Program-made: the position numbers and the translations under genes
In this document: in pieces, positions 1-64,000 of the stretch
Layout: each line of letters begins with the position of its first letter
How positions within the stretch are numbered: position 1 is the first letter of the stretch
From: a virus
Lineage: Duplodnaviria > Caudoviricetes
IMG/VR virus record: IMGVR_UViG_3300028914_000003
Location: 32,001 to 96,000 of that record
Reading direction: 5' to 3' (one strand)
Length of the DNA: 64,000 nucleotides
Notes under the pieces: generated by a model
What the model was told of the DNA's origin: nothing
Seen by the model: the letters and a program-made list of their open reading frames with translations, nothing else
Database searches by the model: none

Positions 1-1
1 G

Positions 2-1003
2 CTCGTCCTGCTGCGGGATGACGCCGTCTTTAACAAGGGCGTCGTCAAGAGCTTCCGCCAGTGCGCTGTCAGCATACCACCTGTGGTCAAGGTCGGCGTC
101 CTCAGACAGGTTCCACCATGTCCACTTCATGCCGGCATATCTGGCCTTCGGCTCGTATTTCTTCACACCGTGTGCATAGCGGAATACGAACATCGGATAG
201 TTCCTCGTGGCCTTGGCTATGATGACCACTGCCCCACCCTGCTTCGGTGTGTCTCTTTTGATGAAACGGTCTATCGGCTCCACGCCGAAGACACGCTCCA
301 CCTCTTCGCCCCATGCGGCTATCGTCCTTGTCTCGGCCTTGGCTCCCCGGTAGAAGTCACGGCCCAGCGAGCAACGATACAGAGGCTCTCCGGTGTCCGG
401 TTCAAACTCGGTAATCAGATCACCGAGACGTATCTCGGCTGCCGTGTTCCCGACTGCTCCCGTGACGTCGTTCTTCTTTGCCCTGCGAGTAGCCATCTCC
501 ACCTTCAGTCCCAATGCCTTCAGTCCTTCATCCGTCCATTCTCCGCGCTCGAAGATAGGCTGCTCTCCCGTCCAGTCGGCATATTGCTGCTCCTGCAGGT
601 GGAACAAATCCCAGCCGACGATGCTGACACGCGAGTTGTCGTACGCGGGGCGGCTGTCGCCCTCTTCTATCAGCTTCACGTCGCAGCGCGTGGCCAGCTC
701 ATCGAGGACTGCCGGAAGGTCTTCCTTCTTCACCTGCCCTGCAGGGTGCCCCATCAGACGCGCAGCAAGCTGTATGGCTCCATAGCCAGTCTCACCGCAT
801 GCCATACACTTGAAGCCCAAGTCCGAAGCTCCTTCGCGCAACTGCTTATCAACGACCAGCGAGGGGTGATGGTCATCATGCCATGGACAGAGATAAGACG
901 CAAACGCTCCGTTCTTCGCTTCGCGCACTGGCACATACCCCCAACCCCTCATCACCTCAATGAGCGGCGTGTCGTTCAGCAGTTTCAAATTATCTTCGGT
1001 CAT
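2..1003 (-). CDS. DNA primase-like protein with N-terminal CHC2 zinc finger (runs off left edge)
   Basis: Manual translation from ATG at 1003: MTEDNLKLLNDTPLIEVMRGWG...YLCPWHDDHHPSL...GFKCMACGETG, a CHC2 zinc-finger pattern. Not in the ORF track, consistent with no stop before the window edge. Confidence 0.75.
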   Translation of the reverse strand, partial: MTEDNLKLLNDTPLIEVMRGWGYVPVREAKNGAFASYLCPWHDDHHPSLVVDKQLREGASDLGFKCMACGETGYGAIQLAARLMGHPAGQVKKEDLPAVLDELATRCDVKLIEEGDSRPAYDNSRVSIVGWDLFHLQEQQYADWTGEQPIFERGEWTDEGLKALGLKVEMATRRAKKNDVTGAVGNTAAEIRLGDLITEFEPDTGEPLYRCSLGRDFYRGAKAETRTIAAWGEEVERVFGVEPIDRFIKRDTPKQGGAVVIIAKATRNYPMFVFRYAHGVKKYEPKARYAGMKWTWWNLSEDADLDHRWYADSALAEALDDALVKDGVIPQQDE

Positions 1004-1061
1004 GGTCGATTAGTTATATGGTAAATGGACTTATGCAGCCCGTGGTTTATGATATTGACGG

Positions 1062-1379
1062 CTATTGCTCCTTCTTCCTGGTTCTGTCGTCAAGAGCTTT
1101 CTGGAGTTCGCCGATTCTTTCTTCGTATGCTTGGGCAGTCTTGGCACCGTCGCGCATCATCTGCGCTATCAGTGCGTCCTTCTCTACCAGACGCCGGCGC
1201 TGGTTCTCTATCAGATTCTGATAACCGTTTATCCTCTGTTCGAGATCGCGGTATAATCTGTATGTTTCTTCAATCCTCTGTCGTGTCGCTTCCACGGCTT
1301 TCTTTTCTTGCTCCAGCTCTTCCTGGAACGGGTTTCTGCCGCAGGCGGCCATCATCAGGTTTCTTAGGTATCGTTTCAT
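1062..1379 (-). CDS. coiled-coil hypothetical protein
   Basis: ORF 1062..1475, likely start MKRYL at 1379; heptad-rich E/K/Q/R sequence. Confidence 0.65.
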   Translation of the reverse strand: MKRYLRNLMMAACGRNPFQEELEQEKKAVEATRQRIEETYRLYRDLEQRINGYQNLIENQRRRLVEKDALIAQMMRDGAKTAQAYEERIGELQKALDDRTRKKEQ

Positions 1380-1409
1380 AATTGCTACATTTTCTGCCCG
1401 ATTTGTTAC

Positions 1410-1460
1410 AGAATTTGTCGAAATTTTGTAACTTTGCCTGCAAAGATACGACAAATTCCT
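1410..1460. promoter_or_regulatory. divergent promoter/operator with inverted repeat
   Basis: GAATTTGTCG...CGACAAATTC inverted repeat enclosing Bacteroidetes -7 boxes on both strands (TAACTTTG on +, TATCTTTG on -), between the repressor and the primase operon. Confidence 0.5.
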
Positions 1461-1529
1461 GAATTTCCACCACATTTTTTGAAAATTATATCTAATTAAC
1501 GTTACATAAGTTTTAATAAACGTAGCATT

Positions 1530-2225
1530 ATGAACAAAATTGTTAGACTTAACACTAAGCTGATAACGTGTCTGACAGGCGTTTTATTCGTAAATTCGAC
1601 GGATATAACAAACGCAACAACCATCGCCGCATCCACATGGTATTATATCATGAGGAAACCGGAAAGTATATCTGTACAGCAGCTGCTGGCGTTATCCAAC
1701 GGACTGCATATACCTGTCCGCAGATTCTTCTCCACAGATTCTACGGACATCATAGGACGGCGGGAGGACTATGTGGCTGAACCATATCTCGAATGCAGAT
1801 ATGACGACGCAACCCTGCAGGCTATCATCGCAAGCAGGACGGTGACGACCTGGCAGAAGGCAGCCAAGGCGACCGGTATGAGCCGATCGCGACTAAGAGA
1901 CTCGCTGATGGCGGTGACACGTACACCCGTGAGCAGATTCCTGAAAGTGTGCGCATCTTTCAACATCGACCCGTTTAAGATTCTGGTGGACCCTAACCCG
2001 GATGCTAAGACGAAAACAAAAAGACGGGGAGGAGAGACAGCTAACGCCGGAAGCCTGGCAGAAATCGTCGAACTCAGGAAAGAGATATCAAGACTATCGG
2101 GAGCCATCGACGACCTGACTGCAAAATACAATGCACTGTTGGCTGTTTGCAATCGAATGGAGCAAACAGCAGAAAGAGAAATATATGCCGGAATGGCGGC
2201 AGATGATGGCTCTGATGGCAAGTAA
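1530..2225 (+). CDS. XRE/HTH transcriptional regulator (repressor-like, two HTH-like units)
   Basis: Motifs SISVQQLLALSNGLHIPVRRFF and WQKAAKATGMSRSRL...FLKVCASFNIDPF, C-terminal coiled coil; divergent from replication genes. Confidence 0.6.
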   Translation: MNKIVRLNTKLITCLTGVLFVNSTDITNATTIAASTWYYIMRKPESISVQQLLALSNGLHIPVRRFFSTDSTDIIGRREDYVAEPYLECRYDDATLQAIIASRTVTTWQKAAKATGMSRSRLRDSLMAVTRTPVSRFLKVCASFNIDPFKILVDPNPDAKTKTKRRGGETANAGSLAEIVELRKEISRLSGAIDDLTAKYNALLAVCNRMEQTAEREIYAGMAADDGSDGK

Positions 2226-2492
2226 GCACGGCCGCGCGCAAAAAAAATGGCTACAGCCACCATCGGCTGCAGCCCTATAATATATAATGTGCGCGAGAGT
2301 TATCCTATCAGCTCAGGGTGCTTTTCTCATAGTTCATTATTTCTCGTTATCGTGTTCTATCACTTCCAGCCCGTTCTTCCGGGCCCGGTCATAAATATGC
2401 TTGCGTACTTCGTCGTTGGCCACCAGCCACAGGTCGGTCTTCTCCCGCCCGTCCTTGGCGCGCAGGATGATGGGATATACGTTGTTTGTCAT

Positions 2493-2756
2493 TCACTTGT
2501 CGTTATTGTCCCAGCTTGAAGATATCTCCTCGTTGGTGATGTTCCACTCGTACCATATACGCTTGCGTTCACTGCCAATAAACACAATAGCGCTGAACCG
2601 CTCACACTCGGATCCGTCGCCCTGCTTATAGACCTCGTTGTCATCTTCGACGTAAATATCCTGTACTGTTATGCTCTTCGGCTCAATGGCATCGTACTCC
2701 CACGCTAAAATTTCTTTCTTGACCTGCTTGATGGTCAAATCTTCAAATCGTTTCAT
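2493..2756 (-). CDS. hypothetical protein
   Basis: 87-aa ORF in leftward operon. Confidence 0.6.
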   Translation of the reverse strand: MKRFEDLTIKQVKKEILAWEYDAIEPKSITVQDIYVEDDNEVYKQGDGSECERFSAIVFIGSERKRIWYEWNITNEEISSSWDNNDK

Positions 2757-2769
2757 AGTCGTATTGTTT

Positions 2770-3287
2770 TTAATTGTTTCTCAGTTGCGGATAAATTCTC
2801 ATAATCTCGTCGTTTATGCGACGCTGTAAGATGTCGTGCGCCTCGCTGATGCCAGTCTTGCCGTAGAGCTTATATAACTCATTCTCATACGACGTACACT
2901 CGTGGCGCAGATAGTTCGTCGTGATGCGGCGCAGGAAGTCGGGGTCTGAGTCAACACCAGCAGGTGCAGCATCATCCAGTCGAAGTCCGTCACAGGCACA
3001 TGAATTTCAACCGTCTGCGCAAACTCCTTCGCCTTGTCCGTCTTGGTCTTTACGGCCTTCTGAGCCGATGTCTTGCGACCAGCCGACTTCTCCTTCTCAG
3101 CTTTCCACTCTGCCGTGCGCTCTACCTGGTTCACCCGCTTTGCCAGCCACAGCCCCATTGGTGCTGCACTCTTATAATGCGGGTTCGGCTTCGTCATGTC
3201 TGGCGCACCCAGGAACTTCTTGACCATTGCGTCCGTCCATCCCCTATTCTTCAGGTTCGGCTTCGTGATATACTCGTCGTTTGCCAT
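2770..3287 (-). pseudogene. frameshifted hypothetical gene carrying a 39-bp foreign patch
   Basis: N-terminal frame MANDEYITK...VEIHVPV. Bases 2955-2993 are identical to 14877-14915. A plausible native C-terminus (DSDPDFLRRITTNYLRHECTSYENELY...QLRNN*) continues in another frame to TAA at 2770. Confidence 0.6.
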
Positions 3288-3468
3288 ATTCTTGTCCTCC
3301 TTATTTCACTATAACCGACCGTGCGATGGTCTTTCCGTTGTTTGTATGTACGGTCTCTTGTCCGTGACCCACCTTCTTCACGAGTGCGTAATAGGTGGTC
3401 TTACTTATCTCTGCCTTGTGCCCGTAGGCGTCTTCCTTGTAGTATTTCATAATTTCGTCCTCCTATAA

Positions 3469-3795
3469 TTACACCCAATACTTCTCCAGTGGCTCGGCAC
3501 TATCGTATGACAGCACTACCACCAGCGCCTTTGCGTTCTTGTCACCGTACCAGTCCTCAAAGTCGGCAGACGTACAAGAGTTTGCCAACAGTGTATTGTC
3601 GTACTCCTCTTCGTCCATCAGTTGCACGTCGCCCTTGAACTCTTCCGGCAGGTCGTCCACCTTCATATCCATGCAGGCCGTGTTGTCCGTATGGATTCTA
3701 TGAACAAACTTATCCAGCTGTGTGAAACGGAATATCTGAACCTCTGCAGCCTGCTTTGCCAGTTCCTGCACTTCTTGTCTTGTTTGTGTAAGCAT
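3469..3795 (-). CDS. acidic hypothetical protein
   Basis: 108-aa ORF preceded by GGAGG. Confidence 0.65.
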   Translation of the reverse strand: MLTQTRQEVQELAKQAAEVQIFRFTQLDKFVHRIHTDNTACMDMKVDDLPEEFKGDVQLMDEEEYDNTLLANSCTSADFEDWYGDKNAKALVVVLSYDSAEPLEKYWV

Positions 3796-3814
3796 AATTT
3801 TGTCCTCCTATAAA

Positions 3815-4420
3815 TTATTCCCAATCAACAATACGTTCGTACTTCGTCAGGTGTCCGCAAGGGGCACCATACACGAACTGCGTACCCATACAGCCTCCGA
3901 CACTGATCGGCTGGTCGAGCTTGATGGTGGTGGCCGTCCTGCCGTCGCAGTCGTACTGGCTACACTGATAGCCGATGGTCATCTTCGGCAGTTGCCACAA
4001 TCCCCAGTTCTTCGTGTTCAGGTAGCGCAGCAGGACATAGACGGTCTCGGCCTTGGTCTCCACGACGTCCACGCCTTCAAAGACGGCCCGGTACTCTGCC
4101 TCCGCCATGCTCGTGGCTGCCATCTGCTGGCGCACCCGCTCGGCATTAGCCTTGCGGCGGATCTCCGCCTTCACCTCGTTCATCTCTGCAATCATAGCCT
4201 CGAGGTCCTCAACGTCCTCGCACTGGCTGAGCAGGCCCTCGATGCCTCCGGCCGTGATAATCAGCGAGCCGGCGTTCCTGTATGGCCTGGTGTCTTTTTC
4301 CTTCTCCCAGTGGTCCATGTTCTTCAGGCTGAAATACTCACGGTAGATGTCGAGCGTACCGTTCTCGTTCTTCTCCACGCGATAGATGACGCGCTTTGTC
4401 TTGAAAATCTTAGTTGCCAT
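3815..4420 (-). CDS. hypothetical protein
   Basis: ORF 3815..4501, likely start MATKIF at 4420. Confidence 0.7.
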   Translation of the reverse strand: MATKIFKTKRVIYRVEKNENGTLDIYREYFSLKNMDHWEKEKDTRPYRNAGSLIITAGGIEGLLSQCEDVEDLEAMIAEMNEVKAEIRRKANAERVRQQMAATSMAEAEYRAVFEGVDVVETKAETVYVLLRYLNTKNWGLWQLPKMTIGYQCSQYDCDGRTATTIKLDQPISVGGCMGTQFVYGAPCGHLTKYERIVDWE

Positions 4421-4863
4421 AATTCCTAAGTTAAAAGGTTTTGTGTTAAATCGTTGTAACTGGGTGCAAATATACAAAATATTTCCGAAACTTGCACCCA
4501 TTTTGAAAAATAATTGTCATCACACTTTGATTATGCCGGCTCTCATCAGAAGATACACACAGCAAAAACCAAAAATCCAATTCGCCATAGTCGTTTATTT
4601 TTTAGTGAAATATTTACGCCACCCTCTTGTAGCGGTTGCGGGTGTAGTAGGGTACATGGAGGTTCTCGCGCCACACGGGGCGATGGTTCTTACGGATGCA
4701 GGAGGCGAGGAGCGTTAGCAGCTCCTGCATGTCTGCATCCATCTCAATTTTCTTTGTCATAGCCGTCTTGTTTTAAGTCTTAAAAATCGCACAATAAATA
4801 AGGGCCAGCCCTTTTTAAGGACCGGCCCACTGCCGAGTACTTGCGTCGTCAAACAATAAGAAC

Positions 4864-5271
4864 TCAGACAGCCATGAGACGGCGGCCTATGCTGTGAAGG
4901 CCGTCGATAATACGCATACGCTGCTGCTCACGAGGAACCTTCAGGCCGTTGGCATAGTGGCTCAACAAGCGCTGGTTGATGCCGGTGGCACGGCTGACGG
5001 CAGAGAGTGGTACGTCGGGCTGAAAGGACTGAAGCAGCGCGGCGGTCGTCAGTTGGAACTCCAGCTCGTAGTCCTTGTCGAGATACCACTGCGGCACCTC
5101 TTCGCCGCGCTCGATGTAGCCTTCCATGTGGAAGTCCAGCGTCTCCTGCGCCTCGCGCTTCGCCTCCTCAAATGTGGCAGCGGTAAACACTGCCGCACCT
5201 GGCACGTTGTCGCCATACCCGCCGCAATAGTTCTTCTCGCACCAGTCGATAGTTACAATCACTTTTTCCAT
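4864..5271 (-). CDS. hicB: HicB-family antitoxin with C-terminal HTH
   Basis: VPGAAVFTAATFEEAKREAQETLDFH (HicB fold) plus SRATGINQRLLSHYANG HTH; directly downstream of hicA. Confidence 0.85.
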   Translation of the reverse strand: MEKVIVTIDWCEKNYCGGYGDNVPGAAVFTAATFEEAKREAQETLDFHMEGYIERGEEVPQWYLDKDYELEFQLTTAALLQSFQPDVPLSAVSRATGINQRLLSHYANGLKVPREQQRMRIIDGLHSIGRRLMAV

Positions 5272-5291
5272 ATCCGTTTCGTTTTTAGAGT

Positions 5292-5489
5292 TTAATTCTT
5301 CCATCCGGCCTGCTTCCAGATACTGTTCAGATTACCTTGCGACATGACGTCGCTCTCCTTTCCGTTCACTGTTACCAGACCTTTCTTCGTAGGATGCTTG
5401 AACTGGCGGTGGTCGCCCTTGATCCGGTCGATATACCAGCCGTCCTTCCTCAGCAGCCTGATAACTTCGATTACCTTATACGCCTTCAT
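5292..5489 (-). CDS. hicA: HicA-family mRNA interferase toxin
   Basis: LLRKDGWYIDRIKGDHRQFKHPTKKGLVTV...LNSIWKQAG, the classic HicA pattern. Confidence 0.9.
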   Translation of the reverse strand: MKAYKVIEVIRLLRKDGWYIDRIKGDHRQFKHPTKKGLVTVNGKESDVMSQGNLNSIWKQAGWKN

Positions 5490-5942
5490 AGCCTTCGTTC
5501 TTATTGTTTGACGCTGCAAAGATAGTAAATATAATACTTTTTATCAAACGTTTCGCGGGAAAAGATAGTATATTTAATACTTTTTAGCGTTATCACACAC
5601 AACACAATGTTTTAGAGTCTTGCTTTCAGCGCTTCGTAGCGTTTCATTTCCATGAGGTAGGCCATCTGTGCATCGCGGTTGCCGTTGTCGCGATGGGCGG
5701 TGGCTAACTTATACAGGCGCTCGGTGTGTGTATCTATTGCCTGTTTCAGCATGTCGATGTCTTCTTTGGTCATAGTCGTGTGGTTTTAGTTGGGTCACAT
5801 TTCTTCGTACTCTATTCTTTCTCCAAGCTGTCTGGCAAGTTTCTTGAAACGTCTTACGCCATTCCAATCTACGTTGCTCGTGTCTTTGTAGTTGTATCCA
5901 CCGCTGGTGAACCACCTGACATAATATCTCTTTGCCATAGCC

Positions 5943-6359
5943 TCACTTATTTTTCGGTTCCTTGTAGTAGCATGTCACTTTCAGACCGTCCTTGGCCATG
6001 TACTTGGCCAGCGTCTGCATTCCCTTGTAGTAGATATTGAGCTTGATATTGCGCAGCTTGCCACAGAACAGGCCCTCGAAGTTGTCCTTTTTCAGGCAAC
6101 GCTTCATGTGTGCTACGTCCACAAAGAACATCTGCAGGTCGTGATGCCAGGGCCTTTTAGGGTCTTCCGGATTGGGGTCTTTCCATACGTGGATGGCGCA
6201 CATCAGGCAGTTGCTATCCCGTATCTGTATGGGATATTTCTTATACACCGGGCGGCCTTTCTCGTCTTTCTTCTCAACGTACTGGTCGCCTTGCTTCTCT
6301 CTCACTGGTTGGCACAGGGTAAGCGTGCCGATGGTTGTACCCGTGTAAGTTAATGCCAT
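5943..6359 (-). CDS. hypothetical protein
   Basis: 138-aa ORF in operon with ACGACTATG start context. Confidence 0.7.
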   Translation of the reverse strand: MALTYTGTTIGTLTLCQPVREKQGDQYVEKKDEKGRPVYKKYPIQIRDSNCLMCAIHVWKDPNPEDPKRPWHHDLQMFFVDVAHMKRCLKKDNFEGLFCGKLRNIKLNIYYKGMQTLAKYMAKDGLKVTCYYKEPKNK

Positions 6360-6373
6360 AGTCGTTACTTGTT

Positions 6374-6805
6374 TTAGGGTTTATAGATATAACTTCCGTA
6401 GTCGATGGAGTGCAGGCGCATGGAGCGCTTGTCACTGTCCGATAGTTGCTTGTCGCGGCTTACGAGGCGAACCTTGAATTGTTCGTTCTTGCTGGTACGC
6501 GGGTCGTCCAGATCGCTGTAGGCTCGGCAGGCCATGAGGTGACATGTGGTGTAGTTGATGTCGCACACATCCCTTCGCTGTTCGGGGTCGTAGTGCAGGT
6601 CTTTCATCACGGCTTTGCCACAGAGGTTGATGCGGACGGGAGCGTTAGTGGCGTAGTCGCCGACGTTGCACATCCATACGCCGTGATAGTGATACACCAT
6701 GTCGCTGTCGATGGGTATTGTCACCCAGTACCACGATGTGGTGCAGTTGGGCGTGTCGAATGGCAGCAGCACCTCGACGTTGATGTTTTCTTTCCAGTAT
6801 GCCAT
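6374..6805 (-). CDS. hypothetical protein
   Basis: ORF 6374..6898, likely start MAYWKE. Confidence 0.65.
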   Translation of the reverse strand: MAYWKENINVEVLLPFDTPNCTTSWYWVTIPIDSDMVYHYHGVWMCNVGDYATNAPVRINLCGKAVMKDLHYDPEQRRDVCDINYTTCHLMACRAYSDLDDPRTSKNEQFKVRLVSRDKQLSDSDKRSMRLHSIDYGSYIYKP

Positions 6806-7061
6806 AGTTGTAAAGTGTTTATAAGTTCGTGAATTGCTTTGCCACAAAGGCATCGTCCTCGGCTTCGTCGGCGGAACGGCTCCAGCCTGCGAGTTCACTC
6901 TTTGCCTGCGGCTTGTTTTGGGGTTAATAAAAACCCGACGGGGAAACCTCCGGGCACTGTCTGTTGTTCGCGTTTAAGAGTTTGCCCACTTCCATACGTT
7001 GGCGAGCAGGAGGAATAAAAGGATCCAGTTTGTCAACATGTCGTTTTTCGTTTCAAAGGGT

Positions 7062-7307
7062 TTATTGTTTTTGTTTTACAAAATGTCTACCATTAATTCT
7101 CTTGTATTTCACGTTCCTGTCAAAATGCTTAATAAGCATACGCATTTGTGCGTCTGTCAGATCTGGGCAGTCTAAGTACTTGAAAGCCTTAGCGTCACCT
7201 TCGCGATCTCCAAAGTTACGAAGAGGGAACCACTTGTGCAATCCCCTCTCGTCAGCCATGAGTACACAGACCTCATAACCATCGTTCCAGTTTATTCCAA
7301 ATTGCAT
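7062..7307 (-). CDS. hypothetical protein
   Basis: Likely start MQFGIN within ORF 7062..7457. Confidence 0.55.
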   Translation of the reverse strand: MQFGINWNDGYEVCVLMADERGLHKWFPLRNFGDREGDAKAFKYLDCPDLTDAQMRMLIKHFDRNVKYKRINGRHFVKQKQ

Positions 7308-7318
7308 TGTCGCTACGA

Positions 7319-7570
7319 TTACTGTTTCTCGGTCATTCCGTCGTAGCACTCCAGGGCACGCTTTACGAGCTTGTCGCGGTTCGTGTCCGAGAGCATCATG
7401 TAGAAGTATTCGGCGGCACCACGGGGGCCGTGCATCGTGTCGTAGGCCTCGCACCACTTGTTCCAGAAGTGCGGTGGGAAGTCATCCTTGAACACTTCCT
7501 TGCACTCCTCCTCACTCCAGCGGTTCCACATGTAGTAGAAGAAGCTGGTCACGTCGTTTGTCTTTGCCAT
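7319..7570 (-). CDS. hypothetical protein
   Basis: 83-aa ORF in operon. Confidence 0.65.
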   Translation of the reverse strand: MAKTNDVTSFFYYMWNRWSEEECKEVFKDDFPPHFWNKWCEAYDTMHGPRGAAEYFYMMLSDTNRDKLVKRALECYDGMTEKQ

Positions 7571-7588
7571 AGTCGTTACTTGTTTTCG

Positions 7589-8194
7589 TTATTTACTCAT
7601 TATGACTGTCTTTTCACCCTGCTCGGTCACGCCATACAGGGTAGCCGTCTGTGCCTTGCTGTACGAGGCGAAGGCATGACGGTATAGGCGATAGCTATAC
7701 TCACCCTTCTCGTGGGAGATGATATAGCTTTCGTATTGGTTGTCGGCGAACACTTCTTCTATCCAGCAGACAATATTGTGCAATACGTCTGCGGGGACGC
7801 TTTCGGGCTCCACATCGATGTCGCCGCCGTCGCCGTATTCGTCATGCGAGAACAGGAACACGAGCGGTGTCACGTCGTCGGGGTCGTAGTGCATACAGAA
7901 CAGATGTCCGATGTCGTGCGAGCCGTCGTCATAGGTGATGGTGCAGGGCTTCAGGCCGTCGCATACGGGCTTGCCGTCGCCCTCGAAGTGATAGAGGTCG
8001 ATGCTGATGCCGCCTTCGCTGCCCTCATGCACTCGCAGGCCGCCTCGTACCTTGGAGTTGCTGTCGTACTCCAGCGGCATAAACAGGCCGCGCTTGTAGT
8101 AGGCGTTCTGTATCACACCCATCAGGTCGGTGAGATACTGAATGGTCTTTTGTTTGTTCTGGTCGTCGATGACCATGTTCTTTGTCTTACTCAT
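7589..8194 (-). CDS. hypothetical protein
   Basis: 201-aa ORF in operon. Confidence 0.7.
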   Translation of the reverse strand: MSKTKNMVIDDQNKQKTIQYLTDLMGVIQNAYYKRGLFMPLEYDSNSKVRGGLRVHEGSEGGISIDLYHFEGDGKPVCDGLKPCTITYDDGSHDIGHLFCMHYDPDDVTPLVFLFSHDEYGDGGDIDVEPESVPADVLHNIVCWIEEVFADNQYESYIISHEKGEYSYRLYRHAFASYSKAQTATLYGVTEQGEKTVIMSK

Positions 8195-8327
8195 AATCGT
8201 TTTGTTTTGGGGTTAATAATACGGGGTAAAAGTCCGATCCTCGGTTGGATTGTCTGAGGGTATAAAATAAGCATCCCCTGCCATAATAGCAAGGGATGCA
8301 GTAGTGATAAAAAAACTTAGAGGATAC

Positions 8328-8630
8328 TCAAATTGCTGGCCGCACAATGGACAGCCCGAGGGCACCGATAATCCTCATGAACAGACCAGCGGAAGGCTCC
8401 ACACGTCCGTTCTCAATACGGGAGATGTACGATTTCCTGACACCTACCCTCTCGGCCAACTCCTGCTGGGTGATACCATCCTCCTTGCGGGCATCGTGGA
8501 TAAAGGTGCTCACACAATAGGCATAGGCCTCGCGGCGGAACTGCTCACGCCCAGGAGTTCCGGGTGCGCCGTACTTAGCATCCAGGATCTTGTCAAAACT
8601 GTGTACGTCAGGGTTGCCTGTCTGCTTCAT
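8328..8630 (-). CDS. XRE-HTH protein, HigA-like antitoxin (no adjacent toxin)
   Basis: SFDKILDAKYGAPGTPGREQF...ARKEDGITQQELAERVGVRKSYISRIENG. Confidence 0.75.
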   Translation of the reverse strand: MKQTGNPDVHSFDKILDAKYGAPGTPGREQFRREAYAYCVSTFIHDARKEDGITQQELAERVGVRKSYISRIENGRVEPSAGLFMRIIGALGLSIVRPAI

Positions 8631-8736
8631 TTTGCCGCTTCAGCCTTGTCGTGCAAATAGCCAATGTAGTTTACCACTCCAATCACTGCGGCCACTGCGC
8701 CGACCGCCAGAAAGAAATATACAAGTTCCATAACTC

Positions 8737-9021
8737 TTATTTTTTAATGTTTCCACGTTTGACCAATATCCACGCCGTGATGGCAAGTACTGCCATGACA
8801 AGCGCCCCAATATAGAGAATCACCATCTTGTTCTTGTCGAAGTGGATGATGTAATTCAGGACAACACCAGCATAAGTCAGGCCTGAAAGCGAATAGAAGA
8901 ACTTGCCAAGCTGTATCAGGCCTTCGTTCTTTTCCTTCACCCTCGGCTCCAGATGTTTATTCAGCGTGTTCCGGGGTTTGTTCTTTTCTCTTCGATTAGT
9001 CATATCTGTCCACGGCTGCAA
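8737..9021 (-). CDS. small two-TM membrane protein
   Basis: Two hydrophobic segments (LGKFFYSLSGLTYAGVVL; ILYIGALVMAVLAITAWILV). Confidence 0.6.
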   Translation of the reverse strand: MQPWTDMTNRREKNKPRNTLNKHLEPRVKEKNEGLIQLGKFFYSLSGLTYAGVVLNYIIHFDKNKMVILYIGALVMAVLAITAWILVKRGNIKK

Positions 9022-9089
9022 AATTAGTAAATAGTTTCCATATCTGCAAACTTTTTTGCCGTAAAAGTTACATATTTGTAGTCAAGGAA

Positions 9090-9118
9090 GGCACCCGGCG
9101 GCAGAACCGCCGGGCACA
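9090..9118. terminator. GC-rich hairpin downstream of helicase-methylase gene
   Basis: CCCGGCGG-cagaa-CCGCCGGG just after the stop at 9122. Confidence 0.45.
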
Positions 9119-9121
9119 CTG

Positions 9122-12100
9122 TTACGCTGCCTTCTTGTACTCCCCCTTCTCGCTCTTGTGGAGCTCCTGGTTGATCTTCAGGTCCAGGGCGGAGAGGTCC
9201 TTGCGGAGCTTAGCCAGTTGCTCTTCCTTCGTCCATGACTGCTTGATGATAGTCGAGAGCTGCTGGATACGGCTCTCGTTCTCGTCGTAGATTTCCTGCC
9301 AGCCGTGGGCAATGTCGGCGATGCGCTGCAGGGTCTGCAGGGGCAGCGTCGCGGAGATGGCGGCAGAGGTGCGGTTGAGATGACCGGTCTTGTTGACGAT
9401 GTACATCAGTCGGCTGCCGGAGACGTAGAACTGGTTGTCAAAGGTCTCGTGGGGCTTGCCGTCGATGTAGTTCGTATAGGTCGTGGTCTTCACCAGCAGG
9501 GGGAAGCCATAGACGGTGCCTACCTCGACGTGCTTGCCGTCGGTGCGGGCGGTGTCGGCTATCTTCAATAGGGCGCGGCCTATCTCGGCGTTCCAGTCGT
9601 CACTCCCGACGGCAAAACCGTCGGGCACACTAACACCGTTGATGGTGATAGAGTTGACAATCGCACCGTCCCTCTCAAACTTCTTCATGCCGAAAGTAAC
9701 GGCATCCTCCGTCGCGCTCTGGATGTTGCGCTGTAGTGTCTCGTTGTCCTGCTGCAGGCGGTGCTGCTTCTGTTCCTGCTCGTTCTTGTCGCGCAGGAAC
9801 GACTTGCGCTCGGCCTCCAGTGCGGCTATCTGCTTCTCCAGCTTGGCACGGGTCAGCAGGTCGGTATTACCGCTCAGGATAGCCATGTACTCGGAGAAGT
9901 TCATGCCGGTCTTCTCGTCAAACGCTCCCTCGTCAAGGGTACGTATCGAGAGCTGACCGCGCTTCAGCTGGTTGATGAACGTCTGCTTACAGTGCAGGAG
10001 GTTGAACTTATACGAGTCCAGCGACCGCTCCACGGCATAGATTATAATCTCCACCTGATTGTCGTTGAACTGCTTGGCCACCTCGTTACCCTTTCGGATG
10101 GCGCGGCCGTCGCGCTGCTCCAGGTCGGAGGGTCGCCACGGTGTGTCTAAGTGATGCACGGCGACGACACGCTGCTGGGCATTGACACCCGTTCCGAGCA
10201 TCGACGTAGAACCGAACAGCACGCGCACCTTACCCTCGTTGACCTCCTTGATAAGCTGCTGCTTCTTCGAGTCACATTTACATTCCTGTATGAAGCGTAT
10301 CTCCTTCGATGGGATGCCGTACTCCTCGACCAGCTTCCGCTTAATCTCCTCATAGACGTTCCACCCTTTGCCGGCACCCTGATACGTCGAGAGGTCGGAG
10401 AATATCATCTGCGTACCCTTCTGGGCGTCGAACTTGCGGTAGTACTCGTTCACCAGCCAGGCGCACTTCGATGCCTTCGTCCGGGGATGGTCGCCGTAAC
10501 TCTCGTCAATCATCCTCATGTCGAGCGACATCTTACGGGCCATGTCCGTTGCATAGAGCATCTTGGCTCGCTGCTGGGCGTCGGTGACGTGGTACTTGCC
10601 AATCAGGGAGAAGTCGCCGGTCTTAGCAAACTTCATCAGCGTCTCGATAAAGGCCTCCTGGTCGGGCGTCGGCTTGATGTTCAGCAGTCTGGCGTGCTTC
10701 TTCGGACGGTCGATGCCTACGTCCTCGGCGGTGCGGAAGTCCGTTATCTCGTTGTAGAACATGGCCAGCTCAGGCACCTTGATAAAGTAGCGGAAGCGCT
10801 CCTTCAGCACGATCTGGTTGGTCAGTCCAAACTCAAACTCCGCGCTCTTCTTGGTGAAGATGGCAGCCCATGCGTCGAAACAGGTGATGCCCTGCTTGGC
10901 CAGAGCCTGCGGACGCAGATAGCGGAACAGAGAATAGAGCTCGGTCAGCGAGTTCGTCACCGTGGTACCACTGAGGAACGTCGCTCCGAGGTCGCGGCCC
11001 GTCCGCTTCTGGATGGTGCGGATAGCCATCAGCAGATTGAAGGCTCGCTTCGAGCCGTCCGAGTTGCCAAGGCCTGCCACACGGTCGTGACGAGTAGAAA
11101 AACCGAGGTTCTTGAATTGGTGGCTCTCATCGACGAAGATATGGTCGATGCCCATCATACGGAAGTCCACCACGTCGTCGGCACGCCTCTTGATAGCATC
11201 CTGCAGCTTCAGTATCTCGGCCTCCTTGTTGCGCTTGCGGCGCTCCAGACCCTTGCGCATCTGACTGCTGATGCTATAGTCGTGCAGACCGTTCAGTGCC
11301 TGCAGCGAATCCTCAATCTGCTTTAACTCGTCGGCCAGCACCTCCTCCATGATGTCGTCGCTCTGAGGGATACGCCCGAACGAGTCGTGACTCATAATCA
11401 CCACGTCCCAGTTGTTGTTCTTCGCACGGTTCAGGAAGTCAGCACGGGCCTCGCTGCCCGAGTAGTCCTTCTCCGAGGCATAGAGCACCTTCGCCTGGGG
11501 GTAAGCCATGCGGTAGGTGTCGGCAATCTCCTTGACGTTCGCCTTCAGACCGATAATCATCGGCTTGTGGCAGAAGCCCAGGCGCTTCATCTCCGCAGCG
11601 GCGATACACATGATCAGTGTTTTGCCGCCGCCCACCTCGTGGTCACAGATGCCGCCGCCGTTCTGTACCAGCATCCAGATGCAGTCCTTCTGACTCTGAT
11701 AGAGGTCCTTGAAACCCTTGATGTTCTTCGCCAGGTTCTCACGGCTCAGGCCGGGGAACTTCTGATGACTGCCGTCGTACTTCGGCTTCACGAAGCAGTT
11801 GAACTTGCGGTTATAGATACGCGCCGTCTCATCCTTCCACTCCTTGGGCTGACGGATGAGCCAGTCCTGGAAGCCCTGACGGATTTCCTCAATCTTGGCA
11901 TTCGCTAACTGCGTCTTCTCGGGGTCCTCCTCCTTCAGGTGCTCACCCTTGTCGTTATACATACAGCGGCCTTGGCTGTCGCGCTGATACTTCATCATCT
12001 TCGGACAGGTATTCTGCAGGGCATGGATGAACAGCCCCACGCCGTCTATCGACTTCGTGGCCTCACTCGATACCGAGTACTGGCTCCATATCTTCTCATT

Positions 12101-14131
12101 GCGGCAGCTGCACGATACGGCAAACTGGTCCAGCAGTGCGTCGTACTTCACCTTCATCGTCACGCTGCTTCTCCATGCGTAGCTCTCTTCTTCAGAGCCT
12201 TCCGGCATCGAGAAGAACTCCGAGCCAAAGTCGGCATACACCTGCGGGTTCATCCATCGCTCACCCAGATTGAAGTCCAGGTCGGCAAACGGAATCGGTG
12301 CCGGGATAGCATCCTGCAGCGCTCTCATCGACTGCAATATCCGAATCTCCTCGGGAACAACAAGCGACGGCAGTTTTCGTTCAGTGCTCGGCGCTTCAGC
12401 GTCGAGATACATTGCCACCTTGGGAAATTTCCCCTTAATTTCCTCTAATTTCCCAATCACATCCCCGGCAATAAACTTCGCCTTGATCTCAAACTCACCG
12501 TTCAGCGGGTTATAGAACACCTCGCCGTCCAGCTCCCTGAGTATCTCGTCCTCGGTCAGCCCCGTCATAGCCGTCATATACCCCATGTCCGGCTTGCCGT
12601 AGTCATTCAGGCTCTGCGCCAGCGCATCCTGTGCCGTCTTCGCCTCGTGCAGCTCCTCCGTCGAGAACGCCACCGGCTTCTGGAAGATGTCGGCCTTGTG
12701 CGCCACACCTTTCTCGTCTCGATATTCTAACGATAATATATCCTCAATCTTCAGCTTCTTTGCAGCTGGCTTGTTATGGCAGTTATTCAGGCAGCCAAAG
12801 TCAAGTTGAAACTCGTCATAGAGCCTGTTCAACTCCTTGCGCAGCTCCGTATTCTCTTCCTGCTTGGTAGCCTCGTATTCATACAACTCCGTATAAACCT
12901 TGTGCATTGCCAGCATCTTCTCTTCACGCTCCGTCATCTTCGGCTCCTGCTGAGAACTCTGATTACTCTGAGTATTCCGAGTGTTCTGATTACTCTCAAA
13001 CAGCCCCTTGTCAAACTTCTCCGCCATATCCTTCGCCAGTACATCGCCCATCTGCTTGCTGATGCCGCTCACCCCGTCACGGTGCATATAGACGAACCCA
13101 GGCTTGCCGTAAGCATCCGTGTCTCTCTCCGTCGAAGTCGCAATCACATGGTCCTGATAGCACTGGAAGTACAGGTTCGTCGGACACCCCTCGTCCTCAT
13201 ACTGCGTCAGCAGCATACTCTCATCGGCGGTGATACCCTGCTTGTGCGAGTCCTTCTGCAGCACCAGCAGGTCAGTACCAACCTCGGTACCGGCTTCCTT
13301 AAACAGGTTGTTCGCCAGACGGTAGGCACCAATCAGCCGTGCCTGCTTCAGTGCCTCGGCCAACTGCTCCCCGTCGCGGTTCAGGTAGTTCGAGGTGATG
13401 ATATACGCCTCGATGCCGCCATCCCTCAGACAGTCAAGCCCCTTCAGCACATAGTAGCGGTGGATATACCGCACCGCCTCCCGACGCACCGCCTCCTTCG
13501 AGTTCGAGTACGCAGCGTCGAACACCCTGATATCCCCGAACGGCACATTCGTAGCCACCAGGTCAAACAGCCCCAGCTCCGAGTTAGGGATAGTCTCGAA
13601 ACCCTTCGTGTGAACGACGGTTTTCCCGTCGTTAAACTGTCTGTCGAGTATCAGCCCCTGCAGCAGGTCTTTCTCGTAGGCCGTCACCTGCATCTCGTTA
13701 CCGTCAACAATAGAAGCGAACAAACCGCCTCTCATAAAGATACCGTTACCGGCAGCAGGATCCAGCATAGACTTCAGGCGAACACGTTTTTCATAAAACG
13801 AATGCTGAAACCCATATATGCTACTAAAGATAGCTGTCACCATCTCCTTCGGCGTATAGTACGCCGTCAGTACGCTGCTCTTCAGGCTCTGCCACCAGGC
13901 ATCATACTTGTTTCCGTTGCCTGCTGCCTTCACCAGCATCTGGCGAAGACGTACCGTGTCCTCGTAATAGACCTGGTCACTCTTGCTCCATGTGGACTTG
14001 TCGCCAGTATTCAGCAGGAAGTTCATCCCGCCGAAGCCGCTGTACTTCGCCAGCACATCCCGGTCGTTCCCCCCGTTCAGCGCATGCTCTATCGCCGCGA
14101 GATTATCGCGCAGTCTCTGTAACTTGCTCAT
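9122..14131 (-). CDS. DarB-like N6-adenine methyltransferase / SNF2 helicase fusion
   Basis: MLDPAAGNG and ATNVPFG methylase motifs; DHEVGGGKT Walker A, FVDESHQFKN motif II, LSGT, HLDTPWRPSDLEQRDGRAIRKGN motif VI; 1669 aa. Confidence 0.9.
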   Translation of the reverse strand: MSKLQRLRDNLAAIEHALNGGNDRDVLAKYSGFGGMNFLLNTGDKSTWSKSDQVYYEDTVRLRQMLVKAAGNGNKYDAWWQSLKSSVLTAYYTPKEMVTAIFSSIYGFQHSFYEKRVRLKSMLDPAAGNGIFMRGGLFASIVDGNEMQVTAYEKDLLQGLILDRQFNDGKTVVHTKGFETIPNSELGLFDLVATNVPFGDIRVFDAAYSNSKEAVRREAVRYIHRYYVLKGLDCLRDGGIEAYIITSNYLNRDGEQLAEALKQARLIGAYRLANNLFKEAGTEVGTDLLVLQKDSHKQGITADESMLLTQYEDEGCPTNLYFQCYQDHVIATSTERDTDAYGKPGFVYMHRDGVSGISKQMGDVLAKDMAEKFDKGLFESNQNTRNTQSNQSSQQEPKMTEREEKMLAMHKVYTELYEYEATKQEENTELRKELNRLYDEFQLDFGCLNNCHNKPAAKKLKIEDILSLEYRDEKGVAHKADIFQKPVAFSTEELHEAKTAQDALAQSLNDYGKPDMGYMTAMTGLTEDEILRELDGEVFYNPLNGEFEIKAKFIAGDVIGKLEEIKGKFPKVAMYLDAEAPSTERKLPSLVVPEEIRILQSMRALQDAIPAPIPFADLDFNLGERWMNPQVYADFGSEFFSMPEGSEEESYAWRSSVTMKVKYDALLDQFAVSCSCRNEKIWSQYSVSSEATKSIDGVGLFIHALQNTCPKMMKYQRDSQGRCMYNDKGEHLKEEDPEKTQLANAKIEEIRQGFQDWLIRQPKEWKDETARIYNRKFNCFVKPKYDGSHQKFPGLSRENLAKNIKGFKDLYQSQKDCIWMLVQNGGGICDHEVGGGKTLIMCIAAAEMKRLGFCHKPMIIGLKANVKEIADTYRMAYPQAKVLYASEKDYSGSEARADFLNRAKNNNWDVVIMSHDSFGRIPQSDDIMEEVLADELKQIEDSLQALNGLHDYSISSQMRKGLERRKRNKEAEILKLQDAIKRRADDVVDFRMMGIDHIFVDESHQFKNLGFSTRHDRVAGLGNSDGSKRAFNLLMAIRTIQKRTGRDLGATFLSGTTVTNSLTELYSLFRYLRPQALAKQGITCFDAWAAIFTKKSAEFEFGLTNQIVLKERFRYFIKVPELAMFYNEITDFRTAEDVGIDRPKKHARLLNIKPTPDQEAFIETLMKFAKTGDFSLIGKYHVTDAQQRAKMLYATDMARKMSLDMRMIDESYGDHPRTKASKCAWLVNEYYRKFDAQKGTQMIFSDLSTYQGAGKGWNVYEEIKRKLVEEYGIPSKEIRFIQECKCDSKKQQLIKEVNEGKVRVLFGSTSMLGTGVNAQQRVVAVHHLDTPWRPSDLEQRDGRAIRKGNEVAKQFNDNQVEIIIYAVERSLDSYKFNLLHCKQTFINQLKRGQLSIRTLDEGAFDEKTGMNFSEYMAILSGNTDLLTRAKLEKQIAALEAERKSFLRDKNEQEQKQHRLQQDNETLQRNIQSATEDAVTFGMKKFERDGAIVNSITINGVSVPDGFAVGSDDWNAEIGRALLKIADTARTDGKHVEVGTVYGFPLLVKTTTYTNYIDGKPHETFDNQFYVSGSRLMYIVNKTGHLNRTSAAISATLPLQTLQRIADIAHGWQEIYDENESRIQQLSTIIKQSWTKEEQLAKLRKDLSALDLKINQELHKSEKGEYKKAA

Positions 14132-14152
14132 AGTCGTATCTCGTTTTAGTTG

Positions 14153-14446
14153 TTAATCCCATTCACCGAAGGCGATGAGTCCGCAGACCTCGTTGTCGCA
14201 CGTCAGCACATACACAATCCATTCGTTGTCGAACTTCCAGAAGAACTCCTCCATGCCGTCGATGTCAGCGGGAGGTATCTCAGAGTGGTGATGACTCGCA
14301 ACATAGCCCGCAAGATTCTCTCCGTCCTCGGCAATACTCTCGACGCTCTTCAGGTGGTACTTGCCGTCATCCCAGTTGTCGTCATTAAACATACGCAGCG
14401 CTCTCAGCACCTCGTTGTTGCTCATTGCATAGCTTTCAATTTTCAT
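14153..14446 (-). CDS. acidic hypothetical protein
   Basis: Likely start MKIESY within ORF 14153..14497. Confidence 0.6.
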   Translation of the reverse strand: MKIESYAMSNNEVLRALRMFNDDNWDDGKYHLKSVESIAEDGENLAGYVASHHHSEIPPADIDGMEEFFWKFDNEWIVYVLTCDNEVCGLIAFGEWD

Positions 14447-14462
14447 AATTGTCTCGATTTTA

Positions 14463-14690
14463 TTTGGTCGTTTCAAAAATTGTTCGTACCTTTGCACCCA
14501 GAAGATGGCCGATACCTATCGGCACAGCCATCTTTCGGACTTTAGAGAATTTTCACCCGAAGACGGATGAAAGTGAATCTCCAAATCCTGGCAAATACAA
14601 TCTCAACCATTGTAATGCAGGGTTTGAACGACGGGAATAAGCCCGTCTCTCAGGGAGCGAATAACTGACGTTCGCCCTCTTTTTTTATTT
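14463..14690 (+). ncRNA. putative self-contained structured small RNA (or 33-aa sORF 14567-14668) opposing the early operon
   Basis: TTTG (14463) and TACCTTTG (14487) promoter boxes, consecutive hairpins, terminator hairpin and T-tract at 14653-14687. Confidence 0.5.
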
Positions 14691-14723
14691 GCGAATAATT
14701 CGTGGTAGTTCGTGTTCGTATCC

Positions 14724-16103
14724 TCACGCCGCCTTCTTCGTTTTCGTTTTCGTTGCCTTAGCATAGCTGCTGTGCTGGAACACAAACCGCACCGCCGCCA
14801 TGACGCTCACACTCCGTAAGCCGTCGGCGTGCATCGTGCTCATACACTCCCGCTGGCCTTTGCCAATCTCGATACCCACCAGCAGGTGCAGCATCATCCA
14901 GTCGAAGTCCGTCACCGTCACCTCGTCGTTGATGGCCGACGTGCTGAACGCCTCGGTCACGCTGCCAAGCTGCTGCAGGATCTTCGCCTTTGTGAGCACC
15001 GACATCTTGCGGTTTGTTTCAGACACGACCGCCCTTCCGTAACGCTCCTGCCATGGAGTAGGCTCGTTGCCGAACTTCAGCCACGGCTCGAACAGCCCGA
15101 TAACCTTGTCGACATCCTCCGTCACAGGGCCATCCTCCCATTCCAGGTGGACGTTTCCGAGGGCGTACTTGTCGGTCTTGAACTTGAACGTCGTGCCGGG
15201 GAACTTCGCCTTGAGCATCGTCTTCAGGTTGGCGACGGCCACCTCCTGCTTCTCCCTGTCCGATAGTCCGGCACTGATAGCAATCAGCTTCTCGCTCCAC
15301 TCCTCAATCAGCGGCTTCTGCTCGGCCAGCAGCTTCGCCTTGCGCTCCGCCTCGATGCGCAGCTGCTCCTGGCGCTTCCATGCAATCTCGGCAATCAGCG
15401 TGTCGAGCTGTGAGTGGAACATCGTGCCGTACATCGAAGGCATATAATACTCGCCAATGCTCTGGTCACCCTTGGGGTTGCCGAACATACAGTAGTGCTC
15501 TGAGCGGAACATCACCACCTTGGCTAAACGCCTTTCCTTGTGGATGCCATTGAAGGGGTCGGGTTTCTGCAAAACATCCCAGCCGCCGTAGATGTCGCCG
15601 GCCAGCCATTCATAGAAGAACGTTCCGAAGAACTCTTCATCGGTCATAGTGAACACCTTCTCAATCATCACCACCACCATCTCGTCGTTCACGCCATCCT
15701 TTAGCACGGCCTCCAGAACACCATCAGCTTTCTTGTCGCAGTAGGTGCCCTTCAACTTCCAGGCATAGACATACTCGCCAGCCTTCCATTCCAGGTGGCT
15801 CTTCTGCTTGTTCTTCCTCGCCTGCTCGATAGCCTGCTCCACCTTGCGGCGCTCACGCTCCTTGCGCTCACGCTCCGCCCGTTCCCTGGCCTCACGCTCC
15901 CTACGCTCCCTACCCTTGCGGGCCTTGGTATAGTCGCCAGCCAGCTCTGCCTTGCGCTCCTCATACTGCGCCTGCATCTCCTGGAACTTGGCGGTAGCCT
16001 CCGGGTCGTTGGGGTTCCTGTCCGGGTGCAACTGAATCACGAGCCGCTTGTGCTCCTGCTCCAGCTGCTCCGTAGTCATGCAATTATCGAAATATCCTTT
16101 CAT
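14724..16103 (-). CDS. J-domain (DnaJ-like) protein with LPD29-like C-terminal domain
   Basis: N-terminal KRLVIQLHPDRNPNDPEATAKFQEM (HPD motif); C-terminal LKAKFPGTTFKFK...HLEWEDGP resembles LPD29. Confidence 0.7.
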   Translation of the reverse strand: MKGYFDNCMTTEQLEQEHKRLVIQLHPDRNPNDPEATAKFQEMQAQYEERKAELAGDYTKARKGRERREREARERAERERKERERRKVEQAIEQARKNKQKSHLEWKAGEYVYAWKLKGTYCDKKADGVLEAVLKDGVNDEMVVVMIEKVFTMTDEEFFGTFFYEWLAGDIYGGWDVLQKPDPFNGIHKERRLAKVVMFRSEHYCMFGNPKGDQSIGEYYMPSMYGTMFHSQLDTLIAEIAWKRQEQLRIEAERKAKLLAEQKPLIEEWSEKLIAISAGLSDREKQEVAVANLKTMLKAKFPGTTFKFKTDKYALGNVHLEWEDGPVTEDVDKVIGLFEPWLKFGNEPTPWQERYGRAVVSETNRKMSVLTKAKILQQLGSVTEAFSTSAINDEVTVTDFDWMMLHLLVGIEIGKGQRECMSTMHADGLRSVSVMAAVRFVFQHSSYAKATKTKTKKAA

Positions 16104-16138
16104 GTTGCTTCAAAGTTTCATGTTTTATGTTTCAAGTT

Positions 16139-16468
16139 TCACGCTGCCATGCCATACCACATCCGCTCCAACTGGTTGCGCAACTCGTCGCACTCCTGTT
16201 TCGTAGGTTCGTGGTCGCAGGAGGCAAATGGCTTGTCGGCGGTGCCTACCCGGAAGTATGGCGTCCATGCAACATTCTCCTGCCAGAAGATAATCAGATA
16301 CCACCGCTTCCCATGCTTCTGCACGAGATAGCCGTCCCAGTCGCCAGCACTGCTGGTAGTGTTCCACAACTCAGCCCTCACCACGCCGTTCACATCGTTG
16401 GCAAGGAACCTCTCGGGAGCGTACCATGTACCCTCCACTTCCCATTTTCTGTTTGTCAATAGTGCCAT
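16139..16468 (-). CDS. hypothetical protein
   Basis: 109-aa ORF in operon. Confidence 0.6.
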   Translation of the reverse strand: MALLTNRKWEVEGTWYAPERFLANDVNGVVRAELWNTTSSAGDWDGYLVQKHGKRWYLIIFWQENVAWTPYFRVGTADKPFASCDHEPTKQECDELRNQLERMWYGMAA

Positions 16469-16499
16469 AATCGCTGATGTTTTGATGTTTATAATCCGT

Positions 16500-16811
16500 T
16501 TACGCCTCGTAGCTCAGTTCAAAGTGGTGATACGTATAGTTCTCGTGGAAGATGAATCCGGCGATGTCGCCGAAGTACTCCCACTTTTCGAGCGTGTCTT
16601 CGGGATAGTCCATGAAGAGGTCATCCCGCATGTGCTGCTCAGCATACAGGCCAGGATATTCCTTGATGCACTCGTCAGCCTTCTTGCGGTACTTGTCGCG
16701 CTGCTTGTTGTAATACGCCTGCGCTTCCTCCAGGTTGTCAAAGCACTTGTCGGGATAGTTATGGTGACCGTCCGGCTCATAGTTTGCTCTGTGTGATACA
16801 ATGTACTCCAT
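16500..16811 (-). CDS. hypothetical protein
   Basis: 103-aa ORF in operon. Confidence 0.6.
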   Translation of the reverse strand: MEYIVSHRANYEPDGHHNYPDKCFDNLEEAQAYYNKQRDKYRKKADECIKEYPGLYAEQHMRDDLFMDYPEDTLEKWEYFGDIAGFIFHENYTYHHFELSYEA

Positions 16812-16871
16812 AATTCTGAATGATTTTTTTGAATAATTTTCTGTTAATTTTGAGCGAAGCGACCCGATGAC

Positions 16872-17795
16872 TCAGGCCGCCTGCCTGAATTGTTTCAGCA
16901 GCGCGGCCCTTAACCTCTCCGCAAGAGTAGGCTCTGCCTTGGTTTCAGGTTTTACGTCGGCCCTATTGTCAACCACCACCGTTCCCAGATCCGCACCGAC
17001 CCACTTCTCCAGGTCGAACGTGCTGTAGTAGCGCTTGTCAACCGTACATGTAGTGACGTCGGCATCCAATAGAGGCATTATCAGCAGCAGCGTGTCCTCG
17101 CCGACGAACAGCACCGCACGGCTGCTGTCCACGAAGCGCATCTCCGTAGGCTGCATAGCCAGCAGGTCGCGCAGATACTTGCCGTTCAGCGATACCCACA
17201 TCTTGTAGGGCATCTCGCCGACGCCGACATCCTTCTGTCCGCGCTCGTCCATGTCGTAGTTCTCCCAGCAGAAAGCCAGCGTCTTGCTGCCCTGCTCTCC
17301 ATAGAGCCTGACGGGATAGATGCTGCTGTCCTGCTTTGCCACGATTTCCTTCAGCGCAGCGTCCCACGCCTTCCAGTCCACGTCAATAGGCCAGCCAGTA
17401 GTCTGGGGAATGACCGAACGCCAACGAGGATAGCGGCTCGTCTGCCGCAGCTCAGCCGTCTCGCCCTTCTCGTCGGTAGCCGTGGTCACCGTCTCGTAGC
17501 CGTCGATGGCCACCGTCACCTCTACCCTGCCCTTCATCTGCAGCACCTCCTTGGGCAGCATCATCATGTCGCCCAGCACAGCGCCGTCGCTCGGGTCAAA
17601 GTGATAGTCCTTCAGCTTGTGGGCCGCCAGCACATGGCCGGTAGTAGCCACCATGATACCCGTCTCCATCTCAATAGCCGGAAAAACCTTGAACACGTTA
17701 GGGTCTTTCTTTTCCAGACACTTCTTCATCTTCTGAAGCATCTTGTCGGCAGTGAACTGAATCCGTGCCGACACGTTTTTTGTCGTCTTTTTCAT
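16872..17795 (-). CDS. DNA polymerase III beta-clamp-like protein (truncated, about two domains)
   Basis: MVATTGHVLA, YPRWRSVIP, LNGKYLRDLL, LLIMPL match DnaN motifs VATDGHRL / YPDYRRVIP / FNxxYLLD / LIMP. Confidence 0.65.
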   Translation of the reverse strand: MKKTTKNVSARIQFTADKMLQKMKKCLEKKDPNVFKVFPAIEMETGIMVATTGHVLAAHKLKDYHFDPSDGAVLGDMMMLPKEVLQMKGRVEVTVAIDGYETVTTATDEKGETAELRQTSRYPRWRSVIPQTTGWPIDVDWKAWDAALKEIVAKQDSSIYPVRLYGEQGSKTLAFCWENYDMDERGQKDVGVGEMPYKMWVSLNGKYLRDLLAMQPTEMRFVDSSRAVLFVGEDTLLLIMPLLDADVTTCTVDKRYYSTFDLEKWVGADLGTVVVDNRADVKPETKAEPTLAERLRAALLKQFRQAA

Positions 17796-17990
17796 ACACG
17801 TATATGTTTGGGGGTTAATTACTGTCGTTCAAAAAGACCGGCGGGCTTCACAGCAGGCCGGGCTTCCACTCAAAATCATCAATGGGCCGCCGGAGCACCC
17901 GGCTGGCCCTACAATTATGAAAACACAAATGTATAGTGCCCCGCATCCCATCAAAGGGTAGGCTCTTGTGGCCGTGCAGGGCGATAGGGT

Positions 17991-18620
17991 TCAGTTCTGT
18001 ATCGACGTGAGAATGCCATTCTCGAAATACAGGTAGTTGTGTCCGCCGTAGCACCACTGCTCATGCTCGCCGTATCTTCCTGTGCTGCGGTTGATGTCGC
18101 GCGGCCTGCCCCAAGCCGCGCGGCACTGCTCGGCGGTCATGCCGAGGCACACCTGGCCCTTGTGGATAATCGTGGCCGTCTCCTCGTCACACCCGAGCTT
18201 CTCCATGATACGCTCGATAGGCTTCATCTTCGCACGCCTCTCCGCCTCTCGCCTGGCAGCTTCCGCCTCGGCCTTCTTTCGCGCCGCCTCCTGATCCTTC
18301 ACGGCCTGCTGGCAGATGCCGTTGGCCGTGACGTACTCCGCAGCGTCGGGGTGGTACTTCTTCATCATGGCGAGGTTCGTCTTCAGCGCGTCGTACTCCT
18401 TCGCCGCATAGTTCTCACGGATAGCGGCCAGCAGCTTGCCCGGTGCGTAGCGGTAGCCGTCCAGCTCCTTCTGCAGGTCGGCATAGTCAGCCGACAGTTT
18501 CTTACACACAGCCGTCAGGCTGTCCGTCATTCTCACCTGGGCGTCGTACTTTCTCTGGTCAACGCCACAACTCGTCAGCAGCATTACCACGGCTGCCGTC
18601 ATCCAAATAAATCTCTTCAT
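17991..18620 (-). CDS. lipoprotein with C-terminal BamE/SmpA-like domain
   Basis: Lipobox LLTSC; coiled coil; GMTAEQCRAAWGRP...EQWCY...LYFENGILTSIQ. Confidence 0.7.
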   Translation of the reverse strand: MKRFIWMTAAVVMLLTSCGVDQRKYDAQVRMTDSLTAVCKKLSADYADLQKELDGYRYAPGKLLAAIRENYAAKEYDALKTNLAMMKKYHPDAAEYVTANGICQQAVKDQEAARKKAEAEAARREAERRAKMKPIERIMEKLGCDEETATIIHKGQVCLGMTAEQCRAAWGRPRDINRSTGRYGEHEQWCYGGHNYLYFENGILTSIQN

Positions 18621-18661
18621 AATCTCGTTGTTTTTTTAATGGGTTAATAATTCGTGATTGT

Positions 18662-19093
18662 TCAAATTTTCGCAATGATATCCTGGAACACGACGCTCTC
18701 GCTCCACCACTCCTCGGAGAGGTGGCCGTGCTCCTCGCCCCACTCTTCCAGCAGGTCATGCACCTCGTCGTCATAGTCCGTCTCCAAAGGCCGGCGCTGC
18801 TCGTAGCACACATTAACCTGTGCCTTAATCACTGCCACGATGCTTGCGCCAAGCTGCTCCCTCACATAGTTCAGAGCCTCGGTGAGCTCAGGGAAGCCAT
18901 CCTCCTCCGGCTCATCGTCCTCGTCGAAGTCCTCCACCTCGGCCTTCACGAAGCCGTCGGCATGAGCCGCATAGTAGAAGGGCTCGTTCTTCACCTTCTC
19001 CAGGGCGATGGCCTGTGCCTGCTCGTCCGTCTCAGCCTCGATGCCGTATAGTATCTTCGACACCGTGATATCCATAAACACTTTGTACTTCAT
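18662..19093 (-). CDS. acidic hypothetical protein
   Basis: Likely start MKYKVF. Confidence 0.65.
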   Translation of the reverse strand: MKYKVFMDITVSKILYGIEAETDEQAQAIALEKVKNEPFYYAAHADGFVKAEVEDFDEDDEPEEDGFPELTEALNYVREQLGASIVAVIKAQVNVCYEQRRPLETDYDDEVHDLLEEWGEEHGHLSEEWWSESVVFQDIIAKI

Positions 19094-19112
19094 AGTCTCT
19101 TTTCGTTTAAGT

Positions 19113-19511
19113 TCATTCACAAATCCACCAGAAACCCACATATAGCACGTTGCCCTCACGCTTGAACTCCACCTCGGCAGAGTCGGGCTCGATGCAGTTG
19201 TCCTTCAGTCCCGTCTCCCAGTCACGGAAGATGCCCTCATAGTAGCGGAAGAAGTCGTCACGCATAGAGAAGAAGTCCGTCACAGCCGGACAGGCCTTCA
19301 GCTCGATACGGATGGTGTTGCTCGACTCGCTCCACTGTGCATCGACGATGCAGTCCAGATAGAGGTTGTCGCAGTCCACTTTCACAGGCCCCGTCATGTG
19401 GCTCTTGCGGCCTTTCATGTCGGCGCACTCATAGCAGCCCTGGAACACCTCGTCACGCAGGCTGTCGTCAATCAGGTTCTTGCCGTCGAACGGCGCAGGT
19501 ATTCTTTTCAT
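19113..19511 (-). CDS. hypothetical protein
   Basis: 132-aa ORF in operon. Confidence 0.65.
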   Translation of the reverse strand: MKRIPAPFDGKNLIDDSLRDEVFQGCYECADMKGRKSHMTGPVKVDCDNLYLDCIVDAQWSESSNTIRIELKACPAVTDFFSMRDDFFRYYEGIFRDWETGLKDNCIEPDSAEVEFKREGNVLYVGFWWICE

Positions 19512-19514
19512 AAC

Positions 19515-19757
19515 TCAGTTGCCGTTTTGTTTTAACAGTTCATACAGCGAGGGACCGCCCTTGCGCTCCTCGTCCACGTAGGCATCGACCATCCACTGGG
19601 GATAGACGCCGAACTTGACTTCCTTTACGTCGAAATAAAGCCCTCTGTAGTACGCTGCCTTTTCCAGACACTCTTGCTTCTTGCCGCCACATATCTGTGC
19701 AGCATACTTCTCTCCGTCGTGGAACTTAATCACGACGCAGTTTCCTTCAAATCCCAT
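19515..19757 (-). CDS. hypothetical protein
   Basis: 80-aa ORF, first gene downstream of the array. Confidence 0.6.
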   Translation of the reverse strand: MGFEGNCVVIKFHDGEKYAAQICGGKKQECLEKAAYYRGLYFDVKEVKFGVYPQWMVDAYVDEERKGGPSLYELLKQNGN

Positions 19758-19784
19758 AATCGTTTTGATTTTTCGTTTTCGTTA

Positions 19785-20822
19785 ATTGACTGCCTCGCGG
19801 ACCGGCATAGTGCTTTAATAGCTTGATGATACACGAGCTGGGAAGCCCAGGCTTGGAGTCTGCCATCGAAGGTCTCGATGGCAAGACTCTCAAGCAGGGC
19901 TTATCCGAAAGCTCGAGTACTAAACAACTCCGCTCCACAATCTCATCGTGGCAGTATGCGCTGCCGCTGCTCATCATTCCTGACGCATGGCTTTATCAGG
20001 TCGATATCAACAGGTTAAGAACCTGGATGAAGACTGGGAATATCCCAGTCGGAATCCAGGTCTACTTTACCTGTTGGATAAATATGAATGCCTTGCAGCC
20101 ATCATACCACTGCGCTGTGGTCGTTCGTCCTGCTCTGCGGATACGGCATAGTGCTTTATCTCTCCGATGTCAAACAGTGTGAGCGAAGGCAGGCACGCCG
20201 TCGCTGGCATGGTAAGGCTTGCGACGGCGTGCCTGCCTTACGTTGAACACTGTTGATTAAATATCATCCGCCTTGCAGGATAGGGGCAGTATGCTCTGCC
20301 GTAGAAAGTGCTCCGTGCCCGGTGCGTTGGCTTTAGATGTTCGATGACAAGCTGGATGTCAGTACAGCTCATCAGATGCCCGCGGAGATAGTTCGCGGGC
20401 ATCAGATAGAGCTGGACTTCATAACATCCAGCTCGCTAAACATGGCACGTCTCACTGACCATAGCGGCGCACGCCGCTCTTTCCACCTCCCCGTGCTTGG
20501 TGTGTCGCTGTATCTCTCCGATGTTGCTAACCGGCTGGGGACGGTGATGCGCCTTCAGAGTACAGGTGATGCACCTGTATTCTGAGGCACTTCCCGTCAA
20601 TTGTTGCAGGTTAGCCTAAATCGTCGCACGTCCCGGTGGCTCATAGTCCACACTGACTAAGTGACTTCCGCCTTGCGGCCTGGCATAGGGCTATAATACT
20701 TCGATGATGACAGATCACGAAGGAGATCGGACCCTGACACCATAGGTTCAGGGTCCATCTCCGATAGAGTGATCTGTTATTAAATCTCTGCCGCCCTGCG
20801 GAAGCCATGCTGTATGCGCAGC
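19785..20822 (-). ncRNA. array of six structured RT-associated ncRNA units
   Basis: Units start (+ coordinates) at 19785, 19966, 20128, 20307, 20483, 20665. Each has a flanking inverted repeat with internal loop, a GC-[T/A]-TA...(C)GAT motif, a unique 74-90 nt hairpin, TAAA, and a hexaloop hairpin. Confidence 0.85.
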
Positions 20823-20832
20823 CTCTCATGCC

Positions 20833-21990
20833 TTAGCGGTTACGGCGCTTGTCGCACGCAGCCTCCTTCGCCTCGCGCCACTCCTGACGCTTCTTCTCGA
20901 TGTCGATATGGTTCTCCTCAATCATCTGCTTCATCAGGCCGAACAGGCGCCAGCCCTCGTCCCAGTACAGCTCGGCGGCAGCGTCAAGCATCTCCAGAGA
21001 GCTCTTGCCGCGCTCATAGAAGTCGTTGTCCTTGGGGAACTTCGCACCGTGGAAGCGCAGCAGGTTCTGCATGGTGAAGTAGGCACCGGCACCCTTGTAG
21101 GCATCCTTCCAGCGGGCGCACTGCTTGTACTTACACATCCACTCCTTGCCATAGGCCTGCTTCCAGAACACACGCACAGCCGTCTCCAACTGCACGGGTG
21201 TCTTCGCGTGCCTGATGCCGGTGAGTGCAATACGCAGCGGCTGGATGAGCTTCTTGTCGATATCCTCGACGAACACGCCCTTGCCGAAGCCATTCACGCG
21301 GATATAGGGCGCACCCTTGCAGTGGCGGATGTCCTGCTTCAGCGCCACCTCGCGCAGCTGCTTGATGAAGTCCTCGGCCATGGCCACGCAGACCTCCTTG
21401 TTGAACCAGCGGCTGCGCGCCTCGAAGTTCTCCATGTCCTTGCCGTACATCTTCGCCTGGGCATGCAGCTCGTCGATGAGCATCTTCCACTGATACTCGT
21501 AGCCGTGACGCTCCATCCACTCGGTGAAGCCGATGAGACGGCCGTGGTAGTCACGCTCAGACAGGCCGCGGAATACCTGCGACATCACCCAGCGGCGGAA
21601 CAGGTTCTTATTTGGTACGGTGCCACCGCCGATAATCTGACGGATGACAGGATCGTCCTCGTTCACCTGCACGGGGCGTCCGTCCTCGTCATAGGTCATC
21701 AGGCACTCGCTGCCGTCGAGGGCAGTCATCGAGAAGTACTTCTTCGTACCGATGCCTGCCTTGTTCAGCGCCTCGGCACGCTTCGACACGGGCAGATAGA
21801 CGGTGCCCAGTCCGGAGTCAGCACCCAGCACCGTCACGTTCTTGGCCGTGTGCTCATGCTCTGCCAGGATATCGAACTCCGCGCCGCACTCCGGGCATAC
21901 CACGCGGGTAGGATTGTTGGTCACTGTAGTGCTCTTCTTGGTGGTAGCACTCTTCTTGTCAGTCACTGTAGTTGCTTTCTTTGTTGTCAT
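20833..21990 (-). CDS. RT-associated hypothetical protein (N-terminal CPECG zinc-ribbon-like motif)
   Basis: 385-aa ORF embedded between array units; T/K-rich N-terminus then VVCPECGAEF. Confidence 0.8.
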   Translation of the reverse strand: MTTKKATTVTDKKSATTKKSTTVTNNPTRVVCPECGAEFDILAEHEHTAKNVTVLGADSGLGTVYLPVSKRAEALNKAGIGTKKYFSMTALDGSECLMTYDEDGRPVQVNEDDPVIRQIIGGGTVPNKNLFRRWVMSQVFRGLSERDYHGRLIGFTEWMERHGYEYQWKMLIDELHAQAKMYGKDMENFEARSRWFNKEVCVAMAEDFIKQLREVALKQDIRHCKGAPYIRVNGFGKGVFVEDIDKKLIQPLRIALTGIRHAKTPVQLETAVRVFWKQAYGKEWMCKYKQCARWKDAYKGAGAYFTMQNLLRFHGAKFPKDNDFYERGKSSLEMLDAAAELYWDEGWRLFGLMKQMIEENHIDIEKKRQEWREAKEAACDKRRNR

Positions 21991-22031
21991 AATTGTATGA
22001 ATTAAAGGGTTTATAAAAAAGTTATTGTTTG

Positions 22032-22317
22032 TCTATCGCCATTAACATGGCACATGGATATGCTCTGCTGATATAAATGCTTGATAAAAAAGCGTGTCTT
22101 ACTGCGATAGATAGTCAGGGTGTGCGCCCTGAAAATGCCTGCTCCTTGCGACAGAAGCACATGGCTATAGGTTGTCGATGATTGAGCTGTGGCGCCAGAA
22201 CAGGCGCCAGGATCCATCCACGGTGACAACCTGGACGGATCCAGGCGCCCGCTCTGGTTCAACCCAGCTCAACTAAACACGTTGTCGCCATAAGCAGGCG
22301 GGGCGGTGTGCGCCGCC
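22032..22317 (-). ncRNA. two further array units (22137-22317 complete; 22032-22132 lacks the long hairpin)
   Basis: GCCTGCT-cctt-GCGACA...TGTCGC-cata-AGCAGGC and TCTATCGC...GCGATAGA closing stems; TGTGCG hexaloops; GCACATGG motif. Confidence 0.85.
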
Positions 22318-22324
22318 AATAGTA

Positions 22325-23992
22325 TCACGCTGCCTCAGTCAGCGGCTCAGTCCACGACCGCAGCACCACGAGGTCGGTGTCGTTCTCGCTCTGCCAGAAC
22401 CAACCGCTACCTTCAGGCATCGTGAAACCCTGCAAGGCTTTCAGTAGCTCTCGCTCGGCCTGCTCACGGCTGATGCCATAGAGCATGTCGTCATCTGACA
22501 GCTCGCTTTCCGGCAGGGCATAGAACCGATGCGTCCGGTTCATCGTCTTCTCGCTCGGCACGGAGTGCTTGTAAGCAGCGTAAGCGGCTTCAAGCATCTC
22601 GATAGATGTCTGCTCCCCTCCCTCGGAGGGGTCGGGGGTGGCCTTGGGGTGGGTGGGCTGGATAATCGACAGCGAGCGCACCAGCGTGTCATACGCCGCA
22701 CGGCTCGTTCTTATCGCATTCTGCATACACCCCAGCGAGATATAGCCAGAGATATCGTCGCCCGTCTTGCGGCGGTTAGCCGAGACGTTGCGTCCCCTGC
22801 CTCTGACGATACATCCTACCTTGCCCTGCTTGTCATAGCCCAAGCCTCCGATTTTCCGCTTGCCGGTCTCGACGGCACGCAGGGCATCCATGACAAACGA
22901 GTTCATCGTGTCGATGTCCTCTCTGACATTGACGACACCGAGGATGCCCGTAGCCCACGAGTGACCCTGTCCGTCACCATGATAGAGATAGCGGTTCACC
23001 GAGTTCAGCGCCTTGGCAAATGAGATGCCATGATACCTGCCGTCCTTGCCTTTGACCTTGGCCTTGATAGTGCGTGTCTCTATCTCCTTCTGGAACTTCT
23101 TCAGCCGGCTGCTGCTCATAGACAAGCTCGCTCCCTTGATAGAGAAGCCGAGGAACTTGAACCAGTGCTTGTCATCCAGCCACTCGACTTTCTTCGGATT
23201 CAGGTGCATCTGCATCTTCTCCAGCTCCTCACTCAGCGCGTCCATAGCCTGCTTGGCATCAGGACCGATACACAGGATGTCGTCGCAATACCTGACGTAA
23301 TAGACATTCATCCCCGACAGCCGCTCGTCGATATGATAGAGTATCACGTCGGCCAGCCAGCTTGCCACGGCGCAGCCCTGCTTCAGGGAGCGGTACTTCT
23401 CCTTGACCACATGGTCGGTGTCGATATACAAGTCACTGTGGTAGTACTTCCTGAGCACATCCACCAGCGCGCTCTTGCCGCAGCGCTCCTCGACCATGTC
23501 AAATGCCTGGTCGATATACTCCGCGGGCACGGAGTCAAAGTACTTGCTCAAATCGGCCTTGAAGCCGATAGGGCCGTCAGCATCACGACTCGCCACGACG
23601 ATAGCCTGACTTGCCTCCTGCACCACCTTGCCGCAGCCGACACCCTTGAGGTACGACATACACCTCGGATGCACCTTGTCGCGGAACAGCTCGAAGAGCA
23701 TGTCATTCACGATACTCAGCACCACACGGTCGGCAGGCTCGTTGACACACACCTCGCGATACTCGCCCGGCGTGTCCTTCGGGATAAGGGCGATATGCGG
23801 CGGGGCAATCTCGTACTCTCCGGCCTTGATAGCCTTATAAATCTTGATGCGCACCTCCTCCTTACAGAGCTGGTACAGCCAGTTCTTAGGGATATCCTTC
23901 CCAACGCCCTTGGCGATAGCATACTCCCACCGCTCGGGCTCAAAGAACATCTGCAATAGTTTATCTTCCATAGTCGTAATCGTTTTAGTCAT
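22325..23992 (-). CDS. reverse transcriptase (group II-like / unclassified, YCDD)
   Basis: IPKDTPGEYR, DRVV, FKADLSKYFDSV, LKQGCAVASWLADVIL, YVRYCDDI, FKFLGFSI; extended C-terminus. Confidence 0.93.
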   Translation of the reverse strand: MTKTITTMEDKLLQMFFEPERWEYAIAKGVGKDIPKNWLYQLCKEEVRIKIYKAIKAGEYEIAPPHIALIPKDTPGEYREVCVNEPADRVVLSIVNDMLFELFRDKVHPRCMSYLKGVGCGKVVQEASQAIVVASRDADGPIGFKADLSKYFDSVPAEYIDQAFDMVEERCGKSALVDVLRKYYHSDLYIDTDHVVKEKYRSLKQGCAVASWLADVILYHIDERLSGMNVYYVRYCDDILCIGPDAKQAMDALSEELEKMQMHLNPKKVEWLDDKHWFKFLGFSIKGASLSMSSSRLKKFQKEIETRTIKAKVKGKDGRYHGISFAKALNSVNRYLYHGDGQGHSWATGILGVVNVREDIDTMNSFVMDALRAVETGKRKIGGLGYDKQGKVGCIVRGRGRNVSANRRKTGDDISGYISLGCMQNAIRTSRAAYDTLVRSLSIIQPTHPKATPDPSEGGEQTSIEMLEAAYAAYKHSVPSEKTMNRTHRFYALPESELSDDDMLYGISREQAERELLKALQGFTMPEGSGWFWQSENDTDLVVLRSWTEPLTEAA

Positions 23993-24213
23993 TCAAAAGT
24001 CTTCGACGCCAACGACTCGATAGTAAAGCCGCACAGCGTCATCATGATATCGTCTACAAACTGAGGGTCTTTCTCGTAGGCATCCATGAGCCTGCGGAAC
24101 TTCTTGCGCGACGGCTCTTCGTCGCTTGCCATCTCGTCACCGATGGTGATGAAGAAATCGTCCATCAGGTCCTCGTCGTTGGCAATCTTGATAAGATTAG
24201 GGTCTGTCAGCAT
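23989..24213 (-). CDS. hypothetical protein
   Basis: 74-aa ORF overlapping the RT start (ATGA coupling). Confidence 0.65.
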   Translation of the reverse strand: MLTDPNLIKIANDEDLMDDFFITIGDEMASDEEPSRKKFRRLMDAYEKDPQFVDDIMMTLCGFTIESLASKTFE

Positions 24214-24226
24214 ATTCGTATCGTAT

Positions 24227-24589
24227 TTAGTAACTCATAAAATGCAGGTATCCGTCACGGGTGTCGGCCTCCTGCTGATAGCTCTTCATAATCTTCAGCA
24301 CCTCCTCGGCCGTCATCTTCAGAGCATTCAGGTGCTCCTTGATGTCGTCGCTCTCGTCGAGCAGCGTCGGGTCGCTGATATACACCTCGAGGTTCTGCAC
24401 CGCGTCGTTATAGTCCCCCACGGTGCACTCGAAGATGTCGCTCGGACAGTCCACATCACCGCAGACATAGTTAGGCTCACCGCCCAGCGCACCGAGCAGG
24501 TCATAGAACTTGTCGTGGCTGTAGTTGAACGCCTCCGTATTGCCAAACTCCACCTCGTAGTGCTTGGCTACATGTAATCTCTTTCCCAT
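24227..24589 (-). CDS. hypothetical protein
   Basis: 120-aa ORF in operon. Confidence 0.7.
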   Translation of the reverse strand: MGKRLHVAKHYEVEFGNTEAFNYSHDKFYDLLGALGGEPNYVCGDVDCPSDIFECTVGDYNDAVQNLEVYISDPTLLDESDDIKEHLNALKMTAEEVLKIMKSYQQEADTRDGYLHFMSY

Positions 24590-24595
24590 AATTGT

Positions 24596-24967
24596 TTATT
24601 TTTCGATTTCGCATTTGGTTATTGTCAACTCGATGTGGTCGGTGGGATAGTAGCCTTGCTTGCAGGCTCGGTAGAGCATGGACTCGTCGTGCTCCACCTC
24701 CCAGTCCTTGCGCTTCACATACTGGAGGATAGACTCGTCGCCGCCGTCATCCAGCAGGAAGTCGTGCATATACTTCACGGCTGCATCCTCAGTCGGGAAT
24801 ACCTTGACGATAATGTCGGCACACTCGCCGTCCCACGCCTGCTCGCCGGTAAACACCCAGACATACTCCGGCTTGCTCTCTGCAATAGCATGCAGCGACT
24901 CCGAAATATCATGGAGCAGGTTCGGCACCCGCTCCATGAACTGTTGTTCTAATACTGTCATAGTCAT
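24596..24967 (-). CDS. hypothetical protein
   Basis: 123-aa ORF in operon. Confidence 0.65.
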   Translation of the reverse strand: MTMTVLEQQFMERVPNLLHDISESLHAIAESKPEYVWVFTGEQAWDGECADIIVKVFPTEDAAVKYMHDFLLDDGGDESILQYVKRKDWEVEHDESMLYRACKQGYYPTDHIELTITKCEIEK

Positions 24968-25006
24968 TGTCGTTAAAGTTAGTGATATCCGTATTCCAGT
25001 GCAAGG

Positions 25007-26050
25007 TCACGCCGCCATAGGCAGGGCCACAGGCCCCTCCATCGCCTTGCGGATAGCATCGTACTTCCGCAGGATATAGTTCGTGGCCGACTGCACCTGG
25101 TCGATGACCTTGGGGATAAACTCCTTGTCGCTCTTCAGCGCCTGCCGCCAGTTCTGCACATAGGCGATGTGGTTCTCATCCAGCAGCTTGCCGATGCCGA
25201 GCATCGAGCAGACGCAGGCCGACGACAGCTCCGCCACGAACTCCTCCATGGCATAGTCCTCGTCGCCGAAGTGTCCCTTCACCTCGCGCTTCACGTCGGG
25301 AGCGGTAGAGTGCGCCATCTCATGCAGCGCCGTGGCATAGAACCGCTCGTCGCCCAGGAACTGACTGCGCTCTGGCAGACAAATCTTGTCCTGCGTCGGC
25401 GAATAGTAGCACTCATGCCCCTTGAACTCAATCTTGCAGCGCCACTCGCCCTGCATGATCATACGCTCCAACACCTCGTCCACTGTGCCGTGTACATAGT
25501 CGTGCTCTGGCACTCTCGTCAAATTTTCCCACTTGTCAGGGAACTTCTCCCTGAAGTCGGTCTGCGATAGGTTGAACTCCGGAAAGGCACGCATAGAGAA
25601 ATACTTGCGGCACTCGTCCTTCTCCTCCTGCGACAGCGCGTCATACTCCTTAGCGGTCAGGCGGTTGCCGTCCTTGTCGTAAATCTTCGGGAGCATCTTC
25701 ACCACGGGGAAACTGCTCTCGAACTGCGGCATACCGTTGTCCTTGAACTTCGGCATACCCTGCTCGTCCATAGCCAGGTTTAGGCTCAGCCCCATCTCCG
25801 TCAGCTGCTCGAACGTCAGGAACATAGGCACCTCCCACCCCTTCACGGCGCACAGCAGCGTCAGGAAGAAGTCGTTCATCCCTCGATAGGGCTTCTTATA
25901 CTTGTAGTTGCAAGGCGACCCGTGTCTCGGTGCCACCCACGGCTTCTGATAGTTCGCGCCCTCCATCGTGTCGAGCGCCGTAGCGAACAACTCCGCATAC
26001 TTTTCCTTCTGCTTGTCGTTCATCGTGAATTGTTTCTTTGCCATAGTCAC
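25007..26050 (-). CDS. ardC: ArdC-like antirestriction protein (ssDNA-binding N-terminus plus zincin-like domain)
   Basis: YQKPW...KPYRGMN...FLTFEQL; CYYSPTQDKICLP...FYATALHEMAHST...YAMEEFVAEL...YVQNW. Confidence 0.85.
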   Translation of the reverse strand: MTMAKKQFTMNDKQKEKYAELFATALDTMEGANYQKPWVAPRHGSPCNYKYKKPYRGMNDFFLTLLCAVKGWEVPMFLTFEQLTEMGLSLNLAMDEQGMPKFKDNGMPQFESSFPVVKMLPKIYDKDGNRLTAKEYDALSQEEKDECRKYFSMRAFPEFNLSQTDFREKFPDKWENLTRVPEHDYVHGTVDEVLERMIMQGEWRCKIEFKGHECYYSPTQDKICLPERSQFLGDERFYATALHEMAHSTAPDVKREVKGHFGDEDYAMEEFVAELSSACVCSMLGIGKLLDENHIAYVQNWRQALKSDKEFIPKVIDQVQSATNYILRKYDAIRKAMEGPVALPMAA

Positions 26051-26075
26051 TTCGTTTTAGTTTCAAGTTTCACGT

Positions 26076-26558
26076 TTAACCCATATAGGTTGTCTGCCAG
26101 TCATCGCACGACGGGTCGAGCGTGGTAGCACGGAACGACAGGTCGTTGCATCCGCAGGGCGTAAACAGGTGGAAGTCCTCGCCACGATAGCCGCTCTTGA
26201 AGTCAGCCTTCCATGCGGCATAGTTGTGCATGATGGCGTCCATAGTCACATTAAATCCGTTGGCCTTGAACTCTTCCATAATCTTACGGGCACGCCCCGG
26301 TTTCAGATCCCACACATTAGGCAGGTCGATGTCATACTCACGATAGGGAAACCCCTCCTTGATGTCACGGCCGCTAAAGTTCATTTCATTCAGCGTAGGC
26401 CAGTCGCACGTCTTCCACTCGTCGTCGCCCGGCTCCACATACTGCATAGTCTGCATGTTCACCTTAATCTCCCAGTTCCACGGCAGGAAGCAGTCCTTGC
26501 CCTCGATGACGAACCAGTGGGAGTCGCTGGCTTGCCTCGTTGTTCTGATAGTCTCCAT
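26076..26558 (-). CDS. hypothetical protein
   Basis: 160-aa ORF in operon. Confidence 0.65.
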   Translation of the reverse strand: METIRTTRQASDSHWFVIEGKDCFLPWNWEIKVNMQTMQYVEPGDDEWKTCDWPTLNEMNFSGRDIKEGFPYREYDIDLPNVWDLKPGRARKIMEEFKANGFNVTMDAIMHNYAAWKADFKSGYRGEDFHLFTPCGCNDLSFRATTLDPSCDDWQTTYMG

Positions 26559-26651
26559 AATCTGGATATTTTTGAGTTAAATTTTGAGCGGAGTGACCCA
26601 ATAGAGTCACCCCGCCCATTCGTGAAATCCGTGCAATCCGTGGTCGAAAAG

Positions 26652-28292
26652 TTATGCCGCCTTGCTCATGGCATTGACAATCTCCATAGCCTCCTTGTCG
26701 CCTGCCACCACACGCTTGATAAGGTCAGCCACCTCGGCCTCTGTATAGGTCTTGCCCTTGGGCTCGTCCTCCTTGGCAGCCTTGCGCTCCTCGCGCTTCT
26801 GCTTCCACTCTTCCCGCGTCCGGGCACGCTCCTCGGTAGCCTTGTCGATGATTGACTGGCAGTCCTTGAGTGCCTTGCCTGCGTTCAGCGCGTCGCACAC
26901 CTCCTTGGCAGCGTCGGCATAGCGAGGACCAAAGATGAGATAGAAAGTCTTGCCTCCGTCCTTGTTGCGCTCATAGGTAGCCGATCCGTGCAAGTCGGCA
27001 GCGTTCACGTAGGCAGGGTCGTTCTCGCCAAAGCCCAGAATACGGGCACACGTCTTGCCCTTCTTGTTGGTGTAGGTCGAATAGGTCAGCTTGCCGTCAG
27101 CCTTGGCCTTCGGCTCCTGCTTCTTAGGCTTGCCGCTCTTCTTTGCCTTAGGCATCTCGATAGTCTTAGCGGTAGTCTTGGCAGGCTCCACCTTGATGTC
27201 GTCCACCTCCTCGACCTCGTCGGCAGGTGTCTCGGCAGCGGTATCGCCCTGCAGTTTCCACACCTTGTCGGAGAGCATCTTCTCCAACTGTGCCAGCTTG
27301 ATAGGCATGGGGATAGCGGCAGCGTCGCCCTTTTTGAACTCACCCTGCAGGGTGTCATCCTCTGCACTCTTGATAGTAATACTTGCGACGTTGTCGCCTA
27401 CGATAATCACTTTGCCGATAAGGTCGGCGGCCTTCATGTTGTTCTGTGCCATAGTTGTTTGATTTTTATTGTTTGACTCTTCCGTGGCGGTAGTAATCTG
27501 TTCGGTGATGCCACGCTTCACCAGCTTCTTCGTTAGTTTCGGGTCCTCCAATTCGTCGCAGATAGCGACCCGCTTGCCAGCTCGGATGAGCTTGGGCAGA
27601 TAGGTGTCGAGTGCATGGTGGGGGAACATAGCCATCTGATAGCCGTCCTTATGGGTGGTCAGCGTAATGCCCAGTATCTTCGCGCACTCCACCGCGTCCT
27701 CACAATACGCCTCGTAGAAGTCGCCGCAGCGGAACAGCAGCAGCGCATCGGGATGTTTTGCTTTCAAGTCCTTAAACTGCTTCATCGTCTTCTGTCCCAT
27801 AGTCTCACTCGGTTTTTCGTTGGCGCTCTCTCTTGCAGCCCGCACCTGAGCCTTCACCATAGCCTCGTTCTTCACGTTCTTCATGAACTCGCAGGTGCTT
27901 GCCGTATAGCCGTACAGCGCAACCGACTTCATCAGGTGTTTCAGATGCTCCCAGTCACGCTCGTTGAACAGATAGGCGATGTCATCCTTTGCCTGCTGAA
28001 GAGCAGCCGCCATCACGTCGATGGTCTTCTGCGAGTTCTTCGGGCTGTCCTTTACATCCACCCAGATAGTGTCCGTCAGCGGATTGCCGCTGAAGTCGAA
28101 CGTGCAGCCGTAGCCGCCCCAGTCCGTCTTCCACCCTGCATGGATATTCGCATAGAAGCCCCTACCCTTGCGGTAGCCGGCCGTCACGTTAAGCACGTCA
28201 TACGTCTGTCCCTCGTGCTCATAGGGAGTCACTCCAATATAGAAGTTCTTGTCTTCAATCTTTGCCATACTCTTACTCAGTTTAGCATCCAC
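26652..28292 (-). CDS. multidomain protein with a stand-alone MutS domain I
   Basis: [37 protein letters not shown]...[25 protein letters not shown]; no MutS ATPase. Confidence 0.8.
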
Positions 28293-28648
28293 TTAAACTC
28301 AATCTCACGCTCGTCTTTGTGATTGTCCAATAGCTTATCAATCCACGCCACGAGCGACCAGGGGTCGAGCGTCTTGAAATACTTGCGTAGACGCCCGATA
28401 GTGTTTTCATCTTTCAGCACGAGGTTCGTCTGCAAATCCAGCAGCTTCATGTAGCTGATACGGAACTCGCTGCCGATAGAATAGCAGCCCATATAGATTT
28501 CGCCGGCCATGTCAAGCAGGCACTGGGTCACGGTTTCCCTCACGACGGCTTTCTTCGTTTCGATGCCAGTCGCTTCATAGACGGGCATATCAGTAACCAT
28601 AGCGGCACACAGCTGCATAGGTCTTGTGGTATCAGGAAATACGCTCAT
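28277..28648 (-). CDS. hypothetical protein
   Basis: 123-aa ORF in operon. Confidence 0.55.
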
Positions 28649-28650
28649 AG

Positions 28651-28911
28651 TCAGTCCTCCAATATATAGTCCGAATAGTCCTCCACCTTGAAGATGACAT
28701 CAAGCAGCCACTTGAAGTTCCTCATGCTCACGGTCACAGCCGACCGCCCGTAGTGCTCCCAGTAGATATACTCCTTGCCGTAGCTCGGCGAACCATAACG
28801 GTCGCACACGCCGATAAAGCATAATGCAGTCCCGTACTTCAGCGTCCAGCCTGCCTTTAGCCTCTGATAAGCCTCACGCAGTTTCTCTCGCTTTGTCATT
28901 TTCTTCTCCAT
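28651..28911 (-). CDS. hypothetical protein
   Basis: 86-aa ORF in operon. Confidence 0.6.
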   Translation of the reverse strand: MEKKMTKREKLREAYQRLKAGWTLKYGTALCFIGVCDRYGSPSYGKEYIYWEHYGRSAVTVSMRNFKWLLDVIFKVEDYSDYILED

Positions 28912-28915
28912 AGTT

Positions 28916-29239
28916 TCACGCTGCTTTGTCTAAGTCTTTCATCCATCCCTCGGCCACCACCTCGGTCTCGTTGTAGCCGTCAGGGGTGGCGATAATCTGA
29001 TAGCGGGCATCGTCGCGTGTCAGCGTAGCGAACAGCGTAGTCCACCCGTGCTCCTTAGCCTGCTTGCGCCACCCAGCCAGATAGCGCAGCGCCGTCTTCA
29101 CCAGCTTCACCGATACGCGGTTGAAGTCGCGCTCGGCTATGCGATTGCCATTCTCGTCGCGCTTGCCCTCCAGATACAGGGCTTCGCGATAGGTATCAGC
29201 ACCATACCAGTGCTGAATAATGTAAGTCTGCTTTGCCAT
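28916..29239 (-). CDS. hypothetical protein
   Basis: 107-aa ORF ending DKAA. Confidence 0.65.
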   Translation of the reverse strand: MAKQTYIIQHWYGADTYREALYLEGKRDENGNRIAERDFNRVSVKLVKTALRYLAGWRKQAKEHGWTTLFATLTRDDARYQIIATPDGYNETEVVAEGWMKDLDKAA

Positions 29240-29677
29240 ACCTCACGCTGCTTTTCTGATAAACATGGGCACCAGCTGCTGTGCCTCGTTATTGCTCACG
29301 TGCAGGGCGACCGCAATCTGGCGGCGCACCTTGTTGATAGAAATTCTCTTCGCCATAGTCGTTTATTTTTTTAGTTACACACTTCGTCACGCAGATAGTC
29401 TCTGAACGATACATTTACTCTCGTTGCGTCTTGACGCTGCCATGCAAGGTAGTCGTCATAGACCTCTTGGATAGTTCTCATCATAGTCATGCCAGTGAAT
29501 AAGTTTCATACACTCCTACCCCACTCGATTGCAGGGTACGCCCTATGCGCCATGCCTGATGGCGTAGATAGGACACAGCACCTGCACTCAATCGGTAGGC
29601 TGCAATAATCTCGCCGCAGAGAAGCATACTCCATGCCTCGCTCCACGATAGGAAATTCTTTCGTCTCGGTTTCATAT

Positions 29678-29944
29678 TTAGAACGGGATTTGCTCATACA
29701 CACTCGGACGCTCATAGATGGTCACAAACTCATCCATGCCGTCGCTCCACGTCAGCAGGTGGTGCTCGCTTGTCGCTTGCACATCGTCCACCACTTCCTC
29801 CGCCTCAGGCTCATGCACAAGGTGGGGATAGTGCTCGCGGATATACTCCACGAACTCATCCAGCGTCATGCGCTGGTATGCCTCTGCCAGTTCTTCCCAC
29901 GCTTCCTCGCTTTGGGAATACCAGATAAAACGTTTTGCTTCCAT
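29678..29944 (-). CDS. hypothetical protein (paralogue of the N-terminus of 30325..30888)
   Basis: LDEFVEYIREHYPHLVHEPEAEEV versus LDEFVEHVRTHYPQALCEPAEEQV. Confidence 0.65.
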   Translation of the reverse strand: MEAKRFIWYSQSEEAWEELAEAYQRMTLDEFVEYIREHYPHLVHEPEAEEVVDDVQATSEHHLLTWSDGMDEFVTIYERPSVYEQIPF

Positions 29945-29947
29945 AGT

Positions 29948-30322
29948 CTAAGCTGATTTTAGTTCAACATTCTTCTCCCTGCACTCCCGTTCGTCCTCAC
30001 GCCAGCGGAACCCCATAAGAGAGTCTGTAAAACGTGAGAAACTACCGCTCCATGAGTCTCCGCCCTCACGGAAGAATGAGTGCCACAGTGTCTCCTGATA
30101 GCACGCCTTAACACTCCACGTCTCGATGCCGTCGATAAGCACAGAGACATCCATAGGCGCATAGCCATAGAGCGCAAAGAGCTTGTCGGCCTCCTTGTCG
30201 TAAAACTCCTGCATGGCAGGGCGCAGGCGGTTGCAGTTCAAGTCACGCGGATAGGTGTAGTCAAACGTGCGATCTATGTTCGGGAAATAGAGACGCACAG
30301 TCTCTTGTCTTTCGTTTGCCAT
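29948..30322 (-). CDS. hypothetical protein
   Basis: 124-aa ORF in operon. Confidence 0.6.
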   Translation of the reverse strand: MANERQETVRLYFPNIDRTFDYTYPRDLNCNRLRPAMQEFYDKEADKLFALYGYAPMDVSVLIDGIETWSVKACYQETLWHSFFREGGDSWSGSFSRFTDSLMGFRWREDERECREKNVELKSA

Positions 30323-30324
30323 AG

Positions 30325-30888
30325 TTAGTCCTCCAGCTTATAGAACACAACAGACTGGTTTATCAGCGGCTCTGCGCCGTCGCGCTTCAGCGCCATCTCA
30401 TAGTCAGGCTCAGACAGACGCTCCGACCAACGACCCAGCGGGTTCACGCCGCCCTCGTCGGTGTACACATAGAGCCACTTGCCAGGCATCCGATGCACGC
30501 CAACGGTGCCGAACTCATAGTGCGTATCGTCCACATCCTCGCATACGCCCCACTGCGAATTGTCCACACCGCTGCGGTTGATAGCGTCGAACAGACCGAA
30601 CATACGCTCCTTCCACGTCTTCGACATCTGCTTCTCGTATATACGCATCGTCTCGCCCATATTGTGCTGCTCGTTAGTCAGGATATAGCGGTCGCTCTGC
30701 TCGTCCACCATGCCCTGCACCTGCTCCTCAGCAGGCTCACACAATGCCTGCGGATAGTGGGTGCGCACATGCTCCACAAACTCGTCCAGCTCGCCCTCGA
30801 AGTTATAGAACTCGTTAGCCAGCCTCTCCGAATACTCGTCGGTGTCATGCACCATGATAATCACTTTTGCCATAGTCACTCCTCCCAT
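30325..30888 (-). CDS. hypothetical protein
   Basis: 187-aa ORF in operon. Confidence 0.65.
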   Translation of the reverse strand: MGGVTMAKVIIMVHDTDEYSERLANEFYNFEGELDEFVEHVRTHYPQALCEPAEEQVQGMVDEQSDRYILTNEQHNMGETMRIYEKQMSKTWKERMFGLFDAINRSGVDNSQWGVCEDVDDTHYEFGTVGVHRMPGKWLYVYTDEGGVNPLGRWSERLSEPDYEMALKRDGAEPLINQSVVFYKLED

Positions 30889-30891
30889 AGT

Positions 30892-31128
30892 TTATGCCAG
30901 GATGCCGTCGAACGGATCCCACGTGTAATTCAGCTCGTGCGCCATGTCCTGCACAGCCGCCTTGCCGCACTCGTCCATAGCAGGCGCAGCCAGCAGGCCG
31001 GCTGCCATGGAAACTATTACTGCACTGCCTGTAGAGCAGCGGATAGCCTTCGGGGTATTCTCCCACATCTTCTTGAAGATAGTCTTTACACTCTTCTTGG
31101 CGGTGTTTGCCATGTCTTTTGTTGCCAT
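30892..31128 (-). CDS. hypothetical protein
   Basis: 78-aa ORF in operon. Confidence 0.5.
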   Translation of the reverse strand: MATKDMANTAKKSVKTIFKKMWENTPKAIRCSTGSAVIVSMAAGLLAAPAMDECGKAAVQDMAHELNYTWDPFDGILA

Positions 31129-31162
31129 AGTTGTAAATTTTTTGAATTGAATTTGTTGATGA

Positions 31163-31444
31163 TTATGCTGCGCGCTTATAGTTAGCGCGTTTGTTGTCGA
31201 TAGAGCGATAGCGGGTGTCGCGCTTCGCGTCGAACACTCCCACTAATGCTGCGCCCAAGATGCCCGTGCAGAAATACACGGCCACCACTACGTTAGTGCT
31301 GACGCCATGCTCCACCAGCACCAGCGCCATAAACATAGCCACGATAGCGGCTATCAACATTTTTGCGATTGTTCTCATTTTCGTTTTGGTTTTAGTTACT
31401 TTACTTCTTCGGCATAGTCTGCCGTCTGCTCTCCAAGTTCCCAC
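31163..31444 (-). CDS. small two-TM membrane protein
   Basis: Two hydrophobic segments; true start probably MRTIAK; ends KRAA. Confidence 0.55.
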   Translation of the reverse strand: MGTWRADGRLCRRSKVTKTKTKMRTIAKMLIAAIVAMFMALVLVEHGVSTNVVVAVYFCTGILGAALVGVFDAKRDTRYRSIDNKRANYKRAA

Positions 31445-31568
31445 TCCACTTCGTCCAGACGTTCACTTGCAATAGCACATGCCTCGTCCTTGCTATCCGC
31501 TTCCAAATACAGATAGCCATTGTGGATCTGCGTACATGTTACACAATATTTTGCCATAGTTTATGGTT

Positions 31569-32201
31569 TTAGCTGTTCACATAGTTACCAACAGGCGTGT
31601 CAATAGTCACGTCCTCAAATTGCAGGCGATAGTCCGCAGGCTCGCCGTCGAAGAAGTGGTTGATAGCCACGACGCACTGCTCGGCGGTAACATCATGCTC
31701 GTACTCCTTGCTCGCCTCATAGAGGGAGTTTACATAATCCTCGTGCCCCTGCATGCCGTCTACGAACTCCGACAGCGGCAGGCACACGCCACGCACGTCG
31801 ATAGTCTTCCAGTTGTCGCCCTTATAGGTGTATCCCAAGAGCGAAATCTGCTTCTGTCCCATGTCGTCAAGTTCGACAGCATAGAAGTCGATAGCCTCTG
31901 GCTGGCGCACGGGCTTGAACCGCGTCATGTCGCAAAGGTGCTCCCGCAGATAGTCCAGCAGCTCCTCGTCCGTAGGATCCCTGCGTATAAACTCCGAGTC
32001 GGAATAAAAGAAGATTTCCTCGTCGAGCCTCGTGGCGTACTTGTCGCCCAGCTCCATTCTGCGCTCCAGCACGTCCCATAGCGCAACGTCAGCCACGTCC
32101 ACGCTCCGATAGCTCTCGCCATCGAACGTCGGCAGGCTCGTGATGTCGATAGTGCGAACGATATAGTCCACACCATTCAATGTGATAGTCGATTTTTGCA
32201 T
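31569..32201 (-). CDS. acidic hypothetical protein
   Basis: 210-aa ORF in operon. Confidence 0.7.
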   Translation of the reverse strand: MQKSTITLNGVDYIVRTIDITSLPTFDGESYRSVDVADVALWDVLERRMELGDKYATRLDEEIFFYSDSEFIRRDPTDEELLDYLREHLCDMTRFKPVRQPEAIDFYAVELDDMGQKQISLLGYTYKGDNWKTIDVRGVCLPLSEFVDGMQGHEDYVNSLYEASKEYEHDVTAEQCVVAINHFFDGEPADYRLQFEDVTIDTPVGNYVNS

Positions 32202-32234
32202 TTCTCAGTCCTCCTGATAGTTTGGGGTTATGTG

Positions 32235-32651
32235 TTATGCCGCCTTGCGCATAGCCTTGCGCTCGCGATTGCGGCGAATATTTGCAATATACTTTCCATA
32301 TTTCTGCTCCAACTCCTTGCGGTATTCTGGATAGTCTTCACACGGCAGGCGCAGGATAGCCTCGTAGACGTAGCGGGCGTCTGTCACGCTGCACATGCCC
32401 TGACGGTGCAGCTTGTTCATAATGTTGTGATAGATACGACCCGCGCTCTCCAGGCGCTTGAACTCATGCGACTCCATGTACTCGCGCATTTCGCGGATAG
32501 CCTGCTTGTCGCCGTTCCATAGACCACTAATCATGCTGCTGTGACTCATGCGCCCGCGCTCAACGGGATAGCCTGTCTGTACACACCAGTCCACATCTTC
32601 GAGAGTGTACGACTCGCCGAAGATAATTCTTGTCTCTGCTTTCGTTGCCAT
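32235..32651 (-). CDS. hypothetical protein
   Basis: 138-aa ORF ending RKAA. Confidence 0.65.
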   Translation of the reverse strand: MATKAETRIIFGESYTLEDVDWCVQTGYPVERGRMSHSSMISGLWNGDKQAIREMREYMESHEFKRLESAGRIYHNIMNKLHRQGMCSVTDARYVYEAILRLPCEDYPEYRKELEQKYGKYIANIRRNRERKAMRKAA

Positions 32652-32669
32652 AGGTCAGTCCTCCGGATT

Positions 32670-32885
32670 TTAGTTTACAAACCATTTCATGCTTTTTACT
32701 TGATTGTCTTTCACGATAGCATAGCCCTCGCAATCTGCGAGACGGGCGGCCGTAGCCACTTCCTGCTCCGTGTAGTCACTTGGCATTTTCTCTTTTCTCC
32801 AGGTGCTTGTGTCCGCCATGCGTTTCCGTGAGTGGAAATAGATGGCATAGGTTCCGATAAATCCTTGCATAATTCTGTTCTCCAA
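32670..32885 (-). CDS. hypothetical protein
   Basis: 71-aa ORF in operon. Confidence 0.5.
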   Translation of the reverse strand: MENRIMQGFIGTYAIYFHSRKRMADTSTWRKEKMPSDYTEQEVATAARLADCEGYAIVKDNQVKSMKWFVN

Positions 32886-33521
32886 TGTTTTTCCGATAGG
32901 TCGAAGACAACGGGGCGCACAGCCCGATAGTCATGCGCCCCGTATAGTTACATCACGTCGAATGGGTCGGTCTGCCCGTCGATAGCATCCTGCGGCTCGT
33001 CGGCACTCGCGATATGGTGGCACGACTGCAGCCACGAACCGATAGACAATGCCCATAGCGCCAGCAGTACTTTCACGATACGTCTGCCGATAGTCCTCAT
33101 ACGGGTAGGTTTGTCCGTCACATCACCCCAGTCTGCGCGCTCTACCTCCTGTACCACGCGTACTTTTAGGGGTGGCTCGTCACTGATAGCCCACTTCTTC
33201 GCCATAGGCTCACTCGTCTTCTGGTTCGTTACTCGCACGCTCGTCCAGCATAGCCTGCAGCTCGTCAATCTCGCCCGATAGCCACTCCTTGCGCGCCCCG
33301 ATGGTTGCCAACTCATTACGATAGTCCGTCAGCATATCCTCGATAGCTTCCGTACTCATGTCCTTGTAGTCTACTTCTCTTGTCTTCACTTTTTTCTCGT
33401 TTTAGTGGATGAACCAATTTTGTTGATAACACACGTCTCACGCCTTAGCACGTTCCGCTGACCACCTTTCCATAGTCCTATAAAAGTGCGCTTTCAAGTG
33501 TCTGTCTGAGCGTAATTGCAA

Positions 33522-33585
33522 GCGGATAGGGAATTGAACCCTATAGCCATCCGTGTACCCCCGCCACCCAGGTACGTTTTCCCGC
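33522..33585 (-). ncRNA. tRNA-like RNA element A
   Basis: Minus strand: GCGG...AAACGT, GTACC[TGGGTGGCGGG]GGTAC hairpin, T-arm TAGGG-TTCAATT-CCCTA, closing CCGC. Confidence 0.45.
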
Positions 33586-33919
33586 GATGATACGGATAGT
33601 TCCTAATCATTCCGCCCTATATCTCTTCCCCCATGATAGGGGTGTCGTCCATTCACTCCATACGCTGTCTTGCGATAGCGCATACCACCAGTACGCTCTT
33701 CCTCACGGATAGCCTCGCTTACTTATTCGCGAGCTCGCCATAGTGGATTTACTTTGACGCATTGACTCACCAACTATTCAGCATCCGCACTCTGCCAACA
33801 CCTTAAACTCGTATAGGAACCTGCAGCCCACCCAAGTGGATAGCCTGCACAAACGTCAGGATAGTCATTTTACGCTTTCGTCCGACCTGCGTCTACTTGC
33901 AACCTGAGCAAAACAATGC

Positions 33920-34017
33920 ACCCGTAATCGGAGTCGAACCGATAGAGGGATGTGGAGCGTCCCGCCACCTAACGCACTTTAGCCGCGATAATCACTCCCT
34001 CGTCCACGTTTACGGGT
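33920..34017 (-). ncRNA. tRNA-like RNA element B
   Basis: Minus strand: acceptor-like ACCCGTA/TACGGGT, AAACGT, GCGT[TAGGTGGCGGG]ACGC hairpin, T-arm ATCGG-TTCGACT-CCGAT. Confidence 0.55.
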
Positions 34018-34378
34018 AAGCCTGCCACTACAAACTCTTGCGATAGCAGGTCTTCGTGATGTAGCTATTCTCGAAGCGACATACACCCACATAGGACTTG
34101 ACAGTACCAGCTTCCTCTCGATAGCAGGTATTCTTCACTCTGCGCTTTTGCGGACGTCTGTCTCTGGCGATAGCAGCGACATGTTTCATGCCACCGCCCT
34201 TACGTTTACCCGTGATAGGACTGCGCCCGAGAACCAATAGAGTCTGCTTAGCACTCTTGCGCTCTGCACTTCGATGTTCGTACTTTCGCTGTAGAACGAT
34301 AAGCAGGGCACGCATGGTAGGCGTGCTCTGCTCACTCATAGGGTCGTACATCTGTTCCGGTACCATAGTCCACTCGCT

Positions 34379-35047
34379 TTAGAACTCCAACACGGGCTTC
34401 TCAATCTCCTGAATCTTGTTCACACCGTCAATAGTCTTAACAATGTAGACGTGCTCGATAGCCTCATAGTTCTCGCGGCTCTTCTCTGCGCGCTTAGTCT
34501 CATCAGCGATGTACTTGCTCTGAGTCAGTACGTCCATGATAAGCTCAGGACCCCAACCATACGTGTCAATCATGCACTTGCGATAGACCTTGATAGCCTT
34601 AGCGCCGGACTCTCCCTTGGCTTTCTTGGTAGCCTCTTCGAGGGTGTAGATAGAATAGCTGCGTGTGCCCTCGTCAGTGTTCTCCTCATAGGATTCCACC
34701 ATGACGTTGCGGTCGCGATAGACGTAGGTCTGCATAACCTTACCCTGGTCGTTACGCTCTAAGAGCTGCTCAGCTACGACTGCGTTAAAGGTAGCGGGCG
34801 TATAGCCTACACACTTCTTCTTGTCGCCCTTGCCTACGAAGTGGGGAGCCATACCCATATAGGAGATGTGCTCTTCCTTGGTTACACCATAGGCGGTAGC
34901 AGTGCCGTCAGACTTGATAGATACAAGCTGCATAGCGTGGTTGTGCCACAGGGTCAGCAACTGAGCGGATAAGGTACGTGAGTCCTTAGTCACTTCCTTA
35001 GTCATACGCTTCTCATTCTTCTTCTCGATTCTCTTTGTAGTACTCAT
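34379..35047 (-). CDS. hypothetical protein, first large gene of the leftward early region
   Basis: Likely start MSTTKR within ORF 34379..35128. Confidence 0.7.
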   Translation of the reverse strand: MSTTKRIEKKNEKRMTKEVTKDSRTLSAQLLTLWHNHAMQLVSIKSDGTATAYGVTKEEHISYMGMAPHFVGKGDKKKCVGYTPATFNAVVAEQLLERNDQGKVMQTYVYRDRNVMVESYEENTDEGTRSYSIYTLEEATKKAKGESGAKAIKVYRKCMIDTYGWGPELIMDVLTQSKYIADETKRAEKSRENYEAIEHVYIVKTIDGVNKIQEIEKPVLEF

Positions 35048-35366
35048 AATTGTAAAATTTTGATGTTGATAGATGTTATCTGCGCTCATACGTCGCATTG
35101 TGGGAGCGGATAGATTCGCACTATCCACCGCCTACCTAACACATAAGCCATCAAGGTACTCGCAAAGTGTAGATACGTCGGTTGATGAGTCTATATTTTA
35201 GTACACGTTTCGTCACGAAATAAGCACTATGGAAGCATGCACACAGAGGCAGTCAGTCTTGCATAATACGCACCATTATAGTAGGCACTCGCACGTCGGC
35301 ACGGATATAGCCGAATAAGAAACGACATTCTTATCTCCCCAAGCGGTTTGCGCCTATGTGTACACA

Positions 35367-35431
35367 ATACGTCACTCTAAATGACCGCTTTCGTGTTTGC
35401 GCTTGTGCATACGTCACTCTAAATGACCGCT
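35367..35431. repeat. 23-bp direct repeat x2
   Basis: ATACGTCACTCTAAATGACCGCT at 35367 and 35409. Confidence 0.85.
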
Positions 35432-35488
35432 ACGCGTACCGCTTGTTTTAACCCTAAATACGTCAAAGAACTATTTTGTTGCAACCGC

Positions 35489-35550
35489 TTGTCGTTTGGT
35501 TACGTTGCAAAGATACGAAATAATCTCTAACTTTGCAAGCAAACGACAAA
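35489..35550. promoter_or_regulatory. inverted repeat carrying -7 promoter boxes on both strands
   Basis: TTGTCGTTTG...TTGCAAAG / CTTTGCAA...CAAACGACAA; TATCTTTG on -, TAACTTTG on +. Confidence 0.55.
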
Positions 35551-35933
35551 AAATTTTGTAAAGATTTCGGAAAATGTGCAGTCCCATTCGCGTACCTTTT
35601 TTATTATTATTCGTCGCTTTCCGTTTTCTTTACATTTTTGCATCATGAAAAATGAGGCTCCTTTGCATATATGCAAGCAAATGAAAACAGCACCGCACAG
35701 GGTGAGTCCCCCAGCGAGGCGCGGGGTCTTCTTCGGCTTCGAGAAAAAAAAGAAAAAAAAGAAGAGGTTGGTTGCGCGTTTATACAACGTATCGCGCAAC
35801 AAAAAGCAACCAACACTTTCTGCATAAAAGTATTGGTTGCTATAAATGCTTATATGTAACTATGATTACATAACAATGTTAATTTTAACTTTTATCTATT
35901 TTATATTTTAACAATTCGGAAAATGGTTAATGG

Positions 35934-36437
35934 TTAGTTCTCGCCTACCTCAATACCTGACAGCATGCCAGCCACGGCCAGCACCTCGGCATTGATCCGG
36001 GCCACCTGATCGGCAGTGATGGTACCGTAGGCCCTGGCAGTTCTGGAGTTGAGCGCCGATGACGTGCGGCTCTGCGTCCACCCCACCACGCGCAGGAAGA
36101 ACGGGCCGAGCTTGAACCATCGCTGCAACGCCCTGAGCTGCGGCACGGTGCCGGGGTCGTAGGTCTCGCCACGGCGGCTGGTGTAGGTATCATGACTGCC
36201 GAATGTCACCAGACCGCTGCGCATCTGGTCGGCCAGCAGCGGCAGTGCCTCGTTCATCTTCTGGAGAATGTCGGCAGAAAACCGACGTGGCTTGCCGTGG
36301 CGGTCTGGCATGTGACGAAAGCAGTCCACCAGCGTGCCGTTGCCTATGCCCATCAGTTCGTTCAACCGGAGCAGGTTCACGTTGTGACCTGTCAGATACT
36401 CATATAGGAAGTCTTGTGTAACAGTTACCTTATTCAT
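35934..36437 (-). CDS. hypothetical protein, possibly DNA-binding
   Basis: Likely start MNKVTV; LNELMGIGNGTLVDCF is HTH-like. Confidence 0.6.
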   Translation of the reverse strand: MNKVTVTQDFLYEYLTGHNVNLLRLNELMGIGNGTLVDCFRHMPDRHGKPRRFSADILQKMNEALPLLADQMRSGLVTFGSHDTYTSRRGETYDPGTVPQLRALQRWFKLGPFFLRVVGWTQSRTSSALNSRTARAYGTITADQVARINAEVLAVAGMLSGIEVGEN

Positions 36438-36666
36438 ATATTCGTGTAGCTTTTGAATGATTCGACGCTGCGAAGGTAAATAAATTTTCTCTAACCGCAA
36501 AATCACTTAAACTTATTTAACGAAATTTTCTCTTACCATGCGAACAAAAAAACAGCCCACCGGCATTTGTGCTGCTGATGAACTGTTGAAAGTAGGGAGA
36601 TTTCGTTGAGAAATTGACCTGCGGTCGATAACCTTACTCCTCGTCGTCTGTGTCGCCGACGCGCTT

Positions 36667-37119
36667 TTATGATACGCTGCTGGCAAATTTGCTGTCGCCT
36701 GAGATGGGGTTGTCGACGTGCAGTGGCATGTTGCGCTTGCGGTAGACCATGTCCTGACGCTTGCGGATGATGGGATCCTGCGGATGACGGCTGAACGAAT
36801 GGCGCGTCGGGTCAAACTCGCCACAGTCCAACTCGCGCTTCATGTTGCAGGCCGGCCGGAACTTCAGGCGTTTGGTAGCTGGATAGTGGCGCATCTCGTC
36901 GGTGTCCTTATACGCATAGCGGCGAACGCGCTCCGGCACGTCGACAACGGCAAAGGTGCCGAACGAGTCGATGGGCACACACGGGTAGTGGCCCTCTATG
37001 AGTCTGTATCTGATCTCGTCGAAGACAGCCGGCAGCACCGTCTCGACGGTCGCCTGGCAGATGCCGCTGCGCTTACTGACGGCCGCGGCCAGTTTCTGAA
37101 GGTTTTGTTTGGGGAGCAT
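36667..37119 (-). CDS. HU/IHF-like DNA-binding protein
   Basis: LAAAVSKRSGICQATVETVL...VPIDSFGTFAVVDVPERVRR...PATKRLKFRP. Confidence 0.75.
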   Translation of the reverse strand: MLPKQNLQKLAAAVSKRSGICQATVETVLPAVFDEIRYRLIEGHYPCVPIDSFGTFAVVDVPERVRRYAYKDTDEMRHYPATKRLKFRPACNMKRELDCGEFDPTRHSFSRHPQDPIIRKRQDMVYRKRNMPLHVDNPISGDSKFASSVS

Positions 37120-37187
37120 AACTGGATGTTAGATGTATGATATATATTAAACTGTGTTAAAGGTGTGTTACAAAAATACCCAATGCC

Positions 37188-37526
37188 CTACAACACTCTT
37201 AGAATGAAGTCGTCGGCGCGCAAAATGCAGCAGTCACGGAGCCTTCTGGTCTGGCCGCTGGCGGTGAACTGTACGAGCCTGGACGGGTAGGCACCAGGAC
37301 TGTCATCGGTATAGACAGCGAGCGTGACGCACTCCTCTCCGCAGATCACGTCGCCGTTGGAGGCTGCGACGTACCAGACACGCCAAGGAACACGGACATT
37401 GACCATTGACCATTGACCATTGACCATTTGCCGTTCGGTGGTAAACCGCTCTGCCACGCGTCGAAGTTCTGATAATGACAGTGTTTTCATTTGGCAAATA
37501 TCTTTTTCAACAGCACAAGCATCCAT
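37188..37526 (-). CDS. hypothetical protein containing a heptamer tandem repeat
   Basis: ORF track; (CATTGAC)x4 at 37397-37427. Confidence 0.5.
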   Translation of the reverse strand: MDACAVEKDICQMKTLSLSELRRVAERFTTERQMVNGQWSMVNVRVPWRVWYVAASNGDVICGEECVTLAVYTDDSPGAYPSRLVQFTASGQTRRLRDCCILRADDFILRVL

Positions 37527-38071
37527 GACTTTTTCCTGAACGTTATTGCTCCTGCAAGCGCGGCAAGCAATACGAGCGCAATGTTACCGAACCACAGCCG
37601 AGCCTGCTGCCACCATGACAGTGGATTGGACACTTTCTTTACGACTGTCTTCTCCTTGGACTGAATCAAAGATTCTGCATGACTGAGCTGCTGCTGGAGT
37701 ACGCGCATTGTCGAGTCCTGGATATCGAGACGGTGCATCAGCATCTCGCGCTCCTGACGGTCACTCTCCCTGGTCGTCTCGCGTACATTATTGATAATAG
37801 TCGTCTCCTTGATAACCTTACCAGCAGAATCCACCACGACATAGTGGCTGGTATCGCTCTTCTCTTTGATGCTCTCAAACTGCCTCAGTATTGTTTCGCG
37901 CCATGCACTATCCTGCTGTACGACGGTCTTTGTCTTGATGACTGAGTCCATACGGTCCATCAGCGTCTGTACCCGGTGCTGCTCTACATAAGAAGTCTCT
38001 TGCTTTGTGGTGGCACAGGCAGCCATCAACATGCAGGCTGCCACCATTGTAATAAGATGTTGTCTTTTCAT
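37487..38071 (-). CDS. lipoprotein with C-terminal TM, candidate unimolecular spanin
   Basis: Lipobox LMAAC at the N-terminus; C-terminal TM LWFGNIALVLLAALAGAITF followed by RKK. Confidence 0.6.
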   Translation of the reverse strand: MKRQHLITMVAACMLMAACATTKQETSYVEQHRVQTLMDRMDSVIKTKTVVQQDSAWRETILRQFESIKEKSDTSHYVVVDSAGKVIKETTIINNVRETTRESDRQEREMLMHRLDIQDSTMRVLQQQLSHAESLIQSKEKTVVKKVSNPLSWWQQARLWFGNIALVLLAALAGAITFRKKSWMLVLLKKIFAK

Positions 38072-38208
38072 AACTCCCTTTTTCCGGAAATATAGAACGG
38101 CGATGTCCGTTTGTAAAGGGCAGAAAAAGAGGCGCCACCGTCCTAAGATATAAGTTACAACAAGGACAGTGGCGCTACAAAATTACAGAAAATGTCGCCT
38201 CTCGGCGT

Positions 38209-38278
38209 TTGGGGAGCGGATTCGCACCGCCGGTCTCCTGGTTACTCCAGGCGAGCTGCTTGATGCTCTTTTCCGCAT
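38209..38278 (-). pseudogene. degenerate tRNA-like sequence
   Basis: Minus strand: D-arm GAGC/GCTC, stem CCTGG/CCAGG with only a 5-nt loop, T-arm GCGG-TGCGAAT-CCGC; acceptor stem poor. Confidence 0.4.
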
Positions 38279-38401
38279 GTGGTCCCGCAATATGACAAAC
38301 GGGGCTTAATGGTCAAGGTGTGTGCAAGGCTGTTTTGTTATCTGCCTTGTATTGCGGTGCAAAGTTACTCATTTTTTTAATAACGACCAAACTATTAAAG
38401 A

Positions 38402-38953
38402 GTTATCTGATTATAAAAATGAAATTTTTTCGCGTAGTTATCAAATTATCTGGCAGTTCCAAAAACCAAAAATAAAACATATTTCGCTGATTATCAGTTA
38501 TTTACACACTATTTTTGCGGTTATTTTTTTATTTCTTCTTAGGAAAAGTATATGAAAAAATAAATAAAAAAACATATAATATGTATATAACTATCTGATA
38601 ATCAATCTTTTTCTTTATTTGTTTATATTTATTTTATTAAATGTGGAGTGCGAGGAGTGCCGTATACATGCGGTGAGTTTGCTTGATGAATAACGGAAGT
38701 TCTTCATGTTGTACTTTTACTTTTTATATACTTTTATCTGAAAAACGCCTTTTTCAGATAACTGCCCTATTTTCATAGTATAACATACTGATAACCAGTA
38801 TAGTTACGAGTTATCTGAACGTCAGATAACTAAACGCCAAAAAACCGCCAAAAATACATTGTAACATTCTGATTTTCAGCAGTTCCACAAATTTATCAAA
38901 ACAGTTATTTTTTTGCATTTGATTTATGGAAATCATGGCATTTTCAGATAACT
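38402..38953. promoter_or_regulatory. AT-rich region with repeated GTTATCTGA/TCAGATAAC boxes
   Basis: Copies at about 38402, 38734, 38754 and 38944, plus palindrome AGTTATCTGA-acg-TCAGATAACT at 38809-38831. Confidence 0.55.
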
Positions 38954-39033
38954 GTCAAATCATTTGTCGCGTATGGAAAAGTTTTCGTACCTTTGCACAG
39001 CGGCAGCAGTGTCGCCCCTTAAACTACAAACCT

Positions 39034-39657
39034 ATGGATAAGAGTTTCAGACTGCCGGCAGTTGCCTGGCTTCGCGTCGCCGACTATCAGCATAGCTGGC
39101 TGCAGCGTGAGCTTGGAGGAGAACTACGCATCAAGGACCAGAGGGTCATTAGCATCCAGCATCTGCAAGGCGCGCGCGAGGTATTCAGAATGGAGACCTT
39201 CAATGATACCGAACAGACAAGACACGTCTGCAATGCCATGTCTGCGACACGCAGGAACATTATCGAAACCGGTATCAGTATCGACCCCGAGACCACAGAA
39301 CGTCTCTTCGGCGTAACCAAGGAGAACATCGGGTTCTTTCTTCCTATCGAATGCCCGAAGATGTGTATGAACGCAAATGGTGTTCTCAGACCGTGGGCAC
39401 CTGAGACATGCTTCGGAAAACAGCAGGCATCTGAGCTGCAGCTGTTACTGCGCCGTGAGTTCTGGAAGGCCGTGGCCGATTTTGACGCGGCATTTGCCAA
39501 GGAATCAGGTGGAAAGCGCTACCCTATCGCCAGAATGATCGAGGCTTTCTGTGTCCAGACACGCACGCCAGACCTGTATGTAGAAGCCATGAGAAGGGAA
39601 TGGCAGAGAATCGTCCAGAAGGGACGTAAACATCATGCAGCAAAAAAGTTAATGTAA
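39034..39657 (+). CDS. hypothetical protein
   Basis: Likely start MDKSF after a TACCTTTG -7 box at about 38988. Confidence 0.65.
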   Translation: MDKSFRLPAVAWLRVADYQHSWLQRELGGELRIKDQRVISIQHLQGAREVFRMETFNDTEQTRHVCNAMSATRRNIIETGISIDPETTERLFGVTKENIGFFLPIECPKMCMNANGVLRPWAPETCFGKQQASELQLLLRREFWKAVADFDAAFAKESGGKRYPIARMIEAFCVQTRTPDLYVEAMRREWQRIVQKGRKHHAAKKLM

Positions 39658-39684
39658 GTTAAAGGGCGTTACAAACACGCTCTT

Positions 39685-40551
39685 TTACCTGCGCATGTCA
39701 CTGCCTTCCAGCTTGATAGCCCTTGTGATGGCACGCAGGCGACTGATGACTGCAGATCCGTAGCGTTCCTCGATAGACGTCGGATATGGCCATGGGCCTT
39801 TCAATCCAGCAGGCTTCGGTGTCGTACTAAGATTAGTCGTAATAATAAGCAGCTTCCCCTGACGCTCCGCGGCATCGCACAGCTCGAAGAACGGTGTGCG
39901 CCGGTTCCCGTAGGTACGCGTCTCGACAGGTTCCTTTCCGAGGTCATCAATGATGATACAGCGCTCTTTCATCAGTTCGTCGATACGCTGGTTCATCTCC
40001 TGTGCGGACACCGATACATATCTGATTTTCCTCTCTGCCAGAAACGCCGCCAACACCTTACTGCACAGGCACGTCTTCCCGAGTCCAGGTGTTCCTACAA
40101 GGAGCAGCCCCCTACCCTTGTTGTCTGCGAGCCATTCCGCGACGCGGTCATAATCCGGCAGCCACCTGCAGCTGTCACCAATGAAATACCTCAGGCCGTC
40201 CTCCATGCGCTTACGTGCGTTTTCGACTGCGACATGCGGAATCGTCTGTGTACCCTGAAAAGATTCCGTTCCTGACGGCTGCTGCCCGCCACGTTCCTGC
40301 AGGACTCTGTACCTAAGCGTGAATCCGCTGCCAAAAGCCGCTAACAAGATTTCCGACATCAGGCGCTGGCAGAACATCTCCAGATATTCATAGACATAGC
40401 GGCTCGGCACGCGCAAAACCACAACGTTCTGTTCGGCATCATAGCTGTCTATAGCCACGTCCGCGAACCACACGTTGTATATCCGCTCATTATTCACTCT
40501 CTCGCGGATCGCCGCGAGACACTGTTCCCATTTCCTCTGACTCTCTTCCAT
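39685..40551 (-). CDS. DnaA N-terminal domain plus AAA+ ATPase (DnaC/IstB-like helicase loader)
   Basis: WEQCLAAIRERVNNERIYNVWF (DnaA_N); GLLLVGTPGLGKT Walker A; IIIDDLGKE Walker B; IITTNL; RYGSAVISRL. Confidence 0.85.
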   Translation of the reverse strand: MEESQRKWEQCLAAIRERVNNERIYNVWFADVAIDSYDAEQNVVVLRVPSRYVYEYLEMFCQRLMSEILLAAFGSGFTLRYRVLQERGGQQPSGTESFQGTQTIPHVAVENARKRMEDGLRYFIGDSCRWLPDYDRVAEWLADNKGRGLLLVGTPGLGKTCLCSKVLAAFLAERKIRYVSVSAQEMNQRIDELMKERCIIIDDLGKEPVETRTYGNRRTPFFELCDAAERQGKLLIITTNLSTTPKPAGLKGPWPYPTSIEERYGSAVISRLRAITRAIKLEGSDMRR

Positions 40552-40567
40552 GCCGTTTCCTTATTAT

Positions 40568-41764
40568 CTACCATTCTTCCATGTCTACATGCCCGGAAGA
40601 CCGCTGACCGCACGTGTCGACCACCTTCTGAGCTGCCATCTCGTCAATGAAGTTACGCAGAGAGACCAGGGCATGACCGCGGTAGTCGCTGATGGTTACG
40701 CCCTCAATACGTCCTGCACGAACATCTGCGTAATACTGGCGAAGCTCCAGTGCCTTGTCACGCAGCCGTGTGTACTTCGCGGCAGGTATCTGCTTGATAA
40801 GTCTGTTGGCATCCGTCACGTTCAGTCCCAGTGATACGATGCCGGAACGCAAGTCCGTAGCGTCCTGGCTCTCCAGTTGTGCGCGCTTGATGTTTCTACC
40901 CAAGTCCGTTAAGTGTATATGGAACACTATATTCTCCGGCGTACCGCGCTTCTTGCCTGCAGGATACTCGAACTCATAGTCGAAGGTGCAGTCGATGCGG
41001 TCGGCTGCTTCGGCAATCTCCTTGCGGGCTGGCTCCAGCACACGCTTCTTGAAATCGTTGATATCCTTATATTTATCTACCGTCACCTTCTGTGTCGTCT
41101 CGTCATAGGACGTGAGTAGTATCTTTCTCAGTTTCTCGTATGAAATAACCCACCTCTCAAGCTGCTTGTTCGCGTTGATAAGCAGGTATATACGACCGGC
41201 GTAGTTGCTCGAAAACAGGAAGATGGCGTCCTTCAGGTAGCGGTGGTATGGTGTGATATGGAACAAATCCTTTGCCGTCGATTCCGTCATGTGCAGGTAG
41301 ATGTTCTGCCGGCGCTTTCCGGGAATATCCTTGTCGATGTCGATAACAGGAAATGCCACGGTATAACGCATCTTCCCGTCCACCTCCTTCTCATACACGA
41401 TACGCTGCATCGCCTTTGCCGCCACGTCGACATCGCTGTAGTGTGTGGGTTCCACACCCAGTTCCGAGTAAGCCACCTTGAAGGTAAGATACTTTGAGCG
41501 GTCGTCCTGCGAGATAGGCTTATAGTCTTCTGACTCGAACAGGTCGCCGGTAAATCCGACCTTCGCCTTTCTGTCCAGTGCGCGCCTGATTTTGTCCTGC
41601 AGCTTCTCCATGATGGTCGTCTGTATGCGTGTCTGCATCATCGACATCTCGCCGTTCAGGTACGTGATTGTGATAGGCTGCATAATCATCTTACGCTGCT
41701 CTACGGGGACGCTGCTGATAATCTCCTGCTTCAGCTGCTCTGCTTTGCGTGATTTTCGTGCCAT
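40568..41764 (-). CDS. Rep_3-family plasmid replication initiator
   Basis: FSSNYAGRIYLL...ISYEKLRKIL...YKDINDFKKRVLEPARKEI; adjacent iteron array. Confidence 0.8.
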   Translation of the reverse strand: MARKSRKAEQLKQEIISSVPVEQRKMIMQPITITYLNGEMSMMQTRIQTTIMEKLQDKIRRALDRKAKVGFTGDLFESEDYKPISQDDRSKYLTFKVAYSELGVEPTHYSDVDVAAKAMQRIVYEKEVDGKMRYTVAFPVIDIDKDIPGKRRQNIYLHMTESTAKDLFHITPYHRYLKDAIFLFSSNYAGRIYLLINANKQLERWVISYEKLRKILLTSYDETTQKVTVDKYKDINDFKKRVLEPARKEIAEAADRIDCTFDYEFEYPAGKKRGTPENIVFHIHLTDLGRNIKRAQLESQDATDLRSGIVSLGLNVTDANRLIKQIPAAKYTRLRDKALELRQYYADVRAGRIEGVTISDYRGHALVSLRNFIDEMAAQKVVDTCGQRSSGHVDMEEW

Positions 41765-41798
41765 AATAAATGAGTATTGTTGTAACTTTTGGCCGCGA

Positions 41799-42361
41799 AG
41801 TTACAAAAATGTCCGAATAGTTCCAAGCGTTTCAGTATTTATTTTCAGACGGTTAGGCTTATTTAACATTTACAAATAACAAACATAGTTACGTTTTTGT
41901 CCGAGAATAGTTGCGTTTTTGTCCGTGTTCTAACCAGTACTTCCGAAACTGTCCGAATGTGTCATAGTTACGTTTTTGTCCGAGAATAGTTACGTTTTTG
42001 TCCAGAAAGAACTACGGATCTGTCCGGATGCTATTACGCTTTTGTCCGAGTACACTTCCGGAACTGTCCGAATAAAGTTCCGTATATGTCCGAATTACAT
42101 ATTATATATAACTGATTTTCAGTAAGTTGCATAACGACAATATACTATATCTTATATATACCAATAATAAAAATAGAGATTTGTCCGACTCATTCTTTTT
42201 TATTTTTTTTATCTGCAGAGTAAATCCATGTGAAGCGTAAGTATCTGATTATCAGCTCTCCCTTATTTGGGCCTATAATCCGGACACATTTGTAACTTGG
42301 ACAAAAACGTAACTCGGACATTTCAGTAACTCCATTTTCAACTCGGACATTTATGTAACTA
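41799..42361. repeat. iteron array (replication origin)
   Basis: About 10 direct copies of AGTTAC-N5-TGTCCGA (41799, 41887, 41909, 41939, 41966, 41988, 42010, 42032, 42054, 42076; mostly 22-bp period), an AT-rich gap, then 4 inverted copies at 42281-42361. Confidence 0.85.
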
Positions 42362-42514
42362 AAGATGACGACCTTGAAGATAAGTCTTGTCGGCAACACC
42401 TCTCCCCCTACCCCCTCCCCTATGTGGAAGTTAAAAGTGATAAGAGAAAATACAAACCGCCAGACAACGGATGTGCCTGGCGGTGTGAAACGGTGACGGA
42501 TTGTCACTGGTTGC

Positions 42515-44089
42515 TTAGCCCTTCTGATTCTCTTTTTTGAAGGCGTCACGGGCTGCGGCCAGGCCGTACTTGAAGTCCTTCTCCGAGTCGATGCCTGCCG
42601 ACTCCAGGTACCTGACGTAGAGATCGCAGGTCACGTCGTCGTCGCAGCGGACGATACGCTCGCGGGCGAACTTCAGGATGTCGCGCTCGGTGATGAACTC
42701 GGCGTTGAAGGTGACGCTGCGCTGGCTATTGTAATAGTCCTCGAAGGCGCGTATCACATTATCCTTCTCGCCGCGCTGCAGTGCTTCCATGCTGCTGACG
42801 GGCAGCACCACGAGGTTGACCTGCGGGTTATAATCCCAGTTACCGAAGGCTCCGAGGTTGCCACAGATCTGGCAGAAGCAGTCCATGCGCCCCATCAGTC
42901 CCGTCGGCGGGAAGTAGAGCTCCTTACCGGCGATGGTGTTCACCGGGTACTGCAGCTCATGGCGGTGCTTGCGATAGTGGGCGACGGTGAAGTTCAGGTC
43001 CTTGCGCGCCGGAGGCGGCACGTTGAAGTCGGCAGGCGTGAGCGAGCGGTCGTAGAGCAGGCGGTCGAGGTCTGCATCGCCACAGATACGTGCGATGTTG
43101 TAGCCGTTGTGGATGAGCGTGTCAAGCTCCTTGATTTTCGCAGGACCTACGTTGCGCTCTCCACGGATGACGACCTGGATGTTCTTGGTGATGGCCGGCT
43201 TCAGGTCGGCGCCCATCTCCTTCAGTGCCTCGCGCAGCTGCTTGCGCCCGATATGGAAGAAACCTGTCAGCACGACGGCTGCACCGTAGATGGGGTTGGT
43301 ATCGGCTGTATTCAGGCTCGAGTAGTCCACGTCGTCTGTTCCGTCCTCTGACTTGTCGAACTGTTTGTTGTAGAAGGTGGGTGCTGGTGCCGGTTCCACT
43401 GCTCCATCGTCGCCAGACGACGAGCTGGTTGACGCCAGTGCTTCTGCAAACAGGTCGAGCTGCTGTGCCTGATAGTGACGGTTCTTCTCATTCTCTGCCT
43501 CGCGCTTCTTCCTGTCATACTCCGCCATCATGCGATTTGACAGTTCCCAGTCCGGCTGCCTTCCCTGCTGCCAGGCGATGATGGCCTGCGCACACATGAC
43601 AGAGTCCGCTCCTGCGTCGTGGTGGTTCTCGTACGGGATGCCGAGCGCATAGCAGCATGCCTGCAGTCCCCTTCCGTCGTTCCACGACTTCATGCACGGA
43701 CGCGGGAAGAGAAGGATTGACTCGTTGATGACAAGCGGCTCATGTGGGATATGATAGTAGTCGGTGAGATTCTTCTCAATCACCCGCCTCTCGGTGCTGG
43801 TGGCATTGTGCGCCCACAGCTGGCGACCGCGAAGGTAAGGCTCTATCTCCGGCCACACCTCCGGCAGCGTCGGCGAGTCCTCGGTGTCGGCTGGCGTCAT
43901 GTGATGGATGGCCGTCTGGCCTGCTCCGTAGCGGTTGTCCTTCGGTCTGATCTTCCATGTGTGCGGCTGCTGCACCACCCCACCCTTCACCTCGGCCAGC
44001 CCGAACTGGCAGATATACTGGTCGTGGTCTGCATATTCAACGTCGATAACCACGAAGTCGTCTTTAGGTTTTTCGTTATATGTATCCAT
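42515..44089 (-). CDS. DEDDh 3'-5' exonuclease (Pol III epsilon-like) with BRCT domain
   Basis: FVVIDVEYA, WAHNA, HHDAGADS; BRCT-like VVLTGFFHIGRKQLREALKEMGA...GPAKIKE. Confidence 0.85.
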   Translation of the reverse strand: MDTYNEKPKDDFVVIDVEYADHDQYICQFGLAEVKGGVVQQPHTWKIRPKDNRYGAGQTAIHHMTPADTEDSPTLPEVWPEIEPYLRGRQLWAHNATSTERRVIEKNLTDYYHIPHEPLVINESILLFPRPCMKSWNDGRGLQACCYALGIPYENHHDAGADSVMCAQAIIAWQQGRQPDWELSNRMMAEYDRKKREAENEKNRHYQAQQLDLFAEALASTSSSSGDDGAVEPAPAPTFYNKQFDKSEDGTDDVDYSSLNTADTNPIYGAAVVLTGFFHIGRKQLREALKEMGADLKPAITKNIQVVIRGERNVGPAKIKELDTLIHNGYNIARICGDADLDRLLYDRSLTPADFNVPPPARKDLNFTVAHYRKHRHELQYPVNTIAGKELYFPPTGLMGRMDCFCQICGNLGAFGNWDYNPQVNLVVLPVSSMEALQRGEKDNVIRAFEDYYNSQRSVTFNAEFITERDILKFARERIVRCDDDVTCDLYVRYLESAGIDSEKDFKYGLAAARDAFKKENQKG

Positions 44090-44182
44090 AGGTATTATTG
44101 CTTTATTGAATTATTGTGTTACTGCAATATTGCAATAGTGCCGTATTGTTATAATGCCATTATGCACTATTGACGTATTGCG

Positions 44183-44572
44183 TTACATAGACGACGAGCT
44201 GTTGTCTGAGGACTTTCGGCCTTTCCATCCATATCCGTAGGGAAGTCCAAAGGCTTGGTCGTACTGCTCGCTTGTAATGATGCCCTCGGCTTCCAGTCCC
44301 TTCAGTATCAACTCGAAGAAGAAGCGCTTGGCGGTGAGGTCGCGGTCTTCTGCGGCTCGTGATGCCAGGCGGTGGATTGACTTGGGGAGGAAGCACAAGG
44401 CTCCGACAGCTTTCTCAGCGGCCATTCCAGTCGGTTCCGGTATAGAACTCGTAGAGTGGCTATTATCCCCTACCCTACTCTCCATTGCTCGTTTGCGCTG
44501 CAGAATATCTTCCGGAGACTCTCCGAGAATCTGCTGCGACTTTTCCTGTTTGCTTTTTCCAAATGCTGCCAT
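44183..44572 (-). CDS. small ParA partner (candidate ParG/RHH-type centromere-binding protein)
   Basis: Downstream of parA; flexible N-terminus and CFLPKSIHRLASRAAEDRDLTAKRFFFELILKGL (RHH-like). Confidence 0.55.
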   Translation of the reverse strand: MAAFGKSKQEKSQQILGESPEDILQRKRAMESRVGDNSHSTSSIPEPTGMAAEKAVGALCFLPKSIHRLASRAAEDRDLTAKRFFFELILKGLEAEGIITSEQYDQAFGLPYGYGWKGRKSSDNSSSSM

Positions 44573-44574
44573 GG

Positions 44575-44770
44575 CTCTATTTGACTATTTAATATTTATT
44601 GCATTACTGTTTTATTGACTTATTGAACTATTGCATTACTGTTTTATTGCCATATTGCAATATCGTACAACTCTTTTATTGCTTTATCGCAATAGAGCAG
44701 TATTGCAATATCTTATTATTTCATTATCGCCATATTGCATTACTGCACTATTGCATTATTGCAATAATGT
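44575..44770. repeat. parS/centromere-like degenerate TATTGCA repeats (also 44095-44182 and 45660-45710)
   Basis: Many TATTGCA/TGCAATA copies; ATTGCATTACTGTTTTATTG occurs twice; clusters flank parA and its partner. Confidence 0.6.
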
Positions 44771-45592
44771 TTTAGTGCGTTTGACGATTTCATTGGCCAG
44801 CATGGTAAACTCGTCGCGTGACGTGCTTGCACCTGCGATGGAGTAGATGCTGGTGAACTCGCGCTGGCTTTTGGCAACGGCCTCACGCTCGCTTATAACA
44901 ACAGGAAGTACTTGTTTGGCGTACCTGTCTCTTAGCAACTCTTCCGCCTCTCGCTGCCCCTTGATGTTGGACTTGCGGCGTGATATCAGGAAACCGAGGT
45001 TCTGCAGCTCGTCGTTCTCGCTCTCGCGAATCTCCTGGATGTATGCCAGGTAGTTCTGCAGTCCATGAAGAGCAAACCCTTCGAGGTTGATAGGAACAAG
45101 AACGGCATTGACGGCAATAAGGATATTGTCGATGAGTACCTGTGGGCCGACCGGTGAGTCTATCAGGATATAGTCGAAATCATCAATCCAGTCCGTCAGT
45201 CCCTTTCCCGTATGGTCGTCAGGTGCCTTCTGGAGGGCACGCGTCAGTTTCATAGCCGGGTTGCGCATCGTCGGCAGCTGCTGGTCCACCTTGTTCATAA
45301 TAGAGGTGGACGGACAGTAGAAGAGTCCCGACTTGCTCTGGTAGACGGGAATTGGCGCTTCCTCACAGAGTACGTTGTAGATGGTGGGGTAGTGCTGCAG
45401 TTCGAGATCCGGGTCCCATTCCAGGCAGCTGGACAGATTGGCCTGACGGTCCATGTCAATGACCATCACACGGTATCCCTGCAGATGCAGGGCCATGGCC
45501 AGGTTCAGGGTGGTCGTAGTCTTGCCTACGCCTCCTTTGTAGTTGCCGATGCCAATAACAGCACGCAACTGTGTCTTGCGTTTTTTATCCAT
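44756..45592 (-). CDS. parA: ParA-family partition ATPase
   Basis: NYKGGVGKTTT, VIDMDRQANLS, DYILIDSP. Confidence 0.92.
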   Translation of the reverse strand: MDKKRKTQLRAVIGIGNYKGGVGKTTTTLNLAMALHLQGYRVMVIDMDRQANLSSCLEWDPDLELQHYPTIYNVLCEEAPIPVYQSKSGLFYCPSTSIMNKVDQQLPTMRNPAMKLTRALQKAPDDHTGKGLTDWIDDFDYILIDSPVGPQVLIDNILIAVNAVLVPINLEGFALHGLQNYLAYIQEIRESENDELQNLGFLISRRKSNIKGQREAEELLRDRYAKQVLPVVISEREAVAKSQREFTSIYSIAGASTSRDEFTMLANEIVKRTKTLLQ

Positions 45593-45805
45593 AATTGAAA
45601 TGTTTTGTGGAACGGCTATCGGGCCGTCCGGTGTTGTAACTCGGTGCAAAGATAGGAATTATTATTGAAATATTGCAATATTGCAGTAACTTTTTATTGC
45701 AATAATATCGAAAATAAGTATTATTAACATTTGCGTCCAATGCCGTCTGCCCTTGACCATTGTATCTGCTCTATGTATCTTGGGCAAAAAAGATATTTTT
45801 TTATT

Positions 45806-46909
45806 ATGATTCGTAAAATCCAGAGTAGCGAGTACCTTCGTCGTATGGACAATATGACCGCAGGCGAGAAGGGCGAGTACCAGAAGAGGGTAGGGGAGTG
45901 GCTGGACAAGCAGTCTATCCTGTTGATACCCAAGATACAGGATTCTCTATCGGTATTTCAGAACGCAGTACAGTGCAGTATCTTATGGAACGATGCAGAG
46001 TGTAAGGCCTGGTGCGAGGGCGCACAGTTGCTGACAGCACTGGCCGGAAAAGCCGACACATGGCTTCCGGATATGCTTTACGCGAAGTCGGCTAAGAGAA
46101 GCATCAAACAGATGATAAAGAATCTCTCCTCTGTTTTTTCTGCAAGTAAAGAGAACGGCGGCAACGGACGGATGGTTGGCGGAGCAGCGAAGGAGAAAGG
46201 ATACGGGAATGCGGCTCAGGCTCGACCAGAAGTCGAGGTGACGAAAGAGGAGCCTGCGGATGGAACCGGAAGGGCAACGCAGGCCGTAGCCGCTAATCCC
46301 GCTGTATCACAGCAGGGAACTCAACTGAAGCCTGTTCCTGTCCGTCCGAAACACATCGACCAGTATGTACACCTGCTGCCGGAGAGCACGCAGAAGAAGG
46401 CTGCGACGGTACAGGGACTGCTGCGCGAACTGGACGTGGCGCGTGAAAATATGCGTCTACTGATGAACGACCCCAAGTCCAAGAGTGACAGCCGTGCGCA
46501 GTGGGCAAAGATGGCTACGACGCTTGACGCAAAGGTGAAGGCTATCTACAGGGAACTGGATGCAGAGTGGGAGAAGCTGGTACAGTCGGGTAGGGTAACG
46601 GTCGACGATCTCGGCAATGCACATGTTGTGGATGCTCCTGCCGATGGTAGTCCGACAGAAACGGCGGACACCGCGTCATCACAAGAACAGAAAACCGAAC
46701 TGACATCAGAGCAGAAGGCTCAGATCAAATCTCTACGGTCATGGCTGCGTGACACACGCGGCCCGAAAGAGGCTGGCGAGAAGCACGATGCCTATATCAC
46801 CCGCTGGAAGGAGAAATATCAGGAGATGGTGGAGCTCGGCGGCAAGGATACCGTTACGGAGGCTGTCGAGAAGGCTGCGGAGCTGTACGGAATCGAATTG
46901 TCTAACTAA
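45806..46909 (+). CDS. hypothetical protein
   Basis: Likely start MIRKIQ within ORF 45731..46909. Confidence 0.7.
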   Translation: MIRKIQSSEYLRRMDNMTAGEKGEYQKRVGEWLDKQSILLIPKIQDSLSVFQNAVQCSILWNDAECKAWCEGAQLLTALAGKADTWLPDMLYAKSAKRSIKQMIKNLSSVFSASKENGGNGRMVGGAAKEKGYGNAAQARPEVEVTKEEPADGTGRATQAVAANPAVSQQGTQLKPVPVRPKHIDQYVHLLPESTQKKAATVQGLLRELDVARENMRLLMNDPKSKSDSRAQWAKMATTLDAKVKAIYRELDAEWEKLVQSGRVTVDDLGNAHVVDAPADGSPTETADTASSQEQKTELTSEQKAQIKSLRSWLRDTRGPKEAGEKHDAYITRWKEKYQEMVELGGKDTVTEAVEKAAELYGIELSN

Positions 46910-47075
46910 CACAAAAAGATTATGTTCTCAGTACAGAAGAGAGACTTTTTCGGACAGTGGGTGGAAATCTACAGGGCTAACATGTTCCTTGACGCAGAAA
47001 GATTCAAGAACACGTTAGCCAGCGGAACTGCCAGGATCGATGCAAGGATAGTCCAGTTATAAATCGCAGATTAAG

Positions 47076-47627
47076 ATGACATTCTCTTGGATAGTAAGAC
47101 AGTGGTGCAAAGCATACAAGCCGATGCTGGACACACCGAAGAACAGGCGATTCTACCTGACCGACTCGACGGCCGGCGTGGTAGAGCTGGCAAAGGGCGC
47201 GACGCCCATGCTCTCGCCCTGCGTGGTGATGGAGAGCGACGTCTCAGGCGGCGGGCCGGTGGACCGTCCGGTGATGACATACCCGGTGTACTTCTTTGTC
47301 AGGGCCGACAAGATGGCCGACGGTGACGAGGCCGCCGTGGCCAAGGAGACGGCCAAGGAGCATGCCAGGAACTTCGTGGCGTGGCTGAAGATGAAGCACG
47401 ACGAGGAGATTGGCGAGAACCGCGACGGCGACTTCTGCCGTATCGACCTCGACGGCTATGTGGACTACCAGACGGTAGGGCCGCTGGAGAACGGGTGGTA
47501 TGCCGTGCTGGTGCAGCTGGAACGAGAGGAGCCGCTGAACCTGTGTGTCGACGAGAACCTGTATCTCAATGACGACTGCTGTTGTCAGAATGACCACATG
47601 GCTGATGACAAGCAGGATGAACCATAA
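47076..47627 (+). CDS. hypothetical phage protein, possibly tail completion
   Basis: 183-aa acidic beta-rich ORF in the late region. Confidence 0.6.
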   Translation: MTFSWIVRQWCKAYKPMLDTPKNRRFYLTDSTAGVVELAKGATPMLSPCVVMESDVSGGGPVDRPVMTYPVYFFVRADKMADGDEAAVAKETAKEHARNFVAWLKMKHDEEIGENRDGDFCRIDLDGYVDYQTVGPLENGWYAVLVQLEREEPLNLCVDENLYLNDDCCCQNDHMADDKQDEP

Positions 47628-47898
47628 CAGTGACACGGATATGGGAAAGAACTGCTGTAACTGCGGACGTTCGGCTATGCTCGAGAACTGTATGACCGGG
47701 AAGATGTCAAGACGCTGCCGTATCAACGGGAAGCCCGTGAACAGACGCATGTGCTGCGAGGAATGGGCAGAGCCTGGCACAACGCCTGGTTGTGATGCCA
47801 GGAGGCCTGTCTTTGCTATCAGCACGAGAGGCATTCTCTATCAGAAGAAGAGGTAATGGCAAGCCGAGGCTACCAGACAAGATAATACCAATAAGACT

Positions 47899-48237
47899 AT
47901 GGAAAAGGAAGAAAACAGCGGGCCGCAGACGGTGACTGACCTTGATGCGCTGCAGTTGAATGCCGAAGCAGCCGCGAAGGAATTTGGACGGAGATGGATG
48001 TCCGCCCCTAAGTTCACGCTGAACTGTGAGGTCATGGACCAGGCACAGCTGCGCGATGCCATGGGGCTCAGGGCGACCTTCGAGTACGGAGATCCGTGGC
48101 CTGCCGTCGAGGAACTTCTGGTATCCATGGGATTCAGGTGGCATCTGCTGGGCTCTCAGCGTGTCATGTTCCTGATGGAGCGCAAGGACTACACCCCTGA
48201 CACGGGATGGGAGGAAGCAGAGGAAGTTAGTTCATAA
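47899..48237 (+). CDS. hypothetical protein
   Basis: 112-aa ORF. Confidence 0.6.
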   Translation: MEKEENSGPQTVTDLDALQLNAEAAAKEFGRRWMSAPKFTLNCEVMDQAQLRDAMGLRATFEYGDPWPAVEELLVSMGFRWHLLGSQRVMFLMERKDYTPDTGWEEAEEVSS

Positions 48238-48254
48238 TTCTAAAACCATACGAT

Positions 48255-48923
48255 ATGATTACCTACAAACTCGGAAGCACTGGGCCTGTGGTAAAGCAGA
48301 TACAGAAGGCCCTTGGACTGATTCAGGACGGCATTTTCGGCAAGCTCACCCGCGAGGTGCTTATACAGTGGCAGCGCGACCACGGGCTCACGCCAGACGG
48401 CATCGCCGGTCCCGCCACGCTCGCAAAGCTGTTGCCAGAGGCTGCCGCACGCACCATAGGACTGAAGAAATCAAGGCGCAAGATTACGGACATTGTCGTA
48501 CACTGCACAGCCACCAAGGCCGGACAGGACCTGTGTGCTGCAGACATCCGCAGGATGCACAAGCGCCAGGGATGGTCCGATATCGGCTACCACTATGTGA
48601 TTCGTCTGGACGGCAAGATCGAGTTCGGACGAGACGTAGACATTGTCGGTGCTCATGTCAACGGACACAACGCCAACAGTATAGGCATCGTATATGTCGG
48701 AGGCCTTGACAAGGACGGCAAGGCAACGGACACACGCACAGACCTGCAGAAGGCTGCGCTGCGCCACCTGCTCAAAAACATGAGGACAATGTATCCGACG
48801 GCCAGGATAAGCGGACACCGTGATTTCTCTCCAGACAAGAACGGCGACGGTATCATATCGCCATGTGAGTGGATAAAGCAGTGTCCGTGCTTTGACGCGA
48901 AGACCGAATACAGTGATATTTAA
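48255..48923 (+). CDS. endolysin: peptidoglycan-binding domain plus N-acetylmuramoyl-L-alanine amidase
   Basis: DGIFGKLT...GLTPDGIAGPAT; IVVHCTAT, DIGYHYVI, GAHVNGHNANSIGI, GHRD, KQCPCFD. Confidence 0.93.
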   Translation: MITYKLGSTGPVVKQIQKALGLIQDGIFGKLTREVLIQWQRDHGLTPDGIAGPATLAKLLPEAAARTIGLKKSRRKITDIVVHCTATKAGQDLCAADIRRMHKRQGWSDIGYHYVIRLDGKIEFGRDVDIVGAHVNGHNANSIGIVYVGGLDKDGKATDTRTDLQKAALRHLLKNMRTMYPTARISGHRDFSPDKNGDGIISPCEWIKQCPCFDAKTEYSDI

Positions 48924-48935
48924 GAAAGACTTACT

Positions 48936-49589
48936 ATGGCATTACAACTATCACAGGAACTGCAGCGGTGGTCGCTCCTCCATTTTGAAAAGGGTGTGCC
49001 GATCTGCGACATCGCCATCCACAAGGATGCGAAAGACCGTCTGGCGAGGGTGAGCCATGTCTACTGGCAGTGGAAGAAGAACCCGTTCCTCGATACCAAG
49101 GAACTGTTCCGGGCGATGGCCAAGGGAAAGTATTCGGGTACGGGTGCCGAGTGCAACGCCTGTAGCATGGACCAGCTGCTTTTCGACTTTGTGGTCAATC
49201 ATGTCGCCCCGCCGAGCCGTGCCATGGCTGCCGCGAAGGTGCGCGCCGTGGCCGACCGCCTGATGCGTAATGGCATGGAGACGGACAACGGCAAGGACAT
49301 GGCCGAGGGTGCGAAGATCATCATGAAACTCGACCGTCTCGACCAGCCGGAGTCAGAGCAGGCGGATATGAACAAGGTTGCCTTCATGCCGACAGTGGTA
49401 GTCACTGACATCCGTGAGGTGGATGACACCAAGGAGAATATCGACGACGAGGAGACAAAGCGCATCATTGCCAAGTACGGCGCCTTTGTGGACGAGAAGC
49501 ACAAGGCGGTAGAAGAGAAGGTGGCACTGATGGAGGCGAGAAACGGAGCCGGAACCATAGAAGAATCTGAATATACAGAAGACCAGTAG
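48936..49589 (+). CDS. hypothetical protein (possible terminase small subunit)
   Basis: 217-aa helical ORF upstream of terL; function by position only. Confidence 0.5.
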   Translation: MALQLSQELQRWSLLHFEKGVPICDIAIHKDAKDRLARVSHVYWQWKKNPFLDTKELFRAMAKGKYSGTGAECNACSMDQLLFDFVVNHVAPPSRAMAAAKVRAVADRLMRNGMETDNGKDMAEGAKIIMKLDRLDQPESEQADMNKVAFMPTVVVTDIREVDDTKENIDDEETKRIIAKYGAFVDEKHKAVEEKVALMEARNGAGTIEESEYTEDQ

Positions 49590-49624
49590 TCTGGTCATAT
49601 TATTAACATTAAAAACATAAGACT

Positions 49625-49804
49625 ATGAGTAAGAAAATGTTTGCACTCGTCTCAGGTATCGTAGGAGGCCTGCAGACGATTGGTGTGGCGTTGGTGACAT
49701 ACACCAGCCCGGAGTATGCTACGGCCATCAACTCGGCTATCGTCATTGCCGGTGCCGCCGTCATCGAGATTTGTAATCTCTTCACGCCTACAGAGACGAA
49801 GTAG
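49625..49804 (+). CDS. small two-TM protein, candidate holin
   Basis: Manual translation MSKKMFALVSGIVGGLQTIGVALVTYTSPEYATAINSAIVIAGAAVIEICNLFTPTETK; close to the endolysin. Confidence 0.55.
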   Translation: MSKKMFALVSGIVGGLQTIGVALVTYTSPEYATAINSAIVIAGAAVIEICNLFTPTETK

Positions 49805-49809
49805 TTCTC

Positions 49810-50403
49810 ATGGCAAGAGACTGGAAGGGCGGCAACGCTTCTACTTTCAAGACTATCGGCGCGAGCAACCACTGTGCGGAAGAGCGCGCCGATAAAGACT
49901 ACTACGCCACTGAGCCAGCTGCCACGGAATGGCTGTGCCGACTGGAGCACTTTGACGGTCCGATACTGGAGCCGTCGTGTGGCGAAGGCCACATGAGCGA
50001 GGTGCTGAAGAAGCACGGCTACGAAGTGGTAAGCCGAGACCTTGCCGACCGCGGCTATGGAGAGGTGGCCGACTTCCTGTCTCCAGAGAACAAGGAGTGG
50101 GGTGGGGATATCGTCACAAACCCGCCCTACGCCTTTGCTCAGGAATTTGTCGAGAAGGCTCTGCAAATCATCCCCGAAGGCCGTAAGGTCGCCATGTTCC
50201 TGAAGCTGACATTCCTTGAAGGCAAGAAGCGTGCCTCGATGTTCAAAAATTACCCTCCCCGAAAAGTATACGTCAGCCGCTCGCGTCTGAAATGTGCCAA
50301 GAACGGCGACTTCGAGCACTCGCCTGGCAGTGCCACATGCTATGCCTGGTTTGTCTGGGAAAAGGGTTACACAGGACATCCTGAGATAAGATGGTTTAAC
50401 TAA
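49810..50403 (+). CDS. phage amino-DNA methyltransferase (N6A/N4C)
   Basis: DYYAT, ILEPSCGEGH, DIVTNPPY. Confidence 0.85.
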   Translation: MARDWKGGNASTFKTIGASNHCAEERADKDYYATEPAATEWLCRLEHFDGPILEPSCGEGHMSEVLKKHGYEVVSRDLADRGYGEVADFLSPENKEWGGDIVTNPPYAFAQEFVEKALQIIPEGRKVAMFLKLTFLEGKKRASMFKNYPPRKVYVSRSRLKCAKNGDFEHSPGSATCYAWFVWEKGYTGHPEIRWFN

Positions 50404-50435
50404 CATAGTTCCATGAATAAATATCACAAAAAATT

Positions 50436-50879
50436 ATGGCAGACATTTTGAAAATTGCAGAAGAGATCTTTCATCTCACGTCACAGGAGTTTGAGGAACT
50501 TAACCACAAGCTCGGGGAAGTAAGTCACAGTGAATGTACCTACCAGCAGGACATCTACGAGACGGGTATGCTGTCGTTCAGCAGCGCGCTATGGGCATTG
50601 AAGCACGGCAAGCCCATCTGCCGTGAGGGATGGAACGGAAAGGGCATGTTCGTCGTCCGTCAGGTTCCTGCACATATCACGGGAGACGTCATCCCGAACA
50701 TGCAGTCACTCCCGCAGAGCGCCAAGGACATCCTGATGTGCCGTGAGGAACCGCACATAGACTACACCTGCCAGATGCTTATCATCCGTCAGGACGGCCG
50801 TGCCGACTCATGGGTGCCTTCCGCTGCGGACGTATTGGCCGAGGACTGGAAGATCTACAAGGAAGAGATGTATGTTTGA
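50436..50879 (+). CDS. DUF2829 / Tad2-like protein
   Basis: SFSSALWALKHGKPICREGWNGKGMFV...WVPSAADVLAEDWKI. Confidence 0.8.
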   Translation: MADILKIAEEIFHLTSQEFEELNHKLGEVSHSECTYQQDIYETGMLSFSSALWALKHGKPICREGWNGKGMFVVRQVPAHITGDVIPNMQSLPQSAKDILMCREEPHIDYTCQMLIIRQDGRADSWVPSAADVLAEDWKIYKEEMYV

Positions 50880-51195
50880 CCTTGACAAGCTGAAGGACAA
50901 CAACGCGTCGTTCTGGGTGTTCCGTCTCCCGGAGCTGCGCAGGATAGCAGCCGATTGCGGATGGGCGATAGCCTTCCACGGCTCGCTGGTCCACGACCTT
51001 GACCTGATGGCCATGCCGTGGACGGAGACGCATGTCACCGCCGATGAGCTGGCGCAGCGGTTCACCGACAGCATGCCGGAAAACTGGCGCCGTCCCTACG
51101 AGAAGAGCAAGCCTGGCGACAAGCCCAACGGACGCATCGTCTACACCATCTTCATGGGAGACACATACATTGACATGAACGTGATTGAGAGATGA
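50872..51195 (+). CDS. hypothetical protein (nucleotidyltransferase-like HGS...DLDL motif)
   Basis: GWAIAFHGSLVHDLDLMAMPW. Confidence 0.55.
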   Translation: MFDLDKLKDNNASFWVFRLPELRRIAADCGWAIAFHGSLVHDLDLMAMPWTETHVTADELAQRFTDSMPENWRRPYEKSKPGDKPNGRIVYTIFMGDTYIDMNVIER

Positions 51196-51210
51196 CGAAA
51201 AAGTGGAATC

Positions 51211-51504
51211 ATGACCGAAAACCTACAAATAACAGCCAATTCGACAACTATGACAGTACAACAACGTAAGGCAATCGGGATCCTGAACAACCTCAGGACG
51301 GAGAAGAATGACGACGGCACGCCCGTGATGAGCGAGGACGACTATTTTTTCCTGTTGGACTTCGTCATCAGAGCACAGGAGGATGTGCGGTTTGTGCCTC
51401 AGGTGATACCGACGCAGTGGCCGTTCCCCGGCACCGTACAGCCGTACTATGAACAGCCTGGCATCCAGCGTTGGGAGATAACGTGTAAGACAGGACAGCA
51501 ATGA
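51211..51504 (+). CDS. hypothetical protein
   Basis: 97-aa ORF overlapping the terL start. Confidence 0.55.
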   Translation: MTENLQITANSTTMTVQQRKAIGILNNLRTEKNDDGTPVMSEDDYFFLLDFVIRAQEDVRFVPQVIPTQWPFPGTVQPYYEQPGIQRWEITCKTGQQ

Positions 51505-53438
51505 GCAGGATAGGCACGAACCCCAACGTGAGCAGCGACCATCTGGAGGCGAAGATGCTTCCGGATGTCGATGGCATGAACCCTGAAGAGGGTGGGGCGG
51601 TGGACTACGCCCACGACGGCGTGCATAAGGTCTACCTGAACCGCTGGCAGAAGGAGGTGCGTAACTTCGGTTCGCGCACGACGTTCGTCCGTGCCGGTCG
51701 TGGTACGGGTAAGACGTCGTTCATCGGCGTTCACATGGTGGACGTGACTATCGGTCTGCCGCGTCAGATGGGCGGATTCGTCGGTGCCAGTGCCAAGCAA
51801 CTCTACACCCGCACGATGCCCAACGCCCTGAAGGTGGTGAACACGCTCGGTTTCGAGCAGTTCTACTTCCTCGGTCAGGCGCCCGCCAAACTGCACTGGG
51901 ACTATCCGCTGGCCCGTCCGCGCAACTGGGAGAACATCGTCCACTTCAGCAACGGCTTTTGCTGGCAAATGCTGTCGATGTGTATCCGAGGATCCGGAAA
52001 TGGGTTAAATTTGGCTGCGCTCATCGGTGACGAGACGAAGTACCTTCCATGGCAGCGTGTCAAGGAAGAGATACTGCCTACGCTGCGTGGTGACTTCATG
52101 CCGCCGTCGGCGCGTAAGGTGGAGCAGAAACGGTGGGGCTACGGCACAGACCCGAAGATCAACAACCACTGGCTCTCGCAGTTGTGGGTGAGCGATGCCG
52201 GACTGACACAGGCGCAGACGCTCTGGGAGAAGGAGAAGGACTTTGAGACCCACGAGATCAACGACCAGCTGACCACCATGATGGCGGAACTGAAGTATCT
52301 GGAGAAGCACAATCCGCAGGCTGCGGTCGCCCTGTCGCAGAACGATAATTTCCTCAGGCAGCTGCACCGTCTCAGAACGGAGAGTATCTGCTACTGGAAC
52401 CTCTCCAGTGCCGAGAACCTGTCGATGCTCGGTGAGTCATGGCTGCGCGACATGCAGCGCCAGATGCCGCCGCTGTTGTTCGGACTGATGGTCTTGGGCG
52501 TAGAGAAGGGGGCTGCCAAGGACGGATTCTACTGCAACCTCGATATTGAGACCATTCATGGTTATCTCGAAGAGGAGTACAGCACGGAGTACGGCGACAG
52601 CTACTCGATGCTGGCCGACAAGTATATGATTAAGAAGAAGGGTAAGGCGCTGGACTCTACCCGCTGGTTGCAGGAGGTTGAGACGGAACAGCTGGACCTC
52701 GATACCCTTGGCCGTCTCGGCGAGGAGGATACCTGCGAGCTGGATATGGATCTCGACTGGCAGAGTCCGCTGCTGATTGCCTTTGATGCCAATGCCAACC
52801 TGTCGTGCTTCGTCGTCGGACAGCTGCGTGGCGACGAGCTGCTGGTGCAGCGCTCCATGTTTGTGATGAACGAGCGGAAACTCAGGGCTCTATGTCACGA
52901 TTTTGCCCGTACCTACAAGCCCTTCCTGCGTCGTGGCTGCAAGGAGGTCATCCTGTATTTCACGGCGACGGTGAAGCAGGGCGCCAGTACCGCCTACGCC
53001 GTGGAGAACGGCGACGACAACCGCTTCGACAAGGTGGTGGTGCAGGAACTGACCGACCTCGGTTTTAAGGTTACGGCCATCGACACCGGCGCGGCACTCG
53101 CCCATGCCGTGAAGTTCCAGCTGATGGCAGACCTGATGTCGGGTGCCCAGAATCCGAAAATCAGGATTTGTAAGTCTCCTGGACGCAATACCTACCTCAT
53201 ACCCGCCCTCGAAAATACTGGACTCAAGCCCGGCAGTTTCTCCAAGGACAAGAGCCGTGAGAAGTTGAAGGCTACCGATGAAGAGAGCCTTGGCGGCGAC
53301 CCCCGTACCCGCACGGATATCACCGACGCTTTCGACGACCTGGTGATAGGCGTGAAGTATCATGGGCTTAATCCACGTCCGAAGATCGGCGGAGGACTAC
53401 GCAACAGGTTCCAGCATCTGGCAGGGATTCCGCATTAA
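51501..53438 (+). CDS. terL: terminase large subunit
   Basis: VRAGRGTGKTS Walker A, LIGDETKY Walker B, C-terminal RNase H-like IAFDAN...TDAFDDL. Confidence 0.8.
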   Translation: MSRIGTNPNVSSDHLEAKMLPDVDGMNPEEGGAVDYAHDGVHKVYLNRWQKEVRNFGSRTTFVRAGRGTGKTSFIGVHMVDVTIGLPRQMGGFVGASAKQLYTRTMPNALKVVNTLGFEQFYFLGQAPAKLHWDYPLARPRNWENIVHFSNGFCWQMLSMCIRGSGNGLNLAALIGDETKYLPWQRVKEEILPTLRGDFMPPSARKVEQKRWGYGTDPKINNHWLSQLWVSDAGLTQAQTLWEKEKDFETHEINDQLTTMMAELKYLEKHNPQAAVALSQNDNFLRQLHRLRTESICYWNLSSAENLSMLGESWLRDMQRQMPPLLFGLMVLGVEKGAAKDGFYCNLDIETIHGYLEEEYSTEYGDSYSMLADKYMIKKKGKALDSTRWLQEVETEQLDLDTLGRLGEEDTCELDMDLDWQSPLLIAFDANANLSCFVVGQLRGDELLVQRSMFVMNERKLRALCHDFARTYKPFLRRGCKEVILYFTATVKQGASTAYAVENGDDNRFDKVVVQELTDLGFKVTAIDTGAALAHAVKFQLMADLMSGAQNPKIRICKSPGRNTYLIPALENTGLKPGSFSKDKSREKLKATDEESLGGDPRTRTDITDAFDDLVIGVKYHGLNPRPKIGGGLRNRFQHLAGIPH

Positions 53439-53828
53439 AAGTACACCAAAAAAGAACCGTCCCTTTTTTGTATTTATTAAAAAGCGAGGGACAAGTCTTT
53501 CGACCTGCCCCTCTATTGAAGTCGGCGTGACAGCTATTTACCTATTCGTCCCGATTCTGTCCGGTATTTATTTTTTCGTCGGTTGTGCAGACCCTTGCTT
53601 CCCTGTCCGACTGGGAGCACCCACATTTAAGGGCTTTCGGGAACACTATCACTCTGTGTTGTGCCTTATTTACGCTGCAAAGATAAGCATTATTTCCGAA
53701 GCCGCCAAATAATTCGTAAGAAATTTGTGGTCATTTGTGGAAATTCGTGTTTTATCCACGGTGTCCTCTGCCCTTGATTTCTGATTTCTTTCTCACTATC
53801 TTGCAGGCAGAAATAAATATCTATAGTT

Positions 53829-55649
53829 ATGAAGAAAGGCAAATCTTCCATCCCTACGCATACCGTCCACAATAGGAGCGAGTTCTCAAAAATAAACCGC
53901 AAGCTAAACAGCCGTGGGTATGTCGCCATTGACGCCTTGAAGCCGGGGCTGGTCAGGACGCTCACCTTGGGCGACGGTGCCGACAAGGGTGCTAAGCAGA
54001 TGGCCGCTGGCATGGGCTGCGGGTCGTGGTCGAACGGTCCGCTCTCGAAAGTGGCATGGTCGTTCGACTCGCGTGACAATGCCGTGCATGCCGTGAAAGA
54101 TAAGGACGGCAAGCCGATGGGTTTGGGCTACGTTGACTGGGGGCCTGGCAACTCGACGCCGAGTGTCATCCCGCCGCTGGCATGGTCGCTGCCCTATACC
54201 GCGTCGCCGCTGAGATATCTGGCTGACCTGACGGCAGGACTGGGGCCGAAGCTGATGTACGCCTTCGACGACGACACGATGTGCGAGTACAAGAAGGCGG
54301 GCTACCGCATCCTGGAGCGCATCGAGAAGCTGAAGAAAGGAGAAGAGGGAGATACCTATGGCGGAGACCTGGCGAAGGATCCTGTCAGCGGTACCATCAT
54401 TCCCATTAGCGAATTAGAAAAGGATAAGCGTCCAGACCCGATACTCCGCGGTCTTGGCATCGACTACTGGAAGGATGCCTACCGCGAGTGGGAGCGGACA
54501 TGGCTGGGTTACGACGAAGAGGTGCAGATGACGGACACCGTCACCGATACCGAGCACGTCCCCGGCGCCAAGGAGTTCTTAGAGAACAACAACCTGAACC
54601 TGCACCTGTCGCAGTGCGAGCAGGACGACGTGATGCTCGACATCTACTTCCCCACCGTCGGTTTCCATACCACCGGCTACAAGCGCAGCTGGAGGCCAGT
54701 CATCAACCGTGTCGGTTTTTTGCCTGCCCATTCGATGAGACTCGAAAAGATGGACTCCAATAGGTACATCCATCACTGTTATCTATCTGACCAATGGCGT
54801 ACGCTCGGCATCGGCACCCGCACCGTGACCGACCCGGAGAGCATGAAGATACAGATGTACCCCGCTGCCATGCCGCAGGACATGCTGCACGAGCTGCGCT
54901 ATATCGTGGAGTCAAACCAGAAGAAAGGACCCAAGAGCCGTCCGTTGTGGATTGTCTGCCCGACGTTCTACCCCAGCGGACAGAAGCCGTACTACCCGCA
55001 GCCGGCATGGTGGAGCGTATTCTCGAGCAAGGCCTTCGACTTTGCCAGCACCATCCTGTATGACAAGTACAAGCAGCGTGAGAACAACACCACGTGGGGG
55101 CGTATCATCTATATCTCCTTGGACTACCTGAACATGGTTTTCGCAGACCTTGGCATCGAGGGCGACATGGGGGCGCAGCAGAAGTACATCGACGAGCTGG
55201 ATAACAACGTGGATCAGTTCCTGCAGCAGCGCGAGAACACGGGCAAGACCATGCGCCAGTTCATGTGGGACGGCCCCGACGGCAAGATGCACAAGAACGT
55301 CGAGATTGTAGATATCAAGGAAACCACCAACGACGCCGTGAAGGCAGGCAAGGAGGAGCTGGAGCTCTCCACGTCGCCTATTTTCCTGGCACTCGGTGTT
55401 GACCCACGCTTGGTCGGTGTGCCGATGGTGCAGGCCTCGAACGGCGGTACGGCGCTCCGTGAGATGCACCTTCTGAAACAGCAGCAGCTGAACGTCAAAC
55501 AGCGGCTGTATTTACATTTTTTGAACTCGGTTGCGAAGTTCAACGGGTGGGACGAGCATGCACAGTTTGAGATTATCCAGCAGACGCTGACCACGCTGGA
55601 CAACAGCAAGACCGGAACAGTAGAAACTGTGGCAGGCGAGGGTGCTTAG
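53829..55649 (+). CDS. portal protein
   Basis: Follows terL; YVDWGPGN, YYPQPAWWS, ALGVDPRLVG...GGTALRE resemble Bacteroidetes phage portals. Confidence 0.7.
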   Translation: MKKGKSSIPTHTVHNRSEFSKINRKLNSRGYVAIDALKPGLVRTLTLGDGADKGAKQMAAGMGCGSWSNGPLSKVAWSFDSRDNAVHAVKDKDGKPMGLGYVDWGPGNSTPSVIPPLAWSLPYTASPLRYLADLTAGLGPKLMYAFDDDTMCEYKKAGYRILERIEKLKKGEEGDTYGGDLAKDPVSGTIIPISELEKDKRPDPILRGLGIDYWKDAYREWERTWLGYDEEVQMTDTVTDTEHVPGAKEFLENNNLNLHLSQCEQDDVMLDIYFPTVGFHTTGYKRSWRPVINRVGFLPAHSMRLEKMDSNRYIHHCYLSDQWRTLGIGTRTVTDPESMKIQMYPAAMPQDMLHELRYIVESNQKKGPKSRPLWIVCPTFYPSGQKPYYPQPAWWSVFSSKAFDFASTILYDKYKQRENNTTWGRIIYISLDYLNMVFADLGIEGDMGAQQKYIDELDNNVDQFLQQRENTGKTMRQFMWDGPDGKMHKNVEIVDIKETTNDAVKAGKEELELSTSPIFLALGVDPRLVGVPMVQASNGGTALREMHLLKQQQLNVKQRLYLHFLNSVAKFNGWDEHAQFEIIQQTLTTLDNSKTGTVETVAGEGA

Positions 55650-55896
55650 ACTATTTTATAAGTCATCGAAATGATTTGACAGAATCACTTTTCAAGACCT
55701 GTATACAGTCGCCCTTGACAGTTGGAGCGAAACTTTTTATATTGCGACCAATAAAACTTTTTATGCTATTCAACAAATTATTTACGGTTATGGTGTACGG
55801 GAAGCCGTGAGGTTTCCCGTACTTCTTCTTCTTTGATACCATCTTATGTGCCCTTGACCGTGCATCCTACGCACCATATCTTGCAGCAAAAACGGC

Positions 55897-56382
55897 ATGG
55901 AACAGATGTTTGTCAGAAGACGCACAAGGGTATCATATCCTCTCAGGATCGAGGGCGTGCAGAAGGCTCCTGTGACTGCGGAACCTGACGACGCGGAGCT
56001 GGCGGCTCAGGCGCTATTAGAGAGTATCGCAAAACTCTCCAAAAAAACAGATGTAAATAATACGGCTGAGCCTAAGAAAGGCACATCCGAATATTATCTC
56101 AGACTGGCAGGCAGGATACACTCTGCCCACAATTCTGAGCGTCTCAGGGCAATGCGACTTGTGGCATTTGTCGAGCAGGAGTTGCAACACACCGACCTTC
56201 CTGTCAGCGGAGAAGGATCTCTTGGAATCTTGAACGCTGAGCTACTGAAACACATTGACGCTATTAACAGAGATGGCGGAGAGCTGAAGCGCCGGTGGCA
56301 GCACTGCCTGGCCGAGGTCACCGTCATGATGATGAAAGGCGGTCCGGCTATATCGGACGATACCACAGATCCAACACAATAA
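55897..56382 (+). CDS. hypothetical protein
   Basis: 161-aa ORF. Confidence 0.55.
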   Translation: MEQMFVRRRTRVSYPLRIEGVQKAPVTAEPDDAELAAQALLESIAKLSKKTDVNNTAEPKKGTSEYYLRLAGRIHSAHNSERLRAMRLVAFVEQELQHTDLPVSGEGSLGILNAELLKHIDAINRDGGELKRRWQHCLAEVTVMMMKGGPAISDDTTDPTQ

Positions 56383-56497
56383 CTTCATAGAATAAATCAT
56401 ACTTCAGAGGGCAGGTGGTCGTGAGGCCGTCTGCCCTTTCCTCTGCCCTTGATTTTCTGTGAAAATCACTTTATCTTGCAGACAAAAACATAGTATT

Positions 56498-56761
56498 ATG
56501 TACAGGAAAGAGATTATAGACACCGTGAACGCCATCATCGGCGAGAAGGCAGACATTGCAGCCGAATACATCGAACCGGATGATTGTTATGACGAAATCG
56601 GTTTGAGCCTTGACCAACTCATAGAGTTATCGGTGAAGATGGAGGACGAGTTCGTCATCGACATCACGGGAACCGATATCCTGCACTTCAATACCATGCA
56701 GGACATATACGACATCGTCGAGAAGAAAATTGTAGACACCCACGGATTCCAGGTGTATTAA
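56498..56761 (+). CDS. acyl carrier protein-like
   Basis: Acidic 87 aa; EIGLSLDQLIELSVKMEDEFVIDI...FNTMQDIYDIVEKK resembles ACP LGxDSLDxVELxMxxEEEFxIEI...TVxD. Confidence 0.7.
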   Translation: MYRKEIIDTVNAIIGEKADIAAEYIEPDDCYDEIGLSLDQLIELSVKMEDEFVIDITGTDILHFNTMQDIYDIVEKKIVDTHGFQVY

Positions 56762-56782
56762 CGAACCAAGGACTGAACAGCT

Positions 56783-57343
56783 ATGGCATTATTTTCAGAA
56801 GCGGAACGCAGTTGGGCAACCGACAAGTACGGTGACAAGGTGAAGCGGTGGGACTGGGACTGGCGCGATGAGCGCATCATGGACTGGATCCACAACTTCG
56901 AGCGCATCAGCCGCGAGAACACCGAGGAGAACGTGGAGCGTCTGAATGCCGTGCGCACCGGTGCCATGAAGCGGTCGCTCTGGTGGAAGACGTGGGCGAC
57001 GAGCGGCGGCGACACACAGGTGTTCGCGGCGCGCTATCTCTACTACTCGAAGTTTGTGGAGTTGGCCGTCGGCAAGAACGAGCCCTACGACAGTCCGGTG
57101 CCCAAGATTCCGCATCCCTACTGGGAGCCTATTGCCGTGCCCACCCGTAGTCGCAGGGGTAAGCCCTTCGTCGTGACCGAGATGCGCACGCAGGCCGCCA
57201 AGTTCGCTGCTGTGGCCCGCAAGGAGTTCAGCTTCGCAGGAACCATGTTCCTCGTCTTCGCCATGGGCAGCAACCAGGATGCCCACCAGGCCGTGAACCG
57301 CGCCCTCTTCTGGCGACAGCGTCATGACAGAATCTGGAGATAA
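56783..57343 (+). CDS. phage virion morphogenesis protein (HK97 gp10-like, tentative)
   Basis: AVRTGAMKRSL...YSKFVELAVG motif; upstream of the tape measure. Confidence 0.5.
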   Translation: MALFSEAERSWATDKYGDKVKRWDWDWRDERIMDWIHNFERISRENTEENVERLNAVRTGAMKRSLWWKTWATSGGDTQVFAARYLYYSKFVELAVGKNEPYDSPVPKIPHPYWEPIAVPTRSRRGKPFVVTEMRTQAAKFAAVARKEFSFAGTMFLVFAMGSNQDAHQAVNRALFWRQRHDRIWR

Positions 57344-57392
57344 CCAACAACAAACACGAAAACGAACACGAACACAAAAACGAATACAAGAT

Positions 57393-60300
57393 ATGGCAAC
57401 ACGTCACGAACTTATCCACATCGACTTTGTGGCCAACGCCGGCAAGGCGAACCCGGTATTGCAATCGCTGAAGGATTCCTGCGAGGAAGCCCGTATAGCA
57501 AAGGAAAAACTCGACAATGAGCTGACCAGCGCCAAGGCTGCCAATGCGCCCAAGGATGTCATAGAGAAAATCAACAAAGACCTGATAGAGCAGACCAAGA
57601 TTTACCAGGCTCTGCAAAAGGGAGTACGCGAATATGCCAAGGGCATCGACACGCTGTCGAAGGGTATTAAGGAGTACAACGAAGGTACGCTCGACCAGAT
57701 GTCGCCGAAGTTCAATAAGGCTTTGGCTAATTCGGCCAAACTGGCACAGAGCAACTTCAAGAGCAACACTAAGGAATGGAGCGACCTGCAGACAGTCATA
57801 GAGGCCGCCCAGCGCAACGTTACCCGTGCCCGTGAGGACATTGACGGCCTGATGCAGTCGATGAAGACAGGAGCGTCGGTCAGCGCCAACCAGCTCACCA
57901 CCGCCCGCGACGTGCTGAAGGATCTTGCCGACCTGGCCGTCGTAGGCAGCGAGGACTGGCGCGGACTGCAGAAGCAGATGAACGAGGTGGCGCAGGCCGC
58001 CGTGACCGTTGCCGAGACCGAGCGCCGCCTGAAGGGCGAGATAGTGGACGAGCAGGATGCCATCCGACTGTCGAACACACTCACTAAGGAGGCCATTGCC
58101 CAGCGTCATGCCATGGGCGAGGCGTTCGTGCAGGCTGCACAGAAGGAGCGCAGCGGCATCGAGGAAAGTATGAAGGGTGTCAGCCAGAAGATGGTACTGG
58201 AACGTCAGGAGCGCGAGGAACTGAAAGACACCATAGAACTGCAGGAGAACTACGACAAGCTCATAGAGAAGCGCGACAAGAAGATTGCCGACGCAGAAGG
58301 GAGGAAGCAGGAGGCCGAGAAGCGCAAGGCAGAGGCACAGGCCACTATCAACGCCTATGACGAGCAGGAGAAGAAAATCCAGAAGCTGAAGGCTGAGAAG
58401 AAGGATCTGGAAGAACAGCAGAAAAAGGAGACGCAAGCCGCCGAGAAAGCCGCCAAGTCCACCAAAGACCAGGGCGATGTCACCGAAGGCTTAACAAAGA
58501 AGGTGAGCACCCTTAAAGGAGAAATCGGTGGACTGGATACAGAACTGAAAGAACTGGATGCACAAATCGAGAACCTTAACAAAACACAAGGTTTAAGAAA
58601 CGAGAATCCTATAATCGAGGGTGTAAAAGAAGGCGCAAAAGACGCACAACAGGAAATTCTGAAGCTCGCTCAGTTACAGGAAGAACTAAAGCAAGCCACG
58701 GCAGGGTACAAAAGAGATGCCAGCCAGCTTGACCTTATGGAAATACTGAATCGTTCGGCGCAAACAAGGTTTGGGAAAGAACAAGGTACATCTACAACAT
58801 GGCATGGGCGTTTTGAAAACGACGCTTCTTTGAAAGACACTGTTAATGGACTTGCTAAGACAATGTCGAAAGACAATGCTTATTGGATTTCAACTGCCAA
58901 AGAACAAATCAAAAACAGAGTCGGATCTTTCCTGAATGAAGACAAGTCGCTTGCAGATCTAAAAGCATTCCGTGAAGAGTGGTCAAAGGTTGTTCAGAGT
59001 CTTTATGATGAAGGGAAAGGTAGTGGCAACCACATGGAAGCTATTCGCTATATCGACAATCTTATTGAAAAAACCGAGCAACTCAAGAATATTCAAGAGA
59101 AACGCGCCGCTGTTCAGAAGCAGCAGGCTGTTGTCGATGGATTAAAAAAAGAATCAGCTGCAATAGAAGAGACCACCGCTGCCAAGAAAGAGGAGGTTAA
59201 GACAGAGGGAGCTGTCATAAAGACCACTGAGACCGAGACAGTTACAGTCGAATCTCTCATGAAAGCAAATGACAAGCTGAAGGAGAGGTTGGCTGTCCTA
59301 TATGAAGAAGAGAGAAAACTTTCCGAAGCAAAAGAGCATGGAACCGAAGCCGTCAAGGAGGAAACTAATGCCATCAAGGAGGAAGCGAACGCCTTTAAGG
59401 AACTGTCTAAAGAACAGGCGCAGGCAATGCTTGACGCGAAGCAGAAGCTGGCGACATTCAGCACTGCCAACGGCAAGACAACCACCACAAACCTCGAAGA
59501 GGCACAGTCGTTCATCTTCGAGGCAGCTAAGAAGATTAGCCCGAGTGGCACCAAGGGCGGCAATGTAACGCTTGAAGGTGAAAAGCAGATAGTCGACCTG
59601 GTCAGCCAGTTCCAGAGCCACTATGGCCTGCAGAGTGCCGACGAAGCACAGGGTATTATCAAGAGCGTACTCGGCGACGGCGGGCTTATTAAGAAGGGCT
59701 TCATGAACAAGTTCATTCTTAACATCGAGCAGGATACGCCAAAGGTTGCTGCGTATAACAAGGAAATTAAAGACTTGACTACAGTCATCAGCGGTGAGGT
59801 TGAGACCATTAAAGAGGAAAGCAGGGCTGTAGAGGAAAATGCCGAAAAGAAGCGTACGCTCGAACAGGTACAAGCGGAGATTAAGCAAATAGAAGATGAA
59901 TCAAGAGCCATCTCCAAACAGACATACATTCTTCAAGGTCAGGCAAGAGAAGCCACCGAAGCCGATACGCAGAGCCTTGAAGAAAATACTGAGGCAAAGA
60001 GGAAGAACATAGAAGTAACCAAGGCTGCAATCCTTGCCGCTAAAGACATGACGGCTGAGGAGGCAAAACTGGTTAAAGATGATTTGACGGCTATCTCAAC
60101 CGTCGGATGGAAGGCCGGCAAGGTTGACATGTCGAATCCGGATGAAGTACAGAATTTCCTTATCGCCGCAATGGGCGGAAAGAAGTTGATTGGCGAAGAC
60201 GGAACGCTTTCTGTAAAAGGCAGTAAAGTTGAATCCATCTTGGGTGAGTTCCAGAAAAGATATGGCTTTGAAGGCGATAGACAAACGGCCAAGGAAATTC

Positions 60301-63300
60301 TCAAAGAGATTGTAAATGGTAGGGACGGAGGCCTGTTTAATCCTGGCGGAGCAGTCGATTTCAATGCAGAGAAACTCTCCATCAAAGTCGACAAGGAGGC
60401 TTTCGATACACGTATCCAGTTGGTACAAGCACTTACTAAAGTTACAAACGCCGCAGCAGAAGCAGAGGCAAAGGTCGTCGAGGCAACAAAGAAGGATACA
60501 GAAGCCACCAAGGAAGCCACCAAGGCTACAGAAGGAGAGACTGACGCCATTGCAGAACAGATACAGGAATTGAATCGTCGTAAGTCGGCTTACGATAAGG
60601 CCAACGACGACTACGAAGCAGCGAAGGCAGAGCTCACAAAAAAGAGATCAAGACTCAGCAGACTGCCAAAAACCGGTGCAGACGCTCTTCTTCAAAGAGA
60701 TCAGCTTCAGGGTGAGATAGACGAATACAATGATACTACAGTTAAGCCTTTAAGAAAAGAGGCCGGTCGATTAAAGAAACTATGGGAACAGTATAAAGAA
60801 TCGGCAAGTGCAGAGGGAGAAGCAACCGAGAAAACCAAGAAGCGCACCCGTGCCACCGAGGAACAGACCAAGGCCACCGAGGAAGCCGTCAAGGCGGAGA
60901 TGACCATGGAGGAGATGCTGGCGAAGAGGGCAGAGATTGAGTCCCAACTGGAAGCCAAGAAGAAGAAACTGGGTGAAGCCCAGACGACACTCAACGAGCT
61001 TCAGCAGCAGAGCATCGCCGGCGACAAGGCCGAGGCAAACTCCACCGCAGAGCTTCTGAAAAAGAAGGAAGAAGAATACAACCAGGCGACGGCTGACCTG
61101 GCCGGCATGAAGGAGGGTAAGGCCAAGGCCAAGAGAACCATCAGAAGTGCCGACCGCACCATCGCCAGTGCCGACGAGACCATCAGTACCACAAAGAACG
61201 AGGCTTTGCCGCAGCGCATGAGCGAGGCCGAGGTGGGCAAAATGAAGAAGCGCGTGGCAGAGCTTGACGAGGAAATCAAGAAGGACACGCAGGACTTCGA
61301 CGAACTGGCGCAGAAGATTGCCGCCGTCAACAAGCGCGAGACCGACGCGGCCATCGAGATGGCACAGTCGGAGAATGTCAGCATGGAGAAGGTAAAACAG
61401 GCCATCGACCTGCTGAAGGAGAAGATACGCACCGAGGCCACCGACGAGCAGACCATGCAGGCACGCGGCGAGGCCATCAACCGGCTGACCGAGCGCTACA
61501 CGCAGATGAACGCCGAGGTGGTGAAACTCTCCAAGCCTATCGCAGACCGCCTTTCTGCCGAGGACTTCGGCAAGATGAGCGAGACAGAAATCCGTCAGGG
61601 CATTGATGCAGCCAACCAGCTTATCAAGACCTACGAGAGCGGCAGCGACGAGGCGAAGCGGCTGGCCGAGAACATTGTCCGTGCCGAGAAGCACATCAGG
61701 GAGAACGGCGTGGAAGCCGCCCGTCAGGCACAGCAGCAGAAGGATGCCATCGAACTGATGCAGAACCAACTGTCGAAAGGCAGCGCATTGACCGAGAGCG
61801 CATTGAAGACTCAGGTGAAATACTGGCAGCAGCTGGCCGACGACCCGAAGACGGCGGCAGAGAGCGTCAAGGTTTACACCGACAACCTGAAGGAGGCGCA
61901 GGAATTGCTGAAACAGAAGAGCGAGGCCGACATCCGCGATAAGGCAGGGCGACTGCAGAACATGGATAACTACAGCGTGTCGGAGTTGAAGGAGGGCATC
62001 GAGGCCGCCAAGGTGATGCAGCAGACGTTCCGCCTATCCGATGACGAGGTAAAGAAGTTGTCTGAGGACATCGTGGCCGCCGAGACCCGCATCAACAAGG
62101 TCAGCGTCGAGACGGAGCGCGCAGCACAGAAGCAGCGCGAGAGCATTGAATTGATGCAGAACCAACTGAACAGCGGGGCGGAATTGACCGAGAGCGCATT
62201 GAAGGCTCAGGTGAAATACTGGCAGCAGCTGGCCGACGACCCGAAGACGGCGGCAGAGAGCGTCAAGGTTTACACCGACAACCTGAAGGAGGCGCAGGAA
62301 TTGCTGAAACAGAAGAACGAGGCCGACATCCGCGACAAGGCAGGGCGACTGCAGAACATGGATGTCTACAGCGTGTCGGAGTTGAAGGAGGGCATCGAGG
62401 CTGCCAAGCAGATGCAGCAGACGTTCCACCTGACCGATGACGAGGTAAAGAAGTTGTCTGAGGACATTGTGAAAGCCGAGGTGCGCATCAGCAAGGTCAG
62501 CGTCGAGACGGAGCGGGCGGCACAAAGAGAGCGCGAGGCCATACAGCAGATGGAGAAGCAATTGGCAGGGCTGACAACCAAGATGTCGCAGCATGAGGAT
62601 GTATCTCTCGATGTTCTGAAAGCACAGCACAACTACTGGCAAAAACTTATCAACGACCCAAAGAACGCAGGACAGAGCCTGCAAAAGTATGAAGCCAATC
62701 TGGCCGAGGTGGAGCGTCTGCAACGCCGCATGGTAGGCAAGATGGGACAGGAAGCCTTTGAGTGGTTTGAGAGAGGCGACGATGCCAATGCCAGTGCCAA
62801 TGATATAAAGGAGCGAACCGACGCCATGAAGGCATGGCGCGACACGCTGCCAAAACAGGACAAGGCCGAAGTCATTGCCAAGATAGACGAGTATCTCCAG
62901 AAGACAGGCCGGTCGGCCAAGAAAGCTGCCGAGGACATGATGTCGCTCGACGAGGCGCTGGAACTGGCCAAGAAAGCCGGAGAGAACTACTATCTCTCTG
63001 GCGGTAAGGAAGGCTTCGTTGCATCGCCCCAGCAGATTCAGGCAGCAACGAAAGCCATTGAGCAGGAACGTGACGCTCTCATCAAGACCATACAGTCCAA
63101 GAAGGCCAACGGCGACGCTACCAAGGAGGAAGAGAAGAAACTCGCCAACCTGACGAAGAAGCTGAAGGACCTGAAGTTTGAGCAGGACAACCTGAACATG
63201 AGTCAGGAGAAGATGCAGATGCTGATGAAGCAGCCCACGCAGGCGGTGAACCTGGACGAGCTGCGCAGCGCCATCAAGCGTGCCGACGGCGAACTGAAGC

Positions 63301-64000
63301 GCATGGAAGGCTCGATGGGCAAGAACTCGAAGCAGTATAAGGAGTTCGCCGCAGAGGTGAAGAATGCCAAGAACGTGCTGAAGGAGATGGAGGGCCAGGC
63401 CAAGGCCACCTCGTCGGCATGGGACAAGGCGTGGTCGCGACTGAAGACCTACGTCGGTATGTACATGGGCTTCAATGCTCTGTGGAACAAGATAACCGGG
63501 ACGTTCAGCGACATTCACGAACTGAGTGACCGCATGGGTGAAGTCAGGAAGACGACTGGATTCACAGCTGATGAAGTTGGGCGATTGAGTGACAAGTTGG
63601 CCGAACTTGACACCAGAACAGGACTTACTAACCTGATGTCGATTTCTGCTAAAGCGGGTCAGCTGGGTTTGAAGAACATGGAGGATGTGATTGGATTCAC
63701 CGAGGCTGCTAACAAACTGATGGTTGCCCTGCCTGAAATGGGAGAGGAAGCCGCCACGCAGATGATGAAGGTAGCCATCGCTACTGGCGAGGTGAACAAG
63801 ATACAGAAGGAGATGGACGAGGGAGTGACCGAGGGATCATCGGCTACGGCTGTGGCTCTGGAGCGTATCGGTTCTACCATCGACCAGTTGCGTGCCAACA
63901 GTGCCGCTGCCGCACCGCAGATCACGGACTTCGTGAAGCGTGTAGGTGCCGTGGGTGCTCAGAGCAATATCAGCATTGACCAAGTTGCAGCGCTGGGTTC
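57393..64000 (+). CDS. tail tape measure protein (partial, over 2200 aa)
   Basis: ATG at 57393; no closed + ORF in the track, consistent with an open frame to the window end. Coiled-coil rich; TP901-type core SDRMGEVRKTTGFTADEVGRLSDKLAELDTRT...AGQLG near 63525. Confidence 0.85.
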   Translation, partial: MATRHELIHIDFVANAGKANPVLQSLKDSCEEARIAKEKLDNELTSAKAANAPKDVIEKINKDLIEQTKIYQALQKGVREYAKGIDTLSKGIKEYNEGTLDQMSPKFNKALANSAKLAQSNFKSNTKEWSDLQTVIEAAQRNVTRAREDIDGLMQSMKTGASVSANQLTTARDVLKDLADLAVVGSEDWRGLQKQMNEVAQAAVTVAETERRLKGEIVDEQDAIRLSNTLTKEAIAQRHAMGEAFVQAAQKERSGIEESMKGVSQKMVLERQEREELKDTIELQENYDKLIEKRDKKIADAEGRKQEAEKRKAEAQATINAYDEQEKKIQKLKAEKKDLEEQQKKETQAAEKAAKSTKDQGDVTEGLTKKVSTLKGEIGGLDTELKELDAQIENLNKTQGLRNENPIIEGVKEGAKDAQQEILKLAQLQEELKQATAGYKRDASQLDLMEILNRSAQTRFGKEQGTSTTWHGRFENDASLKDTVNGLAKTMSKDNAYWISTAKEQIKNRVGSFLNEDKSLADLKAFREEWSKVVQSLYDEGKGSGNHMEAIRYIDNLIEKTEQLKNIQEKRAAVQKQQAVVDGLKKESAAIEETTAAKKEEVKTEGAVIKTTETETVTVESLMKANDKLKERLAVLYEEERKLSEAKEHGTEAVKEETNAIKEEANAFKELSKEQAQAMLDAKQKLATFSTANGKTTTTNLEEAQSFIFEAAKKISPSGTKGGNVTLEGEKQIVDLVSQFQSHYGLQSADEAQGIIKSVLGDGGLIKKGFMNKFILNIEQDTPKVAAYNKEIKDLTTVISGEVETIKEESRAVEENAEKKRTLEQVQAEIKQIEDESRAISKQTYILQGQAREATEADTQSLEENTEAKRKNIEVTKAAILAAKDMTAEEAKLVKDDLTAISTVGWKAGKVDMSNPDEVQNFLIAAMGGKKLIGEDGTLSVKGSKVESILGEFQKRYGFEGDRQTAKEILKEIVNGRDGGLFNPGGAVDFNAEKLSIKVDKEAFDTRIQLVQALTKVTNAAAEAEAKVVEATKKDTEATKEATKATEGETDAIAEQIQELNRRKSAYDKANDDYEAAKAELTKKRSRLSRLPKTGADALLQRDQLQGEIDEYNDTTVKPLRKEAGRLKKLWEQYKESASAEGEATEKTKKRTRATEEQTKATEEAVKAEMTMEEMLAKRAEIESQLEAKKKKLGEAQTTLNELQQQSIAGDKAEANSTAELLKKKEEEYNQATADLAGMKEGKAKAKRTIRSADRTIASADETISTTKNEALPQRMSEAEVGKMKKRVAELDEEIKKDTQDFDELAQKIAAVNKRETDAAIEMAQSENVSMEKVKQAIDLLKEKIRTEATDEQTMQARGEAINRLTERYTQMNAEVVKLSKPIADRLSAEDFGKMSETEIRQGIDAANQLIKTYESGSDEAKRLAENIVRAEKHIRENGVEAARQAQQQKDAIELMQNQLSKGSALTESALKTQVKYWQQLADDPKTAAESVKVYTDNLKEAQELLKQKSEADIRDKAGRLQNMDNYSVSELKEGIEAAKVMQQTFRLSDDEVKKLSEDIVAAETRINKVSVETERAAQKQRESIELMQNQLNSGAELTESALKAQVKYWQQLADDPKTAAESVKVYTDNLKEAQELLKQKNEADIRDKAGRLQNMDVYSVSELKEGIEAAKQMQQTFHLTDDEVKKLSEDIVKAEVRISKVSVETERAAQREREAIQQMEKQLAGLTTKMSQHEDVSLDVLKAQHNYWQKLINDPKNAGQSLQKYEANLAEVERLQRRMVGKMGQEAFEWFERGDDANASANDIKERTDAMKAWRDTLPKQDKAEVIAKIDEYLQKTGRSAKKAAEDMMSLDEALELAKKAGENYYLSGGKEGFVASPQQIQAATKAIEQERDALIKTIQSKKANGDATKEEEKKLANLTKKLKDLKFEQDNLNMSQEKMQMLMKQPTQAVNLDELRSAIKRADGELKRMEGSMGKNSKQYKEFAAEVKNAKNVLKEMEGQAKATSSAWDKAWSRLKTYVGMYMGFNALWNKITGTFSDIHELSDRMGEVRKTTGFTADEVGRLSDKLAELDTRTGLTNLMSISAKAGQLGLKNMEDVIGFTEAANKLMVALPEMGEEAATQMMKVAIATGEVNKIQKEMDEGVTEGSSATAVALERIGSTIDQLRANSAAAAPQITDFVKRVGAVGAQSNISIDQVAALG
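61757..62525 (+). repeat. 396-bp (132-aa) near-identical tandem duplication in the tape measure gene
   Basis: GATGCAGAACCAACTG at 61757 and 62153, followed by long near-identical blocks. Confidence 0.85.

Follow-up and report, generated by a model that had tools for sequence, protein, structure and literature searches.

A tandem array of structured RNA units beside a reverse transcriptase (RT) gene in a gut phage raises the question of which RT system it serves, and of what a short pairing between the 5' hairpin loop and the 3' strand of each unit may contribute to that system. The window analysed here, 64,000 nucleotides in length, comprises positions 32,001 to 96,000 of IMG/VR virus record IMGVR_UViG_3300028914_000003, a bovine gut phage genome of 132,635 bp that has direct terminal repeats and is estimated to be 100% complete. 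A search for near-identical sequence among GenBank phages gave no match.

The UG27 locus and its RNA units

The RT is best matched by the PADLOC profile RT_UG27 (E 7e-198, profile positions 1-420 of 420 covered) and contains the Pfam domain RVT_1 (E 2e-20), whereas retron models reach only E 2e-10 (cutoff 235 bits). The small accessory protein is present as an RT fusion, since its family, RTas346 (cluster 346), is matched by the C-terminal RT residues 462-550 (PADLOC E 5e-22). A second gene codes for the large accessory protein, which gave no match in Pfam, PHROGs or NCBIfam; this gene sits within the ncRNA array, between units 2 and 3. UG27 and clusters 337 and 346 were first defined by Mestre et al. 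2022 (PMC9226505). With a UG27 RT profile, both clusters and a phage genome carrying them, the locus is a UG27 (class 2 UG/Abi) RT system, made up of an RT-small accessory fusion, a large accessory protein and an RNA array. Its features are as follows.

22325..23992, minus strand: UG27 reverse transcriptase, 555 aa, active site YCDD at aa 235
22138..22317, minus strand: ncRNA unit 1 (u1), 180 nt, 5' hairpin 22302-22317, AUC-N7-UANAG 22165-22179
22031..22130, minus strand: ncRNA unit 2 (u2), 100 nt, scaffold without central hairpin, closing stem without internal loop
20833..21990, minus strand: large accessory protein (cluster 337; bORF of the preprint cited below), 385 aa, PADLOC RTas337 E 3.8e-114
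20665..20822, minus strand: ncRNA unit 3 (u3), 158 nt, AUC-N7-UANAG 20691-20705
20483..20658, minus strand: ncRNA unit 4 (u4), 176 nt, AUC-N7-UANAG 20508-20522
20307..20477, minus strand: ncRNA unit 5 (u5), 171 nt, AUC-N7-UANAG 20331-20345
20129..20300, minus strand: ncRNA unit 6 (u6), 172 nt, AUC-N7-UANAG 20154-20168
19966..20121, minus strand: ncRNA unit 7 (u7), 156 nt, AUC-N7-UANAG 19991-20005
19788..19965, minus strand: ncRNA unit 8 (u8), 178 nt, AUC-N7-UANAG 19813-19827

Apart from the 100-nt u2, the units are 156-180 nt long. Read 5' to 3', they consist of a hairpin (P1), a two-part closing stem with a purine-rich internal loop, the motif UUYA, a central hairpin that varies among units, and the AUC-N7-UANAG segment, which is single-stranded in the unit fold. 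The 5' hairpin is found in all eight units, with a stem of 4-5 bp and a 6-nt loop; the minimum-energy fold of u5 favours a tetraloop, so that one stem pair has to open for the hexaloop. UUYA is likewise matched in 8/8 units 5' of the central hairpin (unit positions 34-54), and its columns in the family alignment show U,U at 97-99% and A at 93%. The motif 3' of the central hairpin, AUCNNNNNNNUANAG, is exact in seven of the eight units and degenerate in u2 (AUCAGCAGAGCAUAU, that is, AUC-N7-CAUAU). Positions U342, C343, U351, A354 and loop G8 of the family alignment are invariant. Searches of Rfam 15 gave no match for the units, only spurious, sub-threshold miRNA-like matches to long hairpins.

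Arrays of this kind are the subject of a recent preprint (bioRxiv 10.64898/2026.09.22.753630, 24 Sep 2026; hereafter the UG27 preprint, cited from the accessible part of its text), which describes UG27 ncRNA arrays whose units have a basal hairpin, a pseudoknot, and UUYA and AUCNNNNNNNUANAG motifs, and which aligns 82,314 units. In the homologues reported there, the RT and both accessory proteins copy the central hairpin into ssDNA of 50-100 nt, which starts at AUC and ends after UUYA, and all three proteins are required. Because the UG27 preprint already describes array and pseudoknot, the window locus is a confirmed further example and no discovery. It shares with the published arrays the RT family, both accessory families and the phage setting, as well as tandem units of about 150-180 nt that are diverse in sequence and conserved in structure, with a variable central hairpin, and extra units in neighbouring intergenic regions. 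The major class in the UG27 preprint has the basal hairpin and pseudoknot in units of about 149-167 nt, the window pseudoknot being matched to it by description only; the published covariance model has no entry in Rfam 15. There are also differences. In the window the RT carries the small accessory protein at its C-terminus, whereas the accessible preprint text speaks of three proteins without mention of a fusion; the active-site motif reads YCDD rather than YSDD; u2 has no central hairpin, unlike the published units; and the phage comes from bovine gut, whereas the systems tested in the UG27 preprint, for which cDNA was shown in a heterologous E. coli assay, come from human gut strains.

Pairing and covariation of the loop and its partner

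A preliminary description of the window, made from sequence alone, had proposed that the hairpin loop of each unit is complementary to a segment near its 3' arm. Extraction by coordinate recovered all eight pairs where they had been placed.

u1, minus strand: loop GCACA 22307-22311, partner UGUGC 22157-22161
u2, minus strand: loop GCACA 22121-22125, partner UGUGC 22050-22054
u3, minus strand: loop GCAUA 20813-20817, partner UAUGC 20683-20687
u4, minus strand: loop GUGUG 20649-20653, partner CACAC 20500-20504
u5, minus strand: loop GUGCG 20468-20472, partner CGCAC 20322-20326 (register +1)
u6, minus strand: loop GCAUA 20290-20294, partner UAUGC 20146-20150
u7, minus strand: loop GCGCA 20111-20115, partner UGCGU 19983-19987 (one G-U)
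u8, minus strand: loop GCAUA 19955-19959, partner UAUGC 19805-19809

In every unit (8/8), nucleotides 2-6 of the hexaloop pair with a 5-mer of the 3' strand, forming 5 bp. The partner begins 3 nt past UANAG, its start lying 18 nt past the A of AUC in seven units and 19 nt in u5. The result is an H-type pseudoknot in which P1 and the pseudoknot helix are spaced by 1 nt at one junction and by 0 nt at the other, close enough for the two helices to stack as a rod of some 10 bp; this 1-nt/0-nt arrangement should be compatible with the classical rules for H-type pseudoknots. A pseudoknot longer than 5 bp was rejected, since the nucleotides that flank loop and partner, C or A in both cases, never pair with each other. 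Among the variants listed in sequenced DNA contigs none falls inside the pseudoknot positions, but 209 more lie outside that listing, so this is no evidence.

Loop and partner were also said to change together, and the five loop/partner types of the window do covary. Of the 40,320 re-pairings of loops with partners, 12 keep 40/40 pairs, against a chance baseline that is high (33/40) because every window loop is G-Y-R-Y-R. For the family, we searched the window and 57 IMG/VR UG27 loci with a covariance model built from four units, with a hand-set structure and without pseudoknot information; this design was chosen because MAFFT alignments of seven or five units misaligned UUUA and the closing-stem registers. 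The model found 133 units in total, including two further window units from outside its training set, u3 (E 4e-14) and u7 (E 8e-9), while u2 (E 4.6e-4) and u4 (E 0.038) were matched weakly, with filters off. The features of u2 and u4 are visible by eye despite these weak matches.

Across 57 related phage loci, which supplied 108 distinct homologous units, 97.1% of the cells in the pseudoknot columns were paired and 59 cells had changed on both sides, with none of 500 shuffles as good; many of these units are orthologous and stand in the same array order, so that counting cells exaggerates how many independent events there were. Slid-register controls gave 5-58% paired, and the nested helices of the alignment, 93.8% paired, all covary. 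A motif-anchored test that used no covariance model agreed with this, finding a perfect Watson-Crick pseudoknot in 104 of 260 units (null mean 14, maximum 27), 101 of them at offset 18 or 19.

These data bear on whether there is any RNA pairing at all, since GYRYR and YRYRY could instead be separate protein-binding motifs, or the complementarity could matter on the opposite strand or at the level of DNA. Such a reading would draw on the uniform loop pattern with its high baseline, on the inflation of counts by orthologous units and on folding energies, as minimum-energy folds of both strands revealed no asymmetry (summed -578 vs -569 kcal/mol). It is nevertheless extremely improbable and, given the covariation, already largely refuted: perfect complementarity at a fixed offset extends to 24 different 5-mers, some of them lacking the initial G (UUGUG, UUGCC, AUGCG, ACGUA), tail swapping cuts the matches from 104 to about 14, and pairing falls away in slid registers. 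The published cDNA, moreover, comprises only the central hairpin (UG27 preprint), so the pseudoknot elements would never become DNA product. Overall, a covarying 5-bp pseudoknot is present in each of the eight units, beyond chance.

It is not a feature of all UG27 arrays. Units of about 135 nt form a clade without the 5' hairpin and pseudoknot, as in locus L045, where one of seven units was scored and the spacing is about 135 nt; such a clade is also described in the UG27 preprint. The pseudoknot is therefore not universally needed for UG27 chemistry.

Transcribed strand and the start of cDNA synthesis

Assignment of the functional RNA to the minus (RT-sense) strand, as first suggested, is upheld because the array lies within the minus-strand RT operon with gaps of 7-40 nt, because AUC-N7-UANAG occurs 342 times in RT sense against 46 times in antisense (57 loci), and because the published RNA-sense motifs match (UG27 preprint). 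The argument originally offered, from the single G-U pair of u7, is weak, as G-U and A-C are equally frequent across the family in the fixed register (10 cells each). With a flexible register, about four G-U-only types stand against one A-C type, which equals G-U on the opposite strand, and the nested helices contain 88 G-U vs 61 A-C, a difference not decisive for the strand; the folding energies given above do not tell the strands apart either.

The internal loops of the closing stem are purine-rich, as had been noted: a hand count on the minus-strand sequence, read by eye, gave 45 purines among 49 nucleotides in the seven long units, and in the family alignment five of the six closing-stem loop columns are 82-94% purine. 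The suggestion that these loops hold a priming or branching G found no support. In the UG27 preprint, cDNA synthesis was mapped to begin at the AUC of AUCNNNNNNNUANAG, which places the pseudoknot between the start site and the loops. Further literature searches gave nothing on UG27 function or priming.

A broader form of this suggestion would have the 2'-OH of a G, in the closing-stem loops or elsewhere, prime synthesis as in retrons and yield branched RNA-DNA, with the pseudoknot joining primer and template. The layout does resemble the retron msr-msd, where a hairpin enclosed by the inverted repeats of a closing stem is likewise reverse-transcribed into short hairpin ssDNA and a structured scaffold carries a variable payload. 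The purine-rich loops are conserved, as is the G of UANAG (95% across the family), and the accessible text of the UG27 preprint is silent on how synthesis is primed, while the branched product of the Ec86 retron was among the ssDNA that it captured. However, the same text reports no branch for UG27 cDNA, and the pseudoknot partner with its flanking nucleotides separates the AUC start from the 3' arm of the closing stem. Moreover, a retron has a single ncRNA upstream of an RT of a different clade, primes from the 2'-OH of a branching G and lacks such a pseudoknot, whereas the UG27 RT belongs to class 2 UG/Abi, its many units lie downstream of its gene, and it requires two accessory proteins (UG27 preprint), so that protein priming or de novo initiation would also be conceivable. 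Retron-like priming is thus highly unlikely in our assessment.

Possible role of the pseudoknot and its meaning for UG27 systems

We consider it probable that the eight units are the ncRNA array of the UG27 RT and that the pseudoknot and the purine loop form a core which the RT recognises and which presents the AUC start; the part of the pseudoknot in RT binding or initiation is our inference. The RT-small accessory fusion, the large accessory protein and the array would all be transcribed from the minus strand. In each unit, the pseudoknot would tether the 3' strand of the large internal loop immediately downstream of the initiation motif and, together with the purine-rich loop, may build a compact core for recognition by the RT complex. 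That core would offer the AUC start site to the RT, and the pseudoknot sequence might drift provided that pairing persists.

Pseudoknots near RT templates are known elsewhere. In telomerase RNA, a pseudoknot beside a defined template start helps to build the RT-binding catalytic core and to set template boundaries; this is a functional analogy without homology, telomerase being a eukaryotic ribonucleoprotein that copies one template repeatedly. DRT2 (UG2) is closer, as its RT likewise belongs to class 2 UG/Abi and uses a structured ncRNA template of its own, the experimentally solved structure of which has a pseudoknot (described in the UG27 preprint). But DRT2 has a single ncRNA upstream of its RT, produces long, concatemeric, protein-coding cDNA by rolling-circle synthesis and serves host defence, whereas UG27 systems are phage-encoded and make short hairpin cDNAs from many units.

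Alternatively, the pseudoknot could be real yet serve management of the array rather than RT recognition, as an insulator or address code that lets each unit fold by itself within a long polycistronic transcript, or as a boundary mark for nuclease processing. P1 stands exactly at the unit boundaries (gaps 0-7 nt), all neighbours in the six-unit block differ in pseudoknot sequence, and in related arrays identical neighbours are slightly below expectation (7/37 vs 10.1). This depletion is not significant, however (P = 0.12); identical neighbours do exist (u1 and u2 in the window, and in loci L009 and L017), and several loops can pair with the partners of other units if G-U is allowed. We therefore regard array management as unlikely. 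Quite unlikely, too, is a pair of bolder readings, in which the pseudoknot clamps UANAG so that the 2'-OH of its conserved G primes at AUC, or the 5-mer is a per-unit address. In the former, the AUC start would lie 12 nt upstream of that G, and a new, retron-like mode of intramolecular priming would exist in a non-retron RT; in the latter, the free-to-vary 5-mer would keep neighbouring units from misfolding into each other.

The window array adds no new kind of element. What is added here is an independent covariation test without a language model, the exact pairing register, and a ruminant-phage variant in which RT and small accessory protein are fused. Gut phages commonly carry UG27 systems, which convert an array of RNA scaffolds into a series of short ssDNA hairpins. 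Within the scaffold, no other part combines so much freedom of sequence with so tight a constraint on structure as the pseudoknot, which directly adjoins the mapped initiation motif. The pseudoknot is therefore the obvious handle on how the RT complex recognises its units and on their re-engineering, which could serve, for example, multiplexed ssDNA production.

Locus and organization of the units

The units and the genes of the UG27 system belong to a minus-strand operon in a complete phage genome of 132,635 bp with direct terminal repeats, and the DNA datasets that best carry this phage are bovine-gut metagenomes. Eight structured units lie on the strand of the reverse transcriptase (RT), tightly packed between and after the RT gene and that of the large accessory protein, RTas337, the gaps being only 7-40 nt long.

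Genes and structured units of the array (window coordinates)
22325-23992, minus strand: reverse transcriptase, 555 aa (end-to-end match to the PADLOC RT_UG27 profile, E 7e-198)
22317-22138, minus strand: u1, structured unit
22130-22031, minus strand: u2, 100 nt, no central hairpin
20833-21990, minus strand: large accessory protein RTas337 (E 4e-114)
20822-20665, minus strand: u3, structured unit
20658-20483, minus strand: u4, structured unit
20477-20307, minus strand: u5, structured unit
20300-20129, minus strand: u6, structured unit
20121-19966, minus strand: u7, structured unit
19965-19788, minus strand: u8, structured unit

The RT has a YCDD active site. The C-terminal ~90 residues (aa 462-550, window 22325-22660, minus strand) match RTas346, the family of the small UG27 accessory protein (E 5e-22), which is thus present here as a fusion to the RT. 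The fusion is apparently also present in loci L001-L009 and L042 of our IMG/VR comparison set, where tblastn matches reach residue ~548; elsewhere they mostly end at ~441, implying that the small accessory protein has a gene of its own. Searches of Pfam, PHROGs and NCBIfam gave no match to RTas337. The UG27 system has a candidate anti-restriction gene nearby: ORF 25007-26050 (minus strand), ~1 kb upstream of the RT, combines an ArdC N-terminal domain with a zincin-like metallopeptidase domain.

In minus-strand orientation, a unit begins with a 5' hairpin (P1; stem of 4-5 bp, 6-nt loop) and a 4-10-nt linker, followed by the closing stem, whose outer and inner parts are separated by a purine-rich internal loop, and by UUUA. 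Then come a long variable hairpin, AUC-N7-UANAG and, after 3 nt, a 5-mer that pairs with the P1 loop; another 2-4 nt lead to the 3' arms of the closing stem. In most units, P1, the closing stem and the central hairpin all appear in the minimum-energy fold.

In u2 the closing stem is 8 bp long and lacks the purine internal loop, while both 5' hairpin and pseudoknot are retained. Its UUUA and AUC are 1 nt apart, so that the part that would be copied, the central hairpin, is missing; in place of UANAG it has the degenerate CAUAU. Short units of ~107-111 nt directly after the RT also occur in L016, L024, L047 and L056. The stem of the u6 central hairpin (20186-20239) is perfect over 19 bp. In contigs of a related strain (sequencing run X6) it differs by two pairs of compensatory changes, one joining 20191 A>T to 20234 T>A and the other 20194 C>G to 20231 G>C; this payload stem is thus maintained by selection. 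For the u4 central hairpin (20524-20626), one contig of the same run has 99 different letters for these 101 while matching the scaffold on both sides, and the payload looks to have been swapped with the scaffold retained.

Pairing of the P1 loop with the 3' strand

The preliminary description held that the hexaloop of the 5' hairpin can pair with a 5-nt segment just inside the 3' arm, with covariation of the two, and all its pairs were recovered in the eight units, at the positions given. In each unit the complement of loop nucleotides 2-6 is unique or clearly best, and is fully Watson-Crick except for one G-U in u7; the distance from the A of AUC to the start of the partner is 18 nt in 7 of 8 units and 19 nt in u5. 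Only 12 of 40,320 re-pairings of loops with partners retain all 40 base pairs, but the permutation background is already 33/40 because all window loops read G-Y-R-Y-R, and the window evidence by itself is therefore suggestive rather than overwhelming.

The pairing was examined further in 57 IMG/VR loci with RTs 50-74% identical to that of the window, using a covariance model built from four window units. Since only nested helices were encoded, the model is free of pseudoknot information. It matched both untrained full-length window units (E 4e-14 and 8e-9) and found 133 units (108 distinct), all RT-sense and for the most part located downstream of the RT. In the model alignment, pairing at the five pseudoknot positions is 97.1%, with changes on both sides in 4 of 5 pairs (59 cells). 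None of 500 shuffles reached this level, and pairing falls to 5-58% when the partner is slid by 1-3 columns. The nested helices also covary (93.8% paired), which is weaker evidence because the alignment was fitted to them.

Many of the family units are orthologous and keep their place along the array, as in L001 and L006, which repeat the pseudoknot-type order of the window. Counting such units would mean counting ancestry. For this reason a model-independent test was run, in which AUC-N7-UANAG served as anchor, any 4-bp hexaloop hairpin was sought upstream, and its loop had to show a perfect Watson-Crick complement within the 10 nt that follow the motif. Such complementarity was found in 104 of 260 anchored units, compared to a mean of 14 (maximum 27) when partner segments were swapped among units and ~6 after letter shuffling. 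These 104 units use 24 distinct 5-mers, some not G-initial, and 101 of them have an offset of 18 or 19 where 15-20 was allowed. The pseudoknot is real, position-specific and sequence-free, and covariation of loop and partner effectively excludes the reading that there is no RNA pairing at all.

The order GCACA, accessory gene, GCAUA, GUGUG, GUGCG, GCAUA, GCGCA, GCAUA is shared by the window, L001, L006 and L042 (RTs of the latter three 70-74% identical), so that the units are orthologous and long-lived. The covariance model missed the units at L037:6700-7100 (plus strand), in which the P1 stem is very short (CC/GG) and the pseudoknot is UCACA/UGUGA, with U-A as the first pair where G-C is invariant among the model matches.

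Strand of the functional RNA

The G-U pair in u7, from which the minus strand had been argued to be the RNA, does exist, but a single G-U is weak evidence for strand; in the family, G-U is about as frequent as A-C, and both strands fold equally well. It is the operon context that fixes the functional strand. The single-stranded motif AUC-N7-UANAG occurs 342 times in RT sense vs 46 antisense across loci, with 296 sense copies downstream of the RT, and the window motifs agree with the published RNA-sense motifs of tested homologues. The closing-stem internal loops are indeed purine-rich, as first described (45/49 by hand count in the window; 82-94% in 5 of 6 family columns), and purine richness on both sides fits the RNA sense.

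Relation to known UG27 systems and possible role

Mestre et al. (2022, PMC9226505) defined UG27 together with its location in phages and the two clusters associated with it, and proposed a structured ncRNA. According to the accessible text of a bioRxiv preprint of 24 September 2026 (10.64898/2026.09.22.753630), the units share the conserved motifs UUYA and AUCNNNNNNNUANAG, have lengths peaking at 149 and 167 nt, and include a class of ~135 nt without pseudoknot. The same text reports RT-dependent ssDNAs of 50-100 nt from five systems in E. coli, which map to the central hairpins, start at AUC, stop after UUYA and require both accessory proteins. An array at L045:6400-8950 (plus strand) agrees with the pseudoknot-less class, having ~135 nt spacing and AUC-N7-UANAG and lacking 5' hairpin and pseudoknot. 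As far as that text goes, its pseudoknot is presumably our loop-to-3'-strand pairing; the element has been known only since this preprint, and the present finding is a correct rediscovery.

The observation in the preliminary description is therefore confirmed, and its interpretation partly supported. Retron-like branch priming found no support and is an unlikely rival, although the accessible preprint text gives no priming chemistry for UG27 synthesis. A rival role in array insulation or processing might lead neighbouring units to avoid a shared pseudoknot sequence, but such avoidance is not significant (P = 0.12). Pairing and register are established by the present analysis, and an output of hairpin cDNA starting at AUC by the work of others, in homologues. 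The 1-nt/0-nt loop geometry would allow P1 to stack on the pseudoknot helix, which may hold in place, directly after the initiation motif, the 3' strand of the internal loop, otherwise unpaired over ~27 nt. This strand and the closing stem's conserved purine loop could together form the core recognised by the RT complex, and the same core may set the template start.

Follow-up and report, generated by a model that had tools for sequence, protein, structure and literature searches.

Genes and features of the locus

We analysed a 64,000-nucleotide window of viral DNA (positions 32,001 to 96,000 of IMG/VR record IMGVR_UViG_3300028914_000003; all coordinates below are those of the window) from one of a family of large rumen Prevotella-type phage-plasmids. 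The plus strand of positions 10000 to 35114 carries a ramp of the pentamer SATAG (S, G or C), along which ATAG falls leftwards from ~22 per kb at the right edge to ~5 per kb and CTAT is depleted. The genes beneath this ramp are encoded on the minus strand. The first ORF of the operon (34379 to 35047; 222 amino acids from its ATG) matched no Pfam or PHROG family and no homologues were found in IMG/VR; motif-rich DNA starts at its 5' end. Beyond it lies an ORF-less stretch (33441 to 34028, minus strand) with two tRNA-like T-arm elements and 12 plus-strand ATAG, in which no tRNA or Rfam family was found. Further left are encoded a MutS domain I protein (26652 to 28292), which is the sole ramp gene common to all six genomes compared, and an anti-restriction-like protein (25007 to 26050; 14 CTAT per kb) that combines an ArdC N-terminal domain with a zincin peptidase domain. 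A 1669-aa polyvalent protein (9122 to 14131) contains Eco57I-type N6-adenine methylase and SNF2 helicase domains and resembles P1 DarB. Pfam searches with ten further large ORFs returned nothing informative, and no recognisable primase or polymerase was found in the scanned parts of the phage. Six-frame searches of the whole 132.6-kb genome gave no match to RecT, ERF, YqaJ or AAA_24; no phage recombinase or exonuclease module was thus found among these families. Restriction pressure on the phage is extreme, CTAG being absent where 513 copies are expected and nine 6-bp palindromes wholly missing.

The right-hand boundary of the ramp is occupied by a transcribed, motif-poor leader (35130 to 35500, minus strand) with several palindromes and two exact 23-bp direct repeats (35367-35389 and 35409-35431). 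A -7 box of the Bacteroidota host type (TATCTTTG; 35508 to 35515, minus strand), with TTTG upstream, is presumed to be the early promoter, ~400 nt upstream of the first dense motifs. The preceding unit is closed by a strong intrinsic terminator (35805 to 35841, minus strand; 16-bp stem and T run), and no comparable minus-strand terminator was found within 16000-35500. A conserved 170-aa protein (35934 to 36446, minus strand) is encoded just upstream of the ramp in every relative. Its structural model (pLDDT 94) is matched weakly by Xre/Cro-type HTH folds (Z 3.4-4.7), according to which the protein is probably DNA-binding. A plasmid origin, comprising a Rep_3 initiator and iterons, lies in motif-poor DNA 6-7 kb to the right of the boundary. 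The host-type promoter together with the anti-restriction-like genes suggests that the region is early.

Enrichment, polarity and gradient of SATAG

In 500 dinucleotide-preserving shuffles of 28600-35300, GATAG was expected 5.0±2.1 times; it occurs 63 times (z=27). SATAG occurs 106 times against 14.4±3.6 in such shuffles, and the reverse word CTAT is rarer than expected (14 copies against 32±5). The first-pass annotation had reported the enrichment, which is considerably stronger than stated there, and its counts made by eye proved exact: 14 GATAG, 22 ATAG and no CTATC in 33301-34380, and 9 ATAG in 32941-33300. The densest part of the ramp (28000 to 35114, plus strand) contains 137 ATAG and 12 CTAT. 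Here ATAG is preceded by G in 66 cases, C in 47, T in 14 and A in 10, and CGATAG, GATAGC, ATAGTC and CCATAG are the favoured longer forms. On the plus strand, which is the template for the leftward genes, the core motif reads 5'-[G>C]ATAG-3', and its excess on this one strand amounts to ~200 copies.

Codon-controlled shuffles gave the same result as dinucleotide-controlled ones. The 18 minus-strand genes of 25007-35128 contain 117 CTATS, compared with 44±5 after synonymous shuffling that preserved both the proteins and the region's own codon usage (z=14.5) and 31 after shuffling of codon order; CTAT itself is present 143 times, 35 being expected from the codon usage of neighbouring control genes. 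Across the three kinds of shuffle, z ranged from 14 to 27. Neither reading frame nor coding status affects the motif, and its reported presence in both coding and non-coding DNA was borne out, ATAG reaching ~20 per kb in the non-coding stretch 33441-34028 as it does in coding DNA. An artefact of codon usage or composition was rejected since the enrichment outlasts all three kinds of shuffle and has the same density outside genes.

The strand specificity of the word is apparent from silent codon choice. Opportunities to create sense CTAT silently are taken in 56-65% of cases as against 19-22% in controls, whereas those for sense ATAG are taken less often than in controls (6% versus 11%, and 12% versus 23%). 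A symmetric duplex binding site is ruled out, because sense ATAG is not favoured where silent choice allows it. Relative to synonymous shuffles, sense CTAT in the first 10 kb of six genomes is 2.2× as frequent as expected (z=26) and the inverted word only 0.68× (z=-3.0), so that strong polarity is coupled to counter-selection of the inverted word, as in signals of the KOPS/SRS type. The same word is arrived at through two different silent changes, and the rare CTA codon is used before T in 20% of cases versus 4% in controls. Amino-acid composition is also shifted, Met accounting for 3.7% of residues versus 2.5%. Helical phasing or regular spacing was rejected, only the 3-nt coding periodicity being detected, as was a single mutational precursor, given that 0 of 12 one-step neighbours of ATAG are selectively emptied. 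Recoding of TAG in plus-strand genes was likewise discarded: the standard code already gives a tightly packed set of minus-strand genes, and plus-strand frames open up under TAG recoding only because TAG is the main stop there.

Density along the genome is graded, not uniform. ATAG is found ~5 times per kb at 5-15k and 22 times per kb at 31-35k, falls to 3-4 per kb right of 35.1k and lies at 0-4 per kb in the late genes at 46-64k, which agrees with the leftward fading and late-gene rarity noted in the first-pass annotation. SATAG stops abruptly at ~35110, at the start of the presumed early anti-defence operon, and decays leftwards over ~25 kb. When six genomes are pooled the density is described by 17.9/kb·exp(-x/12.6 kb)+2.2/kb, an exponential that fits better than a linear model. 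Each genome has one ramp, and no mirror ramp was found right of the edge in any genome examined; the arrangement is hence a single ramp and not the two arms of opposite polarity that converge on a target site in KOPS-type systems. The minus-strand genes just upstream of the promoter are without enrichment.

The ramp in relatives and in host DNA

Five related viral contigs (70-140 kb) and two further loci carry the identical word with the same polarity and sharp edge. Between the eight loci most genes beneath the ramp are non-homologous, and the word is kept even though the phage proteins are only 40-60% identical. At all eight loci the ramp begins 260-870 nt downstream of a host-type promoter, from which it is separated by a motif-poor, repeat-rich leader, and lies within one transcription unit, co-oriented with every gene. 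BLAST comparison of the ramp edges revealed pairwise similarity only, and no shared cos, nick or origin element was found in the leaders of the eight relatives. The 1669-aa protein is present in four of six genomes, the contigs of the other two being incomplete. Plus-strand ORFs in one relative's ramp were dismissed as shadow frames; they have mostly GTG starts and no Pfam match, and face tightly packed, ATG-started minus-strand genes. Because they are shadow frames, they do not provide the inverted gene that would separate a DNA-level from an RNA-level reading. Phage B40-8 of Bacteroides fragilis, in which an Erf-like protein is present, has no comparable ramp, and nothing relevant was found in the literature on GATAG in phages or on Prevotella phage-plasmids.

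Host DNA was sampled through one 290-kb contig of the likely host genus, assigned by metagenome binning. The host chromosome had been proposed as a place to look for over-represented oriented motifs, and on this contig SATAG is neither over-represented nor skewed towards the leading strand as a Chi would be. The replication skew of GATAG is +0.09 and that of CATAG -0.01, showing no SATAG polarity, and both fall in the middle of the ranking, for abundance as for skew, when compared with words of the same composition. Nor is there any general enrichment of SATAG words after host stop codons.

Possible readers of the signal

The SATAG ramp is a real and conserved signal that is read directionally and is independent of gene content. 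Shuffles, non-uniformity and conservation all sustain the earlier proposal of an oriented cis signal; of the three readers named with it (nuclease attenuation, a primase or translocase, a protective protein), none was singled out. Since the motif overrides codons and shifts amino acids over ~25 kb of unrelated genes and is kept in every relative examined, some machine of the infected cell must read it directionally. The DNA end, the reader and the effect of a site are ones we infer. Our tentative suggestion is that SATAG copies serve as Chi-like sites, recognised by a helicase-nuclease of AddAB type that enters at the boundary; a signal in RNA and a polar translocase encoded by the phage are to be taken seriously as rivals. 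The word would be a polar cis-signal on DNA, and a strand-tracking motor would read it on its way leftwards from the right-hand boundary (~35.1-35.9k). The reader would most likely be a host AddAB-type helicase-nuclease, entering a double-strand end at or near the boundary that might be supplied by the injected genome end or by a rolling-circle tail from a lytic origin located there. Each SATAG on the 3'-ending plus strand would act as a weak Chi-like site, at which the enzyme turns from degradation to loading RecA. Only sites that the enzyme reaches would be useful, and so selection and density would fall exponentially with distance.

The motif occupies the strand with its 3' end towards the sharp edge, as Chi must for enzyme entry from the right (PMC12315714). 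Its orientation is thus right for Chi if the end lies at the sharp edge, where the eight leaders share no site. The mean unwinding length of B. fragilis AddAB is 12.6-14 kb, with a maximum of 40 kb, and its Chi was reported in 2010 as not known (PMC2887965); the agreement of this mean with the 12.6 kb decay length favours Chi-like sites. Lambdoid phages without recombination modules carry co-oriented Chi, clustered towards one end in LLS (PMC12315714), and set a precedent for the present phage, in which RecT, ERF, YqaJ and AAA_24 were sought and not found. Moreover, one ramp per genome is expected if only one end is exposed, and the imposition of the motif on non-homologous genes at eight loci, regardless of frame or coding, points the same way. 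The Chi-like option of the first-pass annotation is hence upheld by geometry, decay length and published precedent but not by the 290-kb host contig, in which SATAG shows no over-representation or skew. Known Chi sites show both in their own hosts. Known Chi sequences are also G-rich, which SATAG is not, and we know of no Chi cluster that nears ~200 extra copies of a 5-mer. Further points against Chi-like sites are the promoter and the 0.3-0.9 kb of motif-poor leader on the enzyme's approach side, the lack of any sequence element shared by the leaders of the eight relatives, and the depletion of the inverted word (0.68×, z=-3), which a Chi model does not predict.

The ramp could instead reflect a signal in RNA or transcription, read either as CUAUS within the early transcript or, in the transcription bubble, as CTATS of the non-template strand. 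Such a signal is conceivable but doubtful. Its reader would be of host or phage origin, for example an RNA-binding protein, a ribonuclease or a modifier of RNA polymerase or Rho, and its gradient would arise from a race against time, promoter-proximal RNA appearing first and motifs there mattering most in the first minutes. The position of all eight ramps behind a host-type promoter within one co-oriented transcription unit is as this predicts, and so are the ~19 kb free of strong internal terminators, the avoidance of the inverse word on the sense strand, the presence of the motif in structured non-coding RNA stretches and its absence from minus-strand genes just upstream of the promoter. However, the 5' leader of the same transcript is without the motif, no bacterial RNA reader with such specificity is known, selection for an RNA word that shifts amino acids would be unprecedented, and a smooth 12.6-kb decay along a terminator-free operon requires an extra assumption. 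It is unlikely that the word serves to load or orient a polar machine of the phage's own on incoming DNA. A candidate for this machine is the methylase-SNF2 helicase polyvalent protein (9122-14131), which, delivered by the virion, would bind the asymmetric word, track one way and shield or mark the first-exposed DNA, co-orientation avoiding head-on collisions between molecules. That the word persists across such diverged phages while the host is unpolarised argues for a phage-borne reader, the depleted inverted word is compatible with an orienting signal like those of KOPS or Type ISP systems, and both the methylase-helicase and ArdC-like proteins are encoded in the region. Against this, the 1669-aa protein is seen in only four of the six genomes, although the contigs of the other two are incomplete, and P1 DarB protects any packaged DNA and is not known to need a motif for it.

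Replication offers an improbable explanation in which a leftward lytic origin at the boundary leaves 5'-CTA(T)-3' on the displaced minus strand for lagging-strand priming, 5'-CTA-3' being the initiation trinucleotide of several DnaG primases. The polarity would suit a leftward fork, with CTAT on the would-be lagging-strand template; a repeat-rich non-coding region adjoins the conserved, probably DNA-binding protein at the boundary, and the scanned parts of the phage lack a recognisable primase or polymerase. Yet a trinucleotide needs no enrichment and predicts no gradient, host CTAT is unbiased by replication strand, and the Rep_3/iteron origin lies elsewhere, in motif-poor DNA. Escape from an orientation-dependent Type III or Type ISP enzyme that cuts only between inverse sites is very improbable. 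Sites confined to one strand would make the first-exposed DNA uncuttable, and excess sites might serve as harmless decoys; depletion of the inverted orientation where the forward one is densest is consistent with this, as is the loss of CTAG and the nine palindromes, but avoidance yields polarity and not a 5-10-fold excess or an exponential gradient, and decoys are unprecedented. Finally, that there is no signal at all, and that codon usage, amino-acid composition, TAG recoding or context-dependent mutation bias generates the pattern, is largely refuted and highly improbable. All genes do lie on one strand, the codons TAT, GCT and ACT are over-used and host genes already favour sense CTATS 2:1. 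Nevertheless, the enrichment withstands synonymous, codon-order and dinucleotide shuffles and extends to non-coding DNA, CTA before T and the two convergent silent changes single out the word itself, neighbouring minus-strand genes are not enriched, and the minus-strand genes are packed under the standard code.

Related known systems include Chi-bearing phages, with 20 active versus 3 inactive Chi in Escherichia coli phage LLS and 32 versus 0 in Pseudomonas phage MD8 (PMC12315714). These phages, without recombinase genes of their own, share with the ramp a strong excess of a short asymmetric word on one strand (PMC12315714), and in LLS the word crowds towards one end, its orientation being read by an end-entering helicase-nuclease. 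The 20-32 copies in LLS and MD8 are of an 8-mer that is the host's proven, chromosome-polarised Chi, whereas the ramp has ~200 extra 5-mers at up to 22 per kb in a smooth exponential, reshapes codon and amino-acid usage and has no polarised counterpart in the sampled host DNA. AGCGG, read by AddAB in Bacillus subtilis, is like SATAG a pentamer read on one strand, and shows that an AddAB Chi can be five bases (PMC2887965). The two sequences are unrelated, one G-rich and the other AT-cored, and the AddAB link for SATAG is a proposal. KOPS are G-rich 8-mers on bacterial chromosomes that converge on dif from both sides. Like them and other skewed chromosome words, SATAG is polar, denser towards its presumed target and selected against in the inverted orientation; unlike them it forms one one-sided ramp on a phage-plasmid, with the host chromosome unpolarised. 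All EcoP15I sites of phage T7 reportedly lie on one strand. These are again asymmetric words in a phage whose genes share a direction, but T7 displays polarity without excess, whereas SATAG is 5-10 times over-represented and graded.

The ramp might possibly represent a kind of signal new to phage genomes, a polar pentamer that is 'entry-graded' and is read by Bacteroidales AddAB (as Chi) or by a phage-delivered polar translocase or protective protein; it would serve as a distance- or time-weighted protection code on the anti-defence genes in the first-exposed 25 kb. If AddAB is the reader, the ramp is a concrete candidate for the Bacteroidales Chi, and this can be tested directly with a published single-molecule assay (PMC2887965). 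With a phage-encoded or RNA-acting reader, abundant phages of gut and rumen would possess a cis-acting signal of a new type for early infection. Graded polar k-mers could also mark the first-exposed end and anti-defence island of uncultured phages from sequence alone. In an unbiased k-mer scan of three genomes, ATAG/GATAG at the ramp was the top local enrichment, rivalled only by coding repeats and an AT-rich island.

Excess and position of the motif

A strand-biased enrichment of GATAG and ATAG at 28600–35300 had been described in the first-pass annotation, and our recount of its manual GATAG, ATAG and CTATC values was identical. The bias survives dinucleotide-preserving shuffles: 63 GATAG were observed against 5.0±2.1 and 127 ATAG against 25±4.5, with CTAT, the reverse complement of ATAG, at 14 against 32±5. 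From about 4.4k to 35.1k every gene is minus-strand and packing is tight, which makes CTATS (S, G or C) the word in mRNA sense, mostly spelled NNC-TAT and NCT-ATS and rarely via a CTA codon. Eighteen genes at 25007–35128 hold 117 CTATS. The excess persists under synonymous-codon shuffling that fixes protein sequence and local codon usage (44±5) and under codon-order shuffling (31), and CTAT falls from 143 to 35 when these proteins are rewritten with codon frequencies taken from neighbouring minus-strand genes. Non-coding DNA carries the motif too, as first proposed, the ORF-free 33441–34028 matching the density of coding DNA (12 ATAG in 588 nt). The core is ATAG preceded by G in preference to C, further flank preferences being weak. 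When every 4- and 5-mer was scanned without prior choice of word, no local enrichment in three genomes exceeded that of ATAG/GATAG here, and only Lys/Glu-rich coding repeats and one AT-rich island equalled it. The motif excess is real, highly significant and conserved, and composition does not explain it.

ATAG density declines leftwards from about 22/kb at 31–35k to about 15/kb at 25–31k, about 10/kb at 17–25k and about 5/kb further left, bearing out the fading seen by eye. Beyond 35.1k it falls at once to 3–4/kb, though genes there are also minus-strand. Late genes, in which the motif had seemed rare, hold 0–4/kb, and density along the genome is not uniform. TAG recoding does not apply.

Conservation of the ramp and its boundary

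The window covers bases 32001–96000 of a 132,635-bp contig that closes as a circle, since its ends overlap by 127 bases. Genes for a large terminase, a tape-measure-like giant protein, ParA, a replication initiator and a DnaC-like loader identify a tailed phage that also carries a module for plasmid maintenance. Contigs with related terminases binned with rumen Prevotellaceae genomes, and the phage promoters follow the Bacteroidota pattern TAnnTTTG.

In each of five relatives, viral contigs of 72–142 kb retrieved whole, the word, its polarity relative to genes and the sharp edge are unchanged, and density declines in a similar way. Two further loci with a ramp were reached via a conserved neighbouring gene only 44–47% identical. 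The pooled profile of the six genomes follows 17.9/kb·exp(−x/12.6 kb)+2.2/kb, a fit that halves the residual left by a linear model and corresponds to an excess of about 225 copies in each genome. Genes beneath the ramps are mostly non-homologous between genomes, a MutS-domain-I protein being the only one common to all six; the word is thus set by position, not inherited with particular genes. No opposite-strand genes were found inside any ramp; candidate plus-strand ORFs in the ramp of one relative proved to be shadow frames.

Along the minus strand at the boundary, a conserved 170-aa gene is followed by a strong intrinsic terminator (35841–35805), then by a host-type promoter (−7 box, 35515–35508) and a motif-poor leader of roughly 400 nt that contains palindromes and two exact copies of a 23-bp repeat; the first ORF and motif-rich DNA come next. 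All eight loci are arranged in this way, their leaders measuring 260–870 nt and bearing repeats that differ and are genome-specific; no sequence element common to the eight leaders was found. The 170-aa protein is probably DNA-binding, its confident model (pLDDT 94) giving only weak matches to Xre/Cro-type helix-turn-helix proteins. No minus-strand terminator comparable to that at 35841–35805 lies within 16000–35500, so the ramp probably occupies one long operon. Its products include an ArdC-N/zincin protein, a methylase-SNF2 helicase polyvalent protein, a reverse transcriptase and many small unknown proteins, content that fits an anti-defence region presumably expressed early.

The reverse transcriptase (RVT_1, 555 aa, 22325–23992) is shared only with one relative, G002 (71% identity). 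Genes for HU-type and HU-HIG DNA-binding proteins adjoin the boundary in all relatives (36667–37119 in the window; L089:6510–6935 and 8228–9115; L091:3363–3968). Immediately upstream of the ramp promoter, G002 and a second relative, G004, carry a minus-strand gene of 512–557 aa made of degenerate Ala/Lys-rich repeats (GCC-GCC-GCC...; L029:1–1567 plus the end of L028, that is G004 139997–141535, and the homologous part of G002), and their leaders hold >10 copies of CACAGGCC-like repeats. Called gene maps of the two ends of a 143-kb ENA contig (L089 and L090) have in common a block of ~3.7 kb including a conserved 203-aa gene, and part ~1 kb downstream of that gene, past its promoter and ~1 kb short of the rise of the ramp in L090; these maps, as distinct from an alignment, suggest strain-level cassette variation starting near the boundary. 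Canonical tRNA T-arm elements (GGTTCAATTCC / GGTTCGACTCC) without a full cloverleaf occur on the minus strand at 33515–33600 and 33920–34017, and one lies within the leader of a distant relative (L091:7495–7525). ARAGORN and Rfam made no call on them; they may be RNA-processing signals.

Strand specificity and possible readers

Across the six genomes, silent opportunities for sense CTAT are taken far more often than in control genes (NNC-TAT, 56% vs 22%; NCT-ATS, 65% vs 19%; CTA-T, 20% vs 4%), and those for the inverted word less often (6% vs 11% and 12% vs 23%). Against synonymous shuffles, sense CTAT reaches 2.2× (z=26) over the first 10 kb and 1.9× over the second, the inverted word 0.68× (z=−3.0) and 0.86×, and controls 1.1× and 1.0×. 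The signal is oriented, as had been supposed. A symmetric duplex site polarized by coding constraints alone is excluded, because the inverted word is both under-used and depleted. No helical phasing of the motif was found.

Chi is the word at which RecBCD/AddAB changes nuclease activity, and it is possible, if tentative, that the ramp is a Chi-like attenuator of an end-entering AddAB-type enzyme. The enzyme would enter from the sharp-edge side, reading [G/C]ATAG (SATAG) on the strand that ends 3′ there; the word does lie on that strand, and Chi must lie on the strand ending 3′ at the entry side (PMC12315714). The 12.6-kb decay length equals the mean processivity reported for AddAB of B. fragilis, whose Chi is unknown (PMC2887965), a match that is suggestive only. 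Precedent exists in lambdoid phages without recombination modules, whose Chi sites share one orientation and, in phage LLS, gather towards one end (PMC12315714), and the studied phage gave no match to RecT, ERF, YqaJ or AAA_24. Against this, SATAG is not clearly special in sampled host DNA. Short contigs totalling about 195 kb, from a genome that binned a relative, hold 462 copies on the G-rich strand vs 347, without clear sign of special status. On a 290-kb contig of the same genus the word is as abundant as composition predicts and, in the suggested comparison with host chromosome motifs, neither over-represented nor skewed (replication skew with gene direction controlled, GATAG +0.09, CATAG −0.01; both mid-table among words of the same composition). 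Moreover, promoter and leader would sit in unprotected DNA, the copy number far exceeds any known Chi cluster and a Chi-like reading does not predict that the inverted word is depleted.

A signal read on RNA or by the polymerase is rather unlikely and has no known precedent, but it fits about as well as the Chi-like reading, given the coincidence of ramp and transcription unit, the motif-free leader and a sense strand that avoids the inverse word. A phage-encoded polar translocase or protective protein, which we judge improbable, would account for a constant word in divergent phages alongside an unpolarised host. Lagging-strand priming, escape from orientation-dependent restriction, and artefact or mutation bias are each very improbable; no one-step mutational precursor of the motif is selectively emptied. 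Whatever its reader, the motif is a polar genome word of the class that includes Chi and KOPS (FtsK-orienting polar sequences), but differs in its shortness, density and exponential grading and in heading a putative phage anti-defence operon.

Related words and restriction avoidance

The palindrome CTAG is absent from five of the six phage genomes (283–538 expected) and has 6 copies in the sixth, 3 in Bacteroides phage B40-8 and 110 in the host-genus contig (1119 expected). BfaI of Bacteroides cuts CTAG. Nine 6-bp palindromes are likewise missing from the studied genome (AAGCTT, ACTAGT, ATGCAT, CATATG, CCTAGG, CTTAAG, GCTAGC, TCTAGA and TTCGAA; about 28–36 expected each), and GATC is depleted threefold. 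This pattern of sequence absences indicates very strong restriction avoidance.

One of seven host-genus genomes, G013, contains tandem heptamer arrays, CATAGT(C/G/T), matching the phage word and its preferred flanks (L093:2560–2608; L094:2280–2314 and 6906–6919; L095:2582–2595). The copies mostly occupy short spacers, with a stop codon directly before and the next gene after, and put TAG in every frame; one such array separates metG from a 23S_rRNA_IVP four-helix-bundle gene. These arrays have the word on the sense strand, contrary to the phage ramp. B40-8 shows a weak polarity in its replication and recombination genes (L100:24000–36000), with 13–19 sense ATAG per 2 kb vs 2–8 CTAT; relative to transcription, this polarity is opposite in sense to that of the studied phage.
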